A DNA stretch of 64,000 bases from Bacteroidota bacterium (GCA_021299855.1 JAJTEY010000031.1:272-64271); one strand, 5' to 3'. Positions 1 to 64,000 are shown, counted from the first letter of the stretch. The notes: generated by a model from the letters alone, not told the origin. Numbers and translations are program-made.

Positions 1-1
1 T

Positions 2-433
2 GCATCCGGAGCGTCGTCTTATGTATGGCAGCCGGGCAATGCAACAGGAGCTTCTCTTGTTGAGCAGCCGGCAACAACAACAACATACACCGTAATTGGA
101 ACCGACGCGAATGGTTGTGATAACTCAGGAACTGTAACGGTGAACGTGAATAATGCTCCTGTTTTAACGGCTACCGGAAACACCACGATTTGTCCGGGAG
201 AGCAAACAACACTTACTGCAAGTGGAGCGGTATCTTATGTGTGGCAGCCCGGCGGTCAAACAACAGCAACAATTGCAGACACGCCTTCAACTACAACAAC
301 ATACACAGTAACCGGAACGGATAGCAATGGTTGTACTTCAACAACAACTATAACCGTAACTGTGGGCACCAACCCTGCAACTCCTGCGGTAACTGTTAAC
401 GGTAACATTCTTACTTCAACCGTTACCGGAGCT
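2..433 (+). repeat. Tandem in-frame coding repeat with a 216-bp period (2 copies)
   Basis: gcatccggagcgtcgtcttatgtatggcagccgggc at nt 2 recurs as gcaagtggagcggtatcttatgtgtggcagcccggc at nt 218. The downstream acaacaacatacac..ggaac.ga...aatggttgt block also recurs one period later. Confidence 0.7.
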
Positions 434-850
434 TCTTACCAGTGGTTCTTAAATGGCGTGCCTCTTGTTGGTGAAGTGAATCAATCTACAACTGCACTAA
501 CTCCGGGATCATACACTGTTGAGGTTTATGATGCGAACGGTTGTGCTTCCGGTCAATCTGCTCCTGTGGTAATTACAGGTGTTGATGCGGCTGCGGCTAC
601 AACTCAACTCGCAGTTTATCCAAATCCGACAAGCGGCATGATGATATTGACTTTGGGTCAATTAAAAGATCCTAAGTACGTGCTTGAAGTTCATAATGCT
701 TTAGGTCAAATTGTGTACCGTGAACAACTGAACGTTTCCGGACCTTCTATGCAGAAAGAATTAAACCTTGGTATCTATGGCGCCGGTGTTTATGAAATTC
801 GCATCGTTGGCGAAAACTCGTCAACGCTCTTGCGCGCTGTTGTTCAATAA
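2..850 (+). CDS. Secreted repeat protein, 5' end cut by the window edge; Ig-like ~72-aa repeats plus a T9SS type A C-terminal sorting domain
   Basis: The frame of ORF 140..850 stays open back to nt 2 (ASGASSYVWQPGNATG...). There are two tandem 72-aa units containing TTTTYTV(I/T)GTD(A/S)NGC. The C-terminus LAVYPNPTSGMMILTL...YEIRIVGENSSTLLRAVVQ fits the Por/T9SS CTD pattern. Confidence 0.8.
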   Translation, partial: ASGASSYVWQPGNATGASLVEQPATTTTYTVIGTDANGCDNSGTVTVNVNNAPVLTATGNTTICPGEQTTLTASGAVSYVWQPGGQTTATIADTPSTTTTYTVTGTDSNGCTSTTTITVTVGTNPATPAVTVNGNILTSTVTGASYQWFLNGVPLVGEVNQSTTALTPGSYTVEVYDANGCASGQSAPVVITGVDAAAATTQLAVYPNPTSGMMILTLGQLKDPKYVLEVHNALGQIVYREQLNVSGPSMQKELNLGIYGAGVYEIRIVGENSSTLLRAVVQ

Positions 851-866
851 AGTTTGAATGCTTCTT

Positions 867-897
867 AAAAGGGCGGCTTTTCAGTCGCCCTTTTTTA
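867..897 (+). terminator. Rho-independent terminator after the repeat-protein gene
   Basis: aaaagggcg (867-875) pairs perfectly with cgccctttt (886-894) and is followed by a T-run, 17 nt after the stop codon. Confidence 0.8.
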
Positions 898-941
898 TTC
901 TCCGATTGTAATACCGATATTGCCACTCGCTTATCACAATT

Positions 942-1178
942 ATGAAAAGAATCGCTATCGTAACCGCGCTTATCATTTCCGGCACAACGCTTCTTCACGC
1001 TCAAACGCGGATAGAGGAATTTAAAAGATTACTGACCCGAGTGCGCATGAAGAAGGTGACAGATCTTTCAGCCAACAACCTCAACTGCGGTAGTTTTTAT
1101 TTACATCTAACAATCCGAATTCCGAATACGGACGCTATTCTTTTGAAATGCATTTTCCATAATCCAGTTGAAGAATAA
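942..1178 (+). CDS. Hypothetical small secreted protein (weak call)
   Basis: 78-aa ORF with a signal-like N-terminus MKRIAIVTALIISGTTLLHAQ. No recognisable motif, and the context is AT-rich. Confidence 0.3.
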   Translation: MKRIAIVTALIISGTTLLHAQTRIEEFKRLLTRVRMKKVTDLSANNLNCGSFYLHLTIRIPNTDAILLKCIFHNPVEE

Positions 1179-1393
1179 ATGTTAGTCGAGGTATTATCTT
1201 GCACAACAGGATATGTAACATTAGGAAATTAAAAAATACAGGTAAAATTGATAAACACAGAAGAAATAGAAGTAATCGCTGACATTAATGTAATTTCGTG
1301 GCCAACACTCCACAGATTAGTAACAGACAACTATTTGCTTCGTGTTAATTTTGGTGGACGTGAATGTGTGGTACGAATTATTAAATAAGAAGA

Positions 1394-2572
1394 ATGAAAT
1401 CTATACTTTCCGGTATACTGGTGCTGTGTACATCAGTTGGCTATACACAATGGACTGCTGTTCCATCAGGCACAGCAGAAGATTTAACGACTATATCATT
1501 TGCTAATTCCACTGTTGGATTAAGTTGCGGTAAACTAGCCGCTTCGGGACATTCTATTGTTATCAGAACAACTGATGGCGGTGCAACGTGGACGACAAAT
1601 CAAGCGGCTTTATCCGGAGTAGTTCGTGACATCGCTATGCATTCGGGGGGAAATGCAGTAATTGTAGGGGACAGCGGGCGTATTTACACGTCATCCGATT
1701 ACGGTGATACTTGGGCAAATCAAACGGCATTTACAAGTACTCAGTTAACTGCAGCACAATTTATCAGTAATAATTTGGTGTTGTGCGGGGATGGAGCAGG
1801 CAATCTCTACGCATCAAATGACGGTGGCATTAACTGGACTGCTACAGACACCGCTTTTGACGTTCGTGTTAACGAACTTCATTATCAAAACAACTTGTTA
1901 TGGTTATCCGGAGAAGGCGGGATATTAGCGTCATCTGCAGACACCGGAAATAGTTGGCAAGTTTATTCGCAACCGTATTTCGGTTTTTTCTCGGGTAACG
2001 GGATTGCTGTATTTGATACTGTTGGATATGCCGTGAGCGATTATGGTTTTGCGGTAAAATATAGTCCCACTTCGGGTTGGTCATCCTTAACAATTCCTTC
2101 AGCAAATACACTGAATTCAGTAGCATCAAGCAATTTATTAAGCGCGGTTATCATCGGAAATAATGGATTTATTTACCGTACCGAAGATGGGAATAACTGG
2201 ATCGATGAAACGTATTCCAATACAACGATTAACCTTACAGATGTTACTTATGTTGATGCTGCAACTGCGGTTATTTGCGGCACAGACGGTACTGTTCTGA
2301 AAAGCACGAATGATATCTCAGGGATTTCAGACGATAATACTGTTGTAGCCATCAGATTATATCCAAACCCTGCGACTAACGGCATAACGCTACAAAGCAA
2401 TCAAAACATGAAGCAAATTTTCATTTTTGATGTCTACGGGAAGTTGGTTGCATCTGAATCAATCTTGCAGGAAACAGCCTACATTAATATAGAACATTTA
2501 CATGCCGGCATGTATCTGCTGCGAGTAGAAACAGAGAGCGAAACTTCCGTAATGCCGTTTATTAAGCAATAA
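1394..2572 (+). CDS. Asp-box (BNR) beta-propeller protein, Ycf48/sortilin-like, with a T9SS type A CTD
   Basis: Signal peptide. Five S-x-D-x-G-x-(T/S/N)-W boxes (TTDGGATWT, SSDYGDTWA, SNDGGINWT, SADTGNSWQ, TEDGNNWI). C-terminus RLYPNPATNGITLQSN...MYLLRVETESETSVMPFIKQ. Confidence 0.8.
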   Translation: MKSILSGILVLCTSVGYTQWTAVPSGTAEDLTTISFANSTVGLSCGKLAASGHSIVIRTTDGGATWTTNQAALSGVVRDIAMHSGGNAVIVGDSGRIYTSSDYGDTWANQTAFTSTQLTAAQFISNNLVLCGDGAGNLYASNDGGINWTATDTAFDVRVNELHYQNNLLWLSGEGGILASSADTGNSWQVYSQPYFGFFSGNGIAVFDTVGYAVSDYGFAVKYSPTSGWSSLTIPSANTLNSVASSNLLSAVIIGNNGFIYRTEDGNNWIDETYSNTTINLTDVTYVDAATAVICGTDGTVLKSTNDISGISDDNTVVAIRLYPNPATNGITLQSNQNMKQIFIFDVYGKLVASESILQETAYINIEHLHAGMYLLRVETESETSVMPFIKQ

Positions 2573-2641
2573 TTTTTTTTCCGCGACTGTATCTTTTTGT
2601 TGCCGTTTGTCATTAGGACGATAAATCAAAACTTATCGACT

Positions 2642-4021
2642 ATGGCAGGCGGCAAACTTTCTCCACGACAAAAAATGATAGGCATGATGTACCTAGTACT
2701 GACTGCGCTATTAGCACTTAATGTTTCCAAGGAAATACTGGATGCATTTGTTACCGTAAACAAAGGACTTGAAACCACGGCAGCCAGCTTCGATCGCGGC
2801 ATTGGGCAACTTTATTCTGAATTTGATCAGAAAAAGAGTATTGATCCTTTGCGAATGCAACCAACCTGGGAAAAAGCCCAGCGCGTAAAAGCGCTTTCAA
2901 AAAAGTTGAATGAGCGAATAGATCTTTTAAAGAAGAGACTTATCCGAGAGACCGAAGGATATGTGAATCATGAAGGAGACACCATTCATTTACAGTATGT
3001 CAACTCCAAGGATAATTACGACATACCGACCAACATTATGATTGGCGCGTCAGAAGACGGCAGCAAAGGCGAAGCAAGAAACTTAAAACAAGAACTTCGA
3101 CACTATCAAAATGATTTACTGTCATTACTTAGAGAAGATGTGCGAAAAGACATACACTTCAGTTTCGACATAGAAGATCCGAAAGATGGCGGTGATTTAA
3201 AGACGTGGGAATTGAAAACCTTTTACCACACGCCACTCGCTGCAAGTGTGACTATTCTGTCCAAAATTCAGGATGATGTTAAAAGTGCTGAGCAAGATGT
3301 TTTAAATGCATTGATGCGCGAAACGGAAAGTGAAACAGCTAGGGAAGGTGTTTTCGAATATTCAGGAACTATAAAAATGACCACACCGAAAGGAAAACAA
3401 CTTTCATATCCATTCGCTTCTTCATACATCGTTGCGCGACCAACATTAACGGTAAGTGCAGATAAAATGAATGTGATGTACACCGGTTTAAAGAATCCAA
3501 TTTCGGTTTCCGTTCCTGGAGTTGCTAATGAGAATGTGACTGTTACATGCAGCAATGGAACTCTTTTAAAGTTGGGTAATGGTAAGTACGAGGTACAGTC
3601 TCCTCAACCCGGTAAATCTATTGTAACCGTTACCGCAACGTTGCCTTCGGGAGAGAAAAAAAGTATGGGCACGATGGAGTTTCGTGTTAAACGATTACCC
3701 AAACCTGAAGTAACAATTAGCGGCGTGATGGGAACAAGAGCAACAGCAGCCCAACTAGGAGTATCTCCCGGCATTGTTGCAGTTTATCCGAATACTGAAT
3801 TCGAAGATGCTAAGGTTCGCACCACTTCATTTCGTATTGAAGCTTATCAAAATGGTGTCGCCGTAATTGCGACAACAATAAACGGCAACATGTTCACTGC
3901 TGCATTGCAAGGTCAATTTCGATCACTACGAAAAGGAACCAAAGTTTATATTACAGAAATTAAAACTTCAGGCCCCGATGGTTTAGGTACAGCAAGCGAC
4001 ATCAGTATTACGATTCAATAG
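2642..4021 (+). CDS. gldM: GldM/PorM-like T9SS and gliding-motility protein, stand-alone copy
   Basis: The ATG at 2642 gives MAGGKLSPRQKMIGMMYLVLTALLALNVSKEILDAF, the hallmark GldM N-terminus plus a single TM helix. It runs 459 aa with a beta-rich C-terminal half (MEFRVKRLPKPEVTISG...). The 15 codons upstream in the ORF track start at TTG and look spurious. Confidence 0.85.
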   Translation: MAGGKLSPRQKMIGMMYLVLTALLALNVSKEILDAFVTVNKGLETTAASFDRGIGQLYSEFDQKKSIDPLRMQPTWEKAQRVKALSKKLNERIDLLKKRLIRETEGYVNHEGDTIHLQYVNSKDNYDIPTNIMIGASEDGSKGEARNLKQELRHYQNDLLSLLREDVRKDIHFSFDIEDPKDGGDLKTWELKTFYHTPLAASVTILSKIQDDVKSAEQDVLNALMRETESETAREGVFEYSGTIKMTTPKGKQLSYPFASSYIVARPTLTVSADKMNVMYTGLKNPISVSVPGVANENVTVTCSNGTLLKLGNGKYEVQSPQPGKSIVTVTATLPSGEKKSMGTMEFRVKRLPKPEVTISGVMGTRATAAQLGVSPGIVAVYPNTEFEDAKVRTTSFRIEAYQNGVAVIATTINGNMFTAALQGQFRSLRKGTKVYITEIKTSGPDGLGTASDISITIQ

Positions 4022-4155
4022 TTTTTTTGCTTCCAAAGCCCGGGATTAGTTCTGTTATACGGAGATTTAACACTACTTGTAGAGTACTACTGAATTGGTA
4101 AATCGTTTAACGGAATTCACACAACTTAACTGATAATTAATGTGTTAGTTTTCAT

Positions 4156-4163
4156 TATCTTTG
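4156..4163 (+). promoter_or_regulatory. Bacteroidota -7 promoter box (TAnnTTTG)
   Basis: tatctttg lies 19 nt upstream of the ATG at 4183. Confidence 0.5.
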
Positions 4164-4182
4164 AAACTGTTAAGTCATTATA

Positions 4183-6450
4183 ATGATTACGATAAGAAAT
4201 GTTTACGTTTTAGTTTTAACCACAATCACGTTACTTACTGTGCAAAGCAACGTATTACGTGCGCAGTTGCAAGTAAACACCGCAGTAACCGCAAACCAAC
4301 TGGTGCAATCACTAATTGGAAGTGGAATTACCGTTTCGAACGTGCAATTGAATTGTCCTACAGGTGCATTCGGTTCATTCAGTAATGGCAATACGACTAA
4401 TCTTGGCATCAACTCAGGTATTATTCTTACTTCCGGAACTGCAGCAGTAGGCGGACCTGCAACGGGAAGTGCCAGTCAATGTTGGGGAACTACTGCAAAT
4501 GATCCCGACTTGATTGCAATTGATCCAACTGCCACTAATGATGTTTGTATTCTGGAGTTTGATATTATTCCTCAGTGTGATTCTTTGGAGATTCGATTCG
4601 TGTTCGGCTCGGAAGAGTACCCAACATTTGTAAACTCCATTAACGATTTGTTTGGCTTTTTCGTAACAGGTCCTAATCCTGCAGGGGGAAATTATACTTC
4701 GTTAAATATCGCGACGTTGCCTGTTGCCGGAAATCCGCCGGTTTCAATTAATACTGTGAATAACGGAAATGCGAATACAGGTCCGTGCACGAATTGCCAG
4801 TTTTATGTCAATAACATAGGTGGCCCATGGATTTTATATGATGGCATGACTACCGCTATTACTTCACGGTTGTGGATGGTGCCATGCCAGAGCTATCATT
4901 TCAAAATTGCCATCGCTGATGCGGCGGACTGTATCTTAGATTCAGGAGTATTAATTGATTTCTTAACATGTTCTTCGGCATTTACTTATACGACTGTAGA
5001 TCAGCCTGACGTTTGTAATTCCTGCACCGGTAGTGCAACAGTTAATATGAGCGGTGGAATTCCTCCTTATACGTACCAATGGTTGCCAAGTGGAGGAAAT
5101 GGCCCTACGGCAACAAATTTATGTGCGGGCACCTATTCTGTATTGGTAACTGATCAGGCGAGCTGCGGCATTCCTGATACAGTTGTGTTTAACATTGCGA
5201 ACAACGGTTCTATTGCTGTTCAAGCGCAGCAGTCAGACGCAACGTGTTTTGGAGATTGCAACGGAAGTATAACGGTTACACCTCAAGCTGGTAATCCGCC
5301 GTTCACTTATACGTGGAGTCCGAATGTTGGTACTACTGCGACAGTTAACGGGTTGTGTGTGGGCACTTATACGGTTGATGTGGCAGACGCGACAGGATGT
5401 ACTTCGCAATATACTTACAGCATCACTCAACCGACTCAATTAACCGGAACACTTACCGGCAATAACACCATTTGCGCCGGAGATCAAACAACAATAACTG
5501 CAACACCTGCCGGCGGGACAGGGCCATATACAGTAAGCTGGGACAACAGTTTACCGAATGGATTGACACAAACGGTTTCTCCGAGTGCAACGACTGTTTA
5601 TACCGCCACATTCACAGATGCCAACGGATGTAATATACAGCAGAGTTTCACCGTAACGATAGCACCTGCACCTGTTGCTGCAGTAGATCCACTTGTTGGT
5701 GATTGCGCTCCGGCAACTGTAGTATTTACTGATGCATCCACCGGCGCAACCTCGTGGCAATGGGATTTTGGCGATGTAGGTTCGCCATCAAACACTTCAA
5801 CGCAACAGAATCCTACTCACGTTTATTTGTCAGCCGGGACGTATAACGTAACACTGATTGTAAGCAATGCAGGAGGCTGTTCTGACACATTGTTAATTAC
5901 CAATGCAGTAACCATTTCACCTGATCCTATTGCAGGAGTAACAGTTAATACTGCTACCGTGAGTGAGTTATCTCCGGAAGTAGTGTTCACGGATTTATCA
6001 AATGGTGGAACTGATTGTATTCTTTACTTCGGAGACGGCGATTCGCTTGTAGGATGCAATTTTGGAAATGTCACGCATAGTTATCCTTCAGCAGGAGTTT
6101 ATACAGCAACAATGATTGTTACGAATGCCGATGGTTGTGCGGATACTGTTACAATTACTCTAGTCGTAGAGGAGGAAACTACGCTGTATGTTCCGAATGC
6201 ATTTACACCCAATGGAAGCGGCATTAACGATCAGTTCTTTGCATACGGCACCAAAGTGAAAGAATTTGAACTGTTAGTATTCGACCGTTGGGGAATGCTG
6301 ATCTTCCAATCCAATGACATTACAAAAGGATGGGATGGCACATTAAAAGGCAATCCTTGTCAACAAGATGTTTATGTTTGGAAAGTTACTTACACTGACC
6401 AACGAAACAAGCGCCACCGCATGATCGGTCATGTTAGCCTTATTCGCTAA
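4183..6450 (+). CDS. Large surface protein: choice-of-anchor-L-like N-terminal domain, SprB-type and PKD repeats, T9SS type B (CHU_C, gliding-associated) C-terminal domain
   Basis: Signal peptide. N-terminal LVQSLIGSGITVSNVQLNCPTGAFGSFSNG...FVFGSEEYPTFV...IADAADCILDSGVLI. PKD-like WQWDFGD...GTYNVTLIVSNAGGC. C-terminus YVPNAFTPNGSGINDQFF...WDGTLKGNPCQQDVYVWKVTY...GHVSLIR. Confidence 0.85.
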   Translation: MITIRNVYVLVLTTITLLTVQSNVLRAQLQVNTAVTANQLVQSLIGSGITVSNVQLNCPTGAFGSFSNGNTTNLGINSGIILTSGTAAVGGPATGSASQCWGTTANDPDLIAIDPTATNDVCILEFDIIPQCDSLEIRFVFGSEEYPTFVNSINDLFGFFVTGPNPAGGNYTSLNIATLPVAGNPPVSINTVNNGNANTGPCTNCQFYVNNIGGPWILYDGMTTAITSRLWMVPCQSYHFKIAIADAADCILDSGVLIDFLTCSSAFTYTTVDQPDVCNSCTGSATVNMSGGIPPYTYQWLPSGGNGPTATNLCAGTYSVLVTDQASCGIPDTVVFNIANNGSIAVQAQQSDATCFGDCNGSITVTPQAGNPPFTYTWSPNVGTTATVNGLCVGTYTVDVADATGCTSQYTYSITQPTQLTGTLTGNNTICAGDQTTITATPAGGTGPYTVSWDNSLPNGLTQTVSPSATTVYTATFTDANGCNIQQSFTVTIAPAPVAAVDPLVGDCAPATVVFTDASTGATSWQWDFGDVGSPSNTSTQQNPTHVYLSAGTYNVTLIVSNAGGCSDTLLITNAVTISPDPIAGVTVNTATVSELSPEVVFTDLSNGGTDCILYFGDGDSLVGCNFGNVTHSYPSAGVYTATMIVTNADGCADTVTITLVVEEETTLYVPNAFTPNGSGINDQFFAYGTKVKEFELLVFDRWGMLIFQSNDITKGWDGTLKGNPCQQDVYVWKVTYTDQRNKRHRMIGHVSLIR

Positions 6451-7074
6451 CTATTCTGCCACAACTTCGGTAACACCGGGAACCATACGTTTCAATAACG
6501 CTTCAATTCCTGATTTTAATGTGATGGCTGAAGAAGGACAACCGTGGCAAGATCCGCGCAATTGAACGGTCACAACACCTTCGCTAAACGATTTGAAGGT
6601 AATCAATCCTCCATCCTGCTCTACTGCCGGACGAATGTACTGCTCCAGCACTTCAACTATTTTATGTTCAGCATCTGTTTGTGGAACAGCGTGCTCAGTG
6701 AATACAGTTGTTGTAGTTTTAAACGAACTGTCCGTGTGTACTTCAGCTTGAGGCGCTTCTTCTACAGCCAATTCATTATGCAACAAGTGTTCACGAATGA
6801 ACTCACGTAATTCCAAAAGAATATCGTCCCACGTAATGGAATCGCTTTTTGAAATAGTAATATAATTCGCCGAAACAAAAACGCCCTTAACAAAAGGGAA
6901 TTGCAACAATTTAGCCGCTAATGGAGAACCTTTTGTTTCCTGAGCATTGGTGTAATTAGCAGTAGCCGCATCAGCAATCAGCATTCGGTTAGCAACAAAT
7001 TTCATCGTTGCAGGATTCGGTGTGCTTTCAGCGTATATGACGATCGGAATAATTTTCTTTTCAGTTGTTTCCAT
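6451..7074 (-). CDS. NifU/Nfu-type Fe-S cluster scaffold protein (Nfu_N plus NifU C-terminal domain)
   Basis: C-terminal LRGSCHGCPSSAITLKSGIE (CxxC NifU motif). N-terminal IYAESTPNPATMKFVAN Nfu_N-like segment. Confidence 0.8.
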   Translation of the reverse strand: METTEKKIIPIVIYAESTPNPATMKFVANRMLIADAATANYTNAQETKGSPLAAKLLQFPFVKGVFVSANYITISKSDSITWDDILLELREFIREHLLHNELAVEEAPQAEVHTDSSFKTTTTVFTEHAVPQTDAEHKIVEVLEQYIRPAVEQDGGLITFKSFSEGVVTVQLRGSCHGCPSSAITLKSGIEALLKRMVPGVTEVVAE

Positions 7075-7078
7075 AATG

Positions 7079-7086
7079 CAAAGGTA
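7079..7086 (-). promoter_or_regulatory. -7 promoter box TACCTTTG, 4 nt from the nfu-like start codon
   Basis: The minus strand reads TACCTTTG-CATT-ATG (plus strand caaaggta at 7079-7086; start codon at 7072-7074). Confidence 0.5.
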
Positions 7087-7128
7087 GGAAAGGATTATTT
7101 GAGGACTATCATTACAACATGAAAAGCC

Positions 7129-7136
7129 TACTTTTG
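7129..7136 (+). promoter_or_regulatory. -7 promoter box for nadB
   Basis: tacttttg lies 11 nt upstream of the ATG at 7148. Confidence 0.5.
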
Positions 7137-7147
7137 TTTATTACAGT

Positions 7148-8725
7148 ATGGCTAAAACAATTCACACCGAATTTCTTGTAATTGGATCCGGTATCGCAGG
7201 GCTTTCTTATGCTTTGAAAGTAGCGAACCACGGAAAGGTTATTTTGATAACTAAGGCATCAGAAGATGAGTCCAACACGAAATACGCACAAGGTGGGATT
7301 GCGGCTGTGATGTACGAGCCCGATTCATACGAAAAACATATAGCAGATACGATTGCCTGTGGTGACGGCTTGTGTGATCCTGAAATAGTGCGTTTTGTGA
7401 TTCGGGAGAGTACAGAACGTGTTCAGGAGTTAGCGGCCTGGGGAGCACAATTTGATCGCAAAGAGGATGGAAATTACCAGTTAGCGAAAGAAGGCGGTCA
7501 TACAGAACCACGCATTCTCCATCATAAAGACATCACCGGTTTCGAAATTGAACGGGCATTATTAGCACAGGTTAACGCACATCCAAACATTGAGATCTTC
7601 GATCATCATTTCGCTATAGATATTATCACTCAACACCATTTGGGCATTGAAGTGAACAGCAGAACTCCCGACATACAATGTTATGGCGCCTACGTATTAA
7701 ACACGAATAACGGAGAGGTAGATACTGTTCTTGCTAAAATTACCCTAATGGCTACAGGCGGAGCCGGACATGTTTATGCGACAACTACAAATCCTATTAT
7801 CGCTACAGGCGATGGCGTAGCGATGGTCTATCGCGCGAAGGGGAAAGTGGAGAACATGGAATTTATTCAGTTTCATCCGACATCACTTTACAATCCTGGA
7901 GAACATCCTTCGTTTTTAATTACTGAAGCGATGCGTGGGCACGGAGGAATTTTGCGCACACAGGATGGCAAAGAGTTCATGCACAAATATGACGATCGAA
8001 AATCTTTAGCGCCACGGGATATTGTTGCGCGCGCGATTGACAACGAAATGAAAATTCGTGGAGAAGATTTTGTGTACTTGGATTGCACACATCTTGATGC
8101 GGACGATTTGATTCAGCACTTCCCTAATATCCACGAAAAGTGTTTGTCGCTGGGAATAGATATGCGAAAAGATTTTATTCCCGTTGTTCCGGCCATGCAT
8201 TACATGTGTGGTGGCGTGAAGGTGGACTTACAAGGCAGAAGCAGCATTGACAGACTATATGCTGCAGGCGAATGTTCGTGCACAGGATTACACGGTGCAA
8301 ATCGTCTGGCATCGAACTCTCTATTAGAAGCAGTTGTATATGCGCATGCTGCCGCACAAGACAGCATTCAGCGTATTCAAGAGCTTGATTTCCGCGATGG
8401 CATTCCGCATTGGGATGCAGAAGGTACAGATGCTCCTGAAGAAATGGTCCTCATTACCCAAAGTTTGCGCGAAGTACAAACAATTATGAGCAATTATGTG
8501 GGCATAGTTCGATCTGATTTGCGTTTACGACGCGCACACGACCGACTTGAAATTTTATGGTTGGAAAATGAAGCGTTGTACAAGAAGATTACCGTTTCGC
8601 AGAAAGTGTGTGAATTGCGGAATGTGATTACAGTGGCTTATACCATTATTAAACATTCGTTGGCGCGCAAAGCAAGTTGCGGATTGCATTACAGTCTGGA
8701 CTATCCGCCTGTTAAAAAAAACTAA
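7148..8725 (+). CDS. nadB: L-aspartate oxidase
   Basis: FAD-binding VIGSGIAGLSYA, the succinate dehydrogenase/fumarate reductase flavoprotein fold, MHYMCGGV and GANRLASNSLLE motifs. 525 aa. Confidence 0.9.
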   Translation: MAKTIHTEFLVIGSGIAGLSYALKVANHGKVILITKASEDESNTKYAQGGIAAVMYEPDSYEKHIADTIACGDGLCDPEIVRFVIRESTERVQELAAWGAQFDRKEDGNYQLAKEGGHTEPRILHHKDITGFEIERALLAQVNAHPNIEIFDHHFAIDIITQHHLGIEVNSRTPDIQCYGAYVLNTNNGEVDTVLAKITLMATGGAGHVYATTTNPIIATGDGVAMVYRAKGKVENMEFIQFHPTSLYNPGEHPSFLITEAMRGHGGILRTQDGKEFMHKYDDRKSLAPRDIVARAIDNEMKIRGEDFVYLDCTHLDADDLIQHFPNIHEKCLSLGIDMRKDFIPVVPAMHYMCGGVKVDLQGRSSIDRLYAAGECSCTGLHGANRLASNSLLEAVVYAHAAAQDSIQRIQELDFRDGIPHWDAEGTDAPEEMVLITQSLREVQTIMSNYVGIVRSDLRLRRAHDRLEILWLENEALYKKITVSQKVCELRNVITVAYTIIKHSLARKASCGLHYSLDYPPVKKN

Positions 8726-8764
8726 TTGCAACCGTTTAGAAGAAATAGGTTTAAATTTGATGTC

Positions 8765-9169
8765 ATGAAAGCGACAGTTCGTTTTGCACTTGTACTTGTT
8801 CTATCTGTTATAACGTTTGTGAGCGGATCCGGATTTGTATTAGGCAAAATGATTTGTTTGAAATCCGGTAATGAGATTATTCTTCCCGGAGCCATGGAGG
8901 ATTGTTGCGGTGGTGAAGCTTCCGATCAAAGTTTTATTTCAGAAAAGTGCTGTGAGATTTCGAACCTTACTATTGATCAGGAAACATTCATCAATTCCGA
9001 ATCAACTCAGTTTAAAAAGATTTTACTGACAGCAGTTGTACCTGTGTTATTACCATTCACGGTTGATATTCTTTTTGCCGATTACACCTCGACTATTTCG
9101 GACTATTCGGATCGACAATATGCTCCTACTGATCCTATAAGAGCTGAACTCTGCGTATTTAACATTTAA
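8765..9169 (+). CDS. Hypothetical Cys-rich membrane protein
   Basis: The ATG at 8765 gives MKATVRFALVLVLSVITFVSGSG (TM/signal). Paired-Cys motifs MEDCCGGE and EKCCEIS, plus a second hydrophobic segment LLTAVVPVLLPF. Lies directly upstream of a TonB-dependent receptor. Confidence 0.55.
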   Translation: MKATVRFALVLVLSVITFVSGSGFVLGKMICLKSGNEIILPGAMEDCCGGEASDQSFISEKCCEISNLTIDQETFINSESTQFKKILLTAVVPVLLPFTVDILFADYTSTISDYSDRQYAPTDPIRAELCVFNI

Positions 9170-9172
9170 GAT

Positions 9173-9237
9173 TTGCTTTGAATTGTTGTGCGACGTTGAC
9201 GCAACGCGCATTTAGTCTATTCATTAATTCAAAGCAA
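9173..9237 (+). promoter_or_regulatory. Structured 5' leader: 12-bp perfect stem enclosing a GC-rich inner hairpin, ending 1 nt before the receptor ATG
   Basis: ttgctttgaatt (9173-9184) is the exact reverse complement of aattcaaagcaa (9226-9237). Inner hairpin: tgcg-a-cgttg / caacg-cgca (9189-9210). Confidence 0.6.
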
Positions 9238-9238
9238 C

Positions 9239-11446
9239 ATGTATCAAAAAGTAATTTTATTATTCTTGATTTGCGCTACTTCGTATTTACGCGCGCAAAT
9301 CACCGGACGTATCAGCACATCAGGCGCTGAAGCAATCCCCGGCGCCGTCATCTTCTGGCAAGGTGCTAAGCAAGGTACAGCCAGCGATTCTTTAGGACGA
9401 TTTACATTGTCCTGGCCGGCTCAATTTCCAGACACATTAGTTGTACGTAGTGTTGGATTTAATTCTCAGGAAATCGGATTTATATCGGCAACTCCATCAT
9501 TTGTAAAAATTACACTGAAAAGTGCTGATACAATTGCCGGTGTAACTATTGTTGAACGTTTATCGGCAAGTCAGTTTTCCTTTTTCGATCCGATCATGAC
9601 CGAGAAGATCACACAAAAAGGATTATTGAAAGCGGCCTGTTGTAATCTTTCCGAAAGTTTTGAAACGAATCCTTCTGTAGATGCAGCAATGACAGATGCA
9701 GTATCCGGCGCAAAAAAAATCAACTTGTTGGGGCTCGACGGTATTTATTCTCAAATTATGTTCGAGAATGTTCCGCTGATTCGCGGCTTGTCTTCTTCTT
9801 ACGGATTAGCGTTCATACCCGGTACGTGGATCAAAAGTATTCTCATTACAAAAGGAACGGGATCTGTAGTGAATGGGTACGAATCTATAGCCGGTCAATT
9901 GAATATTGATTTGGAAAAACCGCCGGAAGAACAACAAGAGCGTTTCTTTCTTAACGCATACGCTAACCATCGCGGCAGATATGAATTGAACGCACATTAT
10001 AATCAGAAGATCGGAAGTTCATGGGGCACGACGCTTCTGGCTCACGGTAGCATCGCGAAACAGCGCAACGACATGAACGATGATGGTTTTCTGGACATGC
10101 CGACTTACACGCAGATTAACGTCATGAATCGCTGGAACTGGCGCTACGCCGATCGTATGGAAGGACAATTTGGTATACGTTTTCTGATTGACGACAAAGT
10201 AAGCGGACAATTCGGTTACAAGCCTGAGCAAGATTTAAACAGTACCTTTTACGGAATAGGCGTGTATAATAAACAACTGGAGTTTTTCAATAAAACAGGT
10301 TTCCTGATGTCGAAACCGGGTCGTAGTATCGGAACCATATTCTCTGCCCGTTATCATGATCAGGATTTACAATTCGGCAGAAGAACATTTCAAGGTGAAC
10401 AGCGCAGTTTGTATGGCACTGCGTTATTTCAAGATTACATCAAGAACACCAACCATACATTCAAAGGTGGACTCAGCTATGTTTATGATGAGTATGTGCA
10501 ATATTACAACGACACCAATTTCAGCAGAACAGAAATGGTTCCCGGAGCATTTGTTGAATACACAGGACACCTGAGTACTAAATTTACTGCGGTAATCGGT
10601 TATCGTATTGATCATCATAACCTGGCAGGATTGCAGCACACTCCGCGATTACACCTGAAATATGACGTAGACAGTAACATTGTCATTCGTGCATCAGGCG
10701 GAAGAGGATTTCGTTATGCGAATATTTTTTCGGAGAGCACTACGATGTTTACCAACTCTAGAGAAGTTAAAATCGCGAATGATCTTCGTGCAGAAATTGC
10801 GTGGAACTATGGAGGTAGTTTACAATATCGTTTCAAGTTGTTTAAACGTGAAGCAACGTTAGTAGCTGATTATTTCAGAACAGACTTTATCAATCAAATT
10901 GTAACGGATCTTGAGCAGCCCGGAGTTATCAGCTTTTATAATCTGGATGGATTATCTTTTGCAAACAGTTATCAGGCCGATGTGATGTTTGAACCTATTG
11001 AACGATTTGAAGTGCGAATGGCATACAAATATTACGACGTGAGGATTACCTATCAGGACAAATTGAAACAACGACCATTAGTTCCGCAGCATCGTGCATT
11101 CATTAATTTGGCGTATGCATTGCCTTATGACAAATGGACATTTGATTTTACCACCAGATGGATTGGTGCATCCCGAATGCCGGCTCACTTAATCAGTAGA
11201 ACTGCGCAAGGAGATGTTGTACGAACAGAATCGTTAACGGAAGACTTCTTCTTGTTTAGTGCACACATTTCCAAAAAATTCCGAAAGTTTGATGTTTATC
11301 TCGGAGCAGAAAATATTGGTAACTTCATGCTTCACCAACCTATTATTGGAGCTGACAACCCTTTTGGTCCGGTATTTGACGCATCACTGGTGTATGCACC
11401 AACCGACGGACGCATTATTTACACAGGAATACGAATGAAATTTTAA
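9239..11446 (+). CDS. TonB-dependent outer-membrane receptor with an N-terminal carboxypeptidase-regulatory-like domain
   Basis: Signal peptide. N-terminal GRISTSGAEAIPGAVIFW...VVRSVGFNSQEI. Plug-like LDGIYSQIMFENVPLIRGL. 735 aa with an aromatic C-terminal residue (...IYTGIRMKF). Confidence 0.85.
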   Translation: MYQKVILLFLICATSYLRAQITGRISTSGAEAIPGAVIFWQGAKQGTASDSLGRFTLSWPAQFPDTLVVRSVGFNSQEIGFISATPSFVKITLKSADTIAGVTIVERLSASQFSFFDPIMTEKITQKGLLKAACCNLSESFETNPSVDAAMTDAVSGAKKINLLGLDGIYSQIMFENVPLIRGLSSSYGLAFIPGTWIKSILITKGTGSVVNGYESIAGQLNIDLEKPPEEQQERFFLNAYANHRGRYELNAHYNQKIGSSWGTTLLAHGSIAKQRNDMNDDGFLDMPTYTQINVMNRWNWRYADRMEGQFGIRFLIDDKVSGQFGYKPEQDLNSTFYGIGVYNKQLEFFNKTGFLMSKPGRSIGTIFSARYHDQDLQFGRRTFQGEQRSLYGTALFQDYIKNTNHTFKGGLSYVYDEYVQYYNDTNFSRTEMVPGAFVEYTGHLSTKFTAVIGYRIDHHNLAGLQHTPRLHLKYDVDSNIVIRASGGRGFRYANIFSESTTMFTNSREVKIANDLRAEIAWNYGGSLQYRFKLFKREATLVADYFRTDFINQIVTDLEQPGVISFYNLDGLSFANSYQADVMFEPIERFEVRMAYKYYDVRITYQDKLKQRPLVPQHRAFINLAYALPYDKWTFDFTTRWIGASRMPAHLISRTAQGDVVRTESLTEDFFLFSAHISKKFRKFDVYLGAENIGNFMLHQPIIGADNPFGPVFDASLVYAPTDGRIIYTGIRMKF

Positions 11447-11459
11447 AACCATAACAACG

Positions 11460-11795
11460 ATGAGAATTATAGCAATACTTGGGTTTCTGCTGATCGGATT
11501 AGCAGCAACCGCACAGATGGATACCATCAAAATAAAAACCAGTGCAGAATGCGACATGTGCAAGAAGCGCATTGAAGAGCAAGTGGGCATTACCAAAGGA
11601 GTTAAAAGTGCAGTGCTCGATGTGAATACCATGGTACTCACCGTGATTTACAATAAACAAAAAACAGCTCCGGAGAAAATTAAAACAATAATAAACAAGG
11701 CAGGATACGATGCGGACGACACAAAAGCTGATCCTAAGTCGCAAAAGAAATTACCTGCTTGCTGCCGTCCGGGCGGTGGTAAAGACCATAAATAA
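11460..11795 (+). CDS. Periplasmic heavy-metal-associated (HMA) domain protein
   Basis: Signal peptide MRIIAILGFLLIGLAATAQ. HMA metal-binding motif SAECDMCKKRIEEQV. C-terminal KKLPACCRPGGG Cys pair. Confidence 0.8.
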   Translation: MRIIAILGFLLIGLAATAQMDTIKIKTSAECDMCKKRIEEQVGITKGVKSAVLDVNTMVLTVIYNKQKTAPEKIKTIINKAGYDADDTKADPKSQKKLPACCRPGGGKDHK

Positions 11796-11801
11796 ATTAC
11801 T

Positions 11802-12314
11802 ATGCCTTTAATTCTTCCTGTAAACGGCATTTCGCCGAATATCGGTAACGACTGCTACATCTCTGATAATGCAACTATTGTCGGTGATGTAACATGTGGT
11901 GATCAATGTAGCTTTTGGTTCAACAGTGTTATTCGAGGTGATGTGAATTCCATTACCATGGGGAACAAAGTCAATGTGCAAGATTTAGCTATGATTCACT
12001 GTACATATCAAAAAGCAAAAACGGTAATCGGGAGTAACGTCTCCATCGGACATCGTGCTATTGTGCACGGTTGTACTATACATGATAATGTTCTTATTGG
12101 TATGGGCGCAATTGTGATGGATCATGCAGAAATTGGAAGCAACACCATTATTGCAGCCGGAGCTGTCGTTACAGAAAAAATGAAAGTAGAACCCAACAGC
12201 GTTTACGCAGGAATTCCCGCAAAAAAAATCAAAGAGATCAGTCCTGAATTGACACAAGGAGAAGTGGAACGCATCGCGAATAACTACGTGATGTATTCCG
12301 GCTGGTTCAAGTAA
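11802..12314 (+). CDS. Gamma-class carbonic anhydrase-like / hexapeptide-repeat (LbH) protein
   Basis: FWFNSVIRGDVNSITMGNKVNVQD, IGHRAIVHGCTI and LIGMGAIVMD left-handed beta-helix repeats. 170 aa. Confidence 0.8.
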   Translation: MPLILPVNGISPNIGNDCYISDNATIVGDVTCGDQCSFWFNSVIRGDVNSITMGNKVNVQDLAMIHCTYQKAKTVIGSNVSIGHRAIVHGCTIHDNVLIGMGAIVMDHAEIGSNTIIAAGAVVTEKMKVEPNSVYAGIPAKKIKEISPELTQGEVERIANNYVMYSGWFK

Positions 12315-12315
12315 A

Positions 12316-13128
12316 TCAGCGTAACAACCGGTTTTGATTCCAGGTAAGCTTTGTTGCAACATGAATAGGTTGTTCTAATTGCTGCAATACGCTCAAGAAT
12401 TCATCTCTGCTGCCTGATGTACACCATTCAGTAATTCCTTCTGCGTTGATGTTCCAATTAATTTCCTGAGCAACGCGGCTTACTTGTCGCGCTATGGCCG
12501 GTGCAGGATCAATAATGCGAACATCAGGACCTAATATTTTCTCAAGAACCGGTTTGACGAAAGGATAATGCGTGCAACCCAATACCAAGGCATCAATTCC
12601 TTTTTCTTTCATGGGTGTAACCCATTGTCGCAACATGTCTTCGGTTTTTGGTGCGTTTTGCTGTCCTGCTTCAATTTGTTGCACCAAACCCGGACAAGGC
12701 TGACGAATAACTTCTACTCCTGAGGCAAATCGTTCTACAACACTTGCAAACAATTCTCCTTGAAACGTTGCTGTTGTTGCAATAACACCAACTACTCCTG
12801 ATTTTGTTTGTTCCGCTGCAGGCTTAACTGCAGGCTCCATGCCGATAAAACGAATATAAGGAAAGCGTTCGCGCAAATATTTCAGAGCTGCTGCGGATGC
12901 CGTGTTGCATGCAATAACTATAATCTTACAACCTTGATCAATCAGAAAAGATGTAATGCCTTCACTGTATTCTTTAATATCCTCCAGTGATTTATCTCCG
13001 TATGGAAGATGTGCAGAATCGGCTACGTAAATAATATTGCACAACGGAAGCTCACTTCTGATAGCATTCGCCACAGTAACGCCACCTACTCCTGAATCGA
13101 AAACGCCTATTGCTGAATCCAAAGACAT
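12316..13128 (-). CDS. murI: Glutamate racemase
   Basis: IGVFDSGVGG, VIACNTASA and LGCTHYP motifs. Start moved to the internal ATG (MSLDSAIGVF) because the longer ORF extension runs through a terminator hairpin. Confidence 0.9.
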   Translation of the reverse strand: MSLDSAIGVFDSGVGGVTVANAIRSELPLCNIIYVADSAHLPYGDKSLEDIKEYSEGITSFLIDQGCKIIVIACNTASAAALKYLRERFPYIRFIGMEPAVKPAAEQTKSGVVGVIATTATFQGELFASVVERFASGVEVIRQPCPGLVQQIEAGQQNAPKTEDMLRQWVTPMKEKGIDALVLGCTHYPFVKPVLEKILGPDVRIIDPAPAIARQVSRVAQEINWNINAEGITEWCTSGSRDEFLSVLQQLEQPIHVATKLTWNQNRLLR

Positions 13129-13156
13129 GATTAAAGATACGAGGATATCAAAAAAG

Positions 13157-13182
13157 AAAAAGGTCACATGATGTGACCTTTT
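13157..13182 (-). terminator. Rho-independent terminator between skp/ompH and murI
   Basis: aaaaggtcacat / atgtgacctttt near-perfect palindrome. On the minus strand it is followed by TTTTTCTTTTTTG. Confidence 0.7.
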
Positions 13183-13187
13183 CATTG

Positions 13188-13742
13188 TTATTTGCCGGGA
13201 GCAGGAGCAGCGGGTTTCGGCGCCGGTTTCGGAATGCCGAGTTTGATTCGCACTGCATCCAGAATATCATCAGCAGGATCTGCATAAATCATAACACCTG
13301 CAGACTTACTACTATCAATTACATACTTGTAACCTTTTTCCTTCGCAACATCAGCTGCAGCCTTGTTGATTTTATTATACAATGGCTCTACCAATTGAAC
13401 ACGCTTACTATTGAAATCTTGTTGCGCACTCATCTGGAAAGCCTGAATGTTATTCTGCAAGTCAGTGATTTCTTTTTCTTTCAATTGTTTGATCAGCGGA
13501 CTCCACGTCTTATTTAAAGAATCATATTCATTCAACTTGCGCTCCAATTCCATCTGCATTACTACCATCTGGTTTTCCAACATTTTGTAGTATAACTGAG
13601 CTGAATCGCTGGCGGCCTTAAATTCAGGCATAATTTCCAATAATGAATCGAGGCTGAAGTGAGCCATTTTTTGAGATTTACCGATCGTAGGAGCAACGAA
13701 TAACATCAGAGCAACTGCGACAATCTTCAGGGCATTTTTCAT
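13188..13742 (-). CDS. OmpH/Skp-family periplasmic chaperone
   Basis: Signal peptide, a coiled-coil-rich 184-aa protein, in the conserved position downstream of bamA. Confidence 0.8.
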   Translation of the reverse strand: MKNALKIVAVALMLFVAPTIGKSQKMAHFSLDSLLEIMPEFKAASDSAQLYYKMLENQMVVMQMELERKLNEYDSLNKTWSPLIKQLKEKEITDLQNNIQAFQMSAQQDFNSKRVQLVEPLYNKINKAAADVAKEKGYKYVIDSSKSAGVMIYADPADDILDAVRIKLGIPKPAPKPAAPAPGK

Positions 13743-13796
13743 GAGAATATTAAGAGATTGATTTTACTTATTTGATTGAATTGATTGAACAATGCA

Positions 13797-14324
13797 TTAC
13801 TTCTTACCTTTTTTCCATCCTAAAATTTCCAGGACTTCATCACTCTTGTCGTATTTCGGATTGGTGTAAAGCATCGTCATATCACTTGCTTTATCGAACA
13901 CGATGGCATAACCACCTTTTTCTGCCATTTCTTTAACCGCGTTGTAAACTTTATCCTGAATTGGTTTTACCAACTCCTGGCGCTTCTTGAATAATTCGCC
14001 ATCCACGCCAAACTTAGACTTCTGATATTCCTTAGCTTCTTTTTCTTTCTGCACAATTTCTGCTTCACGTTTGATACGCATTTCTTCAGTCATCAAGATT
14101 TTTTCTTGCTGAAAGTTTTTATACATACGATCGATTTCCGTATACTTTGCTTCTACTTCCTTCTGCCACTGAATTGACAATTTGTTCAATTCATCCTGCG
14201 CCTGTTGGTACTCACTACTCTGCGCCAGGATATAATCCGTATCGACATAGCAAAACTTCTGAGCACTTGCGGTACTAATCACGCCAACCAGGGCAACAAG
14301 CAGGACAACAATATACTTTTTCAT
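13797..14324 (-). CDS. OmpH/Skp-family periplasmic chaperone (second copy)
   Basis: Signal peptide MKKYIVVLLVALVGVISTASAQ. Lys/Glu-rich coiled-coil. Adjacent to bamA. Confidence 0.8.
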   Translation of the reverse strand: MKKYIVVLLVALVGVISTASAQKFCYVDTDYILAQSSEYQQAQDELNKLSIQWQKEVEAKYTEIDRMYKNFQQEKILMTEEMRIKREAEIVQKEKEAKEYQKSKFGVDGELFKKRQELVKPIQDKVYNAVKEMAEKGGYAIVFDKASDMTMLYTNPKYDKSDEVLEILGWKKGKK

Positions 14325-14382
14325 ATTCTTATGGATTTTACGCCTGTTTCAAGGACGGCTAATGTACAAAATAATAGTTGTT

Positions 14383-16860
14383 TTATAATTCTCCAAGGTT
14401 CATGCCAATACTGAAATGTATCTGAGAACGCTGCATTCCCGGTGCAGTGCGCACGTCGTCGAAGCGATAACCCCAATCCAATCCGAGTAAGCCGAACATC
14501 GGCAAGAATACACGTACACCAACTCCGGCCGAACGATACACGTCAAACGGATTAAACGATTTAAAATTTTGCCAGGTATTTCCTGCTTCTACATACGCCA
14601 ATCCGAATACGGTAGCAGAAGGATTCAAAGAAACCGGATAACGTAATTCCCAAGTGTATTTTGCAATAATTGGAGCACCCGTACGAGGAGACAACGATTG
14701 GTCATCATAACCGCGCAAAGCAATAATTTCACGACCATCGAGTGCGAAACCGGTTAAGCCGGAACCGCCCAGATAAAAGCGCTCAAACGGTGCAATACCA
14801 ACTGCACGATTATACATACCTAAATATCCAAATCCGATACGCGTATTCAATACGAGATCTCCGGCTAAGCGCGTAAACCATGAAGAAGTAAATTTCCATT
14901 TGAAATATTCCACGTACTTAAACTTCTCCTGATCCGATAACACCGAATAGTCACGTGAATTGAATAAAGAATATGGAGGTGTAAACTGTCCGATAATTTT
15001 AATATCCGAACCTTGACGCGGATAAATCATCTGATCCGTTGAGTTACGGAATAAGGTTAATCGCAAATTGATGTTATTGGCATACCCCTTTGAGAAGGCG
15101 AAAACCGAGAAGAAATTATTGAGTTGGTAATACTGATAATTTAATTCGACGAACACATTGAAGAAATCATCCGGACGTTTCAAGCGCTTACCAAAACCTA
15201 CAGTGGCTCCGCTAATTTTTACATCCTGACGATTCGCATCATTAGCACGGAAACCGTTGGATTGCACCGAGTGAAAGAACGTAACCGTTAATGAATTCGG
15301 TTTCTTTCCACCCAACCAAGGCTCTGTAAACGAAGCGTTGTAAGACTGGAAGAACAAACCGTTCGACTGCGCACGAATACTCAAGCGTTGTCCATCGCCG
15401 GAAGGCAGCGGTCGCCAGGTGGAACGATTTAAAATATTTCGAGTAGAGAAATTATTAAACGAAACACCTAAAGTTCCTACGATTCGTCCAGCGCCCCAAC
15501 CGCCGGATAATTCCACCTGATCGTTCGGACGCTCTTCTACTACATATTCAATATCTACTGTTCCTGTGTATGGATCCGGCTTCGGATTAATTTGAATTTT
15601 TTCCGGATCGAAATAACCTAATGAAGCCAATTCACGCTGAGAGCGGATTACATCTGCACGACGGAATAATTGTCCTGGGCGTGTTCGAATTTCGCGCATG
15701 ATCACATTGTCATTCGTCTTGGTGTTACCAATTACAGTAACGTTACGAATTGTTGCCTGGCGACCTTCGTAAATGCGCATTTCGAAATCAATAGAATCTC
15801 CATCAACATTTACCTCTACAGGACTAATCTGGAAGAATAAATATCCATCATCCATATACAAGGAACTGATATCATTGCCTTGCTCGCTCATGTACAAACG
15901 GGATTCCATCAATTGCTGATTGTACACATCGCCCTTTTGAATGCCCAAACGCTTCGATAAATCTTCGGATGAATATTTGGTATTACCCACCCACGTTACG
16001 TTTCGAACATAATATTTATTACCCTCGTTCAACCACAATTCAATTTTCATTCTGTTTGGAGAAACGCGGTAAATAGAGTCTTTGGTAATTGCAGCATCAC
16101 GATAGCCTTTCCCCAAATAACGTGCAACAACGACTTGTTTGTCGCCTTCGTAATTTTCTTCCAGATACTTAGATGACTTCAATAAGTTGTACCAACGAAA
16201 ACGTTTCGTTTCTTTCATGGAACGGCGAATCTTGCCTGCGGAAAACTCCTTGTTACCATGAATGACAATGTCCTCAATACGAACCTTTTTGCCTTTGTCA
16301 ATCATGATATCCAGATATACCAGATTTTTGTTGGCAGTATCAGGCTTTAACACCAATGTTGTTTTACAATTCAAAAAGCCGTCATCAACAAAGTGTTGTG
16401 TTACTGTTTCAACGATGTAGTTTTTTCTATAGTCGGTTAATACCATTCCACGATTGATCTGCAATTTCTCGCGCAGGTCTTCCTTATCGCTTTTCTTAAC
16501 TCCAAAAAAATCGAATCCCGCGATACGCGGCTTCTCCACGATATTAATATCTAACCAGATGTAATTACCGTCAATTTTATTTACAGTAATGCTTACATCT
16601 TCGAACAAACCTTCCTTCCAGATATTGTCGATTGCTTCTGCTGTTTTCTCTCCGGGAATCGTGATTTTATCCTGAATAGGTAAACCTGAAATTAAAACGA
16701 TAACACGAGGATCAACGGTAACAGCGCCCTTCACGTAAACGTCAACAAGTTTATATTCACGTGGTGCACGATAGTTGACTACTGTGGTATCGCTGCCGAA
16801 ATTTTGCGCATGCACAAAAGATGCGATCAAAAGCAAAACAGCAATAATTCTATACTTCAT
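14383..16860 (-). CDS. bamA: Outer-membrane protein assembly factor BamA
   Basis: 825 aa with a signal peptide, repeated POTRA-like segments (VRIEDIVIHGNKEFS, IRNVTVIGNTKTND), a C-terminal beta-barrel with aromatic-rich strands, and synteny with uppS and skp. Confidence 0.9.
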   Translation of the reverse strand: MKYRIIAVLLLIASFVHAQNFGSDTTVVNYRAPREYKLVDVYVKGAVTVDPRVIVLISGLPIQDKITIPGEKTAEAIDNIWKEGLFEDVSITVNKIDGNYIWLDINIVEKPRIAGFDFFGVKKSDKEDLREKLQINRGMVLTDYRKNYIVETVTQHFVDDGFLNCKTTLVLKPDTANKNLVYLDIMIDKGKKVRIEDIVIHGNKEFSAGKIRRSMKETKRFRWYNLLKSSKYLEENYEGDKQVVVARYLGKGYRDAAITKDSIYRVSPNRMKIELWLNEGNKYYVRNVTWVGNTKYSSEDLSKRLGIQKGDVYNQQLMESRLYMSEQGNDISSLYMDDGYLFFQISPVEVNVDGDSIDFEMRIYEGRQATIRNVTVIGNTKTNDNVIMREIRTRPGQLFRRADVIRSQRELASLGYFDPEKIQINPKPDPYTGTVDIEYVVEERPNDQVELSGGWGAGRIVGTLGVSFNNFSTRNILNRSTWRPLPSGDGQRLSIRAQSNGLFFQSYNASFTEPWLGGKKPNSLTVTFFHSVQSNGFRANDANRQDVKISGATVGFGKRLKRPDDFFNVFVELNYQYYQLNNFFSVFAFSKGYANNINLRLTLFRNSTDQMIYPRQGSDIKIIGQFTPPYSLFNSRDYSVLSDQEKFKYVEYFKWKFTSSWFTRLAGDLVLNTRIGFGYLGMYNRAVGIAPFERFYLGGSGLTGFALDGREIIALRGYDDQSLSPRTGAPIIAKYTWELRYPVSLNPSATVFGLAYVEAGNTWQNFKSFNPFDVYRSAGVGVRVFLPMFGLLGLDWGYRFDDVRTAPGMQRSQIHFSIGMNLGEL

Positions 16861-16874
16861 AAATGCGATTTCTA

Positions 16875-17660
16875 TTATTTTGATCCTGAAGGATTATTAA
16901 AAAAATTATCGATGGCTTGTTCAATCAATTGCTGACTGGTTTTTCCGAATCGACGTTCACGTTGTTGAAAGTCCAACAACGCCTGATAAAATTCTTCTTT
17001 GCCGAAATCCGGCCATAATGTTTCAGTGAAATAAAACTCTGCGTAAGCAATCTGCCACAATAAAAAATTGCTGACACGATGTTCTCCGCTGGTGCGAATC
17101 AATAGTTCCGGGTCAGGATATTTTGATGTCGTGAGATATGTACCAAACAAATCGGAATTCACTTCCGAGGCTTTCAACTTACCGGCTTCCACATCAGCAG
17201 CAATGCGACGCGTAGCTTCCACAATTTCCCAACGTGAGCTGTAACTCAACGCCAAAATAAGCGTCATTCCGGCATTGGAAGATGTAGCAGCAATTGCTTC
17301 AGCAAGTCCTTCCTGACAACGCGGCGGTAGACTATCAGTATCTCCGATGGTTGCTAAACGAATATTGTTTTCATTCAAAGTTTCGCGTTCAGAGTTGATC
17401 GTGTGCACGAGCAGTTCCATCAACGCATCCACTTCATCTTTCGGGCGATTCCAGTTTTCGGTAGAGAATGCATACAGCGTCAAGTATTTTATTCCCAAAG
17501 CTGCTGCTGCTTCTGCCGTCTCACGAACCGAATTGACGCCACTTTTATGACCGTACACGCGTAACTGTCCATGCATTTGCGCCCAACGACCATTGCCGTC
17601 CATGATGATGGCAACATGTTGAGGTAGTTTATCGAGATTCAATTGTTCTTTTGCACTCAT
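16875..17660 (-). CDS. uppS: Isoprenyl transferase (undecaprenyl-diphosphate synthase)
   Basis: HVAIIMDGNGRWA, YAFSTENWNRP and RTSGEHRVSNFLLWQ motifs. Confidence 0.9.
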   Translation of the reverse strand: MSAKEQLNLDKLPQHVAIIMDGNGRWAQMHGQLRVYGHKSGVNSVRETAEAAAALGIKYLTLYAFSTENWNRPKDEVDALMELLVHTINSERETLNENNIRLATIGDTDSLPPRCQEGLAEAIAATSSNAGMTLILALSYSSRWEIVEATRRIAADVEAGKLKASEVNSDLFGTYLTTSKYPDPELLIRTSGEHRVSNFLLWQIAYAEFYFTETLWPDFGKEEFYQALLDFQQRERRFGKTSQQLIEQAIDNFFNNPSGSK

Positions 17661-17669
17661 GACTTCTGC

Positions 17670-18470
17670 TCAGATTCCAATACCTGCACACTGTTTGGGT
17701 TTGTCACCCAGCTGAAATGTTATGGTTAAACCCGCGTACGCATACCAATCTTTTGCTCTTGGATTACCGCGCTGACGTCCAATATTATCGGTAGCCGTGG
17801 TGCTTCGATCACCTAATAAGACTGCCATCGAACCACCGTTAGCGAATAATAAGGCCGGATCTGCATAAACAGTACTTACGTCATCGATGTAATCCGTGAA
17901 AGTTTTACGAAGACCCCACTCTAACAAAAGCCCAATTCGTTTAGCAACATTTGCACGCACACCTGCACCAAATGGGAGAGAAAGTTGAGTGCGCATATAA
18001 CCCTTGGTTTGACCTTCAGTTTTCAAGGGTTGTAATGCAATCCATGTACCACCTACACTTGCCCGTGGGTTAAAGTTAAACAAAGCTGCACCGGCAAACA
18101 TGAATGGAGTAAATTCATGTCGTTCTGAGCCAATCTGATATTCAACAAAATTAAATTCTATACGTCCCGAAACCTCATATAGCCGCGAACGAAAACTCAA
18201 GTTCCTCTTCTGTTGTTCCGCAGAGGTCGAGCGAGCATCTATTCCCTGTAAACTGCCAAACATAACCGAAGCTGCAACAGCAAGCCGAAGGTTAAAATTA
18301 TGACGGTAAGCAAATCCTCCGGCAGGACGCGTCATACTATTGAAGTGCCCGGCGGGATTCAATTCACCGGTGTAATAGGACCCACCGAAGAAGAAACCCA
18401 GTTCGTTGGAACGTTGCGCAGAGGCGCTAAGTCCAACAAGTACAGATAATGTTAAGAGAATACTTCTCAT
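17670..18470 (-). CDS. Outer-membrane beta-barrel protein (DUF6089-like)
   Basis: Signal peptide, alternating beta-strand pattern, and the conserved position between nadK and uppS in Flavobacteriia-type loci (recalled synteny). Confidence 0.6.
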   Translation of the reverse strand: MRSILLTLSVLVGLSASAQRSNELGFFFGGSYYTGELNPAGHFNSMTRPAGGFAYRHNFNLRLAVAASVMFGSLQGIDARSTSAEQQKRNLSFRSRLYEVSGRIEFNFVEYQIGSERHEFTPFMFAGAALFNFNPRASVGGTWIALQPLKTEGQTKGYMRTQLSLPFGAGVRANVAKRIGLLLEWGLRKTFTDYIDDVSTVYADPALLFANGGSMAVLLGDRSTTATDNIGRQRGNPRAKDWYAYAGLTITFQLGDKPKQCAGIGI

Positions 18471-18588
18471 AGTATGTTTAACGCAAGGAAAATGTCTCCT
18501 GTCTGTTTAAAAAATAATAATGTACGAAGGTACGGAAATTAAGGCTAAGTCAGGTATTCCGGAGCGAACGCAACAAACTGAAAACCTA

Positions 18589-19470
18589 TTAATTACGCTT
18601 GTCGTGACCCCACAATAACTTTTCGCGGATGATTTGGAAGAAATGCTTGTCGTTAAAGCGAATTAAACTGATTTTGAAATCTTCCTTACGGATGGTCAGT
18701 TTTGTGTCACAAGGCACTGTTTCCATGCGCGCATCAAGTGTTGTCAAATAATGACTAATTCTTCCTTCCACCTGAAGTTCAATCACTGAATCATCGGGTA
18801 TAATTAATGGACGAACATTCAGGTTGTGAGGAGACAACGGGGTGATGATAAAACTCTTTGCATCCGGCACCACCAAAGGACCGCCACAACTTAAAGAATA
18901 CGCTGTTGAACCCGTTGGTGTTGCAATAATTAATCCATCAGCCCAATACGAATTTAGAAATTGTCCGTTAACTGTCGCATGGATTGTCATCATCGCGGAA
19001 GAATCCTTACGTTGCAGCGTAAATTCATTAAGAGCGTAATTCACTTCGCCGAATAAATTTTCTTGCGTTTCCAGCTTCACGAGACTCCGTTTGTCGATCG
19101 TATAATCCCGTTTCACCAAACGTTCTACCAGTTCACGACCCGCTTCTTCTACAGAAACTGCCGCCAAAAATCCCAGTCGTCCTGTATTTATTCCTAACAC
19201 CGGAATACCGCTATTGCGAACAAAGGCAATGGTTTCCAGAAGCGTCCCATCGCCTCCAAGCGTTAGCAAATAATCGGCCTGACCACGCATTTCGTTGTAA
19301 TCGCGCAATGCTTTTACGCGTGAACGAATAGTCACGCCTTGTTCCAGATACGCCTGAAAATCTTCGGTAAGCAGTAGTTCAATTTCATGCTGACCTAGCT
19401 TGTCAAAGAGCGGTTGTAATCCTTCGGGGAGTTTTTTTTCGGTGATTCGACCGTAAATGGCAACTTTCAT
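18589..19470 (-). CDS. nadK: NAD kinase
   Basis: LGGDGTLL and TPTGSTAYSLSCGGP motifs. 293 aa. Confidence 0.9.
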   Translation of the reverse strand: MKVAIYGRITEKKLPEGLQPLFDKLGQHEIELLLTEDFQAYLEQGVTIRSRVKALRDYNEMRGQADYLLTLGGDGTLLETIAFVRNSGIPVLGINTGRLGFLAAVSVEEAGRELVERLVKRDYTIDKRSLVKLETQENLFGEVNYALNEFTLQRKDSSAMMTIHATVNGQFLNSYWADGLIIATPTGSTAYSLSCGGPLVVPDAKSFIITPLSPHNLNVRPLIIPDDSVIELQVEGRISHYLTTLDARMETVPCDTKLTIRKEDFKISLIRFNDKHFFQIIREKLLWGHDKRN

Positions 19471-19484
19471 TCGAAAAGAATTGG

Positions 19485-19507
19485 CTTCCCGAAAAAGAGA
19501 CGGGAAG
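19485..19507 (-). terminator. Possible terminator hairpin after the BamA-like gene
   Basis: cttcccg / cgggaag 7-bp stem with a T-rich loop on the minus strand. The trailing T-run is weak. Confidence 0.35.
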
Positions 19508-19558
19508 ACGGTTGATTGGTTGCCCGAAGGTACGTCAATTCAACGAATTGAGGATTGC

Positions 19559-20907
19559 TTAAAATGGGGCGCCGAAATGAATAAACAATCCGTGTTCCAT
19601 CATTCGGTTAACACTGTACTCGATACGTCCTACCATATCGTAATACGTAACTACATCGAAGCCGATTCCGGCACCACCTAGCCATGCATCACCGAGTTTA
19701 TTGTAATCTGTAAATGCCGAAGTGCGATCCTCGACATAACCAACATCAACAAAGGTTCCCACGTAAAGCGCGAGATGCAGTGTATTAAACTTTTCCAGGG
19801 GAATGAACTTAAATTTGATGGTGGTAGGTTTCAGCAGCTGGTACTTGAAATTTACTTTTCCCAATACAAAATTCTGCCCGTCGATTACGTAGTATTCATA
19901 TCCGCGAACGTAAGGACCGAAACCGAATGCCCGCTGGTGAAAATAAGGCGGCGTTCCATAAGGTAAAACACGCAAACGAATCATACCTGCCGTGAAAAAA
20001 CGACCCACCACATTTCGATAACAGCGCGCACCCAGTGTTATGAAAAACACATCCAGCTTTTCTTCAGACAGTACACCAAGACCGTGTTTCGTCACTTCTG
20101 CTTCCAGAAAATAGCCTTTCAACGGATATGGTTTTAAGTCGCGCAGATCGCGCAAAAACCGATACGATAAAGTGAAATACGCCGCGCGAGTTCCTGCATC
20201 CGGAAGATATTCTGAGGTATACGATGCCACTGTATCATGCAATCTGAAATCTGCAAAACGCACATCCAATTGATGCTTGTTATACAATCCTTTGCGGTAC
20301 GTAAATGCAACAGAACTTTGCCACTCTTCGCGCACAAAATCATCTTCCAGTCGAAAAAAACGGAGCTTGTTATTTTCTGTATTGTAAGCTACCTCATGAT
20401 TCTGCGTATACGTAGTAGTAACCGTATTGCAGCAATTACTTCTTTTCGTCCACGAAAATTGTAACGCGTCAAAAACATGCCGTAGTTTGCACGACGCAAA
20501 TTTCGTCCGTTGCGCCACCACGTATTGAAGTTAGGCTCTACAACTTCAAAAACCGGTACCGGCCAGGTGTACCAACGTTCTTTGACTACAATTTCTATAT
20601 CAACCGTAACACAACCCGTTCCACTGCTGTCGAGTACGCACAAGGGTGTCATCGTGACAAAATTGAACAAGGAAGTATTGAGCAGATTTTGACGGGATCG
20701 TTCAATTACTTCGTTAAACTTTCCCGCATCAATCGTATCTCCCGATTTAAAAGCCAGTTCACGATCAATAATAAACGGCTTAGTGGTTTTATTCCCGGTA
20801 ATAGAAATATTCCGGACAACGAAAAAGGCTGTATCCTGCCCGGCCGCAAGGAATTTTGCATGAAACAGTAATACGATGATCGGTAATAAACGGAATGATG
20901 AACTCAT
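19559..20907 (-). pseudogene. BamA/surface-antigen (D15)-like POTRA plus beta-barrel gene split over two frames
   Basis: ORF 20389..20907 carries a signal peptide, a POTRA segment (VVRNISITGNKTTKPFIIDRELAFKSGD) and ...WWRNGRNLRRANYGMFLTRYNFRGRKE. ORF 19559..20521 carries the barrel (…NHEVAYNTENNKLRFF…GRIEYSVNRMMEHGLFIHFGAPF). The frames overlap at 20389-20521, and the second ORF has no credible start of its own. Confidence 0.7.
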
Positions 20908-20938
20908 GTATGCGTTATGTGAAGATAACGCAATGCTC

Positions 20939-21601
20939 TTAGATGCTGATGTAATTCATGAATTCATCGAAGCGGCGCTTAACGTCTTCTTCGAATTTGC
21001 TTTCATGAAACGTAGCAATGACGGTATAATTATAACGTGTAAACGTTTGCAAAATGCGGGAAAGGTCCTGACGATTGGTTTTAATAGTCACTTCAATCCT
21101 ACGCGGATCAGCGGTAGCGGCAACATATACGCTCAATACTTTGGCATCGTTACCTTCAACTATTTGCGCAATTTGTGATAACGAATAATCAACCGTATTT
21201 ACTTCAACGACAATGATGCCACCCGGTTCGCGAACAGCGGCCATTTTCGCCATCTTTTCCATCAGGTTGCGTATCGTAATAGCCCCCTGATAATTCAGTT
21301 GTTCATCCACGACCGCAATGACATCCAAACCTAATTCCGACATCACTTTAAGCACATCCCATGCGTGCATATTTTCAACCAGCATGGGCTTCATCAATGC
21401 TAACGGTTGTTCTGAAAGTGGCAACGATGCGTCTTCCAGATCATACAAATCGCTATCGCCAATCATGCCGATAAACTTTTTGCCCTGAATAACCGGCAGA
21501 TGCGATACGCGGAACTCATCCATCCAGCCCAGCGCTTTATCAGCCGATTCAGAAAGTTTAATCGGGGGAATGTCGTCGTTAATGAGATCCTTTGCAGTCA
21601 T
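20939..21601 (-). CDS. CBS domain-pair protein
   Basis: An internal ATG gives MTAKDLINDDIPPIKLSESADKALGWMDEFRVSHLPV (CBS). The second CBS is DVIAVVDEQLNYQGAITIRNLM. The longer ORF extension overlaps the pdxJ promoter region. Confidence 0.8.
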   Translation of the reverse strand: MTAKDLINDDIPPIKLSESADKALGWMDEFRVSHLPVIQGKKFIGMIGDSDLYDLEDASLPLSEQPLALMKPMLVENMHAWDVLKVMSELGLDVIAVVDEQLNYQGAITIRNLMEKMAKMAAVREPGGIIVVEVNTVDYSLSQIAQIVEGNDAKVLSVYVAATADPRRIEVTIKTNRQDLSRILQTFTRYNYTVIATFHESKFEEDVKRRFDEFMNYISI

Positions 21602-21776
21602 AATGATTGGCGGTAAAGTTATGCTTTTCAAAATTGTACTGCACAAATAACGTTCCGAGAAGTAAAAAGTTGTCACCAATTCGTCGGTGGTTGTACTAAC
21701 ACCGTAAGTGGCCATTCGAACTCTTTCAGCGAGCAGCCGTGCATTGGATTGTCTTGTGTACTTTCGTAAACTGAAA

Positions 21777-22496
21777 ATGATTAATCTAAGCATAAATATT
21801 AACAAGATTGCCACCTTACGTAACAGCCGAGGACATAACGTTCCGGACGTCGTAAAAATGGCTCTAGACTGCGAGCGTTTTGGCGCTGATGGAATTACTG
21901 TTCATCCCCGTCCTGACGAACGCCATATTCGTTACAGCGATGTGCACGATTTGAAACCGGTATTGACAACCGAATTCAACATTGAAGGAAATCCTCGAGA
22001 GCAACGATTTGTGGAATTGGTGCTCAGCGTTCGCCCGCACCAGGTGACTTTAGTTCCTGATGCCACGAATCAGTTGACTTCCGACCATGGTTGGGACACC
22101 ATTGCTAACCGCGATTATCTTATCGAAACGATTACGCTTTTTAAAGATCACGGTATACGTACTTCCATCTTCGTTGATCCCGACGAAAAGATGGTAAAAG
22201 GTGCAAAAGCTACGGGAACCGATCGGATAGAATTATACACGGAAAGCTACGCACGTAACTTCACGGTTAACGCAGAAAGTGCGGTAGCACCTTTTACACA
22301 AGCAGCTAAAGTGGCTGCGGAATGCGGATTGGGAATCAATGCCGGTCATGATTTAAGTCGCGACAACCTTGCCTTTTTTGCCGCTCACGTGCCCGGCCTT
22401 GCAGAAGTTTCCATCGGTCATGCGCTCGTGTGTGATGCCTTGTATTTCGGCATGGAGAATACCATCATGATGTATAAACGAGCCTTACAAATTTGA
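21777..22496 (+). CDS. pdxJ: Pyridoxine 5'-phosphate synthase
   Basis: [32 protein letters not shown] and NAGHDL motifs. Confidence 0.9.
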
Positions 22497-22502
22497 TCCA
22501 AC

Positions 22503-23279
22503 GTGGAATTATTTTTCAGAAAATCGGGAGAAGGACGACCGTTGGTCATATTGCACGGATTATTCGGTATTTCGGATAATTGGGCGGCTTTAGCAAAATT
22601 ATGGTCTACACATTTCACCGTGTACACACTTGACTTGAGAAATCACGGACAGTCGCCGCATTCGGACGAATGGAATTACCGCGTGATGGCCGATGATGTG
22701 GTTGAGTTTCTCGGGACAGAGCGGTTGAATGATGTCATCTTGCTGGGACATTCCATGGGTGGAAAAACAGCGATGCGTCTGGCACTTGACTATCCGATGG
22801 CCTTATCAAAACTTATTGTTTCCGATATAGCACCCAAACGTTACGATTTGCAGCAACATCAAGTAATTGAAGCAATCAAAGCGGTGGACGTGCACCAATT
22901 GGAATCGCGTAAAGATGCTGAAGCTATTTTGCAACAGCATTTGCACGATAACGGAACAATACAATTTTTATTGAAGAATTTATTTTGGCGCGATCACCGC
23001 GATGGTAGTAAAATTCTAGACTGGAGATTTAATGCCCGTGTAATTGCAGAACAGATCGAAAACATCTCCGAGGCAACTGTTTCCGATGATCCCTGCGAAG
23101 TAGATACGCTTTTTATTCGCGGCGGCAAATCACATTACATTACCGCTGAAGATGAACCGTTGATTCAACAACAATTTCCGAATTCCTCAATTATTACGAT
23201 TCCCGACGCAGGACATTGGGTACATGCCGATCAACCACAACTCATGTTTAATTCCGTATTAGAATTTTCACAACGTTAA
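22503..23279 (+). CDS. Alpha/beta-fold hydrolase (esterase YbfF-like)
   Basis: ILHGLFG, nucleophile elbow GHSMGG, and C-terminal DAGHWVHAD. Confidence 0.8.
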   Translation: MELFFRKSGEGRPLVILHGLFGISDNWAALAKLWSTHFTVYTLDLRNHGQSPHSDEWNYRVMADDVVEFLGTERLNDVILLGHSMGGKTAMRLALDYPMALSKLIVSDIAPKRYDLQQHQVIEAIKAVDVHQLESRKDAEAILQQHLHDNGTIQFLLKNLFWRDHRDGSKILDWRFNARVIAEQIENISEATVSDDPCEVDTLFIRGGKSHYITAEDEPLIQQQFPNSSIITIPDAGHWVHADQPQLMFNSVLEFSQR

Positions 23280-23296
23280 ATATCTATATCACACTT

Positions 23297-23737
23297 ATGA
23301 CAACAGCAGAAATTATTACCAACAAAGGCACCATGAAGGTGGAACTTTTTGATCAGGACGCGCCGAAGACGGTAGCCAACTTCGTAAAACTTGCGAATGA
23401 AGGTTTTTATAAAGGACTGAAGTGGCATCGTGTTCTTCCCGGATTTGTAATTCAGGGCGGCTGTCCTAACACGCGCGAAGGTGCTTCAGGAATTCCGGGT
23501 ACCGGTGGACCCGGATACGCCATTGAATGCGAACTCACCGGAAACAATCAGTTTCACGATAAAGGCGTTTTATCCATGGCGCATCGCGGACTCAATACAG
23601 GAGGTTCTCAGTTCTTCGTTTGCCTCAGTCGCATACCATACATCCTTATAGCAAACGGGCTGGTCATAAAAATCCGGCCCGTTTATTTTTTTCGCGTTAA
23701 ACTTGTATATGGACATTCAGCCCACAGAACGGAATAA
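23297..23737 (+). pseudogene. Cyclophilin-type peptidyl-prolyl isomerase, 3'-truncated
   Basis: Residues 1-112 are cyclophilin-like (FHRV-type WHRVLPGFVIQGGCP, GGPGY, VLSMAHRGLNTGGSQFFVC). After about nt 23633 the reading frame (IPYILIANGLVIKIRPVYFF...) loses similarity and runs through a terminator hairpin. Confidence 0.6.
23653..23692 (+). terminator. Rho-independent terminator lying inside the cyclophilin ORF tail
   Basis: aaacgggc (23653-23660) pairs with gcccgttt (23677-23684), followed by attttttt. Confidence 0.75.
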
Positions 23738-24650
23738 GTTTATTCTAAGCGGCACAACCGGCAGAAACGATTGGTGGCGCTATGTGCTGATTGTGCTGAT
23801 GTCCTTGGTCGGTTATGTCATCGGTTCCATTCCACTTCTGATTTTTCAGATGCGCGCCATAACATCGGGACAAGTTGCCATCAACGATCCGGAACTAACA
23901 GCTAAGCTGCTTAATCCTGAAATTATGGGATTGTCGCCACACGCCATGCTGGCGTTGACACTGTTCATCTTTGTAGTGGCTATGATCGGCTTGTTGGTTG
24001 GAGTAAAATTTATTGCGGGCAAAACAATCTCATCTATTATTACCGGCTACGGCAAAGTAAGATGGAAGCGTGTCGCAGCAGGTGCAGGCTGGTGGGCGCT
24101 TTTGTCGGCCATTTCAACCGCGATAGTAATTGGCGCAGATCCTCAGAACTACGAATGGACGTTTAATGCAGCGCCATTTTTCGCGACGCTGGCTATCGGG
24201 ATTTTATTACTGCCAATACAAACGTGGTGGGAAGAATTTTTATTTCGTGGCTATCTCCTGCAGGGAATAGCGAATAGTTTTCAAAAACCGTGGGCAGGAT
24301 TACTAGGCACCAGTTTGTTGTTTGCCGCCATGCACATGATGAATCCTGAAGTTGAGAAATACGGTATTCTTGCCACATTTCCACAGTACTTAATTCCGGC
24401 TTTAATGCTTGGATTTATAACGCTGATGGATGAAGGACTTGAGTTAGCCATGGGCATGCATTTCGCCAATAATCTTTTTGGCACTATTGTCGTAACCAGC
24501 AGCAACAGTGCAATACAGGCCAGCACCTTGTGGCGAGCCCACCAAACCGACTCCGGAATTGACTCCATTATTTTAATTAGTCAAAGTATATTATTTATAA
24601 TAATTCTTTGGTGGAAATTCAAATGGCAAATTCAAAAACTCAACTATTAA
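23709..24650 (+). CDS. CPBP-family intramembrane glutamic endopeptidase (CAAX protease / Abi-like)
   Basis: Multi-TM protein with WWEEFLFRGYL, FAAMHM and HFANN motifs. Confidence 0.85.
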   Translation: MDIQPTERNKFILSGTTGRNDWWRYVLIVLMSLVGYVIGSIPLLIFQMRAITSGQVAINDPELTAKLLNPEIMGLSPHAMLALTLFIFVVAMIGLLVGVKFIAGKTISSIITGYGKVRWKRVAAGAGWWALLSAISTAIVIGADPQNYEWTFNAAPFFATLAIGILLLPIQTWWEEFLFRGYLLQGIANSFQKPWAGLLGTSLLFAAMHMMNPEVEKYGILATFPQYLIPALMLGFITLMDEGLELAMGMHFANNLFGTIVVTSSNSAIQASTLWRAHQTDSGIDSIILISQSILFIIILWWKFKWQIQKLNY

Positions 24651-24652
24651 GC

Positions 24653-26503
24653 ATGTATAAATTCGTCCTTTCTATTTCGTTGATTTGTTCATCCCTGTTT
24701 GTTCAGGCTCAACAATCCGAAAACGCTTATAAATTTTCGGTGGATCTGACCAAAGTTTTTAAAGATCAACTTACCGTAGAATTAACACCGCCACAAATCA
24801 ACACCGATACCGTACTGTATCGGTTCCCGGCTATGGTTCCGGGCACGTATAAGGTTTATAATTTCGGACGATTCATCACCGACTTCGTAGCGCTGGATGC
24901 TGCGGGCAATGAATTAAGTTACGTTAAGCCCGATCGCAACTCCTTCCAAATTGCGGATGCAAAAAAGATCAAGAAGATTCGCTATAAAGTAGAAGACACC
25001 TGGGATACTGATAAGCGCGCTGATTTTGTATTTGAGCCTGCAGGAACAAATATTCAGAAAGACACCAACTATGTATTAAACAATCATGGTTTCTTCGGAT
25101 ACTTCGAAGGAATGACCAAAGTACAATACGAGGTGATGGTCAAACATCCTGAAGGTATGTACGGTTCAACCGGCTTAAATAATGTAAAGCGAGAAGGAAA
25201 CGAAGACACCTATTATGTCAATAACTATCATGATTTGGTGGACGGCCCGATAATGTACTGTAAGCCCGACACTACGTGGTTAAACGTCGGCGGAACGAAA
25301 GTTCTTATTTCTGTGTATTCGCCGAAAAAGCTGGTGAGTTCAAAATTCGTAGCGGACAGTTTACACGACATTCTTGAATATCAACGTTTGTACTTAGGCG
25401 GAACACTACCCGTAAACAATTATGCTTTTATTATCTACCTCACCGGAAACGAAGACGGATTTAAGTCAGGTTCTTATGGCGCGTTGGAACATTCCTATTC
25501 ATCTATGTACACCTTGCTGGAAATGGAACCCGCCGAAATTGCTCAAACCGTGAAGGATGTTGCTGCCCATGAGTTTTTTCACATTGTAACACCATTAAAT
25601 ATTCACTCGTATGAAATTGGCGACTTCGATTTTAATAAACCCAAAATGTCCATGCACCTATGGATGTATGAAGGATTAACCGAATATGCCGCGCATCATG
25701 TCCAGGTGAAGTATGGTAAAATGTCCTTGAATGCGTTCATCGATGTATTGAGTGAAAAAATGAACATCGCAGATCGCTACAATGATACATTGCCATTTAC
25801 ACGCATGAGTTTATTGTGTTTGGATGAACATGAGAAAGAATACGGCAATGTTTATCAGAAAGGTGCATTGATCGGAATGTGTCTGGATATTCAATTGCGC
25901 CACTTGTCGAAAGGTCAGTACGGCACACAAGAACTTATGGCTGATCTATCCAAGAAATACGGAAAGGACCGCAGCTTTAATGATGACTCGTTGATTACAG
26001 AAATTGTGCGATTAACGTATCCCGAGATTGGTGAATTTTTCAAAAAATATGTGATGGGCAATGAGCCTATTCCGTATGGAAAATATTTGGAAATGGTAGG
26101 ATTGAATTATGAAGCTTCGCGTACAGAAATGGTTTTAGATCCACTCGGCGGATACTTCTTTATTCAGGATAATCAGGGGAACGTGCGAATTTATGGCCCT
26201 GAACCGAACAGCTTCGGTAACGATATCGGATACAAGAATTTTGATGTGATCAAATCCATCAACGGGAAAAAGGTAACGCCTCAAAATATGGAACAAGTGC
26301 TTGGAGAATTAAAACAAATGAAAGAAGGCACAAAACTGAAAATTAAAATTATTCGGGGCGGAATCTTTGGAATACCGAAACAAAAAATGACGTTAAAAGG
26401 CACCTTGCGTAAATCAGAAAAGGTAACACGACACATTATCACCATTGACAAAGGAGCAAGCGAGACACAGCTATTGTTACGTAAGTTCTGGATTAACAAA
26501 TAA
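24653..26503 (+). CDS. M61-family (glycyl aminopeptidase-like) zinc metallopeptidase with a C-terminal PDZ domain
   Basis: Signal peptide MYKFVLSISLICSSLFVQAQ. HExxH as AAHEFFH with downstream YEGLTEY. C-terminal PDZ-like DVIKSINGKKV. Confidence 0.8.
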   Translation: MYKFVLSISLICSSLFVQAQQSENAYKFSVDLTKVFKDQLTVELTPPQINTDTVLYRFPAMVPGTYKVYNFGRFITDFVALDAAGNELSYVKPDRNSFQIADAKKIKKIRYKVEDTWDTDKRADFVFEPAGTNIQKDTNYVLNNHGFFGYFEGMTKVQYEVMVKHPEGMYGSTGLNNVKREGNEDTYYVNNYHDLVDGPIMYCKPDTTWLNVGGTKVLISVYSPKKLVSSKFVADSLHDILEYQRLYLGGTLPVNNYAFIIYLTGNEDGFKSGSYGALEHSYSSMYTLLEMEPAEIAQTVKDVAAHEFFHIVTPLNIHSYEIGDFDFNKPKMSMHLWMYEGLTEYAAHHVQVKYGKMSLNAFIDVLSEKMNIADRYNDTLPFTRMSLLCLDEHEKEYGNVYQKGALIGMCLDIQLRHLSKGQYGTQELMADLSKKYGKDRSFNDDSLITEIVRLTYPEIGEFFKKYVMGNEPIPYGKYLEMVGLNYEASRTEMVLDPLGGYFFIQDNQGNVRIYGPEPNSFGNDIGYKNFDVIKSINGKKVTPQNMEQVLGELKQMKEGTKLKIKIIRGGIFGIPKQKMTLKGTLRKSEKVTRHIITIDKGASETQLLLRKFWINK

Positions 26504-26504
26504 G

Positions 26505-27560
26505 ATGAACCGAGCACCACTGCAACGATCTCAGATTTATTGGCTGCTTCAAATTGCAGGGTGGTTATCGTTTACCCTTTTAAATCTGGCATTTGTTTAC
26601 TTGAATAATCAGGTAACACCGGAGTTACTGTTCGGATTGTTGATGGTATTTGTTGTCGGAATTGGTTTAACTCAGATCATTCGGGGAATCATCATTCGAT
26701 TTCATTGGGTGAAACTTGGTGTTGCGGCAATGTTACCGCGCATTATGTTGTTGTGCATTTTGTGTGGTGTCGGAATGGCAAGCATAGACAGAATTGTAGA
26801 TTATCTTTTATCGCCTGATGTATCGCTGGTTGAACAGCCGATTCGATTTGCGCTGAACGTGCTCAATTTCTCCTTTGTCTTTTTATTTTGGTCTGCGATA
26901 TATTATTTGTTTCATTTTATCGTCAATTTCAGAAAAGCTGAAATAGAAAATTTAAAATGGGAAGCTGCAATTTCAGAAGCGGAATTGAATAGGCTAAAAT
27001 CGCAGCTAAATCCGCATTTCCTTTTTAATGCAATGAATGCGATACGCGCATTGGTAGATGAGAACCCGGTAAAAGCGAAAGAAGCGATTACCCAGTACTC
27101 CAATATTCTACGCAGCACCTTGCAGATGGGAAAAAGTAAATTAATACCGTTGCATCAGGAAATGGCGTTGGTGAAGGATTATTTGGCGTTGGAGGGAATT
27201 CGTCTGGAAGAGCGATTACGCTTGAACATACAAGTTGACGATAACGCAACCAATGCGCAGCTTCCTCCTATGATGTTGCAAACATTGGTAGAAAACGGCA
27301 TTAAGCATGGTATTTCAAAACTTCCGAAAGGAGGCGAGCTGTCCATTCACGCTACATTGAACAATCACATTTTACAAATCAAGATTGCCAATAGCGGTCA
27401 TTACGACGAAACAGCAATTTCGGAAAGCGGATTCGGAATTGCGAATACTCTGGAGCGGCTGAAATTACTGTACGGAAATCAAGCTAGCTTCAGGATAGAA
27501 AACTCCGAACCGAATTTGGTAATTAGTCAACTTTTCATTCCCCAAAATACCGGCTTATGA
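26505..27560 (+). CDS. LytS/YehU-type sensor histidine kinase with a membrane-embedded input
   Basis: About four TM helices with negligible loops, then LKSQLNPHFLFNAMNAI (His_kinase PF06580-type H-box) and an HATPase region LVENGIKHG...GFGIAN. Confidence 0.85.
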   Translation: MNRAPLQRSQIYWLLQIAGWLSFTLLNLAFVYLNNQVTPELLFGLLMVFVVGIGLTQIIRGIIIRFHWVKLGVAAMLPRIMLLCILCGVGMASIDRIVDYLLSPDVSLVEQPIRFALNVLNFSFVFLFWSAIYYLFHFIVNFRKAEIENLKWEAAISEAELNRLKSQLNPHFLFNAMNAIRALVDENPVKAKEAITQYSNILRSTLQMGKSKLIPLHQEMALVKDYLALEGIRLEERLRLNIQVDDNATNAQLPPMMLQTLVENGIKHGISKLPKGGELSIHATLNNHILQIKIANSGHYDETAISESGFGIANTLERLKLLYGNQASFRIENSEPNLVISQLFIPQNTGL

Positions 27561-28279
27561 AAGTAATTATTGTTGATGATGAACGTCTGGCACGACAGGA
27601 GCTGAAATCTATGCTCAGCACATTTCCGAATATGGAAATTATCAGCGAATGCAGCGATGCGGAAAGCGCAATAGAAGTTATTGATCAGTTGAAACCGGAT
27701 GTGGTGTTTCTCGACATTCAGATGCCGGGAAAAACAGGATTTGATGTATTAGAAGAACTCACTGCTGTTCCGCATGTGGTATTTGTAACTGCACACGACG
27801 AATTTGCAATAAAAGCATTTGAAGTAAATGCACTGGACTATTTACTAAAACCTGTGCAACCCGCGCGATTAGCGAACGCCATTAAAAAGCTTAACGAGAA
27901 TATTCAGCAAGACAATGGAACCCGCACGCAAGGCGAACATGTATTGAGTGAAAACGATCAGGTTTTCGTGAAAGACGGAGAGAAATGTTGGTTTGTGAAA
28001 CTGTCGGATGTGCGATTATTTGAATCAGAAGGAAATTACGTGCGGATTTATTTTAATCAAAACAAACCGCTCATACTTCGTTCACTGAATTATTTGGATG
28101 AACGTTTGGATCAAAAGATTTTCTTTCGTGCCAGCAGGAAACATTTGATCAATTTAAGTTGGGTTGATTCCATTGAACTATGGTTTAACGGAGGACTCAT
28201 GGTGAAGTTGAAAGGTGGTGAACAAGTGGAGATTTCCAGAAGACAAGCCGTTAAACTTAAGGAGATGATGAGTTTGTAG
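27557..28279 (+). CDS. LytTR-family response regulator
   Basis: Receiver domain (IIVDDE...VFLDIQMPG...LDYLLKP) plus a C-terminal LytTR domain (RLFESEGNYVRIYF...FFRASRKHLINL). The ATGA overlaps the kinase stop. Confidence 0.9.
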   Translation: MKVIIVDDERLARQELKSMLSTFPNMEIISECSDAESAIEVIDQLKPDVVFLDIQMPGKTGFDVLEELTAVPHVVFVTAHDEFAIKAFEVNALDYLLKPVQPARLANAIKKLNENIQQDNGTRTQGEHVLSENDQVFVKDGEKCWFVKLSDVRLFESEGNYVRIYFNQNKPLILRSLNYLDERLDQKIFFRASRKHLINLSWVDSIELWFNGGLMVKLKGGEQVEISRRQAVKLKEMMSL

Positions 28280-28374
28280 ACTGAGATAGGTCTACACGCG
28301 AATTCATTATTGAGTCGCAATGTATGATTAGGCACAATTTTTGGTTTCTTTAGGTGTAATAATAATACCTCCCA

Positions 28375-29304
28375 ATGAAAAAAATCTATACGCTACTACT
28401 TTTTATTGCCACGTTCTTACAAGTTTCCGCACAAACGAAAACATCCGTAAATAATGGCGATTGGTACGATCCCGCTACGTGGAACCCTACCGGAGTTCCG
28501 GATTTGCAAACGCAGCAAATCATCATTAATTCTCACGTCACCTTTGTTCAGAGTATTTTAATCGGTGGTAATTGCGACGAATTTCGCATCGAATCGAGTG
28601 CTACATTAACTGATTTGAACGTCGACGACACGCTGATTATCGGTTCACGGATTTTCAGAAACAACGGTGCTGCAACCATCGGATTTTTAAGCGGAGAACC
28701 TTCCGATTCTACCATCAATAATGGCTCTCTTAAAATCACCACAGATTATGTACAAAGTGGCACTTGCGTGAATACAGACAGCGGCGCAATTTGCGTTACC
28801 AATCAGTTAACGACCGGCGATGATTTTATTAATAACGGGGATGTTGCTGCCTACAACTGGATAAATGGTGCTGCAGTAACCGGTAATCAAGGACAATTTT
28901 GTGTTGCTAATTGGTTTATCAATGGAGATCAGATTAACGGAACCGTTGACGTTTGTGACGCAACTCCGGGCTCTCAATTTGATGTTGTGGGAATGGTAGG
29001 CAATCAAGTTACGTTTTGCGCACAAGGTCCGTGCAATACGTGTGCGACGACTTCCATAAACGAACATGAAGCAATAGCTCTGACCATTTATCCTAATCCT
29101 GTTACTATCGGTGGGCCGCTATACGTTGTAACAACTATTGAATCAACGGTGAACATTTTTGATGCACAGGGCAAATTGTGCTTAATGTATGTGCAACAAA
29201 CCGGAACCCAAAGCGTGAATACATCTGCATTAACTACCGGCATCTATTATTTGTCCGTAAAATCAGGAACAGCGGTAAGCACAAGAAAAATTGTGATTTA
29301 CTAA
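28375..29304 (+). CDS. Secreted protein of unknown function with a T9SS type A CTD
   Basis: Signal peptide. C-terminus LTIYPNPVTIGGPLYVV...GIYYLSVKSGTAVSTRKIVIY. Confidence 0.75.
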   Translation: MKKIYTLLLFIATFLQVSAQTKTSVNNGDWYDPATWNPTGVPDLQTQQIIINSHVTFVQSILIGGNCDEFRIESSATLTDLNVDDTLIIGSRIFRNNGAATIGFLSGEPSDSTINNGSLKITTDYVQSGTCVNTDSGAICVTNQLTTGDDFINNGDVAAYNWINGAAVTGNQGQFCVANWFINGDQINGTVDVCDATPGSQFDVVGMVGNQVTFCAQGPCNTCATTSINEHEAIALTIYPNPVTIGGPLYVVTTIESTVNIFDAQGKLCLMYVQQTGTQSVNTSALTTGIYYLSVKSGTAVSTRKIVIY

Positions 29305-29348
29305 ACTCGAGTTTATAAATAATAGCAGGCAGCTGTAAGTAAACGTAT

Positions 29349-29507
29349 TTACGATACGTGGGTTACAGTTGTCTGTTCTTCCATCGACCAGGTCAGGTCA
29401 TCCGTTTCGGCATGTTCTACCGGAGCATTGAATTGAATCGGCATAAAATTAAGCAACACGCACAATAACGCGAAAATCAAAAGCAGGATAAGCGACATAG
29501 CGTCCAT
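29349..29507 (-). CDS. Possible 52-aa single-TM micro-protein (below the ORF-track cutoff)
   Basis: Hand translation gives MDAMSLILLLIFALLCVLLNFMPIQFNAPVEHAETDDLTWSMEEQTTVTHVS. One hydrophobic helix and an acidic tail. No homology evidence. Confidence 0.3.
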   Translation of the reverse strand: MDAMSLILLLIFALLCVLLNFMPIQFNAPVEHAETDDLTWSMEEQTTVTHVS

Positions 29508-29580
29508 TATATTGGTTACGCTAAATTCTATGATTGGTATTAAGCCAACGTAACCGTAACATCAAACTTTCCTGATGTTT

Positions 29581-30174
29581 TCAGAAATGATGTGGTCCGG
29601 GAAAATTGCTTTTGATAAAGCGCATGAGTTCGGGAAAATAATCCAGAAACTCCCTTGAGAACAAATCATAGTGTTGCTCCAACAGCATATGAGATGTTTC
29701 CATTTTCGATTCATACCGGGCGCGTCGTGCCATTCCGCCCATCACCCGCTCTATCCCCTTAACCGTGCGATAACTCATCAACCAATCGCCGCTTTTCATG
29801 TGCTTCAAAATGAATGCAGAACGTTCCGGCATAATAGCGTGATGTCGATTGAGGGTAACGTACGATTGCTGGGCAAAGTCAGTTAATCTTTCGGAGCTAA
29901 ATTGATTCCAATGCACCGCCAAAAAATGATCGTAGAAAATATCAATAATCACGGGGGCGTAATGTCTGTACTCCGCCCTTAATCGTTGTGTACTCTGAAG
30001 CACCAAAGGATGATGATCAGTAAAGTGATCGATGGCTCTGTGCATTCGAATTCCTGCAGCAACTTCAGGATCATACTTCGAAAAATCCGCGCCTTTCACC
30101 GCATCAGCAATGAAATTGCCCACCAGCCAAGGCTCCGATTTACCGGACAAATAAAAATGCGCCAGATAGTTCAC
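29581..30174 (-). CDS. acpH: Acyl carrier protein phosphodiesterase
   Basis: GTG start. The N-terminus MNYLAHFYLS...VGNFIADAVKG is characteristic of AcpH. 197 aa. Confidence 0.8.
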   Translation of the reverse strand: MNYLAHFYLSGKSEPWLVGNFIADAVKGADFSKYDPEVAAGIRMHRAIDHFTDHHPLVLQSTQRLRAEYRHYAPVIIDIFYDHFLAVHWNQFSSERLTDFAQQSYVTLNRHHAIMPERSAFILKHMKSGDWLMSYRTVKGIERVMGGMARRARYESKMETSHMLLEQHYDLFSREFLDYFPELMRFIKSNFPGPHHF

Positions 30175-30240
30175 TTCCGAAAGTTACGGTGCTAATTACT
30201 TAAAATGATTCAAAATCCCCGACAGCCGCGAAAATCAACG

Positions 30241-30248
30241 TAAATTTG
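30241..30248 (+). promoter_or_regulatory. -7 promoter box upstream of the TolC-like gene
   Basis: taaatttg overlaps the TTG start used by the ORF track, so the real start is probably the ATG at 30258 (or 30267). Confidence 0.5.
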
Positions 30249-30257
30249 TCAACTTAT

Positions 30258-31700
30258 ATGAAACTCATGTCTTCATTACGATTTTTCTTTCTGGCGTCCT
30301 TGTTGTTTTCAATTCATGTTGTCGGACAGAGCGACAGTTCTAAAGCCAACGGATGGACGTTGCAGGATTGTATTGTTTATGCTCAAACGCACAACATTCA
30401 GGTGCAACAGCAACAATTAAACACGGATTTGTCACGCATCAATCTGAGACAAAGTCAGGGAGCGGTTTTACCTAACCTGAATGCAACAGGAACGCACACG
30501 TATCAGTATGGAAGAACCATTGATCGTTTCACCAATACATTCGCCAATGACCGTGTATTGTCACAAAACTTTTTCATCAGCAGTAATGTGACAGTTTTCA
30601 CAGGCCTACAGAATTACAACAGCATTCTTCAAAACAAATACAGTGTTGAAGCCGGCAAATTTCAGGTAGAACAAACACGTAATGATATTGCCATGAATGT
30701 GGCTTCCGCATATCTCAATGTGTTGTATGCAGAAGAACAATTATTGGTTGCAGAAAAGCAGGTTGAACAAACACAACAACAAGTTAATCGTGCGCAAAAA
30801 TTAGTTGATGCCGGAGCCGCTGCACGCGGAACGCTACTTGATCTTCAGGCACAATTGGCGCAGGAACAAGTAAACGTGGTGAATGCACGAAACAATGTGT
30901 TCATCGCGACACTTACGTTGACGCAATTAATGAATCTCGATTCCACTCAGAATTTCCGAATCATTCGACCTGCGTTAAATGTTCCTTCAGAAAATTTGGT
31001 GACGCTTTCTCCTGAACAGATTTACCAAATTGCTTTAAGTCAGCAGCCCGGAATTCGTAAAGCGGATCTTGATGCAAAAGCTGCGGATAAAGGTGTCGCT
31101 GTTGCTTATGGTGCTTATAGCCCGACAATATCCGTGCAAGGCTCATTGGGAACAGGTTATTCCGGATTGGCGAAAGAACTTACCGGTTCGTCATTATCGG
31201 GTGCCGATACATTTGGAATTACAACCGGCGGAGATTTTGTATTAATTCCGACATTCAATAACACATTCGCGGTGGTACCATTCGGCGAACAAATGGATAA
31301 TAACTTCAACCAAACATTTGGCGTGCAGGTTACCGTTCCGATATTCAATCGCTTTCAGGTAAGCACGAATGTTGAGCGGGCAAAAATTCAGCGTGAGAAT
31401 GCAGACCTCAATGCAGATCTGGCGAGACAACAATTGATAAAAAACATTCAGCAGGCATGGGCTGATGCGCAAGCTGCATTTTTACGGATGAAAGCGAATG
31501 AGAAAGCGCTGGAAGCTGTAAGCCTTGCATTTAAGGATGCTGAACAACGTTTTAATGCAGGAGCCAACAATGTAATTGATTATAATAATTCCAAAACACG
31601 TTTAGCAAAAGCAGAATCTGATTTAATTCAGGCGCGTTATGATTATATCTTCCGACTTAAGGTGTTGGATTTTTATCAGGGCAAGCCATTAACTTTTTGA
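30258..31700 (+). CDS. TolC-family outer-membrane efflux protein
   Basis: Signal peptide. Two OEP repeats with long coiled-coil segments (LRQSQGAVLPNLNATG..., ...AKAESDLIQARYDYIFRLKVLDFYQGKPL). Confidence 0.85.
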   Translation: MKLMSSLRFFFLASLLFSIHVVGQSDSSKANGWTLQDCIVYAQTHNIQVQQQQLNTDLSRINLRQSQGAVLPNLNATGTHTYQYGRTIDRFTNTFANDRVLSQNFFISSNVTVFTGLQNYNSILQNKYSVEAGKFQVEQTRNDIAMNVASAYLNVLYAEEQLLVAEKQVEQTQQQVNRAQKLVDAGAAARGTLLDLQAQLAQEQVNVVNARNNVFIATLTLTQLMNLDSTQNFRIIRPALNVPSENLVTLSPEQIYQIALSQQPGIRKADLDAKAADKGVAVAYGAYSPTISVQGSLGTGYSGLAKELTGSSLSGADTFGITTGGDFVLIPTFNNTFAVVPFGEQMDNNFNQTFGVQVTVPIFNRFQVSTNVERAKIQRENADLNADLARQQLIKNIQQAWADAQAAFLRMKANEKALEAVSLAFKDAEQRFNAGANNVIDYNNSKTRLAKAESDLIQARYDYIFRLKVLDFYQGKPLTF

Positions 31701-31710
31701 TCATACAATT

Positions 31711-33033
31711 ATGAAAAAGGTATTTATTATCGGCGGAATATTTGTCGCAGTTTTAATCACTGTTGTGCTTTGGAAAAAAAGTTCGGGCGATAGCGGAATG
31801 CGTGTTGCCACCGAGCAAGCCGCGGCGCGAAACGTTACGGAATCTGTTTCTGCAAGCGGTAAAGTACAACCGGAGGTAGAAGTTAAAATCAGCTCCGACG
31901 TATCCGGTGAAATTGTTGAACTCTTCGTCAATGAAGGCGACACCGTTAAGAAAGGCGACTTGTTATTGCGTGTTAATCCTGATCTGTACCAAAGTGCGGT
32001 TGACCGCATGCAGGCGACGTTGAACAGTTCCAAAGCGAATCTCAGCAACAGCATGGCACGTCTTGAACAATCAAAAGCGCAGTTTACCAATGCGGAAGCT
32101 GCATTCAACCGTAACAAAAAACTACACGATCAAGGCGCTATATCCGATGCGGAATTTGATCAAAGTAAAGCAACTTACGAATCAGCAAAGGCAGACGTAG
32201 CCGCAGCTGCAGAAAGTGTAAAAAGTGCCGAGTTTAATATCAACAGTACACAAGCCTCGTTAAAAGAAGCATCGGACAATTTAGCACGTACTACGATTTT
32301 CGCGCCTGTATCCGGCACAGTGTCAAAACTGAATAAAAGAAAAGGAGAACGTGTTGTAGGAACGGCACAAATGGAAGGAACCGAAATTCTTCGTCTGGCG
32401 AATTTGAACGAAATGCAGGTTCAGGTGGATGTTAATGAGAACGACATCTTGCGTGTGCATCTGGGCGACACCGCGCTGGTAGAAGTTGATGCGCACAACA
32501 ATCGTAAATTCAAAGGAGTAGTAACAGAAGTTGCTAATTCCGCAACCACTACAGGAATTACAACTGATCAGGTAACTAACTTTCAGGTGAAGATTCGAAT
32601 TTTACGTGAGTCGTATCTGGATCTCGTTGATCCCTTGCATCCCGAGCGTTATGTATTCCTTCCGGGCATGTCTGCAACCGTTGAGATTCAGACCAAATCT
32701 GTTTATCAAGTTGTAACAGTTCCTATCCAGTCAGTAACTACACGAACGGATTCTGCGGCAAAAGTGAAAGCGGGTACCGTTGCGAAAGATGAACAAGGAA
32801 AAGCGAAAAACGATGCGTTGATGGAAGTTGTATTTGTTTATCGCGACGGTGTTGCAAAACAAATAAAAGTGGTAACCGGCGTACAGGATAATATGTACAT
32901 CGAAATCAAAGAGGGGTTGAAAGCCGGTGATGAAATTATCACTGCACCGTTTAATGCTGTTCGCTCAAAACTTGCGAATGACATGAAAGTGGAAAAAGTG
33001 GATAAGAAAGATCTTTCCAAGCTGGATATCTAA
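31711..33033 (+). CDS. Efflux-pump periplasmic adaptor (HlyD/MacA-type membrane fusion protein)
   Basis: N-terminal TM anchor, a biotinyl-lipoyl-like VSGEIVELFVNEGDTVKKGDLLLRV, a long alpha-hairpin, then IFAPVSGTVSKL. Confidence 0.85.
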   Translation: MKKVFIIGGIFVAVLITVVLWKKSSGDSGMRVATEQAAARNVTESVSASGKVQPEVEVKISSDVSGEIVELFVNEGDTVKKGDLLLRVNPDLYQSAVDRMQATLNSSKANLSNSMARLEQSKAQFTNAEAAFNRNKKLHDQGAISDAEFDQSKATYESAKADVAAAAESVKSAEFNINSTQASLKEASDNLARTTIFAPVSGTVSKLNKRKGERVVGTAQMEGTEILRLANLNEMQVQVDVNENDILRVHLGDTALVEVDAHNNRKFKGVVTEVANSATTTGITTDQVTNFQVKIRILRESYLDLVDPLHPERYVFLPGMSATVEIQTKSVYQVVTVPIQSVTTRTDSAAKVKAGTVAKDEQGKAKNDALMEVVFVYRDGVAKQIKVVTGVQDNMYIEIKEGLKAGDEIITAPFNAVRSKLANDMKVEKVDKKDLSKLDI

Positions 33034-33716
33034 TGTCTTTTATACTGCACATAGAAACCGGTGCGGGAAACTGTTCGGTGTGCGTAAGCGAGAACGAGCG
33101 CTTACTATCGTGTGTGGAATTGAATCAGGAAAATATACACGCAGAAAAGCTGATTCCTTTTTGCGACGAAGCTTTGTTGCAAGCCACTTTGAAATATAGC
33201 GACTTACATGCCGTTTCGGTAAGTTGCGGCCCCGGTTCCTACACAGGATTGCGTATCGGAGTTTCTGCTGCCAAAGGATTTTGTTACACTTTGAATATTC
33301 CACTCATTTCCGTGCCATCGTTAGAAGCATTGGCACAGGGCATGAGCACGAGCAACGATAACGCAGAACTTCTTATTCCCATGATTGATGCACGGCGAAT
33401 GGAAGTCTATGCAGCCGTTTACAACAATCAGTTGCAATTGCTACATGATGCGCAACCGGTTGTTGTTACAGAAAATCAATTTCAGGAATTTACCACCGGC
33501 AAGAAAGTTGCATTTGGAGGAGACGGAATGCCGAAGTGTAAATTGCTATTGGCAGATCATAACCACGCTTACTTTTGCGACGACATTTCGCAGTCGGCCA
33601 AACATCTGATAATGCCGGCGTATCGTCGTTATGTCAATAAAGAATTCGCAGATGTTGCCTACTTCGAGCCGTTTTATCTTAAAACATTCCAACCCGGCCC
33701 CAAACGTTCATCGTAA
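33033..33716 (+). CDS. tsaB: tRNA t6A37 biosynthesis protein TsaB
   Basis: GPGSYTGLRIGVSAAKG motif. 227 aa. Its ATG overlaps the adaptor stop (TAATG). Confidence 0.85.
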   Translation: MSFILHIETGAGNCSVCVSENERLLSCVELNQENIHAEKLIPFCDEALLQATLKYSDLHAVSVSCGPGSYTGLRIGVSAAKGFCYTLNIPLISVPSLEALAQGMSTSNDNAELLIPMIDARRMEVYAAVYNNQLQLLHDAQPVVVTENQFQEFTTGKKVAFGGDGMPKCKLLLADHNHAYFCDDISQSAKHLIMPAYRRYVNKEFADVAYFEPFYLKTFQPGPKRSS

Positions 33717-33717
33717 T

Positions 33718-36050
33718 ATGTTTCGCATTTTAATTACGGCATTCGTATTGCTTTTCGGCACTCAACTTCGCGCTCAATCTCCTGTGCAAACGGTTCGCGG
33801 AAAGGTAACGGACAATCAAACCCAATCCGGATTGCCGGGTGTTGTGGTACTCCTGATGGATTCAGGAAAAGTAATTCGCCATACCACCACCGATGATAAT
33901 GGCAACTACCGACTGGAACAAGTTGCTATCGGGCGATACAAAATGATCTTTCGTTTTACCGGTTATCGCGAGGCCGCAACTACCGTAATTCTTACATCGG
34001 GTAAAGAAGTGGTGCTTAATATCATGATGGATGAATCGGTGATGCAGAAAGATGAAGTTGTCATTACTGCAGAGTCGGACAAATCGAAACCCAACAACGA
34101 AATGTCTACCGTCAGTGCCCGATCATTCAGCATTGAAGAAACGCAACGTTACGCGGGAAGTTTAGGTGATCCGTCACGAATGGCGGCGAATTACGCGGGA
34201 GTCAGTGGCGCACAGGATTCCAGAAATGATGTGGTCATTCGCGGAAATTCTCCGCTCGGCGTTTTGTGGCGATTGAACGGATTGGATATTCCGAATCCGA
34301 ATCACTTTGGTTCATTCGGAAGCACCGGCGGGCCGGTAAGTATTTTAAATAATAACGTCTTAGCGAATTCCGATTTCATGACGGGAGCATTTCCGGCTGA
34401 ATACGGCAACGCCACTGCTGGTGCATTTGATCTGCGTATGCGCAACGGCAATAACGAACAGTTTGAGTTTTTAGGACAGTTTGGTTTTAATGGATTTGAA
34501 CTCGGCGCAGAAGGACCGATTAACAAAAAGAAAGGCAGTTCGTTTTTAATTAATTATCGTTACTCGACATTAACGTTGTTTAAAAAAATGGGACTCGAAT
34601 TCGGAATTGGTGATGCTGTTCCGCAATATCAGGATGCTTCGTTTAAACTCAACTTCCCTACTGAGAAATTCGGCGAGTTTTCACTTTGGGGCATTGGCGG
34701 ATTGAGTTATGTGGAACTACTCGACAGTAAAAGAGACACGACGCAATTGGATTTGTATACCATTGGAGGCTATGACACGTTCTACGGCACGCGTATGGGA
34801 GTTGCGGGAATAAGTCATTACTTCCCGTTAAAAACTAAAGGGTTCAGAATTACATCCAACAGGATTCCGTTTCCTTCTCTGATCAAACCATGTGGAGAAA
34901 TTACGGTTCCGATTTTCGTCAGATTAAGGTATCCGGCAATTATATGCTGACTAGAAAATTCAATGCAAAAAACACATTGAAGTCAGGAGTATTGTTCGAC
35001 CAAATGTTCATTTATCTGAGAGACAGCAGCAATTATAACGTCAATCAATTTCGTAGAATACGCGATGTAAAAGATCAGACGTGGTTGTGGAGAGCATTCT
35101 CCATGTGGCAACATAAGTTCACGGATTTACTCACACTGAACATCGGTATACACGGACAATTTCTCACTTTGAATAATAGTTACGCAATTGAACCGCGCGC
35201 AGGATTTCGCTGGCAGGTGGATGAAAAACAAGCCATCAGTATTGGAGGCGGAATGCATTCGCAAATTCAAACCATCTTCACCTATTTCAATCAAACAATG
35301 CTGCCTGATGGTTCGTACGCTTTAACTAATAAAGACCTGAAATTTTCCAAAGCAGCACATGGTGTATTAGCGTACGACCTCAACTTCAGTAAGAACATGC
35401 GTTTGAAGGCAGAAGTGTATTATCAGTATTTATACGACATTCCGGGACTTGATCAACCTTCTATTTATTCTGGAATTAATGAAGGTGCTGATTTTGGTGC
35501 GCCCGGCATTGATAGTTTGGTGAATAACGGAACAGGTGAAAATTATGGTTTTGAATTAACATTAGAAAAATTCTACAGCAAAGGATTTTATTTTTTAGTG
35601 ACGACATCCATCTACGAGGCACGATTCACTCCCAGCGACGGCATTAACCGACCATCAGCATTTAGCGGCAACTATGTTGTGAATGCTTTAGCGGGAAAAG
35701 AATTTAAGTTTAATCCGAAACACACGCTATCATTGGATTTCCGACTGAACGCTGCAGGAGGCAAACGTTACATACCAATTGATTTAGATGCTTCTAATAT
35801 TTACCAGCAAGCCGTATATGATTTTTCTCGAGCGTATGAAAAACGCCATCCGGGCTATTTCAGAATGGATTTTAAAATCGGATATATTTTAAATGCGAAA
35901 AAGATTACGCAGCAGTGGGCGCTGGAGTTCTTGAATTTCACTAATCACAAAAACGTATTTACGCAAGACTACGACAAGACTAATTACAGGATTGTCACCA
36001 ACTACCAAACAGGTTTCTTGTTAATTCCTTCTTACAGAATTACGTTTTAA
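33718..36050 (+). pseudogene. TonB-dependent-receptor-like outer-membrane protein split by a frameshift at a G-run
   Basis: MFRILITAFVLLFGTQLRAQ signal peptide, a CarboxypepD_reg-like GKVTDNQTQSGLPGVVVLL, and a plug-like VVIRGNSPLGVLWRLNGLDI. The frame changes between 34838 and 34890. Adding one G to ggg (34840-34842) fuses ...FPLKTKG to VQNYIQQDSVSFSDQTMWRNYG... The barrel ends SYRITF. Confidence 0.7.
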
Positions 36051-37105
36051 GGACGCGGACGCGATTTACTTTTGCGTGATGGCGGGAGTTCTCCATACTT
36101 CACGATCGTGAGCTTCACGATATCAAAGCCACGGTCTACATGACGCCTATTCAGGTACGCATAAGCAATCGGCTCAGCACCTTCGTACAGATAAGTAAAC
36201 TCATAATACAACACATCTTCTTTGAAACGTTGAAGTGCAGCAATTCTACCGAGGGAATCGTAACTGTACGTGCCTTTATCCTGAATTACCATTCCCGCAT
36301 TGGAGTAGAAACTCGTTCCTGCAATTCGATTCAATGAATCGTACGACCACGCATTCACAACACGAATTCCTCCAGCCATGTATTCTTCACGATATTCTAA
36401 CGGTCGTTTTTTTGCATCGAACTTCATGATGGTTTCCTTATACGACTTGCCTTCGTCGTTTAATGAAAACTGTTTGTACATATTCTCATTCAATTGCAGA
36501 TAGCGAAACTCCTCCACGGAAATAATGGTTTGTACGCCAATTCTAAACGCGCGGTGACTCATTCCTCCATTGGTTTCCTTCGCATGAATTCTGCGTGTCA
36601 TGAAACCGTCCACATTGTATTCATAATACCACGTGCTATAGTAATCGCCATCACACATGCGGCGCGAAGCCAAACGTGAAAGCGAATCGTAGTAGTAATA
36701 CACGAACAATGTATCGTAGATATAGGTTGGCTTAATTTCCGTACGCGGCTTCGCAACCATGCGTCCTTTGCGGTACACAGCGGGATGTTCGATTACCGTA
36801 TTCGTTTGTCCCGAAACCCGATTGCGCCAGTACAACTGCAATCTTCCCAACGTATCAAATTGAAAATGTTCGCGCAAACCTTTATCCACAATTACTTCAC
36901 CATCCTGCTTATTTTGAATTTTGGTGGAGATGGAAAATATTTTGTACTTCCGAATGCTGTCCGCATCAAACTGGACAGTAACGCCAAACGGATCTTGTTC
37001 AATAGGCCGAAATAACTGAGCGCTGATTTGTTTCGAAAAACACAATACCACAGCACACCAAAGTATCGGTAATAACTTCGGTGAATATGTGTTTGTGTTC
37101 TTCAT
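36047..37105 (-). CDS. Secreted protein with YD/RHS-like repeats
   Basis: Signal peptide. Four [FY]D[ST]L[GSN]R[LI] motifs (FQFDTLGRLQLYW, YYYDSLSRLASRR, WSYDSLNRIAGTSFY, YSYDSLGRIAALQRF). Basic tail PPSRKSKSRPRP. Confidence 0.6.
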   Translation of the reverse strand: MKNTNTYSPKLLPILWCAVVLCFSKQISAQLFRPIEQDPFGVTVQFDADSIRKYKIFSISTKIQNKQDGEVIVDKGLREHFQFDTLGRLQLYWRNRVSGQTNTVIEHPAVYRKGRMVAKPRTEIKPTYIYDTLFVYYYYDSLSRLASRRMCDGDYYSTWYYEYNVDGFMTRRIHAKETNGGMSHRAFRIGVQTIISVEEFRYLQLNENMYKQFSLNDEGKSYKETIMKFDAKKRPLEYREEYMAGGIRVVNAWSYDSLNRIAGTSFYSNAGMVIQDKGTYSYDSLGRIAALQRFKEDVLYYEFTYLYEGAEPIAYAYLNRRHVDRGFDIVKLTIVKYGELPPSRKSKSRPRP

Positions 37106-37106
37106 A

Positions 37107-39131
37107 TTATTGATCGATTAACGATACCGCCTCTGCAACGGTTTTCACCGGCCGCTGACACGAAAAATCTTTACATACGTAGATTAACGTTTCGCCGGTT
37201 TGATAACGATGCTGCAACAGCGGCACCTCACTCGCATTTGCGCTACCTGCAAATATTTCATTTGGACGGTAATACTGCCGGAACTCCGCCATGATCTTAT
37301 CAACATGGTTACCAACAATGGCCACTTCATATGCCGGATAAGTCAAGCGCAGCAACAGTTTCAGCCAATTCGAATAACCTTCTCCGTAACCGGTCATTTC
37401 TTTAATAAATACGGCCGTCATGCGTCGTGCACATTCAATCCACGTACTTTCTCCGAAGATTAAGCCCAGTGTCAACAGATTATGTGCCATAATGGAATTC
37501 GAAGCCGGGATCACGTTATCCGATACTTCGTACTTCCTCGCCACCAACGCGGGATCGAGATCTGAAGTAAAAAACAACAAGTCGGATTTGTCATCACCGA
37601 AATGCGTGAGTACATAATGGGTATAATCGCGTGCACGAAGCAGCCAATCGGTATTTGCGGTAATAGTGTGTAGTGCGATGTACGCATCAATCACTGCGGC
37701 ATAATCTTCCAGAAAACCATTCACCGTTGCCTTTCCATTTTTCCAGGTATGAAACAACCCGCCGTCCTCGCGACGCACATTGCCTTCTATAAAACGTGCA
37801 CATTTCAATGCGGCCAATTTATATTCATCATCGCCCAATGCCAGCCACGCATCGGCGTAACCGCGAATCATCAAAGCATTCCAAGACGTTAAAATTTTAT
37901 CATCCAATCCCGGCCACACGCGTCGCGATCGCACATCGTACAAATGCTGCATCACTTTCTCCACCTTGCTTTCCAACTCAGACGGCGTGAAACCATATCG
38001 CGGAGCCACTGCATTCAACGATTCCCGTTTTAATAAAATATACACCTCATCTTCCCAATAACCGATGCTGTTCACATTATACAAATCAGCGAACCACTTG
38101 AAATCATCGCCCAACTCCGCCTCTAATTCCTTTTTCCTCCAGGTGTAAAACTTTCCTTCCACTCCTTCCGAGTCGGCATCCTGCGCTGAATAAAACGCAC
38201 CTTCCGGAGTTGTCATTTCACGCGCGATGTATTTTAAAGTATGACGCACAATTCGTGCATAATCGGCATTGTTCGTTAACCGATAAGCGTCGGCGTACAT
38301 ACTCACCAGTTGCGCATTGTCGTACAACATCTTTTCAAAATGCGGGACCTTCCACATCATATCGGTGGAATAACGTGCAAATCCTCCGCCTACCTGATCG
38401 TAAATTCCGCCATCAGCCATTTTCTGCAACGTTAATTCCGTTTGACGAAACGCTGCTTCATTCTTGGTTAAACTATACAGATGCAGCAAGAACGCATAAT
38501 TGTTCGGCAATGGAAACTTCGGAGCACGATTAGGTCCGCCTTCCGATTGATCAATACGCGTATTCCAATGTTCCCAGGAAAGCAGCGGAATATTGATATC
38601 CAATTTTGCATCACCGTCCTGCTTGATGTATCGCTCTACATTATTCACGCCCTGCGTTAAATCAGTAGCATATTGCATACACTTTTCCGGATCGTTCTTC
38701 CACAACTCCGCCAAATTGATTAGAATTTCTATCCACCGTTGTTTCGGAAAATAAGTACCACCATACAATGGACGACCATCAGGCAAGGTGAAACAATTGA
38801 GTGGCCAGCCTCCATGACCTATCATCAGTTGCACAGCAGTCATGTACACCTGGTCAATATCCGGACGTTCTTCGCGATCAACTTTGATGCAGATAAAATG
38901 ATCATTCATGATACGTGCTACCTTTTCATCTTCGAACGACTCGTGTTCCATGACGTGACACCAGTGGCATGCGGAATATCCGACACTTACCAGTATCAAC
39001 TTTTGTTCTGATCGTGCCTTTTGCAACGTCGCTTCGCCCCACGGCAACCATTGTACAGGATTGTAGGCATGTTGCAATAAATACGGGCTTGACTCGTGTA
39101 TGAGTGCGTTAGGCTGTTGCTGGTTGGACAT
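37107..39131 (-). CDS. Thioredoxin-domain protein of the YyaL/DUF255 family (thioredoxin fold plus alpha/alpha-toroid domain)
   Basis: N-terminal [18 protein letters not shown]...[20 protein letters not shown] (CxxC). 674 aa. Confidence 0.85.
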
Positions 39132-39246
39132 TACAATAAAAGTTATAATTCGGCGTGATAATGACTAGTAACACAAAATCTCACGCACTAAAATACATCA
39201 CACAAGATACTCGTATTGAAATGCATGTATTAAATCGGAAAGGGAG

Positions 39247-39759
39247 TTATTCTGCGAACTGATTCAATTGCTGCGGCACAGGCGCAGGTTTATTCTGCTC
39301 TGCTTTAACCTGAGGCTGATTCATGCTCACCTCGAATGTCCTTTTCACGCCAAGTGCTCCGGCAGTAACTTTTCCGGCAACCGCAACGTCTGCTTTTTTG
39401 GTAGAAAGCGCCTGCAATAGTTTCGGAATATTCAAAATCACATTCATGATTTGACCACTCACAGAAACTTTGTATGGCAATTTTGACTTTCGTTTAATCT
39501 TCAGTTTTTCATCAATGTGCACTTTACCCATCGGGATATCGGCAACTTTAACATCCATGTCCATCTCATGAATTTTAACAGAGAAATTATTCGGATTGTC
39601 AATCACCAAACACATATCGAACGTTGCTAAACCACGAACCGGATCAATTTTATTAAACTTCACCTCGGTAATTGAAACCGGAACAATCGGCTTGATATTA
39701 CAAGAACCGAATAAGATCAGAACCAACGCACCTAAAACAGCTAATCGCATCATGAGCAT
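39247..39759 (-). CDS. LEA_2 / WHy-like lipoprotein
   Basis: Lipobox LFGSC. The pattern VKFNKIDPVRGLATFDMCLVIDNPNNFSVKIHEMDMDVKVADIPMGK resembles LEA type-2 (NDR1/HIN1-like) beta-sandwich domains. Confidence 0.55.
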   Translation of the reverse strand: MLMMRLAVLGALVLILFGSCNIKPIVPVSITEVKFNKIDPVRGLATFDMCLVIDNPNNFSVKIHEMDMDVKVADIPMGKVHIDEKLKIKRKSKLPYKVSVSGQIMNVILNIPKLLQALSTKKADVAVAGKVTAGALGVKRTFEVSMNQPQVKAEQNKPAPVPQQLNQFAE

Positions 39760-39828
39760 AAAATAAAAAGAGACCAGTAGATTCTTACAACAATCGCACC
39801 AGTCTCCTATGTTGATATTAAAATTAAC

Positions 39829-41217
39829 TTATTTCTTCAATTCCGCATAATGCTTGTAAAACAGCGGAATTGTCTCGATGCCTTTCAGATAATTAAAAAT
39901 ACCGTAGTGTTCGTTCGGTGAATGCAACGCATCAGTATCCAATCCAAAGCCGAACAATACAGAATCCAATCCGAGTTCTGATTTAAATAGTGCAACAATC
40001 GGAATGGATCCTCCGCCACGCGTTGGCACAGGCTTCTTGCCGTAAGTGGTTTCCATGGCTTTGCTCGCCGCCTGAAACGCAGCGCTGGTTGTAGAAACTA
40101 CCACCGGATTTCCGCCGTGATGATGAGACACTTTTACTTTAACAGATGGCGGTGCAATTTTTTGAAAATGCTTCTCAAACTTCGCAGAAATTTCTTCAGA
40201 CGTTTGGTTCGGTACCAGACGCATGGAAATTTTCGCAAATGCTTTTGATGGTAATACTGTTTTAGCTCCTTCGCCTGTGTAGCCGCCCCAAATTCCGTTC
40301 ACATCTAATGTTGGTCGAATACCGGTGCGTTCGTTAGTAGTGTATCCTTTCTCGCCCCAAACTTCATTGATATCGAGATCTTTCTTGTAAGCATCCATGT
40401 TAAATGGCGCCTTGTTCAAATCAGCGCGCTCTTCAGCCGAAAGCTCCGCTACGTTGTCGTAAAAACCGTCCACCGTGATGTGGTTATTTTCATCATGACA
40501 AGACGCAATCATCTTACATAAAATATTCACCGGATTCGCAACTGCACCACCGTATACACCGGAATGTAAATCGCGATTCGGCCCCGTAACTTCAACTTCC
40601 ATATATGCTAAGCCGCGCAATCCTACATCAATAGAAGGCGTGTCATTAGCAATAATGGAGGTATCTGAAATTAAAATTACATCAGCTTTTAATTGCTCTT
40701 TGTTATTGCGTAAAAATGCGCCCAAATTAGCAGAACCAACTTCTTCTTCACCTTCAATCATGAACTTCACGTTGCACGTCAATGTATTGGTTTTCAGCAT
40801 CGTTTCCAATGCTTTTACGTGCATGTAAAATTGTCCTTTATCATCACAGGAACCGCGAGCAAAAATTGCTCCGTCAGGATGAATTTCGGTTTTACGAACG
40901 GTAGGTTCAAATGGAGGTGAAGTCCACAAATCCAATGGATCCGGAGGTTGCACATCGTAATGTCCGTATACCAATACTGTTGGTAACGACGGATCAATCA
41001 TCTTCTCGCCATACACAACAGGATAACCATCTGTTTCAATTAACCGGCAATTGTCCGCGCCGGACTGAATCATTAGTTCCTTAACTGTTTCCGCAGTTTT
41101 CAGAACATCGTTTTTGTATTTCGGATCTGCGCTAACAGAAGGAATTCGTAATAAAGTGAACAGTTCGTTTAAGAAACGATCCTTGTTCTCATGAATAAAT
41201 TGTTGATGAGCATTCAT
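39829..41217 (-). CDS. M20-family metallo-dipeptidase
   Basis: VLVYGHYDVQP, RGSCDDKGQ and MIEGEEEVGS motifs. 462 aa. Confidence 0.85.
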   Translation of the reverse strand: MNAHQQFIHENKDRFLNELFTLLRIPSVSADPKYKNDVLKTAETVKELMIQSGADNCRLIETDGYPVVYGEKMIDPSLPTVLVYGHYDVQPPDPLDLWTSPPFEPTVRKTEIHPDGAIFARGSCDDKGQFYMHVKALETMLKTNTLTCNVKFMIEGEEEVGSANLGAFLRNNKEQLKADVILISDTSIIANDTPSIDVGLRGLAYMEVEVTGPNRDLHSGVYGGAVANPVNILCKMIASCHDENNHITVDGFYDNVAELSAEERADLNKAPFNMDAYKKDLDINEVWGEKGYTTNERTGIRPTLDVNGIWGGYTGEGAKTVLPSKAFAKISMRLVPNQTSEEISAKFEKHFQKIAPPSVKVKVSHHHGGNPVVVSTTSAAFQAASKAMETTYGKKPVPTRGGGSIPIVALFKSELGLDSVLFGFGLDTDALHSPNEHYGIFNYLKGIETIPLFYKHYAELKK

Positions 41218-41335
41218 AGCTGATAATTTTAGGAGTGTAAAGGTGCAGAATTTTAGCGGGGAATGGAAACCGCTTTTTATCTGTTGAATGCCTCATTTAA
41301 ATAACTAGTTAGTTGGTTATCGTCGACGACAACAG

Positions 41336-41343
41336 TATATTTG
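41336..41343 (+). promoter_or_regulatory. -7 promoter box
   Basis: tatatttg lies 37 nt upstream of the ATG at 41381. Confidence 0.45.
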
Positions 41344-41380
41344 TCGTTAGGGCTAACACATTGATATTAAATTTAATGTA

Positions 41381-43249
41381 ATGAGAAAAGGTTTTTTTAT
41401 AGCACTGCTGACGGTTTTCGGCGTTCGTATTGCTGACGCACAAATTACGACCAACACAACATTAACACCGCAACAACTGGTTACCAACGTTTTGTTGGGT
41501 CCCGGGGTTCAAGCTTCTAATATTACATATAACGGCGCGCCTCAAGCGATTGGGCAATTTTTTGGAGGGCTTACGGGTACTACCCCTTTAGGCATCGACA
41601 GCGGTGTTGTGATGACTACAGGAACTGTATTGAACAACGGAAATGGTCCGCATGGTCCTAATAATTCAACCGGTTCCGGATTGGACAACAACCAGCCGGG
41701 AGATCCTTATTTGAATGGTGTTGCCAACGCGAATACGTTTAATGCAGCGATACTTGAGTTCGATTTCGTTCCGCAGGCCGACACAATCAAGTTCAATTAT
41801 GTATTCGGTACAGAAGAATACATGGAATACGTAAGCGGCGGATTCGCGGACGTATTCGCATTCGTGTTAAGTGGCGTAACCGTTGCACTTGCTCCGACGA
41901 ACATTGCGTTGATTCCTCAAACAACTACTGCGGTAACTGCACTCAACGTTAATGCCAATGTAAACGCACAGTACTACGTGGATAATGAAAACCCTCCCGG
42001 AACGTGTGTGCAGTACGATGGTTTCACAACTGTATTGCAAGCAATTTATCCCGTTCAATGCGGAGAAACCTACCACATTAAGTTAGCAATTGCCGATGCA
42101 TTAGATGGCATTGTGGATGCGGGCGTGTTTCTGGAAGCCGGTTCATTTACCACAGGAACAGTAAATGTTTCTACAGAAATTTCTTATGGAAGCAATAACG
42201 ACTCAACGTTGTATGAAGGTTGCGGTCAGGCCTGTCTGATCTTCTCCAGAACCGGAAGTACTGCATTGGCAGACACCGTTCAACTTACTATAGGTGGCAC
42301 AGTTACAAATGGAGTAGACTTTGTGCCGGCATTACCATCACAGTTGATTTTCCAGCCGGGAGAAGATTCTATCGTTATTTGTTTGGATGCTGTGCAAGAT
42401 TTTAACGTGGAAGGTTTAGAAATTTTAACTTTGAGCACATCCGTTACTGGACCCTGCGTGCAAAGTGTAAACAGCGCAGAAATTTACTTCAGCGATTTCC
42501 TTCCAATAACAGTTGACCTTGGCCCGGATACTTCATTATGTAACGCAACGCCGATTACGCTAAGCGCAGCGGTGAGCGGAGGCGTAGAGCCATATTCCTA
42601 TGCATGGGGTACGGGCGATTCAACCGCAACGATAAACGTACAGCCAATTGTTACTACAACTTACACCGTTACTGTAACAGATCCATGTGGTTCCGCCCCT
42701 GCAGTGGACAGCATCACGATTTTCTTACCAAGTGCACAAGCATTAACCGCTATCGCAACACCTGATTTTGAAGTATGTCGTGGCGAACCGGTTACGCTTT
42801 TAGTAACAGCAACCGGAGGTTCATTGCCGTATACTTATCAGTGGGCTACAATTGCCGGACCTGATACCGTGCCTGATAACAACGGAACGGTAAATGTCTT
42901 TACTCCAAATGCAAGTGGTACATTCTTTGTTGGTATTGTTGATGGATGCGGTAATTTGTCGGGTGACACCGTTGCATTTGTAGTGAACGAATGCTCCGTT
43001 GTTCCGCCCAACGTGTTTACACCAAATGGTGACGGCACGAACGATTTTCTGGTGTTTTATGGCTTGGAGTTTTTCCCGGGCAGTGCGTTGATGATTTATA
43101 ATCGCTGGGGAAATAAAATCTACGAAAACCCTGACTACCGAAACAATTGGGGCGGTGACGGTGTTTCAGATGGAACGTATTATTACATCCTAAATTTATC
43201 GGATGGACAAACTCTCACCGGGTTCGTCATGATTATCCGAAGCAATTAA
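41381..43249 (+). CDS. Surface protein: choice-of-anchor-L-like N-terminal domain, SprB-type repeats, T9SS type B (CHU_C) CTD
   Basis: Its N-terminus is paralogous to the 4183 protein (LVTNVLLGPGVQASNITYNG...YVFGTEEYMEYV...IADALDGIVDAGVFL). C-terminus VFTPNGDGTNDFLVF...IYNRWGNKIYE...YYYILNL. Confidence 0.85.
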   Translation: MRKGFFIALLTVFGVRIADAQITTNTTLTPQQLVTNVLLGPGVQASNITYNGAPQAIGQFFGGLTGTTPLGIDSGVVMTTGTVLNNGNGPHGPNNSTGSGLDNNQPGDPYLNGVANANTFNAAILEFDFVPQADTIKFNYVFGTEEYMEYVSGGFADVFAFVLSGVTVALAPTNIALIPQTTTAVTALNVNANVNAQYYVDNENPPGTCVQYDGFTTVLQAIYPVQCGETYHIKLAIADALDGIVDAGVFLEAGSFTTGTVNVSTEISYGSNNDSTLYEGCGQACLIFSRTGSTALADTVQLTIGGTVTNGVDFVPALPSQLIFQPGEDSIVICLDAVQDFNVEGLEILTLSTSVTGPCVQSVNSAEIYFSDFLPITVDLGPDTSLCNATPITLSAAVSGGVEPYSYAWGTGDSTATINVQPIVTTTYTVTVTDPCGSAPAVDSITIFLPSAQALTAIATPDFEVCRGEPVTLLVTATGGSLPYTYQWATIAGPDTVPDNNGTVNVFTPNASGTFFVGIVDGCGNLSGDTVAFVVNECSVVPPNVFTPNGDGTNDFLVFYGLEFFPGSALMIYNRWGNKIYENPDYRNNWGGDGVSDGTYYYILNLSDGQTLTGFVMIIRSN

Positions 43250-43288
43250 ACTCACGGCTTTCCCCAGCCGTATTATTTCGAAACGAAC

Positions 43289-45299
43289 ATGCCTACGCGG
43301 GCGTTGCTTTTTGGACTCCTAATTTTACTGTCTTTTCAGCCGGTCAAGGCGACGCATATTGTTGGTGGTGAGATTTATTACGATTGCCTGGGTAACAACA
43401 ACTATCGCATTACTTTAAAGTTGTACCGCGATTGTTTGAATGGAGTTGCTCCCTACGACAATCCTGCCGTGATAGGCATTTTTGATATCAACGGTAACTT
43501 AATTGATTCGGTTGCGATTCCGTTCCCGGGATCAACTTTGGTTCCGCCTACCATTAACAATCCATGCTACACGCCACCGGGTAACGTTTGTGTGGAAGAA
43601 GCCATTTATCAAACCATTGTCAACTTGCCGCCCATTCCGGGAGGTCATGTTATTTCGTACCAGCGCTGTTGCAGAAACAACACCATCTTAAATTTGATTA
43701 ATCCCGGACAAGTTGGTTCTACATATTCGATTCTAATTCCGCCTGCGAACCTTGCTATTTGTAACAGTTCAGCACGTTACAACAACTTTCCTCCCATCTT
43801 CATTTGTCAGGGTGCGCCGCTGGTGTTTGATCATTCCGCAACTGATCCGGATGGTGATTCGTTAGCTTATGAATTGTGTGATCCTTACGATGGGGCTTCA
43901 TCTGCTTTCCCAATGCCACAGCCACCTGCCGGACCACCGTACGCGTTTGTACCATTCGCACCGCCGTATTCCGGAAATTATCCAATGAGCTCCAATCCGG
44001 CTATGTCAATTGATCCGCAAACCGGTTTGTTAACGGGCACTCCAAACATTCAAGGCCAGTGGGTTGTAGGTGTTTGTGTGAAAGAATATCGTAACGGAAA
44101 TTTGATTTCCGTTAACAAACGTGACTTTCAATTCAACGTATTGCCGTGTCCGTTACTGACAGTAAGTTCAGTTCCGTCACAAACCGTTTTTTGTGCTGGT
44201 TATGTGGTGCAATTCCAAAACACGAGCTTCAATGCCACCTCCTATTTATGGAACTTCGATGATCCAACAACACCAGGCGACACCAGCAACATAGCAACGC
44301 CAACGTACACGTATCCCGATACCGGTGTATACGATGTCACACTGATTTGCAATCCGTATTCACCGTTGGACGTTTGGTCCTAATGCCAATCCGCAATCAT
44401 CCAACATTGGAGATCCGCAAAACGTGACGTGGTCGTCGCCCGGAAATTATATCGTAACGCTGCAAGTGGATGAAAACGGATGTACAGGAACATTTAGTGA
44501 TACGGTCATCGTTTATCCTATGCCAACCGCTGACTTCGCCGCAACGCCATTAGTAGGCTGCAATCCTTTCACCGTGCAGTTTTCAGACAGTTCTGTTGCC
44601 GGAACGCCAATGCAATATTTGTGGTCGTTTGGTGATGGTAGTTTTTCCACCGACAACAATCCTGTTCATACTTACACCAATGTGGGCGTGTACGATGTTA
44701 TGCTGATTATTCAAACCACCAACGGATGTGTATCGATTGATACTTTTTATGTACCGAACATGATTACGGTGAATCCTTCGCCTTTAGCGAACTTCGCCGT
44801 ATCAGCAACCACTGTATCCATTTTTGATCCGCTCATCAGTGTAACCGATTTCAGTATTGACGGTGATTCCTGTTTATTGGATTTCGGTGACGGATACACC
44901 ATCAACGGTTGCGAAGGTGCGCATGTGTATTGGCAATATGGCAACTATGTTATCACGCAATACGTGTGGAATGAATACGGTTGTCCGGATACGTTTCAGA
45001 TTCCGATTGAAGTTTTGCCCGAACATCGTTTTTATGTGCCTAACACGTTCACGCCAAACGGTGATGGATTGAACGATTTCTTCATGCCTGCAATCATGGG
45101 CGTAGAGAATTTCCGTTTCACCATTTATAATCGTTGGGGCGAAATGATTTTCGAATCGCGCGATATTTACAAAGGTTGGGATGGTCGTTACAAAGACAAC
45201 AAATGCCAGCAGGATGTATATGTGTGGAAGATCGAATTCCTCGACATTGCCAGTGGAGAAGAACGCTACTACATCGGACACGTCAATCTTATTCGATAG
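43289..45299 (+). pseudogene. CHU_C (T9SS type B) adhesin-like gene interrupted between 44343 and 44424
   Basis: ORF 43289..44383 ends shortly after a PKD-like core (...GVYDVTLICNPYSPLDVWS*). The next frame is open from 44346 (..WTFGPNANPQSSNIGDPQNVTWSSPGNYIVTLQV...) and has no ATG start of its own. The C-terminus FYVPNTFTPNGDGLNDFF...CQQDVYVWKIEF...GHVNLIR is a CHU_C domain. Confidence 0.65.
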
Positions 45300-46191
45300 C
45301 CGCTTCTGCTGCTATAGCCTGCTGAATGATTTCGTACTTATAACGGTAACCTGCACTGCGAATGCGATGTATATCCACGCGACATCCTTCCAGCACAATT
45401 CCGGACATTTCTCCTAACATCATTTTCAATACGAACGCCGGCACTTTAGGTAACCACAGTGGTCGACGATAAAGCTGCGCTACTGCAACAGTAAAATCGT
45501 GTTGTGTAATTTGATTCGGTGCTGCAGCGTTGTAAATACCGCGGAGCTGATCATTGTCCAATGCCAGTCTCATCATTCCCACCACATCATCAATATGTAT
45601 CCAAGGTATCCACTGATCTCCTGTTCCCAACGCGCTTCCCATTCCGATGCGAACCGGAGCAGCTAACTTCGGAAATGCACCACCGTCTTTACTGATGACC
45701 ACACCGATGCGAAACACCACGCGACGCGTAATGTTATCCAACTCCGAGGTAGATGCTTCCCAACGCTGACACGTTTCACCGAAAAAATCTTTAGCCGGAG
45801 GTTCGTCTTCTTTGTGCATACGATCGTCCGTAATTAAGCCGTACCAACCCGTTGCAGAAGCTGAAACAAAAACAGACAAGGGTCGTGAACGTTTTTTAAT
45901 TGCGCTGACCAACAGTTGCCCCGATTGCTCTCGGCTATCAATAATTACGCGCTTGTAACGTGTAGTCCATTTTTCGGCAGCAACATTTGCTCCGGCTAAA
46001 TGAATGATAGCATCTGCAGCATTCACAGCATCCTGATCTATGATTCCTTTCGCAGGATTCCACACGGCAGTTTTCACTTTTTTGCTGCGACCCGATCGTC
46101 CTAACCACACAACTTCGTGTCCTGCAGCCTGCAATTGTTGCGTTATCCGTTGTCCCAACAATCCGGAACCTCCTGTGATAAGTATATTCAT
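45289..46191 (-). CDS. TIGR01777/YfcH-type NAD-dependent epimerase-family protein (DUF1731 C-terminus)
   Basis: MNILITGGSGLLG Rossmann motif. 300 aa. Confidence 0.75.
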   Translation of the reverse strand: MNILITGGSGLLGQRITQQLQAAGHEVVWLGRSGRSKKVKTAVWNPAKGIIDQDAVNAADAIIHLAGANVAAEKWTTRYKRVIIDSREQSGQLLVSAIKKRSRPLSVFVSASATGWYGLITDDRMHKEDEPPAKDFFGETCQRWEASTSELDNITRRVVFRIGVVISKDGGAFPKLAAPVRIGMGSALGTGDQWIPWIHIDDVVGMMRLALDNDQLRGIYNAAAPNQITQHDFTVAVAQLYRRPLWLPKVPAFVLKMMLGEMSGIVLEGCRVDIHRIRSAGYRYKYEIIQQAIAAEAAIE

Positions 46192-46233
46192 AAAATAGCG
46201 CGTAAATTGGTGAACAAATTAATATAACAAACT

Positions 46234-46560
46234 ATGGAAGATTCGGTTTACACCCATCATATTTTCATTTGCACCAATCAACGCGCACCCGGTGCAGCCC
46301 GCAAAAGCTGCGGCGAAGCGCATGGACTGGAGTTGATAGATGAATTTCGAAAACAACTGAAAGAAAAAAATCTGCCCGTTCCTATTCGTGTGCAAAAGGC
46401 CGGTTGTTTGGACATTTGCGACTTCGGACCAACGTTGGTGATTTATCCCGAAGGCGTTTTCTATGTAGGTATTGAACGTGCTGATGTTACTGAAATTATT
46501 GAAGAACATTTGGTACATAAGCGTCCGGTTGAACGGTTACGTTACAGACGTCAAAAATGA
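46234..46560 (+). CDS. Thioredoxin-like [2Fe-2S] ferredoxin
   Basis: HIFICTNQR...KSCG...AGCLDICDFGPTLVIYPEGVFY, a four-Cys pattern typical of this family. Confidence 0.75.
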   Translation: MEDSVYTHHIFICTNQRAPGAARKSCGEAHGLELIDEFRKQLKEKNLPVPIRVQKAGCLDICDFGPTLVIYPEGVFYVGIERADVTEIIEEHLVHKRPVERLRYRRQK

Positions 46561-46928
46561 TGCCGCTTCCAACCACATTCGAGTCTTCTGATCTTGTGCT
46601 TCAGCTGTTGCCGCAAGCGTTAAAAATTTTGGGCAACGATTTCCGGACTTCAGGATTGGATTGGGATTCCGACCTGGAACGCATCGTTACATTGAAAGAT
46701 ACGCGAGATCGTTTGGCGATGTGGTTGAGTAGACACGCGAAAACAGGGAGCGAAAAATTTTACAGACTTTTATACCGTGTTGATCTGCCCGAAAATCGGG
46801 TTCATCGGGCACTGCAGGAACAAACCGATAGAAACGGTGATGAATTGATCAGTGAAATGCTGATCATCAGGGCTTTACAAAAGGCATATTTCCGTGCCAA
46901 CTTCGGCTCCAAAACGGATTTAGAATAG
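46557..46928 (+). CDS. Hypothetical protein, translationally coupled to the ferredoxin
   Basis: 123-aa ORF whose ATG overlaps the ferredoxin stop (ATGA). No motif recognised. Confidence 0.5.
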   Translation: MMPLPTTFESSDLVLQLLPQALKILGNDFRTSGLDWDSDLERIVTLKDTRDRLAMWLSRHAKTGSEKFYRLLYRVDLPENRVHRALQEQTDRNGDELISEMLIIRALQKAYFRANFGSKTDLE

Positions 46929-46939
46929 CGGGAAACCCT

Positions 46940-46947
46940 TAACTTTG
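46940..46947 (+). promoter_or_regulatory. -7 promoter box upstream of sucA
   Basis: taactttg lies 25 nt upstream of the ATG at 46973. Confidence 0.5.
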
Positions 46948-46972
46948 ACGACTTATTTGAAGCCACGTTTGC

Positions 46973-49714
46973 ATGGACAAATTTTCTTACCTGGGTAATG
47001 CGGATGTTGCTGCCATCGAGCAGCTTTTCCAGCAATTTTTGAGTGATAAAAATTCTGTGGATGAAAGCTGGCGACAGTTTTTTGAAGGATTCGAATTCGC
47101 GCGTAAAAATTTTGAAGATTCGGGAGAAATCCCTTCTCAAGTAAAGAAGGAATTTAACGTATTGAACCTGATCAACGGATATCGATCCCGCGGACATTTT
47201 TTCACACAAACGAATCCTGTTCGTGAACGCCGCAAATATAGCCCGACATTGGATATCGAGAACTTCGGTTTAGCTGCCTCAGATCTTGAAACTGTTTTCC
47301 AAGCAGGAACGCAAATCGGTATCGGGCCTGCTAAACTGAAAGACATTATCGCATTCTTGCAGCAAACGTATTGTCGTTCTATTGGTGCAGAGTACATGTA
47401 CATCCGAAATCCTGAAATGTTGAAGTGGTTGCAGGAGCGCATGGAGAAAAGCAAGAACACGCCGGCATTCACTTTGGATGAAAAGAAAACCATTCTGAAT
47501 AAATTAAACCAGGCGGTTGTATTCGAAAATTTCCTACACACCAAATTTGTCGGACAAAAACGTTTCTCCCTGGAAGGATTGGAAACTTTAATTCCTGCTT
47601 TGGATGTGTTAATGGAACATGGAGCAGATTTAGGCATTCGTGATTACGTGATGGGAATGGCACATCGTGGTCGCTTGAACGTATTGGCCAATATTTTAAA
47701 TAAAACATACGAAGATATTTTCACCGAGTTTGAAGGGGCGATGACTGCTGATTCGGCGTACGATGGAGACGTGAAATATCACATGGGTTACAGCAGCGAC
47801 CAACTTTCCAATCACGGACATCCGGTGCATATCAGCTTAACTCCGAATCCATCGCATTTGGAAGCGGTAAATCCTGTGGTGGAAGGAATTGCACGCAGTA
47901 AAGCAGACAACATTCACAAAGGTGATTTATCTAAAGTTTGTCCGATACTGATTCACGGTGATGCGGCCATTGCAGGTCAGGGGATTGTGTATGAAGTATT
48001 GCAGATGATGACGTTGGATGCCTACAAAACCGGCGGAACAGTGCACATCGTAACCAACAACCAGGTTGGATTTACAACGAACTATCTGGACGCGCGTTCT
48101 TCTACATACTGCACAGACATTGCGAAAGTGGTATTAAGTCCGGTGTTTCATGTGAATGCGGATGATGTGGAAGCAGTTGCATTTGTGTGCAAACTAGCTA
48201 TAGAATTCCGTCAGACTTTTGGTCGCGATGTATTTATTGATTTGTTAGGATATCGCAAATACGGACATAACGAAGGTGATGAACCTCGCTTCACACAGCC
48301 GTTGTTGTATAAGGTAATCGCGAAACATCCGAACCCGCGTGAATTATACGTTAACAAGCTTACTGCTCAAGGAGAAATTGAAGCAGAGTTGGCGAAACAA
48401 ATGGAGCGTGAGTTTAAGGATATGCTGCAAGAGAAATTGAATCTTGCCAAGCAAACCGAGCGCGCAAAAGTAACTTCCTTCCTTGCCGGTTCATGGCAAG
48501 GCTTGCGTATGGCTACTGCCGCGGATTTCGAGAAGTCGCCGGACACCGGAATCGATAAGAAGAAATTTATTGAATTGGCGAAAACGATTGCGCAATTACC
48601 AACTGATAAGAAGTTCTTCAACAAGATTGAGAACATCTTTAAAGATCGTCAGGCGATGATTGAAAAAGATCAGTTCGATTGGGCAATGGGCGAATTGATG
48701 GCGTACGCATCATTGATGACAGAAGGACATAATGTTCGTTTCAGCGGACAAGATGTAGAACGCGGAACATTCTCGCACCGTCATGCTGTTGTGAAGGTGG
48801 AAGATTCGGAAGAAGAATACACGCCGCTTAACAACATCGGTGGCAACAAAGGCAAAATCGATATTTACAATTCGCATTTATCGGAATACGGTGTTCTCGG
48901 TTTCGAATACGGCTATGCGATGGCTACTCCGAATGCATTAACCATTTGGGAAGCGCAGTTCGGTGACTTCTTCAACGGAGCACAAATTATCATCGATCAA
49001 TTCCTCAGCAGCGCCGAATACAAATGGCGTCGTATGAATGGTTTGGTGATGTTGTTGCCTCATGGTTATGAAGGTCAAGGTCCGGAGCACTCGTCTGCTC
49101 GTATGGAACGATTCCTGCAAATGTGTGCCGACAACAACTTGCAGATCATCAACGCAACAACACCGGCACAGCAGTTTCACGCATTGCGTCGTCAGTTGAA
49201 ACGCGATTTCCGTAAGCCGTTGATTTGCTTCACACCAAAGAAATTATTGCGTTATCCTTCTTGTGTAAGTTCGGTGAACGATTTTACATCAGGCGGATTC
49301 CGTGAAGTATTGGACGACACCACAGTGAAGGCAGCATCTGTAAAACGTATCGTATTCTGCACTGGAAAAATCTATTACGACCTGATCGAACAGCGGGAAA
49401 AAACCGGACAGTTGGACACTGCGGTAGTTCGTATTGAACAATTATATCCGTTTCCACAACAACAATTGAACGAGTTGTTGAAGAAATATTCCGGCGCGAA
49501 ACAATTTATCTGGGCACAGGAAGAACCTGAAAATATGGGAGCGTGGTCTTTTGTTGTTCGCCGATTCAAAGGAATCCAGCTTGATTATGTAGGCCGTGAT
49601 GAAGCCGCAAGTCCTGCTACCGGATTCTCTAAAGTTCACGCGAAACAACAGCAAGCGATCCTGGATAAAGTCTTTGTTCCTGTTGCAACATCAACACCTG
49701 AAAAAATTAAATAA
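46973..49714 (+). CDS. sucA: 2-oxoglutarate dehydrogenase E1 component
   Basis: 913 aa. The N-terminus [18 protein letters not shown] and the ThDP-binding region [13 protein letters not shown] are typical of SucA. It is followed by sucB. Confidence 0.9.
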
Positions 49715-49740
49715 CAGCCACCACTATAATACATCAACTT

Positions 49741-50982
49741 ATGGCCATTATCGAATTAAAAGTTCCAAGTCCGGGTGAGTCAATCACCGAAGTAACCATC
49801 AGCCGTTGGTTAAAAGCAAACGGAGATGTTGTTGAGAAAGACGAAGAACTTTGCGAAGTAGAATCGGACAAGGCAACGCTGACCATTAATGCAGAAGAAG
49901 CCGGTGCTATCACTATTAAAGTTGCGGAAGGCACTACCGTTAAAGTTGGTGAGGTCGTTTGCACGATTGACACTTCTGTTCAACCTACAGCAAAACCTAA
50001 AACAGAAGTAAAAGCGGAAGCGAAAGCTGAGCCTGTTAATACGGCTGCAAAAGAAGAAGTGAAAGCCACTTCAGGCAGCGGATATGCTTCCGGTCATCCG
50101 TCTCCTGCCGCAAAGAAATTAATGGACGACAGCAAGGTTCCGGCTAATAAAGTGAATGGCAGTGGTCCGGGTGGGCGCATTACAAAAGGTGATGTATTGA
50201 CGGTGTTGGCAAACGGATTTGATTCCAATACCATGAGCAGTTGGGGCGGCACACGTGATCATCGTCGTGAGAAGATGTCTGCGTTGCGTAAGAAATTATC
50301 GCAGCGTTTGGTGTCTGTGAAGCAGGAAACCGCGATGCTCACTACGTTTAATGAAGTGGACATGAGCGCAATTATGGCGATGCGCGCAAAATATAAAGAC
50401 GCATTTAAAGAGAAATACGGCGTTAACATCGGCTTCATGTCGTTTTTCACGAAAGCAGTTACGGAAGCATTGCATTTGTTCCCTGCGGTGAATGCACAGA
50501 TTGACGGAGAAGAAATTGTTTACCACGATTATTGCGACGTTGGTATCGCAGTGAGCGCACCGAAAGGTTTGGTGGTTCCTGTAATTCGTAACGCGGAGAC
50601 GATGAGCCTTGCGGAAATTGAAGCTGACATCAAGCGTTTAGCGACTCGTGCACGCGACAATAAGATTACGGTAGAAGACATGACCGGCGGAACGTTCACC
50701 ATCACTAATGGCGGTGTTTTCGGCTCGTTGATGAGCACACCGATTATCAATCCTCCGCAAAGTGCAATTTTAGGAATGCACAATGTGGTTGATCGTCCTG
50801 TTGCGGTAAACGGAAAAGTGGAGATTCGTCCGATGATGTACATCGCATTGAGTTACGATCACCGCATCATCGACGGTCGTGAATCAGTGAGCTTCTTAGT
50901 GAAAGTAAAAGAGATGGTTGAAAATCCTGTGAAACTGCTGTTCGGAGGCAAGAGTCCGGAAGAAGTGGTGATGGGATTGTAA
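49741..50982 (+). CDS. sucB: Dihydrolipoyllysine-residue succinyltransferase (E2)
   Basis: Lipoyl motif VESDKATL, a PSBD, and the catalytic [11 protein letters not shown]. Confidence 0.9.
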
Positions 50983-51000
50983 GCGCGATTATGATTTAAG

Positions 51001-51030
51001 AAAAAGGTCACCCGAATGAGTGACCTTTTT
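51001..51030. terminator. Bidirectional rho-independent terminator between convergent sucB and tcdA
   Basis: aaaaaggtcac (51001-51011) pairs with gtgaccttttt (51020-51030), with A/T runs on both sides. Confidence 0.8.
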
Positions 51031-51069
51031 CTTTTAGTAGCGACATTACCGTTATCGTCACTATGCCCA

Positions 51070-51804
51070 CTATCCCTTCATCAAATCCCTGATCACCACA
51101 CTTGCACACGTACAGCCGAATATCGCAGGCATGTACGACATAGTGCCGATAATTGATTTTTTCGGAAACGCTTTTTCGGTGACCACAATACGATCTTGCT
51201 CGATGGCTTCATCACTGAACACCACTGTGATTCCTTGTTTAATTCCGAATCGACTTAAACGTTTGCGTACATATTTTGCGAGATTGCAATAGTAGGTTTC
51301 CGAAATATCACACACGGTTACTTTCGTTGGATCTACCTTGCCTCCTGCTCCCATGGAACTCACCACAGGGATTTTTCTTTTCCAGCATGCAGCAATCAGA
51401 AATACTTTAGGTGATAACGTGTCGATACAATCCACTACATAATCGAATTTTCCTTCATCCAAAATTTGTTCGGTGAATTCATCTTTCACAAAAGCATTAA
51501 TCACTTTCAAATCAATTTCCGGATTGATATCACGAATACGTTCCGCCATAACTTCTGCTTTCCCCTTGTGGTGTGTTGATGACAACGCAGGAATCTGACG
51601 GTTACGATTACTCGGATCGACAACGTCTCCATCTACAATAGTCATGCGTCCAACACCTGCACGGGCAATCATCTCTGCGCAAATGCCGCCTACTCCACCT
51701 AATCCAACAACGAGTACGTTCGCATTCATCAAGCGTTTCACCGGTTCATCACCCAACAGCAGTTGGGTTCTGCTCATCCAATAGGGAATTTCTTGTTCAC
51801 TCAT
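51070..51804 (-). CDS. tcdA: tRNA threonylcarbamoyladenosine dehydratase (ThiF/E1-like)
   Basis: VVGLGGVGG nucleotide-binding motif. 244 aa. TcdA/CsdL-like throughout. Confidence 0.8.
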   Translation of the reverse strand: MSEQEIPYWMSRTQLLLGDEPVKRLMNANVLVVGLGGVGGICAEMIARAGVGRMTIVDGDVVDPSNRNRQIPALSSTHHKGKAEVMAERIRDINPEIDLKVINAFVKDEFTEQILDEGKFDYVVDCIDTLSPKVFLIAACWKRKIPVVSSMGAGGKVDPTKVTVCDISETYYCNLAKYVRKRLSRFGIKQGITVVFSDEAIEQDRIVVTEKAFPKKSIIGTMSYMPAIFGCTCASVVIRDLMKG

Positions 51805-52457
51805 GATTTTATTTTTGGATATACGTTGAAAAAGTTTTTCGTGATCTGTTCATTGAGTTGCGCGATTCCACCCTGCTCCGGCAATTCTGTATTGAGCTTT
51901 GTTAAAACATCCTGAACGGAAATTTTTCCCGTATCGGATTCCGTCAGTAAACGATTAGCTGGAATAAAGCGTGCGCTGCGGTTGATATTTTTCACATACG
52001 ATCGACCCATGGAAAAATAAACATCATAGTCGAGCAACTTTTTAGTTTCTTCTTCCGTGCCGCGATAATCGTGCAACACCAAGGTATTCGGACGACTTTT
52101 AATAAACGGAATCAAATCGTGGATGGCGCGAACCAGGTGCACAATAACGGGCAACTTTAACTGCTGTGCTAATGCGAGATGTGCTTCAAACACGTGCCAT
52201 TGTACCGCTTTATCGGGTCCGTGAAAGTAGTCGAGTCCGCATTCCCCAATGGCTACAACACGCGGATGTTGTACCACGTCCAACAAACCACTATACGCTC
52301 CGGCCCAGTTGTTATCGATATACCATGGATGCAAACCCGCACTCACAAAATAGTTAATGCGATTCAGCGTTTCGGTCCGCGGCAAAAATGCATTACGAAC
52401 GAAACCGCTACAACCATCTGTGTACTTGCGATGCGTATGTGCGTCGGTGATTAACAT
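51801..52457 (-). CDS. TatD-family metal-dependent hydrolase
   Basis: ITDAHTH and AIGECGLDYF motifs. ATGA overlap with tcdA. Confidence 0.7.
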   Translation of the reverse strand: MLITDAHTHRKYTDGCSGFVRNAFLPRTETLNRINYFVSAGLHPWYIDNNWAGAYSGLLDVVQHPRVVAIGECGLDYFHGPDKAVQWHVFEAHLALAQQLKLPVIVHLVRAIHDLIPFIKSRPNTLVLHDYRGTEEETKKLLDYDVYFSMGRSYVKNINRSARFIPANRLLTESDTGKISVQDVLTKLNTELPEQGGIAQLNEQITKNFFNVYPKIKS

Positions 52458-52458
52458 T

Positions 52459-53685
52459 TTATTTCCCTCTGAAAAATATTAGAAATAAAACACCTGCTAG
52501 TGCTGTACATCCCGACGCCACCGCAATAGGAAGATTGTAATCGATCGTTACAATATATCCCGCAACAATTGGTGGAATACACTGTGCAAAAGAAGCCACA
52601 CTTTGATTGATGCCCATGACTTCACCCTGCTCTTCCGGCGATGCCTGTGCAGAAACAATATTCAACGCATTGGGCGATAATAATCCTTGAAAGATGGCGA
52701 TGAACGGCATCACAAGAAACAATTGCCAACGTTGTTCGGGAATTAATAACAATACGAAGATCACGGCAAGACCGATTAACGTGATGCGCATCATTTGAAC
52801 CGAGGTCAATCGTGATGAAAAAATGCGTGTCAAGAAACCTTGCGTGAAAGCGATCCACAATCCGATATAGGCAAACACATCGCCCACTTCAGCTGCAGTG
52901 AATGCAAACTTCTCGTTCAGGAATATTTGAAAGAACTGTGTGAAAAACGAAAAACCAAACGTGAATAAAAACGACACGATGAAAATGGATCGTAATCCTT
53001 TCGACTGAAGTGCTTTCCCAATGTTTTTGAAACCCGAGAGCAAACTTACTTTGCTGGCTTTCTTCTCGGCTAGCGTTTCGCGATAGATGGTAAAGACCAT
53101 TACGAGGTTAATCGCCGATAATATTCCCGCAAACCAAAATGGCGTTGCATAATTAAACCAGGAAACAATTGCAGGATCGGCGAGCTTTCCACCCAAATAC
53201 GGCCCGATAACAAAACCTACTCCGAACGCCATTCCAATTAATCCGAAATTTTTTGTTTTCGTTTTTTCATCACTGATATCCGCGATGGACGAAAAGGCAA
53301 TAGAGATATTTCCTCCGGTGAAGCCATCCAAGGCACGACTGAAAAACATCAACCACAAATTTCCCGTCACAACTCCATAAGCGAACAGCAAGTAACCGAT
53401 CATCGTGCCTAGCAATGAAATCGCCAGTATTGGTTTTCGTCCGTAGCGATCGGATAACGCACCTAAGATGGGAGCGCCGAAAAATTGTGCTAACGGAAAT
53501 GCGGCTGCCATGAATCCGTACACGATATAACGTGTTTGAATGGCCACATCATTTTCAAAAATTCCGGAAGAAGGATCGGCGAATAAAATGGGCAACACGG
53601 GAATTACAATTCCCACACCCAGAAGATCAACAAAAACAGTAACGAGCAGCGAGATTAGAATACCGCGTTTATTAGCACCAGACAT
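52459..53685 (-). CDS. MFS transporter (TCR/Tet-like drug:H+ antiporter family)
   Basis: 12 predicted TM helices. Motif A GALSDRYGRKP. Confidence 0.85.
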   Translation of the reverse strand: MSGANKRGILISLLVTVFVDLLGVGIVIPVLPILFADPSSGIFENDVAIQTRYIVYGFMAAAFPLAQFFGAPILGALSDRYGRKPILAISLLGTMIGYLLFAYGVVTGNLWLMFFSRALDGFTGGNISIAFSSIADISDEKTKTKNFGLIGMAFGVGFVIGPYLGGKLADPAIVSWFNYATPFWFAGILSAINLVMVFTIYRETLAEKKASKVSLLSGFKNIGKALQSKGLRSIFIVSFLFTFGFSFFTQFFQIFLNEKFAFTAAEVGDVFAYIGLWIAFTQGFLTRIFSSRLTSVQMMRITLIGLAVIFVLLLIPEQRWQLFLVMPFIAIFQGLLSPNALNIVSAQASPEEQGEVMGINQSVASFAQCIPPIVAGYIVTIDYNLPIAVASGCTALAGVLFLIFFRGK

Positions 53686-53966
53686 GGCTTAAAGGTAACG
53701 TATACATTGAGAGTACCACCGCACCAACGTCGATGAACGAGTTATATCGAACTCATTTCTAAATTCAAATATTTTCATTTATCAAAAGTACAACTGTTGT
53801 TTTCTCGAAATAATTATACGCTGAGTCATTACCATGATTTTCGAGAAATTTCGGGCAATACACTTTAATGTACTATGAATCAACGAATAATGTAAGTCAA
53901 AAGAGCACTAACTTCGAAACTGGTGTGTTATGTAATGTAATATTCGCTGAAATATATTCCAATAAA

Positions 53967-54422
53967 TTATTGAGTGAGCTGCAGTGAGTTTTTAAGCGCG
54001 ATCTTAAAAAAACCGGTATAGTTACACCCCGTTACATGAACATAATATACCCCTTCTTTCAGACGGGACATGTTCAGATTAGGTTTACCTGTAATGCTGC
54101 GAATCATCTCTGAATATGGCTGATTAACAGGATATACCTGCGATCGATAATCGCTGATTAAAGCGAAATTAAACTCATCATACATATATGGTTGCACCTT
54201 ACTATTGTCAAATGGGAACAACACCACTAAGGAATCACTCGGCGAATTGCGAACAATATTTACTTGCTGCATATCGAAACGCGAAGTATCTGCGGTTTGA
54301 AGCATCGTCTCAGTTATATTAATGAGCTGTACGGCACGTATTGATTGATTGGCATGCCAGAAAAAATAGGCAGTTGTTCCAATACTCCCTAAAGCCACAA
54401 ATAGCATCAATAACTTTTTCAC
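53967..54422 (-). CDS. Hypothetical membrane-anchored protein
   Basis: GTG start. N-terminal TM KKLLMLFVALGSIGTTAYFFW. No recognised motif. Flanked by non-coding spacers of about 280 bp. Confidence 0.5.
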   Translation of the reverse strand: MKKLLMLFVALGSIGTTAYFFWHANQSIRAVQLINITETMLQTADTSRFDMQQVNIVRNSPSDSLVVLFPFDNSKVQPYMYDEFNFALISDYRSQVYPVNQPYSEMIRSITGKPNLNMSRLKEGVYYVHVTGCNYTGFFKIALKNSLQLTQ

Positions 54423-54706
54423 GGTGGAAAGTTAGCGCATACGAGGCTTGTTAACAAAACGATATTATTAAATGAACTTATCTTTGACCAGCAACTCGAA
54501 ATAACTATTCCAATTAAACTATCTTTTAATATTCCGTATGCGCATCACCTTTATACTCACTTCCCGTGAAATCGAAAGAAATTGGAAGGTAAATAACATT
54601 TCAGGCGAAAAAATGTAAGCAACGGTTATGATATCAGAATTGAGTTTATCACGTATTGAAGCAAGATTAACCCATAGGCTAACTATTACTTAGATCGATC
54701 AAAACC

Positions 54707-55453
54707 ATGAAAATACTAGGCATCATACCCGCACGATACGCTTCCTCCCGATTCCCGGGAAAACCGCTCATTGACCTCAACGGCAAAAGCATGATTCAAC
54801 GCGTGTACGAACAGGCGTTCAAAGCTTCTTTCCTGACGCAAGTAGTGGTGGCAACGGATGATCAACGCATATTTGATCATGTATTCGAATTTGGTGGTAT
54901 GGCGGTAATGACATCGAGCGAGCACCGCAGCGGCACCGATCGTTGTGCGGAAGTACTATCCAAAACAACGAAACACGTTGATGCAGTCATCAATATTCAA
55001 GGTGATGAGCCGTTTATTCAACCGGAACAAATCGATCTGCTGGCACGTTTGTTTGAAGATGATTCCGTGGAAATCGGCACGTTGATTAAACCTTTGCACG
55101 ATACTGCGGATTTATCCAATCCGAACATCATCAAAGTGGTGATCGATACACAACGAAACGGCATTTATTTCAGTCGTTCTCCTATTCCGTTTGTGCGCGA
55201 TGCAGCGGAACTTTCCGAATGGCCGAAAAAAGTGAAGTTGTATAAGCACGTCGGCATATACGGTTATCGTGCTGATGTGTTGCCAAAACTTACACAATTA
55301 GCTCCGGGAGTGCTGGAAATGGCGGAATCGTTGGAGCAATTGCGTTGGAGAGAAAACGGCTATGCCATCCGCACCGCGCTGACAGAATTGGAAACGATAT
55401 CTATTGACGCGCCGGAAGACGTGGACAAGCTGCGAAAAGCAGGGTTGATTTAA
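54707..55453 (+). CDS. kdsB: 3-deoxy-manno-octulosonate cytidylyltransferase
   Basis: GIIPARYASSRFPGKPL and NIQGDEP motifs. 248 aa. Confidence 0.9.
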   Translation: MKILGIIPARYASSRFPGKPLIDLNGKSMIQRVYEQAFKASFLTQVVVATDDQRIFDHVFEFGGMAVMTSSEHRSGTDRCAEVLSKTTKHVDAVINIQGDEPFIQPEQIDLLARLFEDDSVEIGTLIKPLHDTADLSNPNIIKVVIDTQRNGIYFSRSPIPFVRDAAELSEWPKKVKLYKHVGIYGYRADVLPKLTQLAPGVLEMAESLEQLRWRENGYAIRTALTELETISIDAPEDVDKLRKAGLI

Positions 55454-55621
55454 TCGCATAAGATATTTTTTAACAGATCTAGGCTCCCTTATACAAGGCC
55501 GCTGCATCCTGTTTACAACCAGAGGAACTGCGTTTGGCTCCTGCTTCGTAGCTTTCTTATGTTGAAACAAATGCGTGTCGAATTATTTACAGAATAGCTA
55601 CGATATAACGCTTCAAATGGC

Positions 55622-55629
55622 TAAATTTG
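55622..55629 (+). promoter_or_regulatory. -7 promoter box inside the long ORF model of the SPOR gene
   Basis: taaatttg lies 8 nt upstream of the in-frame ATG at 55638, which favours that start. Confidence 0.5.
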
Positions 55630-55637
55630 TCACTGAA

Positions 55638-56720
55638 ATGGTAGCTCCAGTTAACATAGCGCATTACATCGCCGACTTATTGTTCCGGCACGATTGTGTT
55701 ATTGTTCCCGGTTTGGGTGGATTTGTCTCCACTTACGCTTCCGCAAAAATTCATCCCGTACAACACACGTTTTTACCGCCTTCGAAGCAGATTGTGTTTA
55801 ACAAACATCTGCAACAGAATGATGGTTTGTTGGTGAATGCCATTGCAGTTGCGATGAGCATCACGTTCGATGAAGCACAAACAACAGTAAAAGCATTTAC
55901 GGAAGCCTTGCAAAATCAGTTGCAGGAAGGTAAAAAAGTAGAGCTGTTGAATTTGGGCAGCATGTGGCTGGATCCGGAGAAGAACATTTGTTTTGAATCC
56001 GATCCGGGAGTGAATTTCCTCATGGAATCCTTCGGTCTTGCTGCGTTCCAGACCATGCCGATATTGCGCGAGACTCCGAAAACCGAGCCGAAACCTGTTG
56101 TTCGTGAAGATCGCAAGATCACAGCAACACCGGAAGAAGTTGTTGCACCGCGCGTTCGTCGCTCAAAAGCAGTGTATGTTACGGCAGCCATCGCACTACC
56201 GATTTTGATCGCGTTGACGTGGGTAGGGTTGCGCATTCAGGATAATGGTCAGGGCATTGCAGGATTGGGCTTCTTCAAACAAGAGCCTGGCAAATATGCA
56301 CCCGTGAATTATGTGGCACAAATGATCGCCGACACCGCAAGTGAACATTTGAAATTCGACGCAGCAGGTAATGCCGATTTGCAATTATTGGAAATAGGTC
56401 CGCGATTGCACGTAAACGTTTATAAAATGCCTACAGATTCCACGAGCGTTGCTGCTACGCAGAATTTGGAGGCAAATCAAACCGGCAATTTAGAGCGCGA
56501 TCGTTTTTATATCATCGCAGGATGCTTCCGAATGCCGGAGAATGCGGACAATTATTACCGCGAATTAAGCGCGAAAGGTTTAAAACCTTCGAAGCTTAAT
56601 GCCATCAAAGGCGGAATGACCTACATCAGCTTGGGAACATTCTCAGAACGTAAAGCTGCGGAAGAATTGTTATTCGCGGTTCGCGGAACTGTTCCTGAAG
56701 CTTGGTTAATGAAGCGCTGA
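55638..56720 (+). CDS. HU-CCDC81-like N-terminal domain plus C-terminal SPOR (peptidoglycan-binding) domain protein
   Basis: IAHYIADLLFRHDCVIVPGLGGFV (HU-like), a central TM helix, and a C-terminal FYIIAGCFRMPENADNYYRELSAKG SPOR-like repeat. The start is uncertain (55575 GTG, 55617 or 55638). Confidence 0.75.
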   Translation: MVAPVNIAHYIADLLFRHDCVIVPGLGGFVSTYASAKIHPVQHTFLPPSKQIVFNKHLQQNDGLLVNAIAVAMSITFDEAQTTVKAFTEALQNQLQEGKKVELLNLGSMWLDPEKNICFESDPGVNFLMESFGLAAFQTMPILRETPKTEPKPVVREDRKITATPEEVVAPRVRRSKAVYVTAAIALPILIALTWVGLRIQDNGQGIAGLGFFKQEPGKYAPVNYVAQMIADTASEHLKFDAAGNADLQLLEIGPRLHVNVYKMPTDSTSVAATQNLEANQTGNLERDRFYIIAGCFRMPENADNYYRELSAKGLKPSKLNAIKGGMTYISLGTFSERKAAEELLFAVRGTVPEAWLMKR

Positions 56721-57131
56721 TTATCCGGCCCGCTTCACCCAATCATCTACTCTTCGCAACAACAACTCCAAACGAATCGGTTTGTTGATATAACCGTCTG
56801 CTTCCAGTTGTATGCCTAAATCTTTTGCATAAGACTCATTCAACGCCGAAAGAAACAGAATGCGTGTTTGATCAAACTCCGCTTTTGTACGCAATTGACG
56901 GCAGGTTTCGTAACCGTTCATCACCGGCATCAAAATATCCAGAATAATAAGATGCGGACGGCATTGCAACGCCACATCCAGCCCCGACTGACCATCAGTG
57001 GCCGTGAATACTTCGTAACCTTTACGCATGAGGTTATATCCAATGAATTCGCGGATATCGGGTTCGTCGTCGATGATTAAAATTCTGCGAGGTTGGAGTT
57101 CGTTCATATTGAGCAAACGTACAGTGCTCAT
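56721..57131 (-). CDS. Stand-alone response-regulator receiver protein
   Basis: ILIIDDEPD...IILDILMP...GYINKP. 136 aa with no output domain. Confidence 0.85.
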   Translation of the reverse strand: MSTVRLLNMNELQPRRILIIDDEPDIREFIGYNLMRKGYEVFTATDGQSGLDVALQCRPHLIILDILMPVMNGYETCRQLRTKAEFDQTRILFLSALNESYAKDLGIQLEADGYINKPIRLELLLRRVDDWVKRAG

Positions 57132-57162
57132 ATTGCGAAAAGATTACCCCTATCTGAAATGA

Positions 57163-57729
57163 TTATGAATTTACATCAGGGTGGTTCCGCTGCTTTTGCT
57201 CTTCCTGCGCGCGATTCTTGCGATAAATGGACACTGCCGCAAATAACGCAATGCCTAATACAATGGCGCTTAATGTTACCCAAACCCATGTATCGTTGCT
57301 TTTCGGAATAACTAAAAACACGATCACGAATAAGAAAATTGTCGCTACTTCATTCCACAGGCGTAAACGAAACGACGTCCATTTCAACACATCGCGTTGA
57401 TGTTGTTGGAACAATTGATGTGTTTTTAAGTGATACAACGTTAATCCGATTGCAAAACACAACTTCAGGATAAACCAGGCCTGTGCGTACAAATCGGGGC
57501 GATACCACGTAATCCACAATCCGAAAATCCACGTTAAAATCATGGCCGGCCAGGAAATAGCATACCACAAACGTTTCTGCATGATTTTGAACTGTGCGGA
57601 GAGAATATCGCGTTCCTGTTGTTCTTTATCCTGAGCTTCCACATGATAAATCAACAATCGCGGCATATAGAACAATGCGGCAAACCAACTTACCATAAAA
57701 ATTACGTGCAGAGATTTGACATAAACCAT
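57163..57729 (-). CDS. hemJ: Protoporphyrinogen IX oxidase HemJ
   Basis: MVYVKSLHVIFMVSWFAALFYMPRLLIYHVEA is the typical HemJ N-terminus. About 4 TM helices. Confidence 0.8.
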   Translation of the reverse strand: MVYVKSLHVIFMVSWFAALFYMPRLLIYHVEAQDKEQQERDILSAQFKIMQKRLWYAISWPAMILTWIFGLWITWYRPDLYAQAWFILKLCFAIGLTLYHLKTHQLFQQHQRDVLKWTSFRLRLWNEVATIFLFVIVFLVIPKSNDTWVWVTLSAIVLGIALFAAVSIYRKNRAQEEQKQRNHPDVNS

Positions 57730-57733
57730 ACTG

Positions 57734-57741
57734 CAAAGGTA
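57734..57741 (-). promoter_or_regulatory. -7 box TACCTTTG, 4 nt from the hemJ ATG
   Basis: The minus strand reads TACCTTTG-CAGT-ATG. It forms half of an 11-bp perfect inverted repeat with the rbfA box. Confidence 0.5.
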
Positions 57742-57787
57742 GTGGAATGCCTGCAACACGGGGTCAAATTAGTTGGCGTTAAATGCC

Positions 57788-57795
57788 TACCTTTG
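57788..57795 (+). promoter_or_regulatory. -7 box TACCTTTG, 6 nt from the rbfA ATG
   Basis: The plus strand reads TACCTTTG-CACGCT-ATG (start at 57802). Confidence 0.5.
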
Positions 57796-57801
57796 CACGC
57801 T

Positions 57802-58143
57802 ATGGAAAGTACGCGTCAGCTGAAATTTGCACGCTTGATTCAAAAGGAAATGGCAGACATTTTCCAGTTTGATATGCGTGGCACTTTCGGAAATATCATG
57901 ATCACGGTAACAATGGTTCGGGTAAGTCCGGATTTAGGTGTTGCCAAAGTTTATGTCAGCTTGTTTCCTGTAAAGGACAAAAAAGAAGTCCTTGAAAAAA
58001 TAAAAGAACACACTGTTGAGTTGCGCCACAATTTGGGGCAACGCATTCGCAAACAGGTGCGCGTTATTCCGGAGTTGATGTTTTTTATTGATGACTCACT
58101 GGACTACGCCGAACGAATTGAAGAACTCCTGAAAAAGAAATAA
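57802..58143 (+). CDS. rbfA: Ribosome-binding factor A
   Basis: MESTRQLKFARLIQKEMADIF...ITVTMVRVSPDLGVAKVYVS. 113 aa from the internal ATG. The longer ORF overlaps hemJ. Confidence 0.85.
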   Translation: MESTRQLKFARLIQKEMADIFQFDMRGTFGNIMITVTMVRVSPDLGVAKVYVSLFPVKDKKEVLEKIKEHTVELRHNLGQRIRKQVRVIPELMFFIDDSLDYAERIEELLKKK

Positions 58144-58148
58144 CGACT

Positions 58149-58955
58149 ATGCATTACGATCCCATTAAACGAACCCTGGGCTCCGTTTTTAATACTTCAC
58201 CCTTCATGCGTAAATTATTTTACGCATTGCTCGACTTGTTGTTGCTGCGCGCATGGCACGTTCACCGCGAATTAAAATTATGGCGCAAAGGCAAAGGTGA
58301 TGACATCAAAATTCTGGATGCAGGTTCGGGATACGGACAGCACAGTTATTATCTCGCGGGAATGAATCCGAAATGGGAAATTCTTGCCGTTGATGTGAAA
58401 CAAGAACAAGTAGAAGACTGCAACAAGTTTTTCCAACAAGTAGATCGTACGAATGTAAAGTTCGAAGTAGCGGATCTTACGAAATTTGATATGCCGGAAC
58501 GCTTCGATATGGCCTTGTCTGTAGATGTGATGGAACACATTCTGGAAGACGTTGCCGTGTTCGAAAACATTTGCAAGTCGTTAAAACCGGGCGGTATGTT
58601 GCTGGTTTCTACTCCATCCGATCAGGGCGGTTCCGATGTGCACGACGACGGTGAAAGTTCATTCATTGAAGAACATGTTCGTGATGGCTACAACATCAAG
58701 GAAATTGAAGACAAAATGAAAAAGGCCGGCTTCAGCAAAGTGGAAGCGCTGTATTCGTACGGAACTCCCGGAAAAATTTCATGGAGACTTTCCATGAAGT
58801 GGCCGATTCAGATGGTAGGTGCTTCTAAAATTTTCCTGATTCTGTTGCCGTTGTATTTCCTGATCACTTATCCGTTCGCGTATTTGCTGAACTGGATGGA
58901 CGTTTCAAGTAAGCATGCAACAGGAACAGGTTTGATTGTTAAAGCCTGGAAATAA
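58149..58955 (+). CDS. Class I SAM-dependent methyltransferase with a hydrophobic C-terminal tail
   Basis: Motif I ILDAGSGYGQHS and post-I LAVDV. C-terminal FLILLPLYFLITYPFAYLL. Confidence 0.75.
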   Translation: MHYDPIKRTLGSVFNTSPFMRKLFYALLDLLLLRAWHVHRELKLWRKGKGDDIKILDAGSGYGQHSYYLAGMNPKWEILAVDVKQEQVEDCNKFFQQVDRTNVKFEVADLTKFDMPERFDMALSVDVMEHILEDVAVFENICKSLKPGGMLLVSTPSDQGGSDVHDDGESSFIEEHVRDGYNIKEIEDKMKKAGFSKVEALYSYGTPGKISWRLSMKWPIQMVGASKIFLILLPLYFLITYPFAYLLNWMDVSSKHATGTGLIVKAWK

Positions 58956-58970
58956 TTTCATCGGGACCGC

Positions 58971-60194
58971 ATGAACAGCATCTTTTTCATAGCGCGTCGA
59001 TACCTGTTTTCGAAAAAATCGCACAATGCCATTAACATTGTCACCACAATTTCTGTGGTGTGCGTTACTGTCGTTACAGCAGCGTTGATCATCATCATGT
59101 CGGCCATGAATGGATTATCCAATTTGGTCGAGTCGCTATACAATTCTTTTCACGCTGATGTTCGCATTACACCTGCAGCCGGCAAAACTTTTATTTCCGA
59201 CTCCTTGCAGGTCGCGCAAATCAAGAAGATTCCGGGCGTCGCGTATTACACGGAAATTCTGGATGAAAACGGATTAACGGAAAATGCCGATCGTCAGATG
59301 ATTGTGACCCTGCGTGGTGTAGGCGATGATTACGCAAAAAATAACGGATTCGACACTGTGGTTCGCGATGGTAATTTTGAATTAAAACCACACGGGAGAA
59401 CCGGCGCTATTGTAGGAATGGAAATTGGTGCCAAGCTGCAACTCAATGCGCTGTCGCCGTTGCATATTTATGTTCCTAAACGCGATCGGAATCTGGCTGT
59501 TGATTTGAATAACCTCGATGAAGAACCGTTCAATAAAGATTTGGCTTTAGTCACGGGCATTTACGCCGTAAGCAGCGATTTTGACGGCAAGTACGTCATC
59601 ATGCCGATTGAAAAAGTGCGGGAGTTAATGGTGTACACCAAAGAAAGCAGTTCCGCAGAAATTGGTTTAGCGCCCAATGCAAAACCGGATGATGTGATCG
59701 CAGCAATCAGCAACATTCTCGGACCGAAGTTCAAAGTGGAAGGACGGTACGAACAGAATAAGCTCTTATATCAAACCTTGAAGAGCGAAAAACTCTGGAC
59801 GTTTTTTATTCTGCTGTTCATCTTAACGATAGCCACTTTTAATACGATAGGATCGTTGACGTTGTTAATTATCGAAAAGAAAAAAGACATCGGCATTTTG
59901 TGGAGCATGGGAGCAAGTCGGAAATTTATTCAACGCATTTTCTTCACCGAAGGCATTTACATTTCCTTGTTCGGATTATTGATTGGAACCGTTTTGGGCA
60001 TTGCGATTTGTTATGCACAAGATCAGTTCGGATTAATACGATTCAGCGAAGGGTTTGTGGTAGATGCCTATCCGGTGCAAGTAAAACTTACCGATATATT
60101 ATTGATATCCGGTGCTGTAATGCTCATCGGAATTTTAGCTGCATTGTATCCCGTACGTGTGTACACGAGAAAATACCAGCAGGTGAAATTGTAA
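58971..60194 (+). CDS. FtsX-like ABC transporter permease (LolC/LolE family)
   Basis: FIARRYLFSKKSHNAINIVTTIS N-terminus, a large periplasmic loop, and a C-terminal FtsX 3-TM bundle. Confidence 0.8.
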   Translation: MNSIFFIARRYLFSKKSHNAINIVTTISVVCVTVVTAALIIIMSAMNGLSNLVESLYNSFHADVRITPAAGKTFISDSLQVAQIKKIPGVAYYTEILDENGLTENADRQMIVTLRGVGDDYAKNNGFDTVVRDGNFELKPHGRTGAIVGMEIGAKLQLNALSPLHIYVPKRDRNLAVDLNNLDEEPFNKDLALVTGIYAVSSDFDGKYVIMPIEKVRELMVYTKESSSAEIGLAPNAKPDDVIAAISNILGPKFKVEGRYEQNKLLYQTLKSEKLWTFFILLFILTIATFNTIGSLTLLIIEKKKDIGILWSMGASRKFIQRIFFTEGIYISLFGLLIGTVLGIAICYAQDQFGLIRFSEGFVVDAYPVQVKLTDILLISGAVMLIGILAALYPVRVYTRKYQQVKL

Positions 60195-60205
60195 TTGTCT
60201 TAACG

Positions 60206-61987
60206 CTAGTTTTTCACTAAACGTTGCGTGAACAACACTTTTCCATCTGCAGCTTCGCCACGAATCAAGTACACTCCGTTTTGCAAAGGTTCCGTATTGA
60301 ACCAGAATTGATTCAATCCAGCACGTGCACGATCCTGCAAAAGCAATACCACTTCTTTGCCGTTCATATCATACACCACAATGCGCATGGTAACCGGTTC
60401 GTCAATTCTCGGTGTTGAAGGAACGTTCACATCAGGACTCAACGCCACTTCTCCAATCCACGTTTGATGCAAGTTGTTGGCAGAACCAATCATGCCGTTC
60501 ACCCAGAATGTACCTTGCTGATTGTAGCGACGCTGAATTCCGGAATAATCGCCCCAACGATCCGTTCCGTTCAATACGTTGATGTAACCCAAACCGCGCT
60601 TGATCACCACACGATCCGAATAATTCCCGACGCCATCTGCCACACGAACCGAAAATCCGGGGAACGTATCCTGACTGCTGTGCAAGAACACAATCATTGA
60701 CTTATCATCATTACCATTGTACCCGGCCCACGCGATATTCGGATAACCGTATTCTAACAACGTATCAGTAATTATTGCAGCAGTCACCGCAGGATTTCCA
60801 TTTGGATCATTAATCATACCGTGATACACCGTACAAAAACCTGTGGCTGTATCCAACGTGTTCGACACGAATTGAATTTTATCGTTCTGAATAAACGCGC
60901 CGAGAATTCGCGCGTCATTGGTTTGCAGCAAACCTGTCGCTGTTGGTTGTAAACTGTTGGGCGGAACAATGTATTGCACCGGACTGATCAATGGCGTAAC
61001 TGTAACTTGTTGTCCGGGAGCGTTAATGGAATCGGTGATGTGCACGAGGAAAATGGTGTCATTTCCTAATGTCATGTTGCGGTTCGATAAAAAGTATAGA
61101 CCACGCGCAGACGGCGGTTGATCGCCACCTTCAACAGGACATAAATTACGAATCGGACGACCTCCGTACTGAATTCCGGAATGCAACTGTGAGGACAGTG
61201 AATCGCCTGCATAACCGTCCCACTTGTTGATTTGCCAAATCAACGTTTGTGCAAAACCTGTTTGCCACGGCATATTATCGTACACCAGATTAACGGTGAT
61301 AAAAACTTCTTGTTCGTTTACGGTTAACATCGGATAATCCGTCCATGCTGTATCCGCAAACGGATTTCCCGGCAACTGATACAAATTCCACGCACCGTTT
61401 ACTGTGTCGGTTTTTGAAAATCCAACAATGATTCCTGTTTGACCGGATGAAAATCCCGCAAGGCACAAAAGGATAAAGCGATTCGATTGCGGATCATAAA
61501 TTACTTTCGGATCGTATTTCGTTGCAGGATTTCCTAAACTGCTCGACCAGAATGAAAGTGTTGCAGTGCCCGCTGTGGTGTTGTTCCATGTACGATAACG
61601 GAAAATACTGGAGTTTTGCACCGATGCTAGTGATCCGTTGTTTCCGATAGCAATTTCATTATCGTTCGGGGTGCTGTTGTTGAACAAGTTTCCAGCGAAC
61701 GTTCTACCCACAGTTGGCGCAGGAACCGATGAACTTCTTTGATTGGCAGCGCTTACGGAAGCAACCGTTTTTTTCGGATACAACACTTCCAATGTATCCT
61801 TCACCCGCTGCAACTCCGACTTTCCCGCAACCGCAGGCATTTCCACTACACGCAGCACAGGATTATAATCCGGTGTTGCGGCATTCGGATCGCTCTCGCC
61901 CGCTTTAGGAATTTGTAACGAAGCAGATTGCTGCGCGTACAACACACACATGCTAAACAACGATAAGGCGAGTATAATTTTTTTCAT
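60206..61987 (-). CDS. Secreted protein of unknown function with a T9SS type-A-like C-terminus
   Basis: Signal peptide MKKIILALSLFSMCVLYAQ. No motif recognised except RWGDYSG. C-terminus VVYDMNGKEVVLL...LQNGVYLIRGEAADGKVLFTQRLVKN, which lacks the usual YPNP strand. Confidence 0.6.
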   Translation of the reverse strand: MKKIILALSLFSMCVLYAQQSASLQIPKAGESDPNAATPDYNPVLRVVEMPAVAGKSELQRVKDTLEVLYPKKTVASVSAANQRSSSVPAPTVGRTFAGNLFNNSTPNDNEIAIGNNGSLASVQNSSIFRYRTWNNTTAGTATLSFWSSSLGNPATKYDPKVIYDPQSNRFILLCLAGFSSGQTGIIVGFSKTDTVNGAWNLYQLPGNPFADTAWTDYPMLTVNEQEVFITVNLVYDNMPWQTGFAQTLIWQINKWDGYAGDSLSSQLHSGIQYGGRPIRNLCPVEGGDQPPSARGLYFLSNRNMTLGNDTIFLVHITDSINAPGQQVTVTPLISPVQYIVPPNSLQPTATGLLQTNDARILGAFIQNDKIQFVSNTLDTATGFCTVYHGMINDPNGNPAVTAAIITDTLLEYGYPNIAWAGYNGNDDKSMIVFLHSSQDTFPGFSVRVADGVGNYSDRVVIKRGLGYINVLNGTDRWGDYSGIQRRYNQQGTFWVNGMIGSANNLHQTWIGEVALSPDVNVPSTPRIDEPVTMRIVVYDMNGKEVVLLLQDRARAGLNQFWFNTEPLQNGVYLIRGEAADGKVLFTQRLVKN

Positions 61988-62013
61988 GCCGTAATATTTC
62001 CTTTAAGTTACAG

Positions 62014-62979
62014 TCAATTTCTCAGTTTATCGAAAGCCGACTCATTAATTTCATTCATACAACGAAAATGTCCTTTTGGACAAGTATCAAACCCGATTTT
62101 AGAGCACGGTCGGCACGAAAGATTTTTCACTTCAATTATTTCTGAAGCAGGATCGGGCAAATACGGATACATACCCAATTCAGGAACTGTATTACCCCAA
62201 ACAGAAAATATCTTTTTTCGCAAAGCCGCTGCAATGTGCATCAATCCTGTATCGTGGGCGATAACTACTTCCGACAATTCAATAACAGATGCCGATTGTT
62301 GCAAACTTAATCGACCGCAATAATCTTCAACAGGAACATTAATCAATGATTTAATTTTTACCGCACGTTCTTGATCTTCCTTACCGCCCAATAAAGCGAC
62401 AGGTTTGCCCACATAATTAATGATTGCTGCTAATTTCTCCGCAGGCAATTGTTTCGTCCCGAACTTCGCTCCAACCGTAATAGCAACAAAACCGGATTGC
62501 AATATTACAGGCAAATCAATCTTTGACAGTCGTGAAGCATCATCAACAAAAAAGTCGAGTCCTTTGCCATCGTTGGTAACGCCCAAATGCCGGACCGTTT
62601 CCATGTAACGATCTACAATATGCACATTCGGCATTCGATTCACTTTCAACTGCACGAGCAACCACTTTTCCCAATTGAGTTTGTGGAATGAACGCGAAGG
62701 TTTTCGCAACATCGCTTTTAATTGCAAGGATCTCAAGTTGTGATGCAGGTCGATGATCCATTGGAAATTTTCGGCGCGTAAAGTTTCCTTTAATTCACCA
62801 AGCGAATTTTTAAACGTGTGAATTTGTTTCACGTGGGGATTCGCCGTAAGCAAATTTCGGAAAGCCTCTTTGGTGACAAAATGCACTTCCGCTTGCAATT
62901 GTTCTGCAAGACATCGCACAACGGGCGTAGTCAGGACGATATCGCCTATCGAACTGAAACGTACAACTAGAATTTTCAA
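62014..62979 (-). CDS. Glycosyltransferase family 9 (LPS heptosyltransferase-like)
   Basis: The TTG at 62979 gives (M)KILVVRFSSIGDIVLTTPVVR, the canonical GT9 N-terminus, and a C-terminal HDTGLMHIAAAL. A GTG at 62994 is an alternative start. The ATG at 63048 lies upstream of a terminator hairpin. Confidence 0.8.
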   Translation of the reverse strand: MKILVVRFSSIGDIVLTTPVVRCLAEQLQAEVHFVTKEAFRNLLTANPHVKQIHTFKNSLGELKETLRAENFQWIIDLHHNLRSLQLKAMLRKPSRSFHKLNWEKWLLVQLKVNRMPNVHIVDRYMETVRHLGVTNDGKGLDFFVDDASRLSKIDLPVILQSGFVAITVGAKFGTKQLPAEKLAAIINYVGKPVALLGGKEDQERAVKIKSLINVPVEDYCGRLSLQQSASVIELSEVVIAHDTGLMHIAAALRKKIFSVWGNTVPELGMYPYLPDPASEIIEVKNLSCRPCSKIGFDTCPKGHFRCMNEINESAFDKLRN

Positions 62980-63006
62980 CGGAGCTTTTGCCACAGGATA
63001 AAAATA

Positions 63007-63039
63007 AAAAAGACCGACGAGGGATTCGTCGGTCTTTTT
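63007..63039 (-). terminator. Rho-independent terminator after the lipoprotein gene
   Basis: aaaaagaccgacga pairs with tcgtcggtcttttt (14 bp, loop gggat). On the minus strand it is followed by a TTTTTTATTTTT run. Confidence 0.8.
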
Positions 63040-63055
63040 ATGCATCAAATAAAAA

Positions 63056-63496
63056 TTATTTTGCCATATAGTGGATTTCCTCCAAAGATGAACCCGGAGT
63101 TTTTTCTTTCACCCAGAATTCTTTGTTGGTTAAACGAACGATAACCATTGTGTCAGGAGTAGATCCGGTTTCATTACTTAACGTTTTAAAATCGGCCTTG
63201 TCGTTGACCAATTCCCATGTACCGGCATCAGTATCGCTGCCTAAAGCGTATGTAAAACTTGAAGAGTAAGTTCCGTCTTTTTCCATGGTAATAGTTTCGC
63301 TGGTAACGAATGCACGATAGTCACTAGTCTTATCCACACCGTCAACAAGGAACTTCTCTACACCCCAAGTTCCGGCAATACGTGCCTTCTTGGAAAGTAA
63401 AGTTAAAGATGGACCTTCCTCGTACTTTTTGCAGGAAGTAAGTGTTACACCTCCGATAAACAATGCCGCTACGGCAATTTTTGCGAATGTTTTCAT
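63056..63496 (-). CDS. Hypothetical lipoprotein (lipocalin-like size and beta pattern)
   Basis: Lipobox VTLTSC. 146 aa. Confidence 0.55.
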   Translation of the reverse strand: MKTFAKIAVAALFIGGVTLTSCKKYEEGPSLTLLSKKARIAGTWGVEKFLVDGVDKTSDYRAFVTSETITMEKDGTYSSSFTYALGSDTDAGTWELVNDKADFKTLSNETGSTPDTMVIVRLTNKEFWVKEKTPGSSLEEIHYMAK

Positions 63497-63565
63497 AATG
63501 AGTTTTGATTTTGAGCAACGAAGTTAATACAAATTCCTGTACCAAAATACGGTAACTTCGCGCCA

Positions 63566-64000
63566 ATGAGTACGTTAACAGACACCCACGCCCACTTATA
63601 TTCTTCCAAATTCGATTCAGATCGCGACGCAATGGTTAATCGCGCCATTGCTTTAGGCGTTACCCGAATTTTTCTTCCCGCAATTGACAGCGAATCGCAT
63701 GAACAATTGATTGCATTGGTTAATCAATTCCCGGACAACTGCTTCCCGATGATGGGATTGCATCCGTGTTCCGTAAAACAGGAGGATGTGCAGCAAGAAT
63801 TGGAACAGGTGTATTCATATTTAAAATCGGGGAAGTTTTGCGCCGTTGGTGAAATTGGCATTGACCTGTACTGGGACAAAACCACATTAGCCGTGCAACA
63901 AGAAGCTTTTGCGCAACAAATTGACTGGGCGTTGGAATTCGATTTGCCCATTGCCATTCACAGTCGTGATGCGTTTAATGAATGTTACGACATTGTGAAA
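63566..64000 (+). CDS. TatD-family hydrolase, 3' end cut by the window edge
   Basis: Hand translation from the ATG at 63566 gives MSTLTDTHAHLYSSKFDSDRDAMVNRAI...AVGEIGIDLYWDKT...LPIAIHSRDAF. The frame is open to nt 64000. Confidence 0.8.
   Translation, partial: MSTLTDTHAHLYSSKFDSDRDAMVNRAIALGVTRIFLPAIDSESHEQLIALVNQFPDNCFPMMGLHPCSVKQEDVQQELEQVYSYLKSGKFCAVGEIGIDLYWDKTTLAVQQEAFAQQIDWALEFDLPIAIHSRDAFNECYDIVK

What the first reader, a model, noticed from the sequence alone, without database searches (positions are those of the whole stretch)
2642..4021. Stand-alone gldM-like gene among T9SS cargo genes, with no gldK, gldL or gldN nearby
**Seen in sequence.** The ORF has the hallmark GldM/PorM N-terminus and single TM helix (MAGGKLSPRQKMIGMMYLVLTALLALN). 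It keeps the Arg in the SPRQK segment, which I recall as the residue coupling GldM to GldL in published GldLM motor structures. The periplasmic region looks full length.

**Unexpected context.** In described Bacteroidota, gldM sits in a gldK-gldL-gldM-gldN block, and GldM works only as a GldL5-GldM2 motor.
- The upstream neighbour here is an Asp-box beta-propeller carrying a type A CTD.
- The downstream neighbour is a choice-of-anchor-L adhesin carrying a type B CTD.
- Nothing in the 64 kb resembles GldL, GldK or GldN.

**Hypothesis.** An orphan motor-stator paralogue next to two cargo classes could be a dedicated or alternative periplasmic driveshaft. It might borrow GldL from the canonical locus and serve a subset of substrates.
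Basis: partly seen in the sequence, partly recalled or inferred. Interest (0 to 1): 0.7.

Follow-up and report, generated by a model that had tools for sequence, protein, structure and literature searches.

The report
Stand-alone gldM with deleted shaft domain
This is a real gene for the rotor shaft of the Bacteroidota secretion and gliding motor, one of a conserved group that sits away from its usual partner genes and has a fast-changing tip, but this particular copy has lost most of one shaft domain.

Summary
The ORF at 2642-4021 (+) is a genuine PorM/GldM gene: TIGR03517 scores 286 bits against a cutoff of 180, and PorM and GldM are the best matches among solved structures. The flanking cargo genes are as described, and no gldK, gldL, gldN or porP lies in the 64 kb.

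The protein is not full length. A clean 189-bp in-frame deletion removes 63 residues, six of the eight strands of domain D2. All 21 near-identical relatives have 522 aa, or are shorter fragments, with the same neighbours.

**The stand-alone arrangement is not a one-off.**
- All 27 related loci examined lack gldK/L/N nearby.
- Their GldMs form one clade (bootstrap 87), seen only in uncultured Bacteroidia.
- In this clade the membrane helix and D1-D3 are well conserved.
- The tip domain D4 evolves about twice as fast as in operonic GldM.
- Demonstrable second gldM copies in four other loci show the same fast D4.
- In 69 of 69 sampled metagenome loci, gldL is followed by gldM.

**Reading.** I favour an extra-operonic paralogue that uses a GldL encoded elsewhere (about 0.6). 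I could not count gldM copies in any host genome, so a relocated sole copy remains possible (about 0.3).

The parts
2642..4021 (+). gldM/porM-family gene, 459 aa. It is a stand-alone copy carrying an internal in-frame deletion.
   Evidence: ORF. Pfam and TIGR03517 matches. PorM 7CMG and GldM 6YS8 are the best matches among solved structures, by sequence and by fold.
2666..2668 (+). Codon for Arg9 in the SPRQKM motif at the start of the membrane helix.
   Evidence: Sequence. Nearly invariant in the clade. Aligned with Arg9 of F. johnsoniae GldM. Its role in coupling to GldL is recalled from Hennell James et al. 2021 and was not re-read here.
2675..2743 (+). Single transmembrane helix (about residues 12-34), the part that would sit inside a GldL pentamer.
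   Evidence: Helix from residue 8 in the AF2 model. Residues 1-30 are 84-86% identical across stand-alone and operonic GldMs. GldL and GldM interact through their membrane helices (PMC8986121).
2732..3319 (+). Domain D1, the helical bundle (residues 31-226).
   Evidence: Pfam GldM_1st, E 1.1e-40, profile positions 1-193 of 194. Helical in the model. Foldseek TM 0.77-0.82 to the GldM chains of 7SAU and 7SAX.
3333..3334 (+). Junction of a 189-bp in-frame deletion relative to near-identical relatives.
   Evidence: blastn against L001 gives two collinear blocks and a gap of 189 bp with only 1 bp of microhomology. All other members of the 90% cluster are 522 aa or fragments. Every other hit in the exhaustive search aligns in two or more pieces split near residue 231.
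3329..3436 (+). Remnant of domain D2 (residues 230-265): the last two of eight beta-strands.
   Evidence: Pfam GldM_2nd matches only profile positions 62-97 of 98. In the AF2 model it is a hairpin at 236-264 with pLDDT 53-72. The full-length relative has eight strands across 240-328. The lost segment holds 10 invariant and 13 nearly invariant columns of the clade.
3446..3691 (+). Domain D3 (residues 269-350).
   Evidence: Pfam GldM_3rd, E 3.5e-23, profile positions 2-82 of 82. pLDDT about 85-90.
3698..4015 (+). Domain D4 (residues 353-458), the tip. It folds well but evolves fast in this clade.
   Evidence: Pfam GldM_4th, E 3.4e-12. pLDDT about 90. At D1 identity 0.54-0.67, D4 identity is 0.33-0.36, against 0.54-0.69 in operonic GldM.
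1394..2572 (+). Upstream neighbour: BNR/Ycf48-like beta-propeller with a type A T9SS sorting domain.
   Evidence: It holds the same position in L001-L004, L006-L010, L055 and L177, but at only 23-31% identity outside the species.
4183..6450 (+). Downstream neighbour: adhesin with choice-of-anchor-L, SprB and PKD domains and a type B sorting domain.
   Evidence: It is 62% identical and in the same position in L002-L008.
6451..8725 (.). Housekeeping genes nifU (-) and nadB (+), which anchor the synteny of the shallow sub-clade.
   Evidence: Identity to relatives is 68-81%.

Best explanation
**What it is.** The ORF is a true PorM/GldM rotor-shaft gene. It belongs to a conserved, monophyletic group of gldM genes that stand alone on the chromosome in uncultured Bacteroidia, with no gldK, gldL or gldN nearby.

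**Shown**
- Family membership.
- The stand-alone arrangement in 27 of 27 loci of the clade.
- Strong conservation of the membrane helix, including Arg9, and of domains D1-D3.
- Roughly two-fold faster divergence of the tip domain D4 than in operonic GldM.

**Inferred**
- These are extra-operonic paralogues.
- Their products assemble through the conserved membrane helix with GldL made from a canonical gldKLMN operon elsewhere in the genome, giving a GldL5-GldM2-type proton-driven motor.
- The variable tip is no longer held to the conserved GldN/PorN docking site, so it couples the motor to a different or more variable periplasmic partner.

**This copy**
- A 189-bp in-frame deletion has removed six of the eight strands of D2.
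- The encoded shaft is shortened and probably misfolded at that joint.
- This allele is most likely impaired. It is either a strain-level variant tolerated because the gene is not the only gldM, or an error of this one assembly.
For: **Family**
- TIGR03517 scores 286 bits against a cutoff of 180, and three of four Pfam GldM domains match in full.
- The full-length twin P0002 aligns end to end with PorM 7CMG (E 8e-58) and GldM 6YS8 (E 1e-45).
- Foldseek's top hits are 7CMG, 6EY4, 6EY5, 7SAU and 6YS8.

**Stand-alone clade**
- L001-L012, 14 loci from the genome scan, L177, L178 and L179 all lack GldK, GldL and GldN within the DNA held.
- The 66 other scanned loci are porP-gldK-gldL-gldM-gldN.
- Monophyly has bootstrap support 87/100. 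No operonic sequence falls inside the clade even after adding 19 further representatives.

**Not a degenerate family member**
- Full-length stand-alone copies score 315-355 bits on TIGR03517, against 328-386 for operonic copies.

**Tip signature**
- For pairs with D1 identity 0.60-0.75, D4 identity is 0.36 in stand-alone copies and 0.69 in operonic copies.
- For D1 0.5-0.6 the figures are 0.33 and 0.54.
- Against an outside clock, stand-alone pairs (NadB 76-81% identical) have D4 identity 0.26-0.38. The operonic pair L093/L058 (MiaB 74%, GldK 78%) has 0.56.

**Same signature in proven paralogues**
- L092, L138 and L141 carry an operonic gldM plus a second gldM 3-5 kb downstream, without a second gldL.
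- The second copies form a clade (bootstrap 100) that is sister to their own operonic copies (bootstrap 96).
- Their D4 identity is 0.36-0.47, while the operonic copies of the same genomes keep 0.77-0.85.

**No lineage seen without an operonic gldM**
- In 69 of 69 metagenome loci whose contig continues past gldL, gldM follows.

**Deletion**
-.
- D4 docks on PorN in the current model of the ring (PMC12635249).
Against: - No host genome was shown to hold both a stand-alone and an operonic gldM.
Each search lists only its 120 best hits, so this says little either way.
- The genome scan was cut at 600 pattern matches. Its patterns (QKMIGMM, NVSKEILD) cannot see operonic copies such as L093, which reads QKMINLM.
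- The gldL sample of 69 loci was filtered for similarity to one query. It could have missed a lineage that makes up only 2-3% of Bacteroidota.
- The stand-alone clade has a short stem and ordinary family scores, as expected also for an orthologue that merely moved.
- Fast D4 evolution could have another cause, such as co-evolution with a fast-evolving GldN in this lineage.
- The window holds three other frameshift-split genes. The assembly may not be reliable enough to trust the deletion.
Confidence: 0.55

Rival explanations
1. It is a relocated sole copy. In this uncultured lineage the gldKLMN operon was broken once, and gldM now sits alone. It is still the only GldM and works with GldL, GldK and GldN encoded elsewhere, exactly as in Flavobacterium.
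For: - All stand-alone copies form one clade with a short stem among operonic clades.
- Their TIGR03517 scores equal those of operonic copies.
- The membrane helix and D1-D3 are under strong constraint.
- No assembly or contig with a stand-alone copy was seen to hold an operonic one.
- The clade appears confined to uncultured Bacteroidia, as a lineage-specific rearrangement would be.
Against: - No gldL without a following gldM appeared among 69 informative loci.
- The D4 tip, which must dock on the GldN ring if this is the only GldM, diverges twice as fast as in every operonic clade. It behaves like the D4 of proven second copies.
- A consensus allele lacking most of D2 would disable the whole T9SS of an organism whose genome is rich in T9SS cargo.
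Confidence: 0.3
2. The deletion is an assembly artefact. The organism carries the ordinary 522-aa stand-alone gldM, and the 459-aa form exists only in this MAG's consensus sequence.
For: - The short form occurs in one record only (MCE2772976.1), against 21 near-identical sequences from other assemblies, most of them 522 aa and the rest shorter fragments.
- No other representative among 1.84 billion shares the gap.
- The same 64 kb holds three frameshift-split genes, at 33631-36050, 43289-45299 and 19559-20907.
Against: - The junction has only 1 bp of microhomology and no repeat that could make an assembler collapse the region.
- The loss is exactly 63 codons.
- The flanking 8.4 kb aligns to L001 without a single small indel.
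Confidence: 0.3
3. It is a dedicated driveshaft for the neighbouring cargo. On this view the stand-alone GldM serves the flanking type A and type B substrates in particular.
For: The order BNR-propeller(CTD-A), gldM, SprB/PKD adhesin(CTD-B) recurs in the window, L001-L004, L006-L010, L055, L177 and L178.
Against: - The propeller is only 23-31% identical between these loci, while gldM is 58-70% identical.
- L005 lacks the adhesin.
- Deeper members of the same clade lie next to an amidase and priA, dnaN, an ACP phosphodiesterase, a MATE transporter and other housekeeping genes.
- Proven second copies sit between an ABC-F ATPase and era/der.
- The linkage looks like inherited synteny, not a functional module.
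Confidence: 0.08

Closest known systems
Operonic GldM of Flavobacterium johnsoniae and PorM of Porphyromonas gingivalis (PDB 6YS8, 6EY4, 7CMG, 7SAT)
   Same: - The architecture is the same: a short cytoplasmic tail with Arg9, one membrane helix, a helical D1 and three beta-sandwich domains.
- The full-length twin aligns along its whole length and the folds match.
- It scores above the equivalog cutoff.
   Different: - It is not encoded between gldL and gldN.
- D4 evolves much faster in its clade.
- This allele lacks six of the eight D2 strands.
Second gldM copies just downstream of gldKLMN in some Flavobacteriales-like metagenome lineages (loci L092, L138, L141; independently L137), found here
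   Same: - gldM is duplicated without gldL.
- The membrane helix is conserved.
- D4 is the fastest-diverging domain.
- The neighbours are housekeeping genes.
   Different: - Those copies lie within 5 kb of the operon and are sister to their own operonic copy.
- The window's clade is a separate, older clade and is never near the operon in 27 loci.
GldN/GldO, the described T9SS core paralogue pair in F. johnsoniae (PMC9127263)
   Same: It is a precedent for duplication of a single core component of the gldKLMN block.
   Different: GldO is a tandem, partly redundant copy of the ring protein. Here the duplicated part would be the inner-membrane rotor, dispersed in the genome. I found no description of gldM paralogues in the papers searched.

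Membership tests
PorM/GldM (TIGR03517; Pfam GldM_1st to GldM_4th) | Whole-protein score above the curated equivalog cutoff | tested here: met
   286.4 bits against a cutoff of 180. The full-length twin P0002 scores 355 bits.
PorM/GldM (TIGR03517; Pfam GldM_1st to GldM_4th) | N-terminal single membrane helix preceded by the conserved Arg (Arg9 in F. johnsoniae) | tested here: met
   The N-terminus reads MAGGKLSPRQKMIGMMYLV, against MAGGKLTPRQKMINLMYLV in 6YS8. It is helical from residue 8.
PorM/GldM (TIGR03517; Pfam GldM_1st to GldM_4th) | Complete periplasmic shaft D1-D2-D3-D4 | tested here: not met
   D1, D3 and D4 are complete. D2 is reduced to profile positions 62-97 of 98, and 63 residues are missing.
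PorM/GldM (TIGR03517; Pfam GldM_1st to GldM_4th) | Encoded in a porP-gldK-gldL-gldM-gldN block | tested here: not met
   No GldK, GldL, GldN or PorP profile hit in the 64 kb. The same holds in 27 related loci.
PorM/GldM (TIGR03517; Pfam GldM_1st to GldM_4th) | Forms a GldL5-GldM2 proton-driven complex | not testable with these tools
   No GldL of this genome was available and no complex prediction tool was on hand.
Extra-operonic gldM paralogue (as in L092, L138, L141) | An operonic gldM is present in the same genome | tested here: inconclusive
   The rest of the genome could not be reached. Contig-length matching after the GldL and GldK searches found nothing. The scans were truncated.
Extra-operonic gldM paralogue (as in L092, L138, L141) | Conserved membrane helix and D1-D3, with an accelerated D4 | tested here: met
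   for the stand-alone clade. for the proven second copies.
Extra-operonic gldM paralogue (as in L092, L138, L141) | No gldL of its own next to it | tested here: met

The most novel reading that the evidence does not exclude
Some Bacteroidia run two kinds of T9SS/gliding motor on one GldL stator. One is the operonic GldM, whose tip docks on the GldKN ring. The other is a dispersed GldM whose conserved shaft carries a rapidly diversifying tip, coupling proton-driven rotation to another periplasmic or outer-membrane target. That target could be a gliding track or lineage-specific surface machinery.
Probability: 0.3. Interest if true: 0.75.

Novelty: new variant of a known kind. Interest (0 to 1): 0.5.

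Why it matters
GldLM is one of the few known ion-driven rotary motors. It is currently modelled as a single motor type that serves both secretion and gliding.

A conserved class of gldM genes with no gldL of their own and a fast-diversifying tip would imply rotor swapping on a shared stator. That would give a handle on how motor output is directed to different targets. It would also affect genome annotation and T9SS-prediction tools that assume one co-located gldKLMN block.

For this particular window the practical message is more modest. The gene is real, but this allele is truncated internally and should not be taken as a model of the family.

Tried and rejected
**Attempts to reach the rest of a host genome**
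- The exact look-up of the window's GldM and of its BNR neighbour found no record.
- A GldL search (L058 query) and a GldK profile search were read for proteins lying on contigs of the same length as contigs carrying a stand-alone gldM (4,962,732; 1,623,603; 1,181,472; 667,010 bp and others). There were no matches.
- Comparing NCBI accession numbers to find proteins of one MAG gave no matches.
- P0213, a GldL with no close relative among my operonic loci, was looked up as a possible 'gldL without gldM'. It proved to be an ordinary porP-gldKLMN operon of the OLB10 lineage.
- The genome-collection scan did not return the window's own genome and was cut at 600 matches.

**Taxonomy and host lineage**
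- Shared flanking genes between stand-alone and operonic loci were too few to place the lineage.
- Tetranucleotide similarity did not discriminate.

**Other checks**
- Unannotated 180-200-aa ORFs near stand-alone gldM in relatives were checked as possible hidden gldL. They look like small outer-membrane barrel proteins or unrelated proteins and have no homologue in the window.
- Sigma-70-type promoter and terminator scans around the gene were no better than shuffled sequence for promoters. They gave nothing usable, and Bacteroidota promoters are not covered.
- Literature searches for gldM paralogues or orphan gldM found nothing relevant.
- McBride and Zhu 2013 and Hennell James et al. 2021 are not held.

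Full report
**1. The observation**

The ORF at 2642-4021 (+) encodes 459 aa beginning MAGGKLSPRQKMIGMMYLVLTALLALN.
- Pfam finds GldM_1st (E 1e-40, full), GldM_3rd (E 3.5e-23, full) and GldM_4th (E 3.4e-12).
- GldM_2nd matches only its last third, profile positions 62-97 of 98.
- The NCBIfam equivalog TIGR03517 scores 286 bits against a cutoff of 180.

- Upstream is a BNR/Ycf48-like propeller with a type A sorting domain.
- Downstream is a choice-of-anchor-L/SprB/PKD protein with a type B sorting domain.

To test 'nothing resembles GldL, GldK or GldN', I took operonic loci fetched later and confirmed seed proteins with NCBIfam. From these I built GldK, GldL, GldN and PorP profiles using 60-69 sequences each. 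No window ORF of 70 aa or more matched any of them, even at E <= 10.

**2. The protein is not full length**

The exact protein exists once in the public collection. It is MCE2772976.1, named 'hypothetical protein', from a Bacteroidetes MAG contig of 68,472 bp.
- Its nearest relative, P0002, is 99% identical but 522 aa long.
- At DNA level the window and P0002's contig (L001) are 99.8% identical over 8.4 kb, with no small indels.
- The one difference is a clean 189-bp gap after window position 3333. It has 1 bp of microhomology and no flanking repeat.
- Most of the 21 other members of the 90% cluster are 522 aa; the rest are shorter (507 aa) or fragments. They include copies on a 667-kb and a 65-kb JGI contig with the same gene order.
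- In an exhaustive search of 1.84 billion representatives, every other GldM aligns to the window protein in two or more pieces broken near residue 231. None shares the gap.

The lost segment is P0002 residues 232-294.
- It holds 10 invariant and 13 nearly invariant columns of the clade.
- AlphaFold models show eight D2 strands in P0002.
- In the window protein only a low-confidence hairpin remains (residues 236-264, pLDDT 53-72).
- D1, D3 and D4 are confidently folded.
- Foldseek's best matches are PorM 7CMG and GldM 6EY4/6YS8.
- P0002 aligns end to end with both proteins, and Arg9 is aligned.

**3. The stand-alone arrangement is conserved**

Look-ups of relatives at 40-70% identity all showed gldM without gldK, gldL or gldN within 10 kb.
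- The nearer relatives keep the order propeller, gldM, adhesin, nifU, nadB.
- The more distant ones have quite different, mostly housekeeping neighbours.

A scan of one genome per species returned 80 loci (cut at 600 matches, best 80 kept).
- 66 are porP-gldK-gldL-gldM-gldN.
- 14 are stand-alone.

Phylogeny:
- In neighbour-joining trees all stand-alone GldMs form one clade among the operonic clades, with bootstrap 87/100.
- Adding 19 more 50%-identity representatives brings no operonic sequence into the clade.
- Its earliest-branching member also has no gldL upstream and a MATE-like gene downstream.
- Source names in the clade are almost all 'Bacteroidia/Bacteroidota bacterium' MAGs. No isolate appeared.

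**4. Sole relocated gene or paralogue?**

I could not read the rest of any host genome, so this rests on indirect evidence.

(a) *Family scores.* Full-length stand-alone copies score 315-355 bits on TIGR03517, like operonic copies at 328-386. They are not degenerate.

(b) *Domain-wise divergence differs sharply.*

| Pairs compared | D4 identity, stand-alone | D4 identity, operonic |
|---|---|---|
| D1 identity 0.60-0.75 | 0.36 | 0.69 |
| D1 identity 0.50-0.60 | 0.33 | 0.54 |
| D1 identity 0.75-0.97 | 0.48 | 0.83 |

- These values come from pairwise global alignments after removing near-duplicates (first seen).
- The membrane helix and D1-D3 are conserved as well as, or better than, in operonic copies.
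- An outside clock gives the same answer. Window species against L002, L006, L009 and L055, with NadB 76-81% identical, has D4 identity 0.26-0.38. The operonic pair L093/L058, with MiaB 74% and GldK 78%, has 0.56.
- D4 is the domain modelled to sit in the cleft between PorN subunits of the ring (PMC12635249).

(c) *Proven gldM-only duplications exist and show the same signature.*
- L092 (genome scan) and L137, L138 and L141 (metagenome scan) each carry an operonic gldM plus a second gldM 1-5 kb downstream, with no second gldL.
- The L092, L138 and L141 second copies form a clade (bootstrap 100) that is sister to their own operonic copies (bootstrap 96).
- Their D4 identities are 0.36-0.47. The operonic copies of the same genomes keep 0.77-0.85.

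(d) *Every sampled gldL is followed by gldM.*
- I scanned JGI metagenomes with the conserved N-terminal domain of GldL and obtained 80 loci.
- In all 69 whose contig continues past gldL, gldM follows directly.
- If the stand-alone lineage lacked an operonic gldM and made up 2-5% of the sample, one to three exceptions were expected. This is weak evidence, because the tool keeps only the 80 matches most like the query.

(e) *The deletion allele.* A consensus allele lacking most of a strongly conserved domain is easier to tolerate if another gldM exists.

Against the paralogue reading:
- No co-occurrence was demonstrated.
- The clade's short stem and normal family scores fit simple relocation as well.
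- The scan patterns could not have seen operonic copies with a different N-terminal motif.

I put paralogue at about 0.6 and relocated sole copy at about 0.3.

**5. Mechanism**

Shown:
- A complete membrane helix with the conserved Arg.
- A helical D1, plus D3 and D4.
- No gldL nearby.

From established knowledge, GldM works as a dimer inside a GldL pentamer, contacts GldL through the membrane helices, and transmits proton-driven movement through its periplasmic arm to the GldKN ring or the gliding machinery. This rests on PMC8986121, PMC12635249, and Hennell James et al. 2021 and Leone et al. 2018 from memory.

Inferred:
- The stand-alone GldM uses GldL made elsewhere.
- Its tip is released from the conserved docking constraint.

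- The flanking genes change across the clade.
- The upstream propeller is poorly conserved even where it is present.

For this allele, the loss of six of eight D2 strands should shorten or destabilise the arm, so I expect reduced or no function. Alternatively the deletion is an assembly error. The window also holds three frameshift-split genes, although the junction has no repeat that would explain a collapse.

**6. Novelty**

- The gene family is well known.
- I found no description of gldM-only paralogues or of a stand-alone gldM clade. The only described paralogue within the block is GldN/GldO.
- The clade-level pattern is therefore a new variant of a known kind and of moderate interest.
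- The specific gene in the window is an internally deleted member of it.

Noticed in passing
L092:16515-18143; L137:5438-7165; L138:8369-10075; L141:8019-9707: A second gldM gene lies 1-5 kb downstream of a complete gldKLMN(N) operon, without a second gldL. Three of the four form a conserved paralogue clade with a fast-evolving D4. The neighbours are an ABC-F ATPase, era and der.
   Followed up: yes
window 33631-36050 (+), 43289-45299 (+), 19559-20907 (-): Three genes each appear split into two overlapping or adjacent ORFs by a frame change or stop. They are a TonB-dependent-receptor-like protein, a PKD/CHU_C type B cargo protein, and a POTRA/surface-antigen outer-membrane protein. They are either pseudogenes or consensus errors in this MAG.
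   Followed up: partly
window 4183-6450, 41381-43249, 43289-45299: Three proteins carry type B (CHU_C) sorting domains, but no PorP/SprF-family gene lies anywhere in the 64 kb (profile search). Such partner genes are often adjacent to type B cargo.
   Followed up: partly
L093 1-13338 and many operonic loci (for example L058, L054, L039, L047): The block upstream of the operon is widely conserved: sigma-54 activator, miaB, topA, an arginase-family gene, porP, then gldK-gldL-gldM-gldN.
   Followed up: no
window 23703-30174 versus L012:8446-14487 and L014:11799-16263: A block of CPBP protease, M61 peptidase, histidine kinase, LytTR regulator and ACP phosphodiesterase lies directly beside the stand-alone gldM in two more distant relatives. 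In the window it lies about 20 kb away, so gldM and this block have been separated by rearrangement.
   Followed up: no
window 2642-4021: NCBI's pipeline names this protein 'hypothetical protein', while full-length relatives are named GldM. The deletion is presumably the reason.
   Followed up: partly
L070:9134-11589: In this long-read MAG both gldL and gldM of the operon are split into two ORFs. These look like frameshift errors rather than biology.
   Followed up: no

What the first reader, a model, noticed from the sequence alone, without database searches (positions are those of the whole stretch)
23698..28279. Four-gene block with gaps of 2 nt or less: CPBP protease, M61/PDZ peptidase, LytS-type kinase and LytTR regulator
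**Seen in sequence.**
- A terminator at 23653-23692 precedes the block.
- A near-consensus -7 box (TAAACTTG, 23698-23705) follows the terminator.
- Four genes then follow with gaps of 2 nt, 1 nt and a 4-nt overlap, which implies one transcript and translational coupling.
- The kinase input is about four TM helices with almost no loops, so sensing would be intramembrane.

**Why it is of interest.** CPBP/Abi proteases and LytTR regulators are best known, separately, from bacteriocin immunity and peptide-signalling circuits in Firmicutes. I do not know of a described Bacteroidota system that fuses an intramembrane glutamic protease, a periplasmic PDZ metallopeptidase and an intramembrane-sensing LytS/LytTR pair into one operon.

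**Hypothesis.** This could be a proteolysis-coupled envelope or peptide-sensing module. The T9SS cargo gene 95 nt downstream (28375-29304) would be one possible target.
Basis: partly seen in the sequence, partly recalled or inferred. Interest (0 to 1): 0.6.

Follow-up and report, generated by a model that had tools for sequence, protein, structure and literature searches.

The report
Peptidase operon with BtsR-like two-component system
Four tightly packed genes for a membrane protease, a periplasmic zinc peptidase and a sensor-regulator pair form a real gene cluster that is conserved across several Bacteroidota families, probably switches itself on, and has never been studied.

Summary
CPBP protease (23709-24650), M61 peptidase with a PDZ-like tail (24653-26503), a 4-TM PF06580 kinase (26505-27560) and a REC-LytTR regulator (27557-28279) lie 2 nt, 1 nt and -4 nt apart. 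They follow an 11-bp terminator and a -7-like box.

The linkage is conserved but modular, with M61 as the hub. M61-kinase-regulator adjacency occurs in 28 of 53 sampled Bacteroidia genomes that hold both orthologues, in 7 families. CPBP sits directly upstream of M61 in 2 families. All four genes occur together in the window's family and in a few MAGs.

A direct repeat with half-sites 20 nt apart (CCGYT-N15-CCAYTnGTGTAA) lies upstream of the first gene wherever the kinase-regulator pair is attached. It resembles the E. coli BtsR operator, so I read the block as a self-activated operon with the peptidases as co-regulated outputs. In the window's own species the repeat is degenerate.

- The T9SS cargo gene is lineage-specific. 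It replaces a PAP2_C gene that follows the regulator in relatives.
- The truncated cyclophilin upstream is a 140-nt assembly gap.
- The trigger and the physiological role remain inferred.

This is a moderately interesting, new variant of a known kind.

The parts
23633..23634 (.). Assembly gap. 140 nt are missing here: the last ~40 codons of the cyclophilin gene, its stop codon, and the upstream half-site of the predicted operator.
   Evidence: Alignment with G004 and G005. Contigs of DNA runs X2, X3 and X4 are otherwise identical and carry 140 extra letters. X1 has a loose end that holds the missing sequence.
23635..23645 (+). Remaining downstream half-site (ACCATACATCC) of the predicted regulator-binding direct repeat. 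It is degenerate in this species group.
   Evidence: The homologous site in G004 is TAACCACTCC..N..TTACCATACATCC. It lies 47 nt before the -7-like box, the same spacing as the strong site in L024. The PWM score is only 3.2 bits.
23653..23692 (+). Intrinsic terminator of the upstream cyclophilin gene. It lies between the predicted operator and the -7-like box.
   Evidence: 11-bp stem, -18.6 kcal/mol, z = -4.1, U-run. A hairpin plus T-run is seen at this place in the genus sequences inspected.
23698..23705 (+). -7-like promoter box TAAACTTG, one mismatch to the Bacteroidota consensus TAnnTTTG. It ends 3 nt before the ATG, so the mRNA would be leaderless or nearly so.
   Evidence: Sequence. A TAnnnTTG box lies 3-16 nt before the ATG in the 14 genus members and the window inspected. 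Function is inferred.
23709..24650 (+). CPBP (Rce1-like) intramembrane glutamic protease, 313 aa, with catalytic motifs intact.
   Evidence: PF02517, 7e-15. EExxxR, FxxxH and HxxxN are present in 31 of 31 orthologues.
24653..26503 (+). Secreted M61 zinc peptidase with a C-terminal PDZ-like domain, 616 aa. It is the hub gene of the cluster.
   Evidence: PF17899 plus PF05299. HEFFH and EGLTEY are invariant. AF2 model pLDDT 90; Foldseek hits 4FGM, 8J9C and the CtpB PDZ region. A lake metatranscriptome contig is 100% identical over 25153-25404.
26505..27560 (+). Sensor histidine kinase, 351 aa. It has a 4-TM input with no large loop, a PF06580 dimerisation/His module, and an ATPase domain whose G1 box reads NSG instead of DxG.
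   Evidence: PF06580, 3e-23. PDB 6SWJ, 5e-17. N(S/T)G in all 40 orthologues.
27557..28279 (+). Response regulator, REC plus LytTR, BtsR-like. Its start overlaps the kinase stop (ATGA).
   Evidence: PF00072 plus PF04397. Best NCBIfam hit is BtsR, 193 bits, below the cut-off of 246. Single-copy orthologue in 134 of 401 Bacteroidia genomes.
28375..29304 (+). T9SS cargo gene (type A C-terminal sorting domain). It is a lineage-specific neighbour and not a conserved part of the cluster.
   Evidence: PF18962 / TIGR04183. Present only in G004 and G005. A PAP2_C gene sits at this place in other species.

Best explanation
The block is one operon under positive autoregulation by its own BtsR-like LytTR regulator.

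**Proposed sequence of events**
1. A cue sensed within the membrane acts on the 4-TM kinase.
2. The kinase phosphorylates the regulator.
3. The regulator binds a direct repeat upstream of the first gene. Its half-sites lie 20 nt apart: CCGYT...CCAYTnGTGTAA in relatives, and ACCACTCC...ACCATACA in this species.
4. It activates a Bacteroidota -7-type promoter.
5. That raises the periplasmic M61-PDZ peptidase, the CPBP intramembrane protease, and the kinase and regulator themselves.

The peptidases are therefore outputs that act on peptides or proteins of the cell envelope. In most relatives a PAP2_C lipid phosphotransferase is a further output. The most likely role is a response to envelope or membrane-active-peptide stress.

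**What is shown**
- Gene order.
- Conservation of the linkage.
- The operator-like repeat and its specificity for clusters that carry the kinase-regulator pair.
- Intact catalytic motifs in both peptidases.

**What is inferred**
- Binding of this regulator to the repeat.
- Activation rather than repression.
- Co-transcription of all four genes.
- The signal and the physiological role.
For: **Layout**
- The genes are 2 nt, 1 nt and -4 nt apart.
- Terminator-like sites inside the block do not exceed chance.
- No perfect TAnnTTTG lies within 23600-29400, against 19 on the + strand of the 64-kb window.

**Conservation**
- The block is syntenic across the genus.
- In a sample of 401 Bacteroidia genomes, M61 and the regulator orthologue sit on one strand 1.04-1.3 kb apart, with the kinase between them. 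This holds in 28 of the 53 genomes that have both, in 7 families (confirmed in 16 fetched loci).
- CPBP lies directly upstream of M61 in the window's family and in 11 genomes of family f44, with a 12th case split by contig ends.
- On the M61 tree the linked states fall in at least 6 separate clades.

**Operator**
- All 23 PWM hits of 15.8 bits or more, among 3.3 million positions, lie 70-173 nt upstream of a cluster's first gene on the right strand. The one exception lies upstream of a small-ORF-kinase-regulator operon in Emticicia.
- About 58 M61-alone loci and 11 CPBP-M61-only loci score 4.3 bits or less, once four loci auto-labelled M61-alone are reclassified (L093-L095 are M61-kinase loci; the L043 contig is too short to judge).
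- A PWM trained on one family alone puts the top hit of the whole locus at that place in 10 of 19 loci from other families.
- A perfect TAnnTTTG box follows 25-29 nt downstream in three families.
- Within the window's family, 8 of 16 upstream regions hold the CCnYT-N15-CCnYT skeleton, against 1.3% of random segments.

**Resemblance to a known operator**
- The E. coli BtsR (YehT) site in the yjiY promoter oligo reads ACCGCTTA-N13-ACCACTCA (PMC4847170).
- LytTR sites in general are two 9-11-nt repeats separated by 11-13 nt (same paper).
- BtsR is this regulator's best NCBIfam match.

**Expression**
- One lake metatranscriptome contig is identical to part of the M61 gene.
- One metatranscriptome contig from a relative spans the kinase/regulator junction.
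Against: - No experiment exists on any member of the cluster.
- In the window's own species group the repeat is degenerate (3.2 bits; the downstream half-site reads CCATA). It fails the strict pattern.
- The PWM was seeded by eye, so part of its specificity is circular. Cross-validation works well outside the family but in only 2 of 17 loci inside it.
- The -7-like box ends 3 nt before the ATG. This requires a leaderless transcript, which is unverified.
- Many genomes keep the kinase-regulator pair and M61 unlinked. There the M61 or CPBP-M61 upstream regions lack the repeat, so regulation of M61 by this regulator is not universal.
- The kinase's G1 box has Asn where GHKL ATPases have Asp. This raises doubt about ordinary kinase activity.
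- RNA evidence for a single transcript across all four genes is lacking.
Confidence: 0.5

Rival explanations
1. Proteolysis-coupled sensing. The M61-PDZ peptidase and/or the CPBP protease act upstream of the kinase. They would generate, trim or destroy a peptide cue, or the CPBP protein would bind the kinase in the membrane and set its activity. The peptidases would then be part of the sensor, not only outputs.
For: - The kinase has no sizeable extracytoplasmic domain. Such kinases often rely on accessory membrane proteins.
- CPBP/Abi proteins control histidine kinases or the maturation of LytTR-circuit signals in Firmicutes: Abx1-CovS (PMC3578759), SpdC-WalK (PMC5854430), MroQ-Agr (bioRxiv 10.1101/516906), SilX (PMC9298176), CflP-CovS (PMC13692083), all.
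- PDZ domains read C-terminal peptides in DegS-type sensors (established knowledge).
- M61 stays next to the kinase in 7 families.
Against: - CPBP is absent from most M61-kinase-regulator clusters, in 5 of the 7 families. It therefore cannot be a required partner of this kinase.
- Many genomes keep the kinase-regulator pair without M61 nearby, or without an M61 orthologue at all. Nine f32 genomes are examples.
- The CPBP here keeps all its catalytic motifs. By contrast, CflP is described as non-catalytic in its paper's abstract, and SpdC is recalled as non-catalytic from memory (untested here).
- Nothing tested here speaks to protein-protein contact.
Confidence: 0.2
2. Nutrient scavenging control. 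Like BtsS/BtsR of E. coli, the pair reports nutrient status. It would induce a periplasmic aminopeptidase (M61) so that the cell can feed on peptides. Envelope stress would play no part.
For: - The regulator's best named match is BtsR, and the predicted operator resembles the BtsR site.
- M61 is an aminopeptidase family (Pfam name; PDB names).
- The organism comes from lake water. Peptides as a major food for Bacteroidota there is general knowledge.
- In two f21 genomes a second strong site (23-26 bits) precedes a secreted S8 peptidase gene.
Against: - The kinase lacks the LytS 5-TM and GAF sensor of BtsS.
- A CPBP intramembrane protease and a PAP2_C lipid enzyme are odd members of a feeding regulon.
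- No transporter gene sits in the cluster.
- The second site is seen only in two close relatives, and pattern counts in whole genomes equal the control.
Confidence: 0.2
3. No functional link. The two peptidase genes and the two-component pair are neighbours by descent or by chance and work independently.
For: - The linkage is absent in about half of the genomes that hold both M61 and the regulator.
- Most M61 orthologues stand alone.
Against: - The same order, strand and spacing recur in 7 families and in at least 6 clades of the M61 tree.
- The window's genome (an incomplete MAG, 72% complete) holds only 2 PF06580 kinases.
- The operator-like repeat sits upstream of M61 or CPBP, not upstream of the kinase gene.
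Confidence: 0.05
4. An abortive-infection or other anti-phage defence locus built around the 'Abi' (CPBP) protein.
For: PF02517 proteins were historically called Abi. That is the only support.
Against: - No PADLOC model matches CPBP, M61 or the kinase. Only weak receiver-domain hits appear for the regulator.
- The locus is stably syntenic among housekeeping genes (pdxJ, cyclophilin, acpH, tolC) across a genus, unlike defence islands.
Confidence: 0.02

Closest known systems
[quoted passage not shown]
   Same: - REC plus LytTR regulator, and the best NCBIfam match.
- PF06580 kinase core.
- The predicted operator (CCGYT..N..ACCAYTC, half-sites 20 nt apart) is close to the BtsR site ACCGCTTA-N13-ACCACTCA.
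   Different: - The kinase has a plain 4-TM input and lacks the 5TM-LytS and GAF domains.
- Its G1 box is N(S/T)G.
- The regulator scores below the BtsR equivalog cut-off (193 against 246 bits).
- The target here is the system's own operon with peptidase genes, not a CstA-family pyruvate transporter.
CPBP/Abi membrane proteins that control histidine kinases or LytTR circuits in Firmicutes (Abx1-CovS, SpdC-WalK, CflP-CovS, MroQ-Agr, SilX-Sil)
   Same: A CPBP-family membrane protein is genetically tied to a two-component system whose kinase senses in the membrane. MroQ and SilX are tied to LytTR-type circuits.
   Different: - The phylum differs.
- The CPBP here is catalytically intact and is optional: it is absent from most clusters that carry the kinase-regulator pair.
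- Its constant partner is the M61 peptidase, not the kinase.
- No interaction data exist.
M61 peptidases with solved structures (4FGM Idiomarina, 8J9C Xanthomonas, 7XYO Myxococcus); glycyl aminopeptidase family
   Same: - Same fold over the full length (TM 0.71 to 4FGM).
- HExxH plus a downstream Glu.
- N-terminal beta domain and C-terminal PDZ-like domain.
   Different: - Only 16-18% identity.
- None of these is known to me as part of a two-component operon.
- The substrate of the Bacteroidota clade is unknown.
DegS/RseP sigma-E cascade (a PDZ protease plus an intramembrane protease in envelope-stress signalling)
   Same: A periplasmic PDZ-bearing protease is paired with an intramembrane protease in an envelope context.
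   Different: - The protease families differ (S1 and M50 against M61 and CPBP).
- The output there is release of a sigma factor by cleavage of an anti-sigma factor. Here a phosphorelay is present and no anti-sigma factor is seen.
- The analogy is untested.

Membership tests
CPBP / Rce1-like intramembrane glutamic proteases (PF02517) | Profile match above Pfam's gathering score | tested here: met
   55.5 bits against a cut-off of 22.4.
CPBP / Rce1-like intramembrane glutamic proteases (PF02517) | Catalytic motifs EExxxR, FxxxH and HxxxN/D | tested here: met
   EEFLFR, FAAMH and HFANN in the window. All three are present in 31 of 31 orthologues.
CPBP / Rce1-like intramembrane glutamic proteases (PF02517) | Proteolytic activity and substrate | not testable with these tools
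   No assay is possible. NCBIfam gives only sub-threshold matches to myxosortases.
Peptidase family M61 | M61 N-terminal and catalytic domain profiles | tested here: met
   PF17899 at 133.8 bits and PF05299 at 48 bits, both above their cut-offs.
Peptidase family M61 | Zinc site: HExxH plus a downstream Glu | tested here: met
   H306, E307, H310, E340 and E344 are invariant in 34 orthologues.
Peptidase family M61 | Overall fold, including the C-terminal PDZ domain | tested here: met
   AF2 model pLDDT 90. Foldseek gives 4FGM at E=4e-38, TM 0.71 over 627 columns, and CtpB PDZ-region hits at E=1e-4. The PDZ_2 sequence match alone is below threshold (E=0.022).
LytS-family sensor kinases | 5TM-5TMR_LYT sensor domain (PF07694) and GAF domain | tested here: not met
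   No such Pfam hit even at E up to 10. There are four TM helices only.
LytS-family sensor kinases | PF06580 His_kinase module with the phospho-accepting His | tested here: met
   82 bits. xNPHFxFN is present in all 40 orthologues.
LytS-family sensor kinases | Canonical GHKL ATP-binding boxes (N box, G1 DxGxG, G2) | tested here: inconclusive
   The N box (ENGIKHG) and G2 box (GFGIAN) are present. The G1 box reads N(S/T)G, with Asn for the usual Asp, in all 40 orthologues, whereas PDB 6SWJ and the paralogue in this genome have DNG. Pfam HATPase_c is not detected.
LytTR response regulators / BtsR | REC domain plus LytTR DNA-binding domain | tested here: met
   PF00072 at 87.7 bits and PF04397 at 80.9 bits.
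LytTR response regulators / BtsR | BtsR equivalog score | tested here: not met
   193 bits against a cut-off of 246. The regulator is BtsR-like but not BtsR.
LytTR response regulators / BtsR | Operator made of two 9-11-nt repeats separated by 11-13 nt | tested here: inconclusive
   A conserved repeat of that geometry lies upstream of the clusters and resembles the BtsR site. Binding is untested, and the site is degenerate in the window's species.
T9SS cargo (type A C-terminal domain) | C-terminal sorting domain | tested here: met
   PF18962 at 42 bits and TIGR04183 at 48.7 bits, at residues 238-308.

The most novel reading that the evidence does not exclude
The M61-PDZ peptidase (with CPBP where present) is the actual sensor arm of the system. 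It would cleave or trim an envelope peptide or protein, and the product or the substrate load would be read inside the membrane by a 4-TM kinase that has an unusual Asn-type ATP lid. This would be a regulated-proteolysis-to-phosphorelay pathway not yet described in Bacteroidota. Because the kinase-regulator orthogroup is single-copy in about a third of Bacteroidia genomes, such a pathway would be widespread.
Probability: 0.15. Interest if true: 0.75.

Novelty: new variant of a known kind. Interest (0 to 1): 0.45.

Why it matters
Two-component signalling in Bacteroidota is poorly charted, and PF06580/LytTR pairs have no known function there.

This work provides four things:
- It defines one widespread, single-copy kinase-regulator orthogroup, found in 72 of 202 sampled genera.
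- It predicts that orthogroup's operator.
- It names the first likely targets: an M61-PDZ peptidase, plus a CPBP protease and a PAP2_C lipid enzyme in some lineages.
- It turns an anonymous gene pair into a testable envelope or peptide response.

It also links M61 peptidases and CPBP proteases as partners, although neither has a known role in this phylum.

Tried and rejected
- **Wider regulon.** The IUPAC pattern in 16 genomes gave counts equal to the reversed-pattern control. The extra sites were chance or lineage-limited: an S8 peptidase in G328 and G422, and an RND adaptor in G178. A PWM scan of the window's own genome gave nothing above background.\n- **Operator elsewhere.** The repeat is absent upstream of CPBP-M61 in genomes where the kinase-regulator pair is unlinked. 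It is also absent upstream of the SurA-kinase-regulator arrangement of family f44.\n- **RNA evidence for one transcript.** Only short metatranscriptome contigs were found. The two 'RNA?' runs hold contigs of 67-81 kb and are probably DNA, so their junction-spanning contigs were not used.\n- **Rfam.** No RNA family matches 23200-29700.\n- **PADLOC.** No defence model matches.\n- **Literature.** I found no paper on this cluster, on M61 in Bacteroidota signalling, or on the Xanthomonas M61 structure.\n- **F. johnsoniae lead.** A kinase/LytTR pair of F. johnsoniae was mutated in parallel during co-evolution with an antibiotic producer (PMC10197871). I could not test its orthology, so I did not use it as evidence.\n- **Cyclophilin 'deletion scar'.** Rejected as biology; it is an assembly gap.\n- **Sigma-70 promoter scan.** Not informative for this phylum.


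Full report
**1. What is in the window**

The six-frame ORF list and the sequence give four co-oriented genes:
- CPBP, 23709-24650. The ATG is at 23709; an in-frame TTG lies at 23703.
- M61, 24653-26503, starting with a signal peptide.
- Kinase, 26505-27560.
- Regulator, 27557-28279.

Pfam confirms the families: PF02517; PF17899 plus PF05299; PF06580; PF00072 plus PF04397. The gene 95 nt downstream has a T9SS type A sorting domain.

The PDZ call is weak by sequence (PF13180, E=0.022; sub-threshold hits to PDZ-bearing GspC and Prc). An AlphaFold2 model built on 34 orthologues has pLDDT 90. It superposes over its full length on the M61 structures 4FGM (TM 0.71) and 8J9C, and its tail hits the PDZ region of CtpB.

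The CPBP protein keeps EExxxR, FxxxH and HxxxN, as do all 31 orthologues. M61 keeps HExxH and the downstream Glu.

The kinase has four hydrophobic helices in its first ~140 residues and no loop longer than about 25 residues. It has no LytS 5-TM or GAF domain.

**2. The upstream signals**

The hairpin at 23653-23692 has an 11-bp stem (-18.6 kcal/mol, z = -4.1) followed by a U-run. The consensus scan missed it because its loop has 10 bases.

TAAACTTG at 23698-23705 is one mismatch from the Bacteroidota -7 consensus TAnnTTTG; the consensus itself is from my own knowledge. In the 14 other genus members whose upstream regions were inspected, a TAnnnTTG box follows the hairpin's T-run and ends 3-16 nt before the ATG, mostly 5-6 nt.

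It implies a leaderless or nearly leaderless mRNA, which is an inference. No perfect TAnnTTTG lies inside 23600-29400, against 19 on the + strand of the whole window. Terminator-like sites inside the block are at the chance level.

**3. A correction to the window**

Compared with the two nearest genomes (G004 and G005, 94-99% protein identity), the window lacks 140 nt at 23633/23634. The missing piece holds the last ~40 codons of the cyclophilin gene, its stop codon and 20 further bases.

Contigs of three independent lake or freshwater DNA runs match the window without a single other difference and carry those 140 letters. In a fourth run, the best holder, the contig breaks there with a loose end that holds the missing sequence. 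No run shows the short form.

The 'truncated cyclophilin' is thus most likely an assembly gap. The gap also removes the upstream half of the operator described in section 6.

**4. Conservation**

The window lies in a 72%-complete MAG from lake water. In every genus member with a long enough contig, the order is pdxJ - hydrolase - cyclophilin - CPBP - M61 - kinase - regulator - (variable) - acpH - tolC.

Eighty loci around M61 orthologues (41-51% identity) from named and unnamed Bacteroidota show a mosaic:
- M61 alone: Pontibacter, Adhaeribacter, Emticicia, Saprospira and many others.
- CPBP-M61 only: 10 loci.
- M61-kinase-regulator only.
- All four genes.

On an M61 tree, the state with the kinase-regulator pair attached occupies at least 6 separate clades, and the CPBP-attached state occupies 2.

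I searched an even sample of 401 Bacteroidia genomes with three of the proteins:

| Protein | Criterion | Genomes | Genera (of 202) |
|---|---|---|---|
| Regulator orthologue | E<=1e-75, 51-77% identity, almost always one copy | 134 | 72 |
| M61 orthologue | E<=1e-90 | 98 | 47 |
| CPBP homologue | E<=1e-25 | 53 | 22 |

By my tally of the coordinates, 53 genomes hold both M61 and the regulator. In 28 of these, M61 and the regulator lie on one strand 1.04-1.3 kb apart. Sixteen such loci were fetched, and all have the kinase in between. They belong to 7 families.

CPBP lies directly upstream of M61 in the window's family (2 of 3 genera) and in 11 genomes of family f44; a 12th f44 genome has the pair split by contig ends. 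In f44 the kinase-regulator pair usually sits elsewhere, between a SurA-like gene and a PorP/SprF-like gene (the names of those two neighbours are my reading of their N-terminal sequences, not a profile search). CPBP homologues in families f12, f28 and f66 are not next to M61.

However, the unit is modular, with M61 as the hub. The window's (incomplete) genome has only two PF06580 kinases, which makes chance adjacency very unlikely.

**5. The fifth gene and the T9SS cargo gene**

In nearly all other genus members, in G287 and in family f21, a ~210-aa membrane protein starts 3-100 nt after the regulator gene. It is a PAP2_C protein (PF14360, 6e-9).

That gene is absent from G000 and from the near-complete G004 and G005 genomes. 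In these three genomes the T9SS cargo gene occupies the slot. The cargo gene is therefore a recent replacement, not a conserved partner. The spacer before it holds no copy of the predicted operator (on G004).

**6. A predicted operator**

Reading the upstream regions by eye showed a direct repeat. A 38-nt matrix built from 15 instances has the consensus ttCCGYT-N15-(A/G)CCAYTnGTGTAA, with the two CC cores 20 nt apart.

*Specificity.* I scanned all fetched loci on both strands, 3.3 million positions.
- All 23 hits of 15.8 bits or more lie 70-173 nt upstream of the first gene of a cluster that carries the kinase (and, where the contig shows it, the regulator), and all are in the gene's orientation.
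- The single exception lies upstream of a small-ORF-kinase-regulator operon in Emticicia, where M61 is unlinked.
- The best hit anywhere else scores 14.8 bits.
- About 58 M61-alone loci and 11 CPBP-M61-only loci score 4.3 bits or less in their upstream regions. Four loci auto-labelled M61-alone are excluded: L093-L095 are really M61-kinase loci, and the L043 contig is too short to tell.

*Cross-validation.* The seeds make part of this circular, so I retrained on the 5 sequences of family f21 alone. In 10 of 19 loci from other families, the top hit of the whole 4-16-kb locus is again the site upstream of the first gene. The chance expectation is about 1-3% per locus.

*Promoter context.* In f21, in f32 and in Vicingaceae, a perfect TAnnTTTG box follows 25-29 nt after the repeat. 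This puts the repeat where an activator would sit.

*Resemblance to known sites.* The geometry matches what is known of LytTR sites: two 9-11-nt repeats separated by 11-13 nt (PMC4847170). The half-sites resemble the E. coli BtsR site as printed in that paper's yjiY oligo, ACCGCTTA-N13-ACCACTCA. BtsR is this regulator's best named match.

*Weakness in the window's family.* Inside the family the repeat is weaker.
- 8 of 16 upstream regions keep the CCnYT-N15-CCnYT skeleton, against 1.3% of random segments.
- Only 2 of 17 loci pass the cross-validation.
- In G004 the candidate is TAACCACTCC...TTACCATACATCC, at 3.2 bits. It lies 47 nt before the -7-like box, the same spacing as the strong site of L024.
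- The window retains only the second half-site (23635-23645), because of the assembly gap.

**7. Reading**

The repeat travels with the kinase-regulator pair and sits upstream of M61 or CPBP, not upstream of the kinase gene. The simplest reading is one operon, positively autoregulated by its regulator, with the peptidases (and PAP2_C in relatives) as co-regulated outputs.

The physiological role is inferred. The components are an intramembrane-sensing kinase, a periplasmic peptidase with a peptide-binding PDZ domain, an intact intramembrane protease, and a lipid head-group enzyme. Together they suggest a response to envelope damage or to membrane-active peptides.

Two rivals remain open:
- The peptidases may form the sensing arm. 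Precedents are Abx1, SpdC, CflP, MroQ and SilX in Firmicutes.
- The system may be a BtsSR-like feeding response.

Against a required CPBP-kinase partnership, CPBP is missing from clusters in 5 of the 7 families. A phage-defence reading finds no support.

**8. Other points**

- All 40 kinase orthologues have N(S/T)G where GHKL ATPases have DxG. PDB 6SWJ and the paralogue in this genome have DNG. Pfam does not detect HATPase_c. Whether this kinase binds ATP normally is open.
- RNA evidence is thin. A lake metatranscriptome contig is identical to M61 over 25153-25404, and a soil metatranscriptome contig from a relative spans the kinase/regulator junction.
- No paper in the library describes the cluster.

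**9. Verdict**

The locus is a conserved, uncharacterised, modular peptidase/two-component cluster with a predicted BtsR-like operator. It is a new variant of a known kind and of moderate interest.

Noticed in passing
window 23633/23634 (cyclophilin ORF 23297-23737): The cyclophilin gene looks truncated and reads through a terminator. In fact 140 nt are missing from the assembly. Three otherwise identical DNA contigs from other runs carry those 140 letters, and a fourth run has a contig break with the missing sequence as a loose end.
   Followed up: yes
L024, L027, L036, L132, L137 and others, directly after the regulator gene; absent at window 28280-29304: A ~210-aa PAP2_C (PF14360) membrane protein is the fifth gene of the cluster in most genus members and in family f21. 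The window's species group (G000, G004, G005) has lost it and has a T9SS cargo gene in its place.
   Followed up: yes
window 27380-27400 (kinase residues ~293-299, KIANSGH): The kinase G1 box is N(S/T)G instead of DxG in all 40 orthologues across families. The canonical Asp is replaced by Asn, which in other GHKL ATPases contacts the adenine base (from memory).
   Followed up: partly
L042, L045, L134-L138 (family f21), between the predicted promoter and the M61 start: In f21 the conserved hairpin GGGAATGG..CCATTCCC plus a T-run lies downstream of the predicted -7 box. It therefore sits inside a ~90-100-nt leader of the M61 operon, like an attenuator. In the window's genus the hairpin lies upstream of the -7 box instead.
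   Followed up: no
L148:4168-4205 (G328) and L149:4166-4203 (G422): A second strong copy of the repeat (26.0 and 22.8 bits) lies ~65 nt upstream of a secreted S8 (subtilisin-like) peptidase gene in two related f21 genomes. G178 has a 15.7-bit copy upstream of an RND adaptor gene (L153).
   Followed up: partly
L122, L123, L126 (family f44): Where the kinase-regulator pair is not next to M61, it sits in a conserved block between a SurA-like prolyl isomerase gene and a PorP/SprF-like gene. Both names are by-eye readings, not tested. No copy of the repeat is present there.
   Followed up: no
literature: PMC10197871: In Flavobacterium johnsoniae co-evolved with Burkholderia thailandensis, a LytTR regulator (FJOH_RS09515) or its neighbouring histidine kinase (FJOH_RS09520) was mutated in all five lines. 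Orthology to the window's pair could not be tested.
   Followed up: no
window 28280-28374: The spacer before the T9SS cargo gene holds a 6-bp hairpin at the regulator's stop codon with no T-run. It also holds a TTTG followed ~17 nt later by TAATAATA, a possible weak promoter of the cargo gene's own.
   Followed up: no
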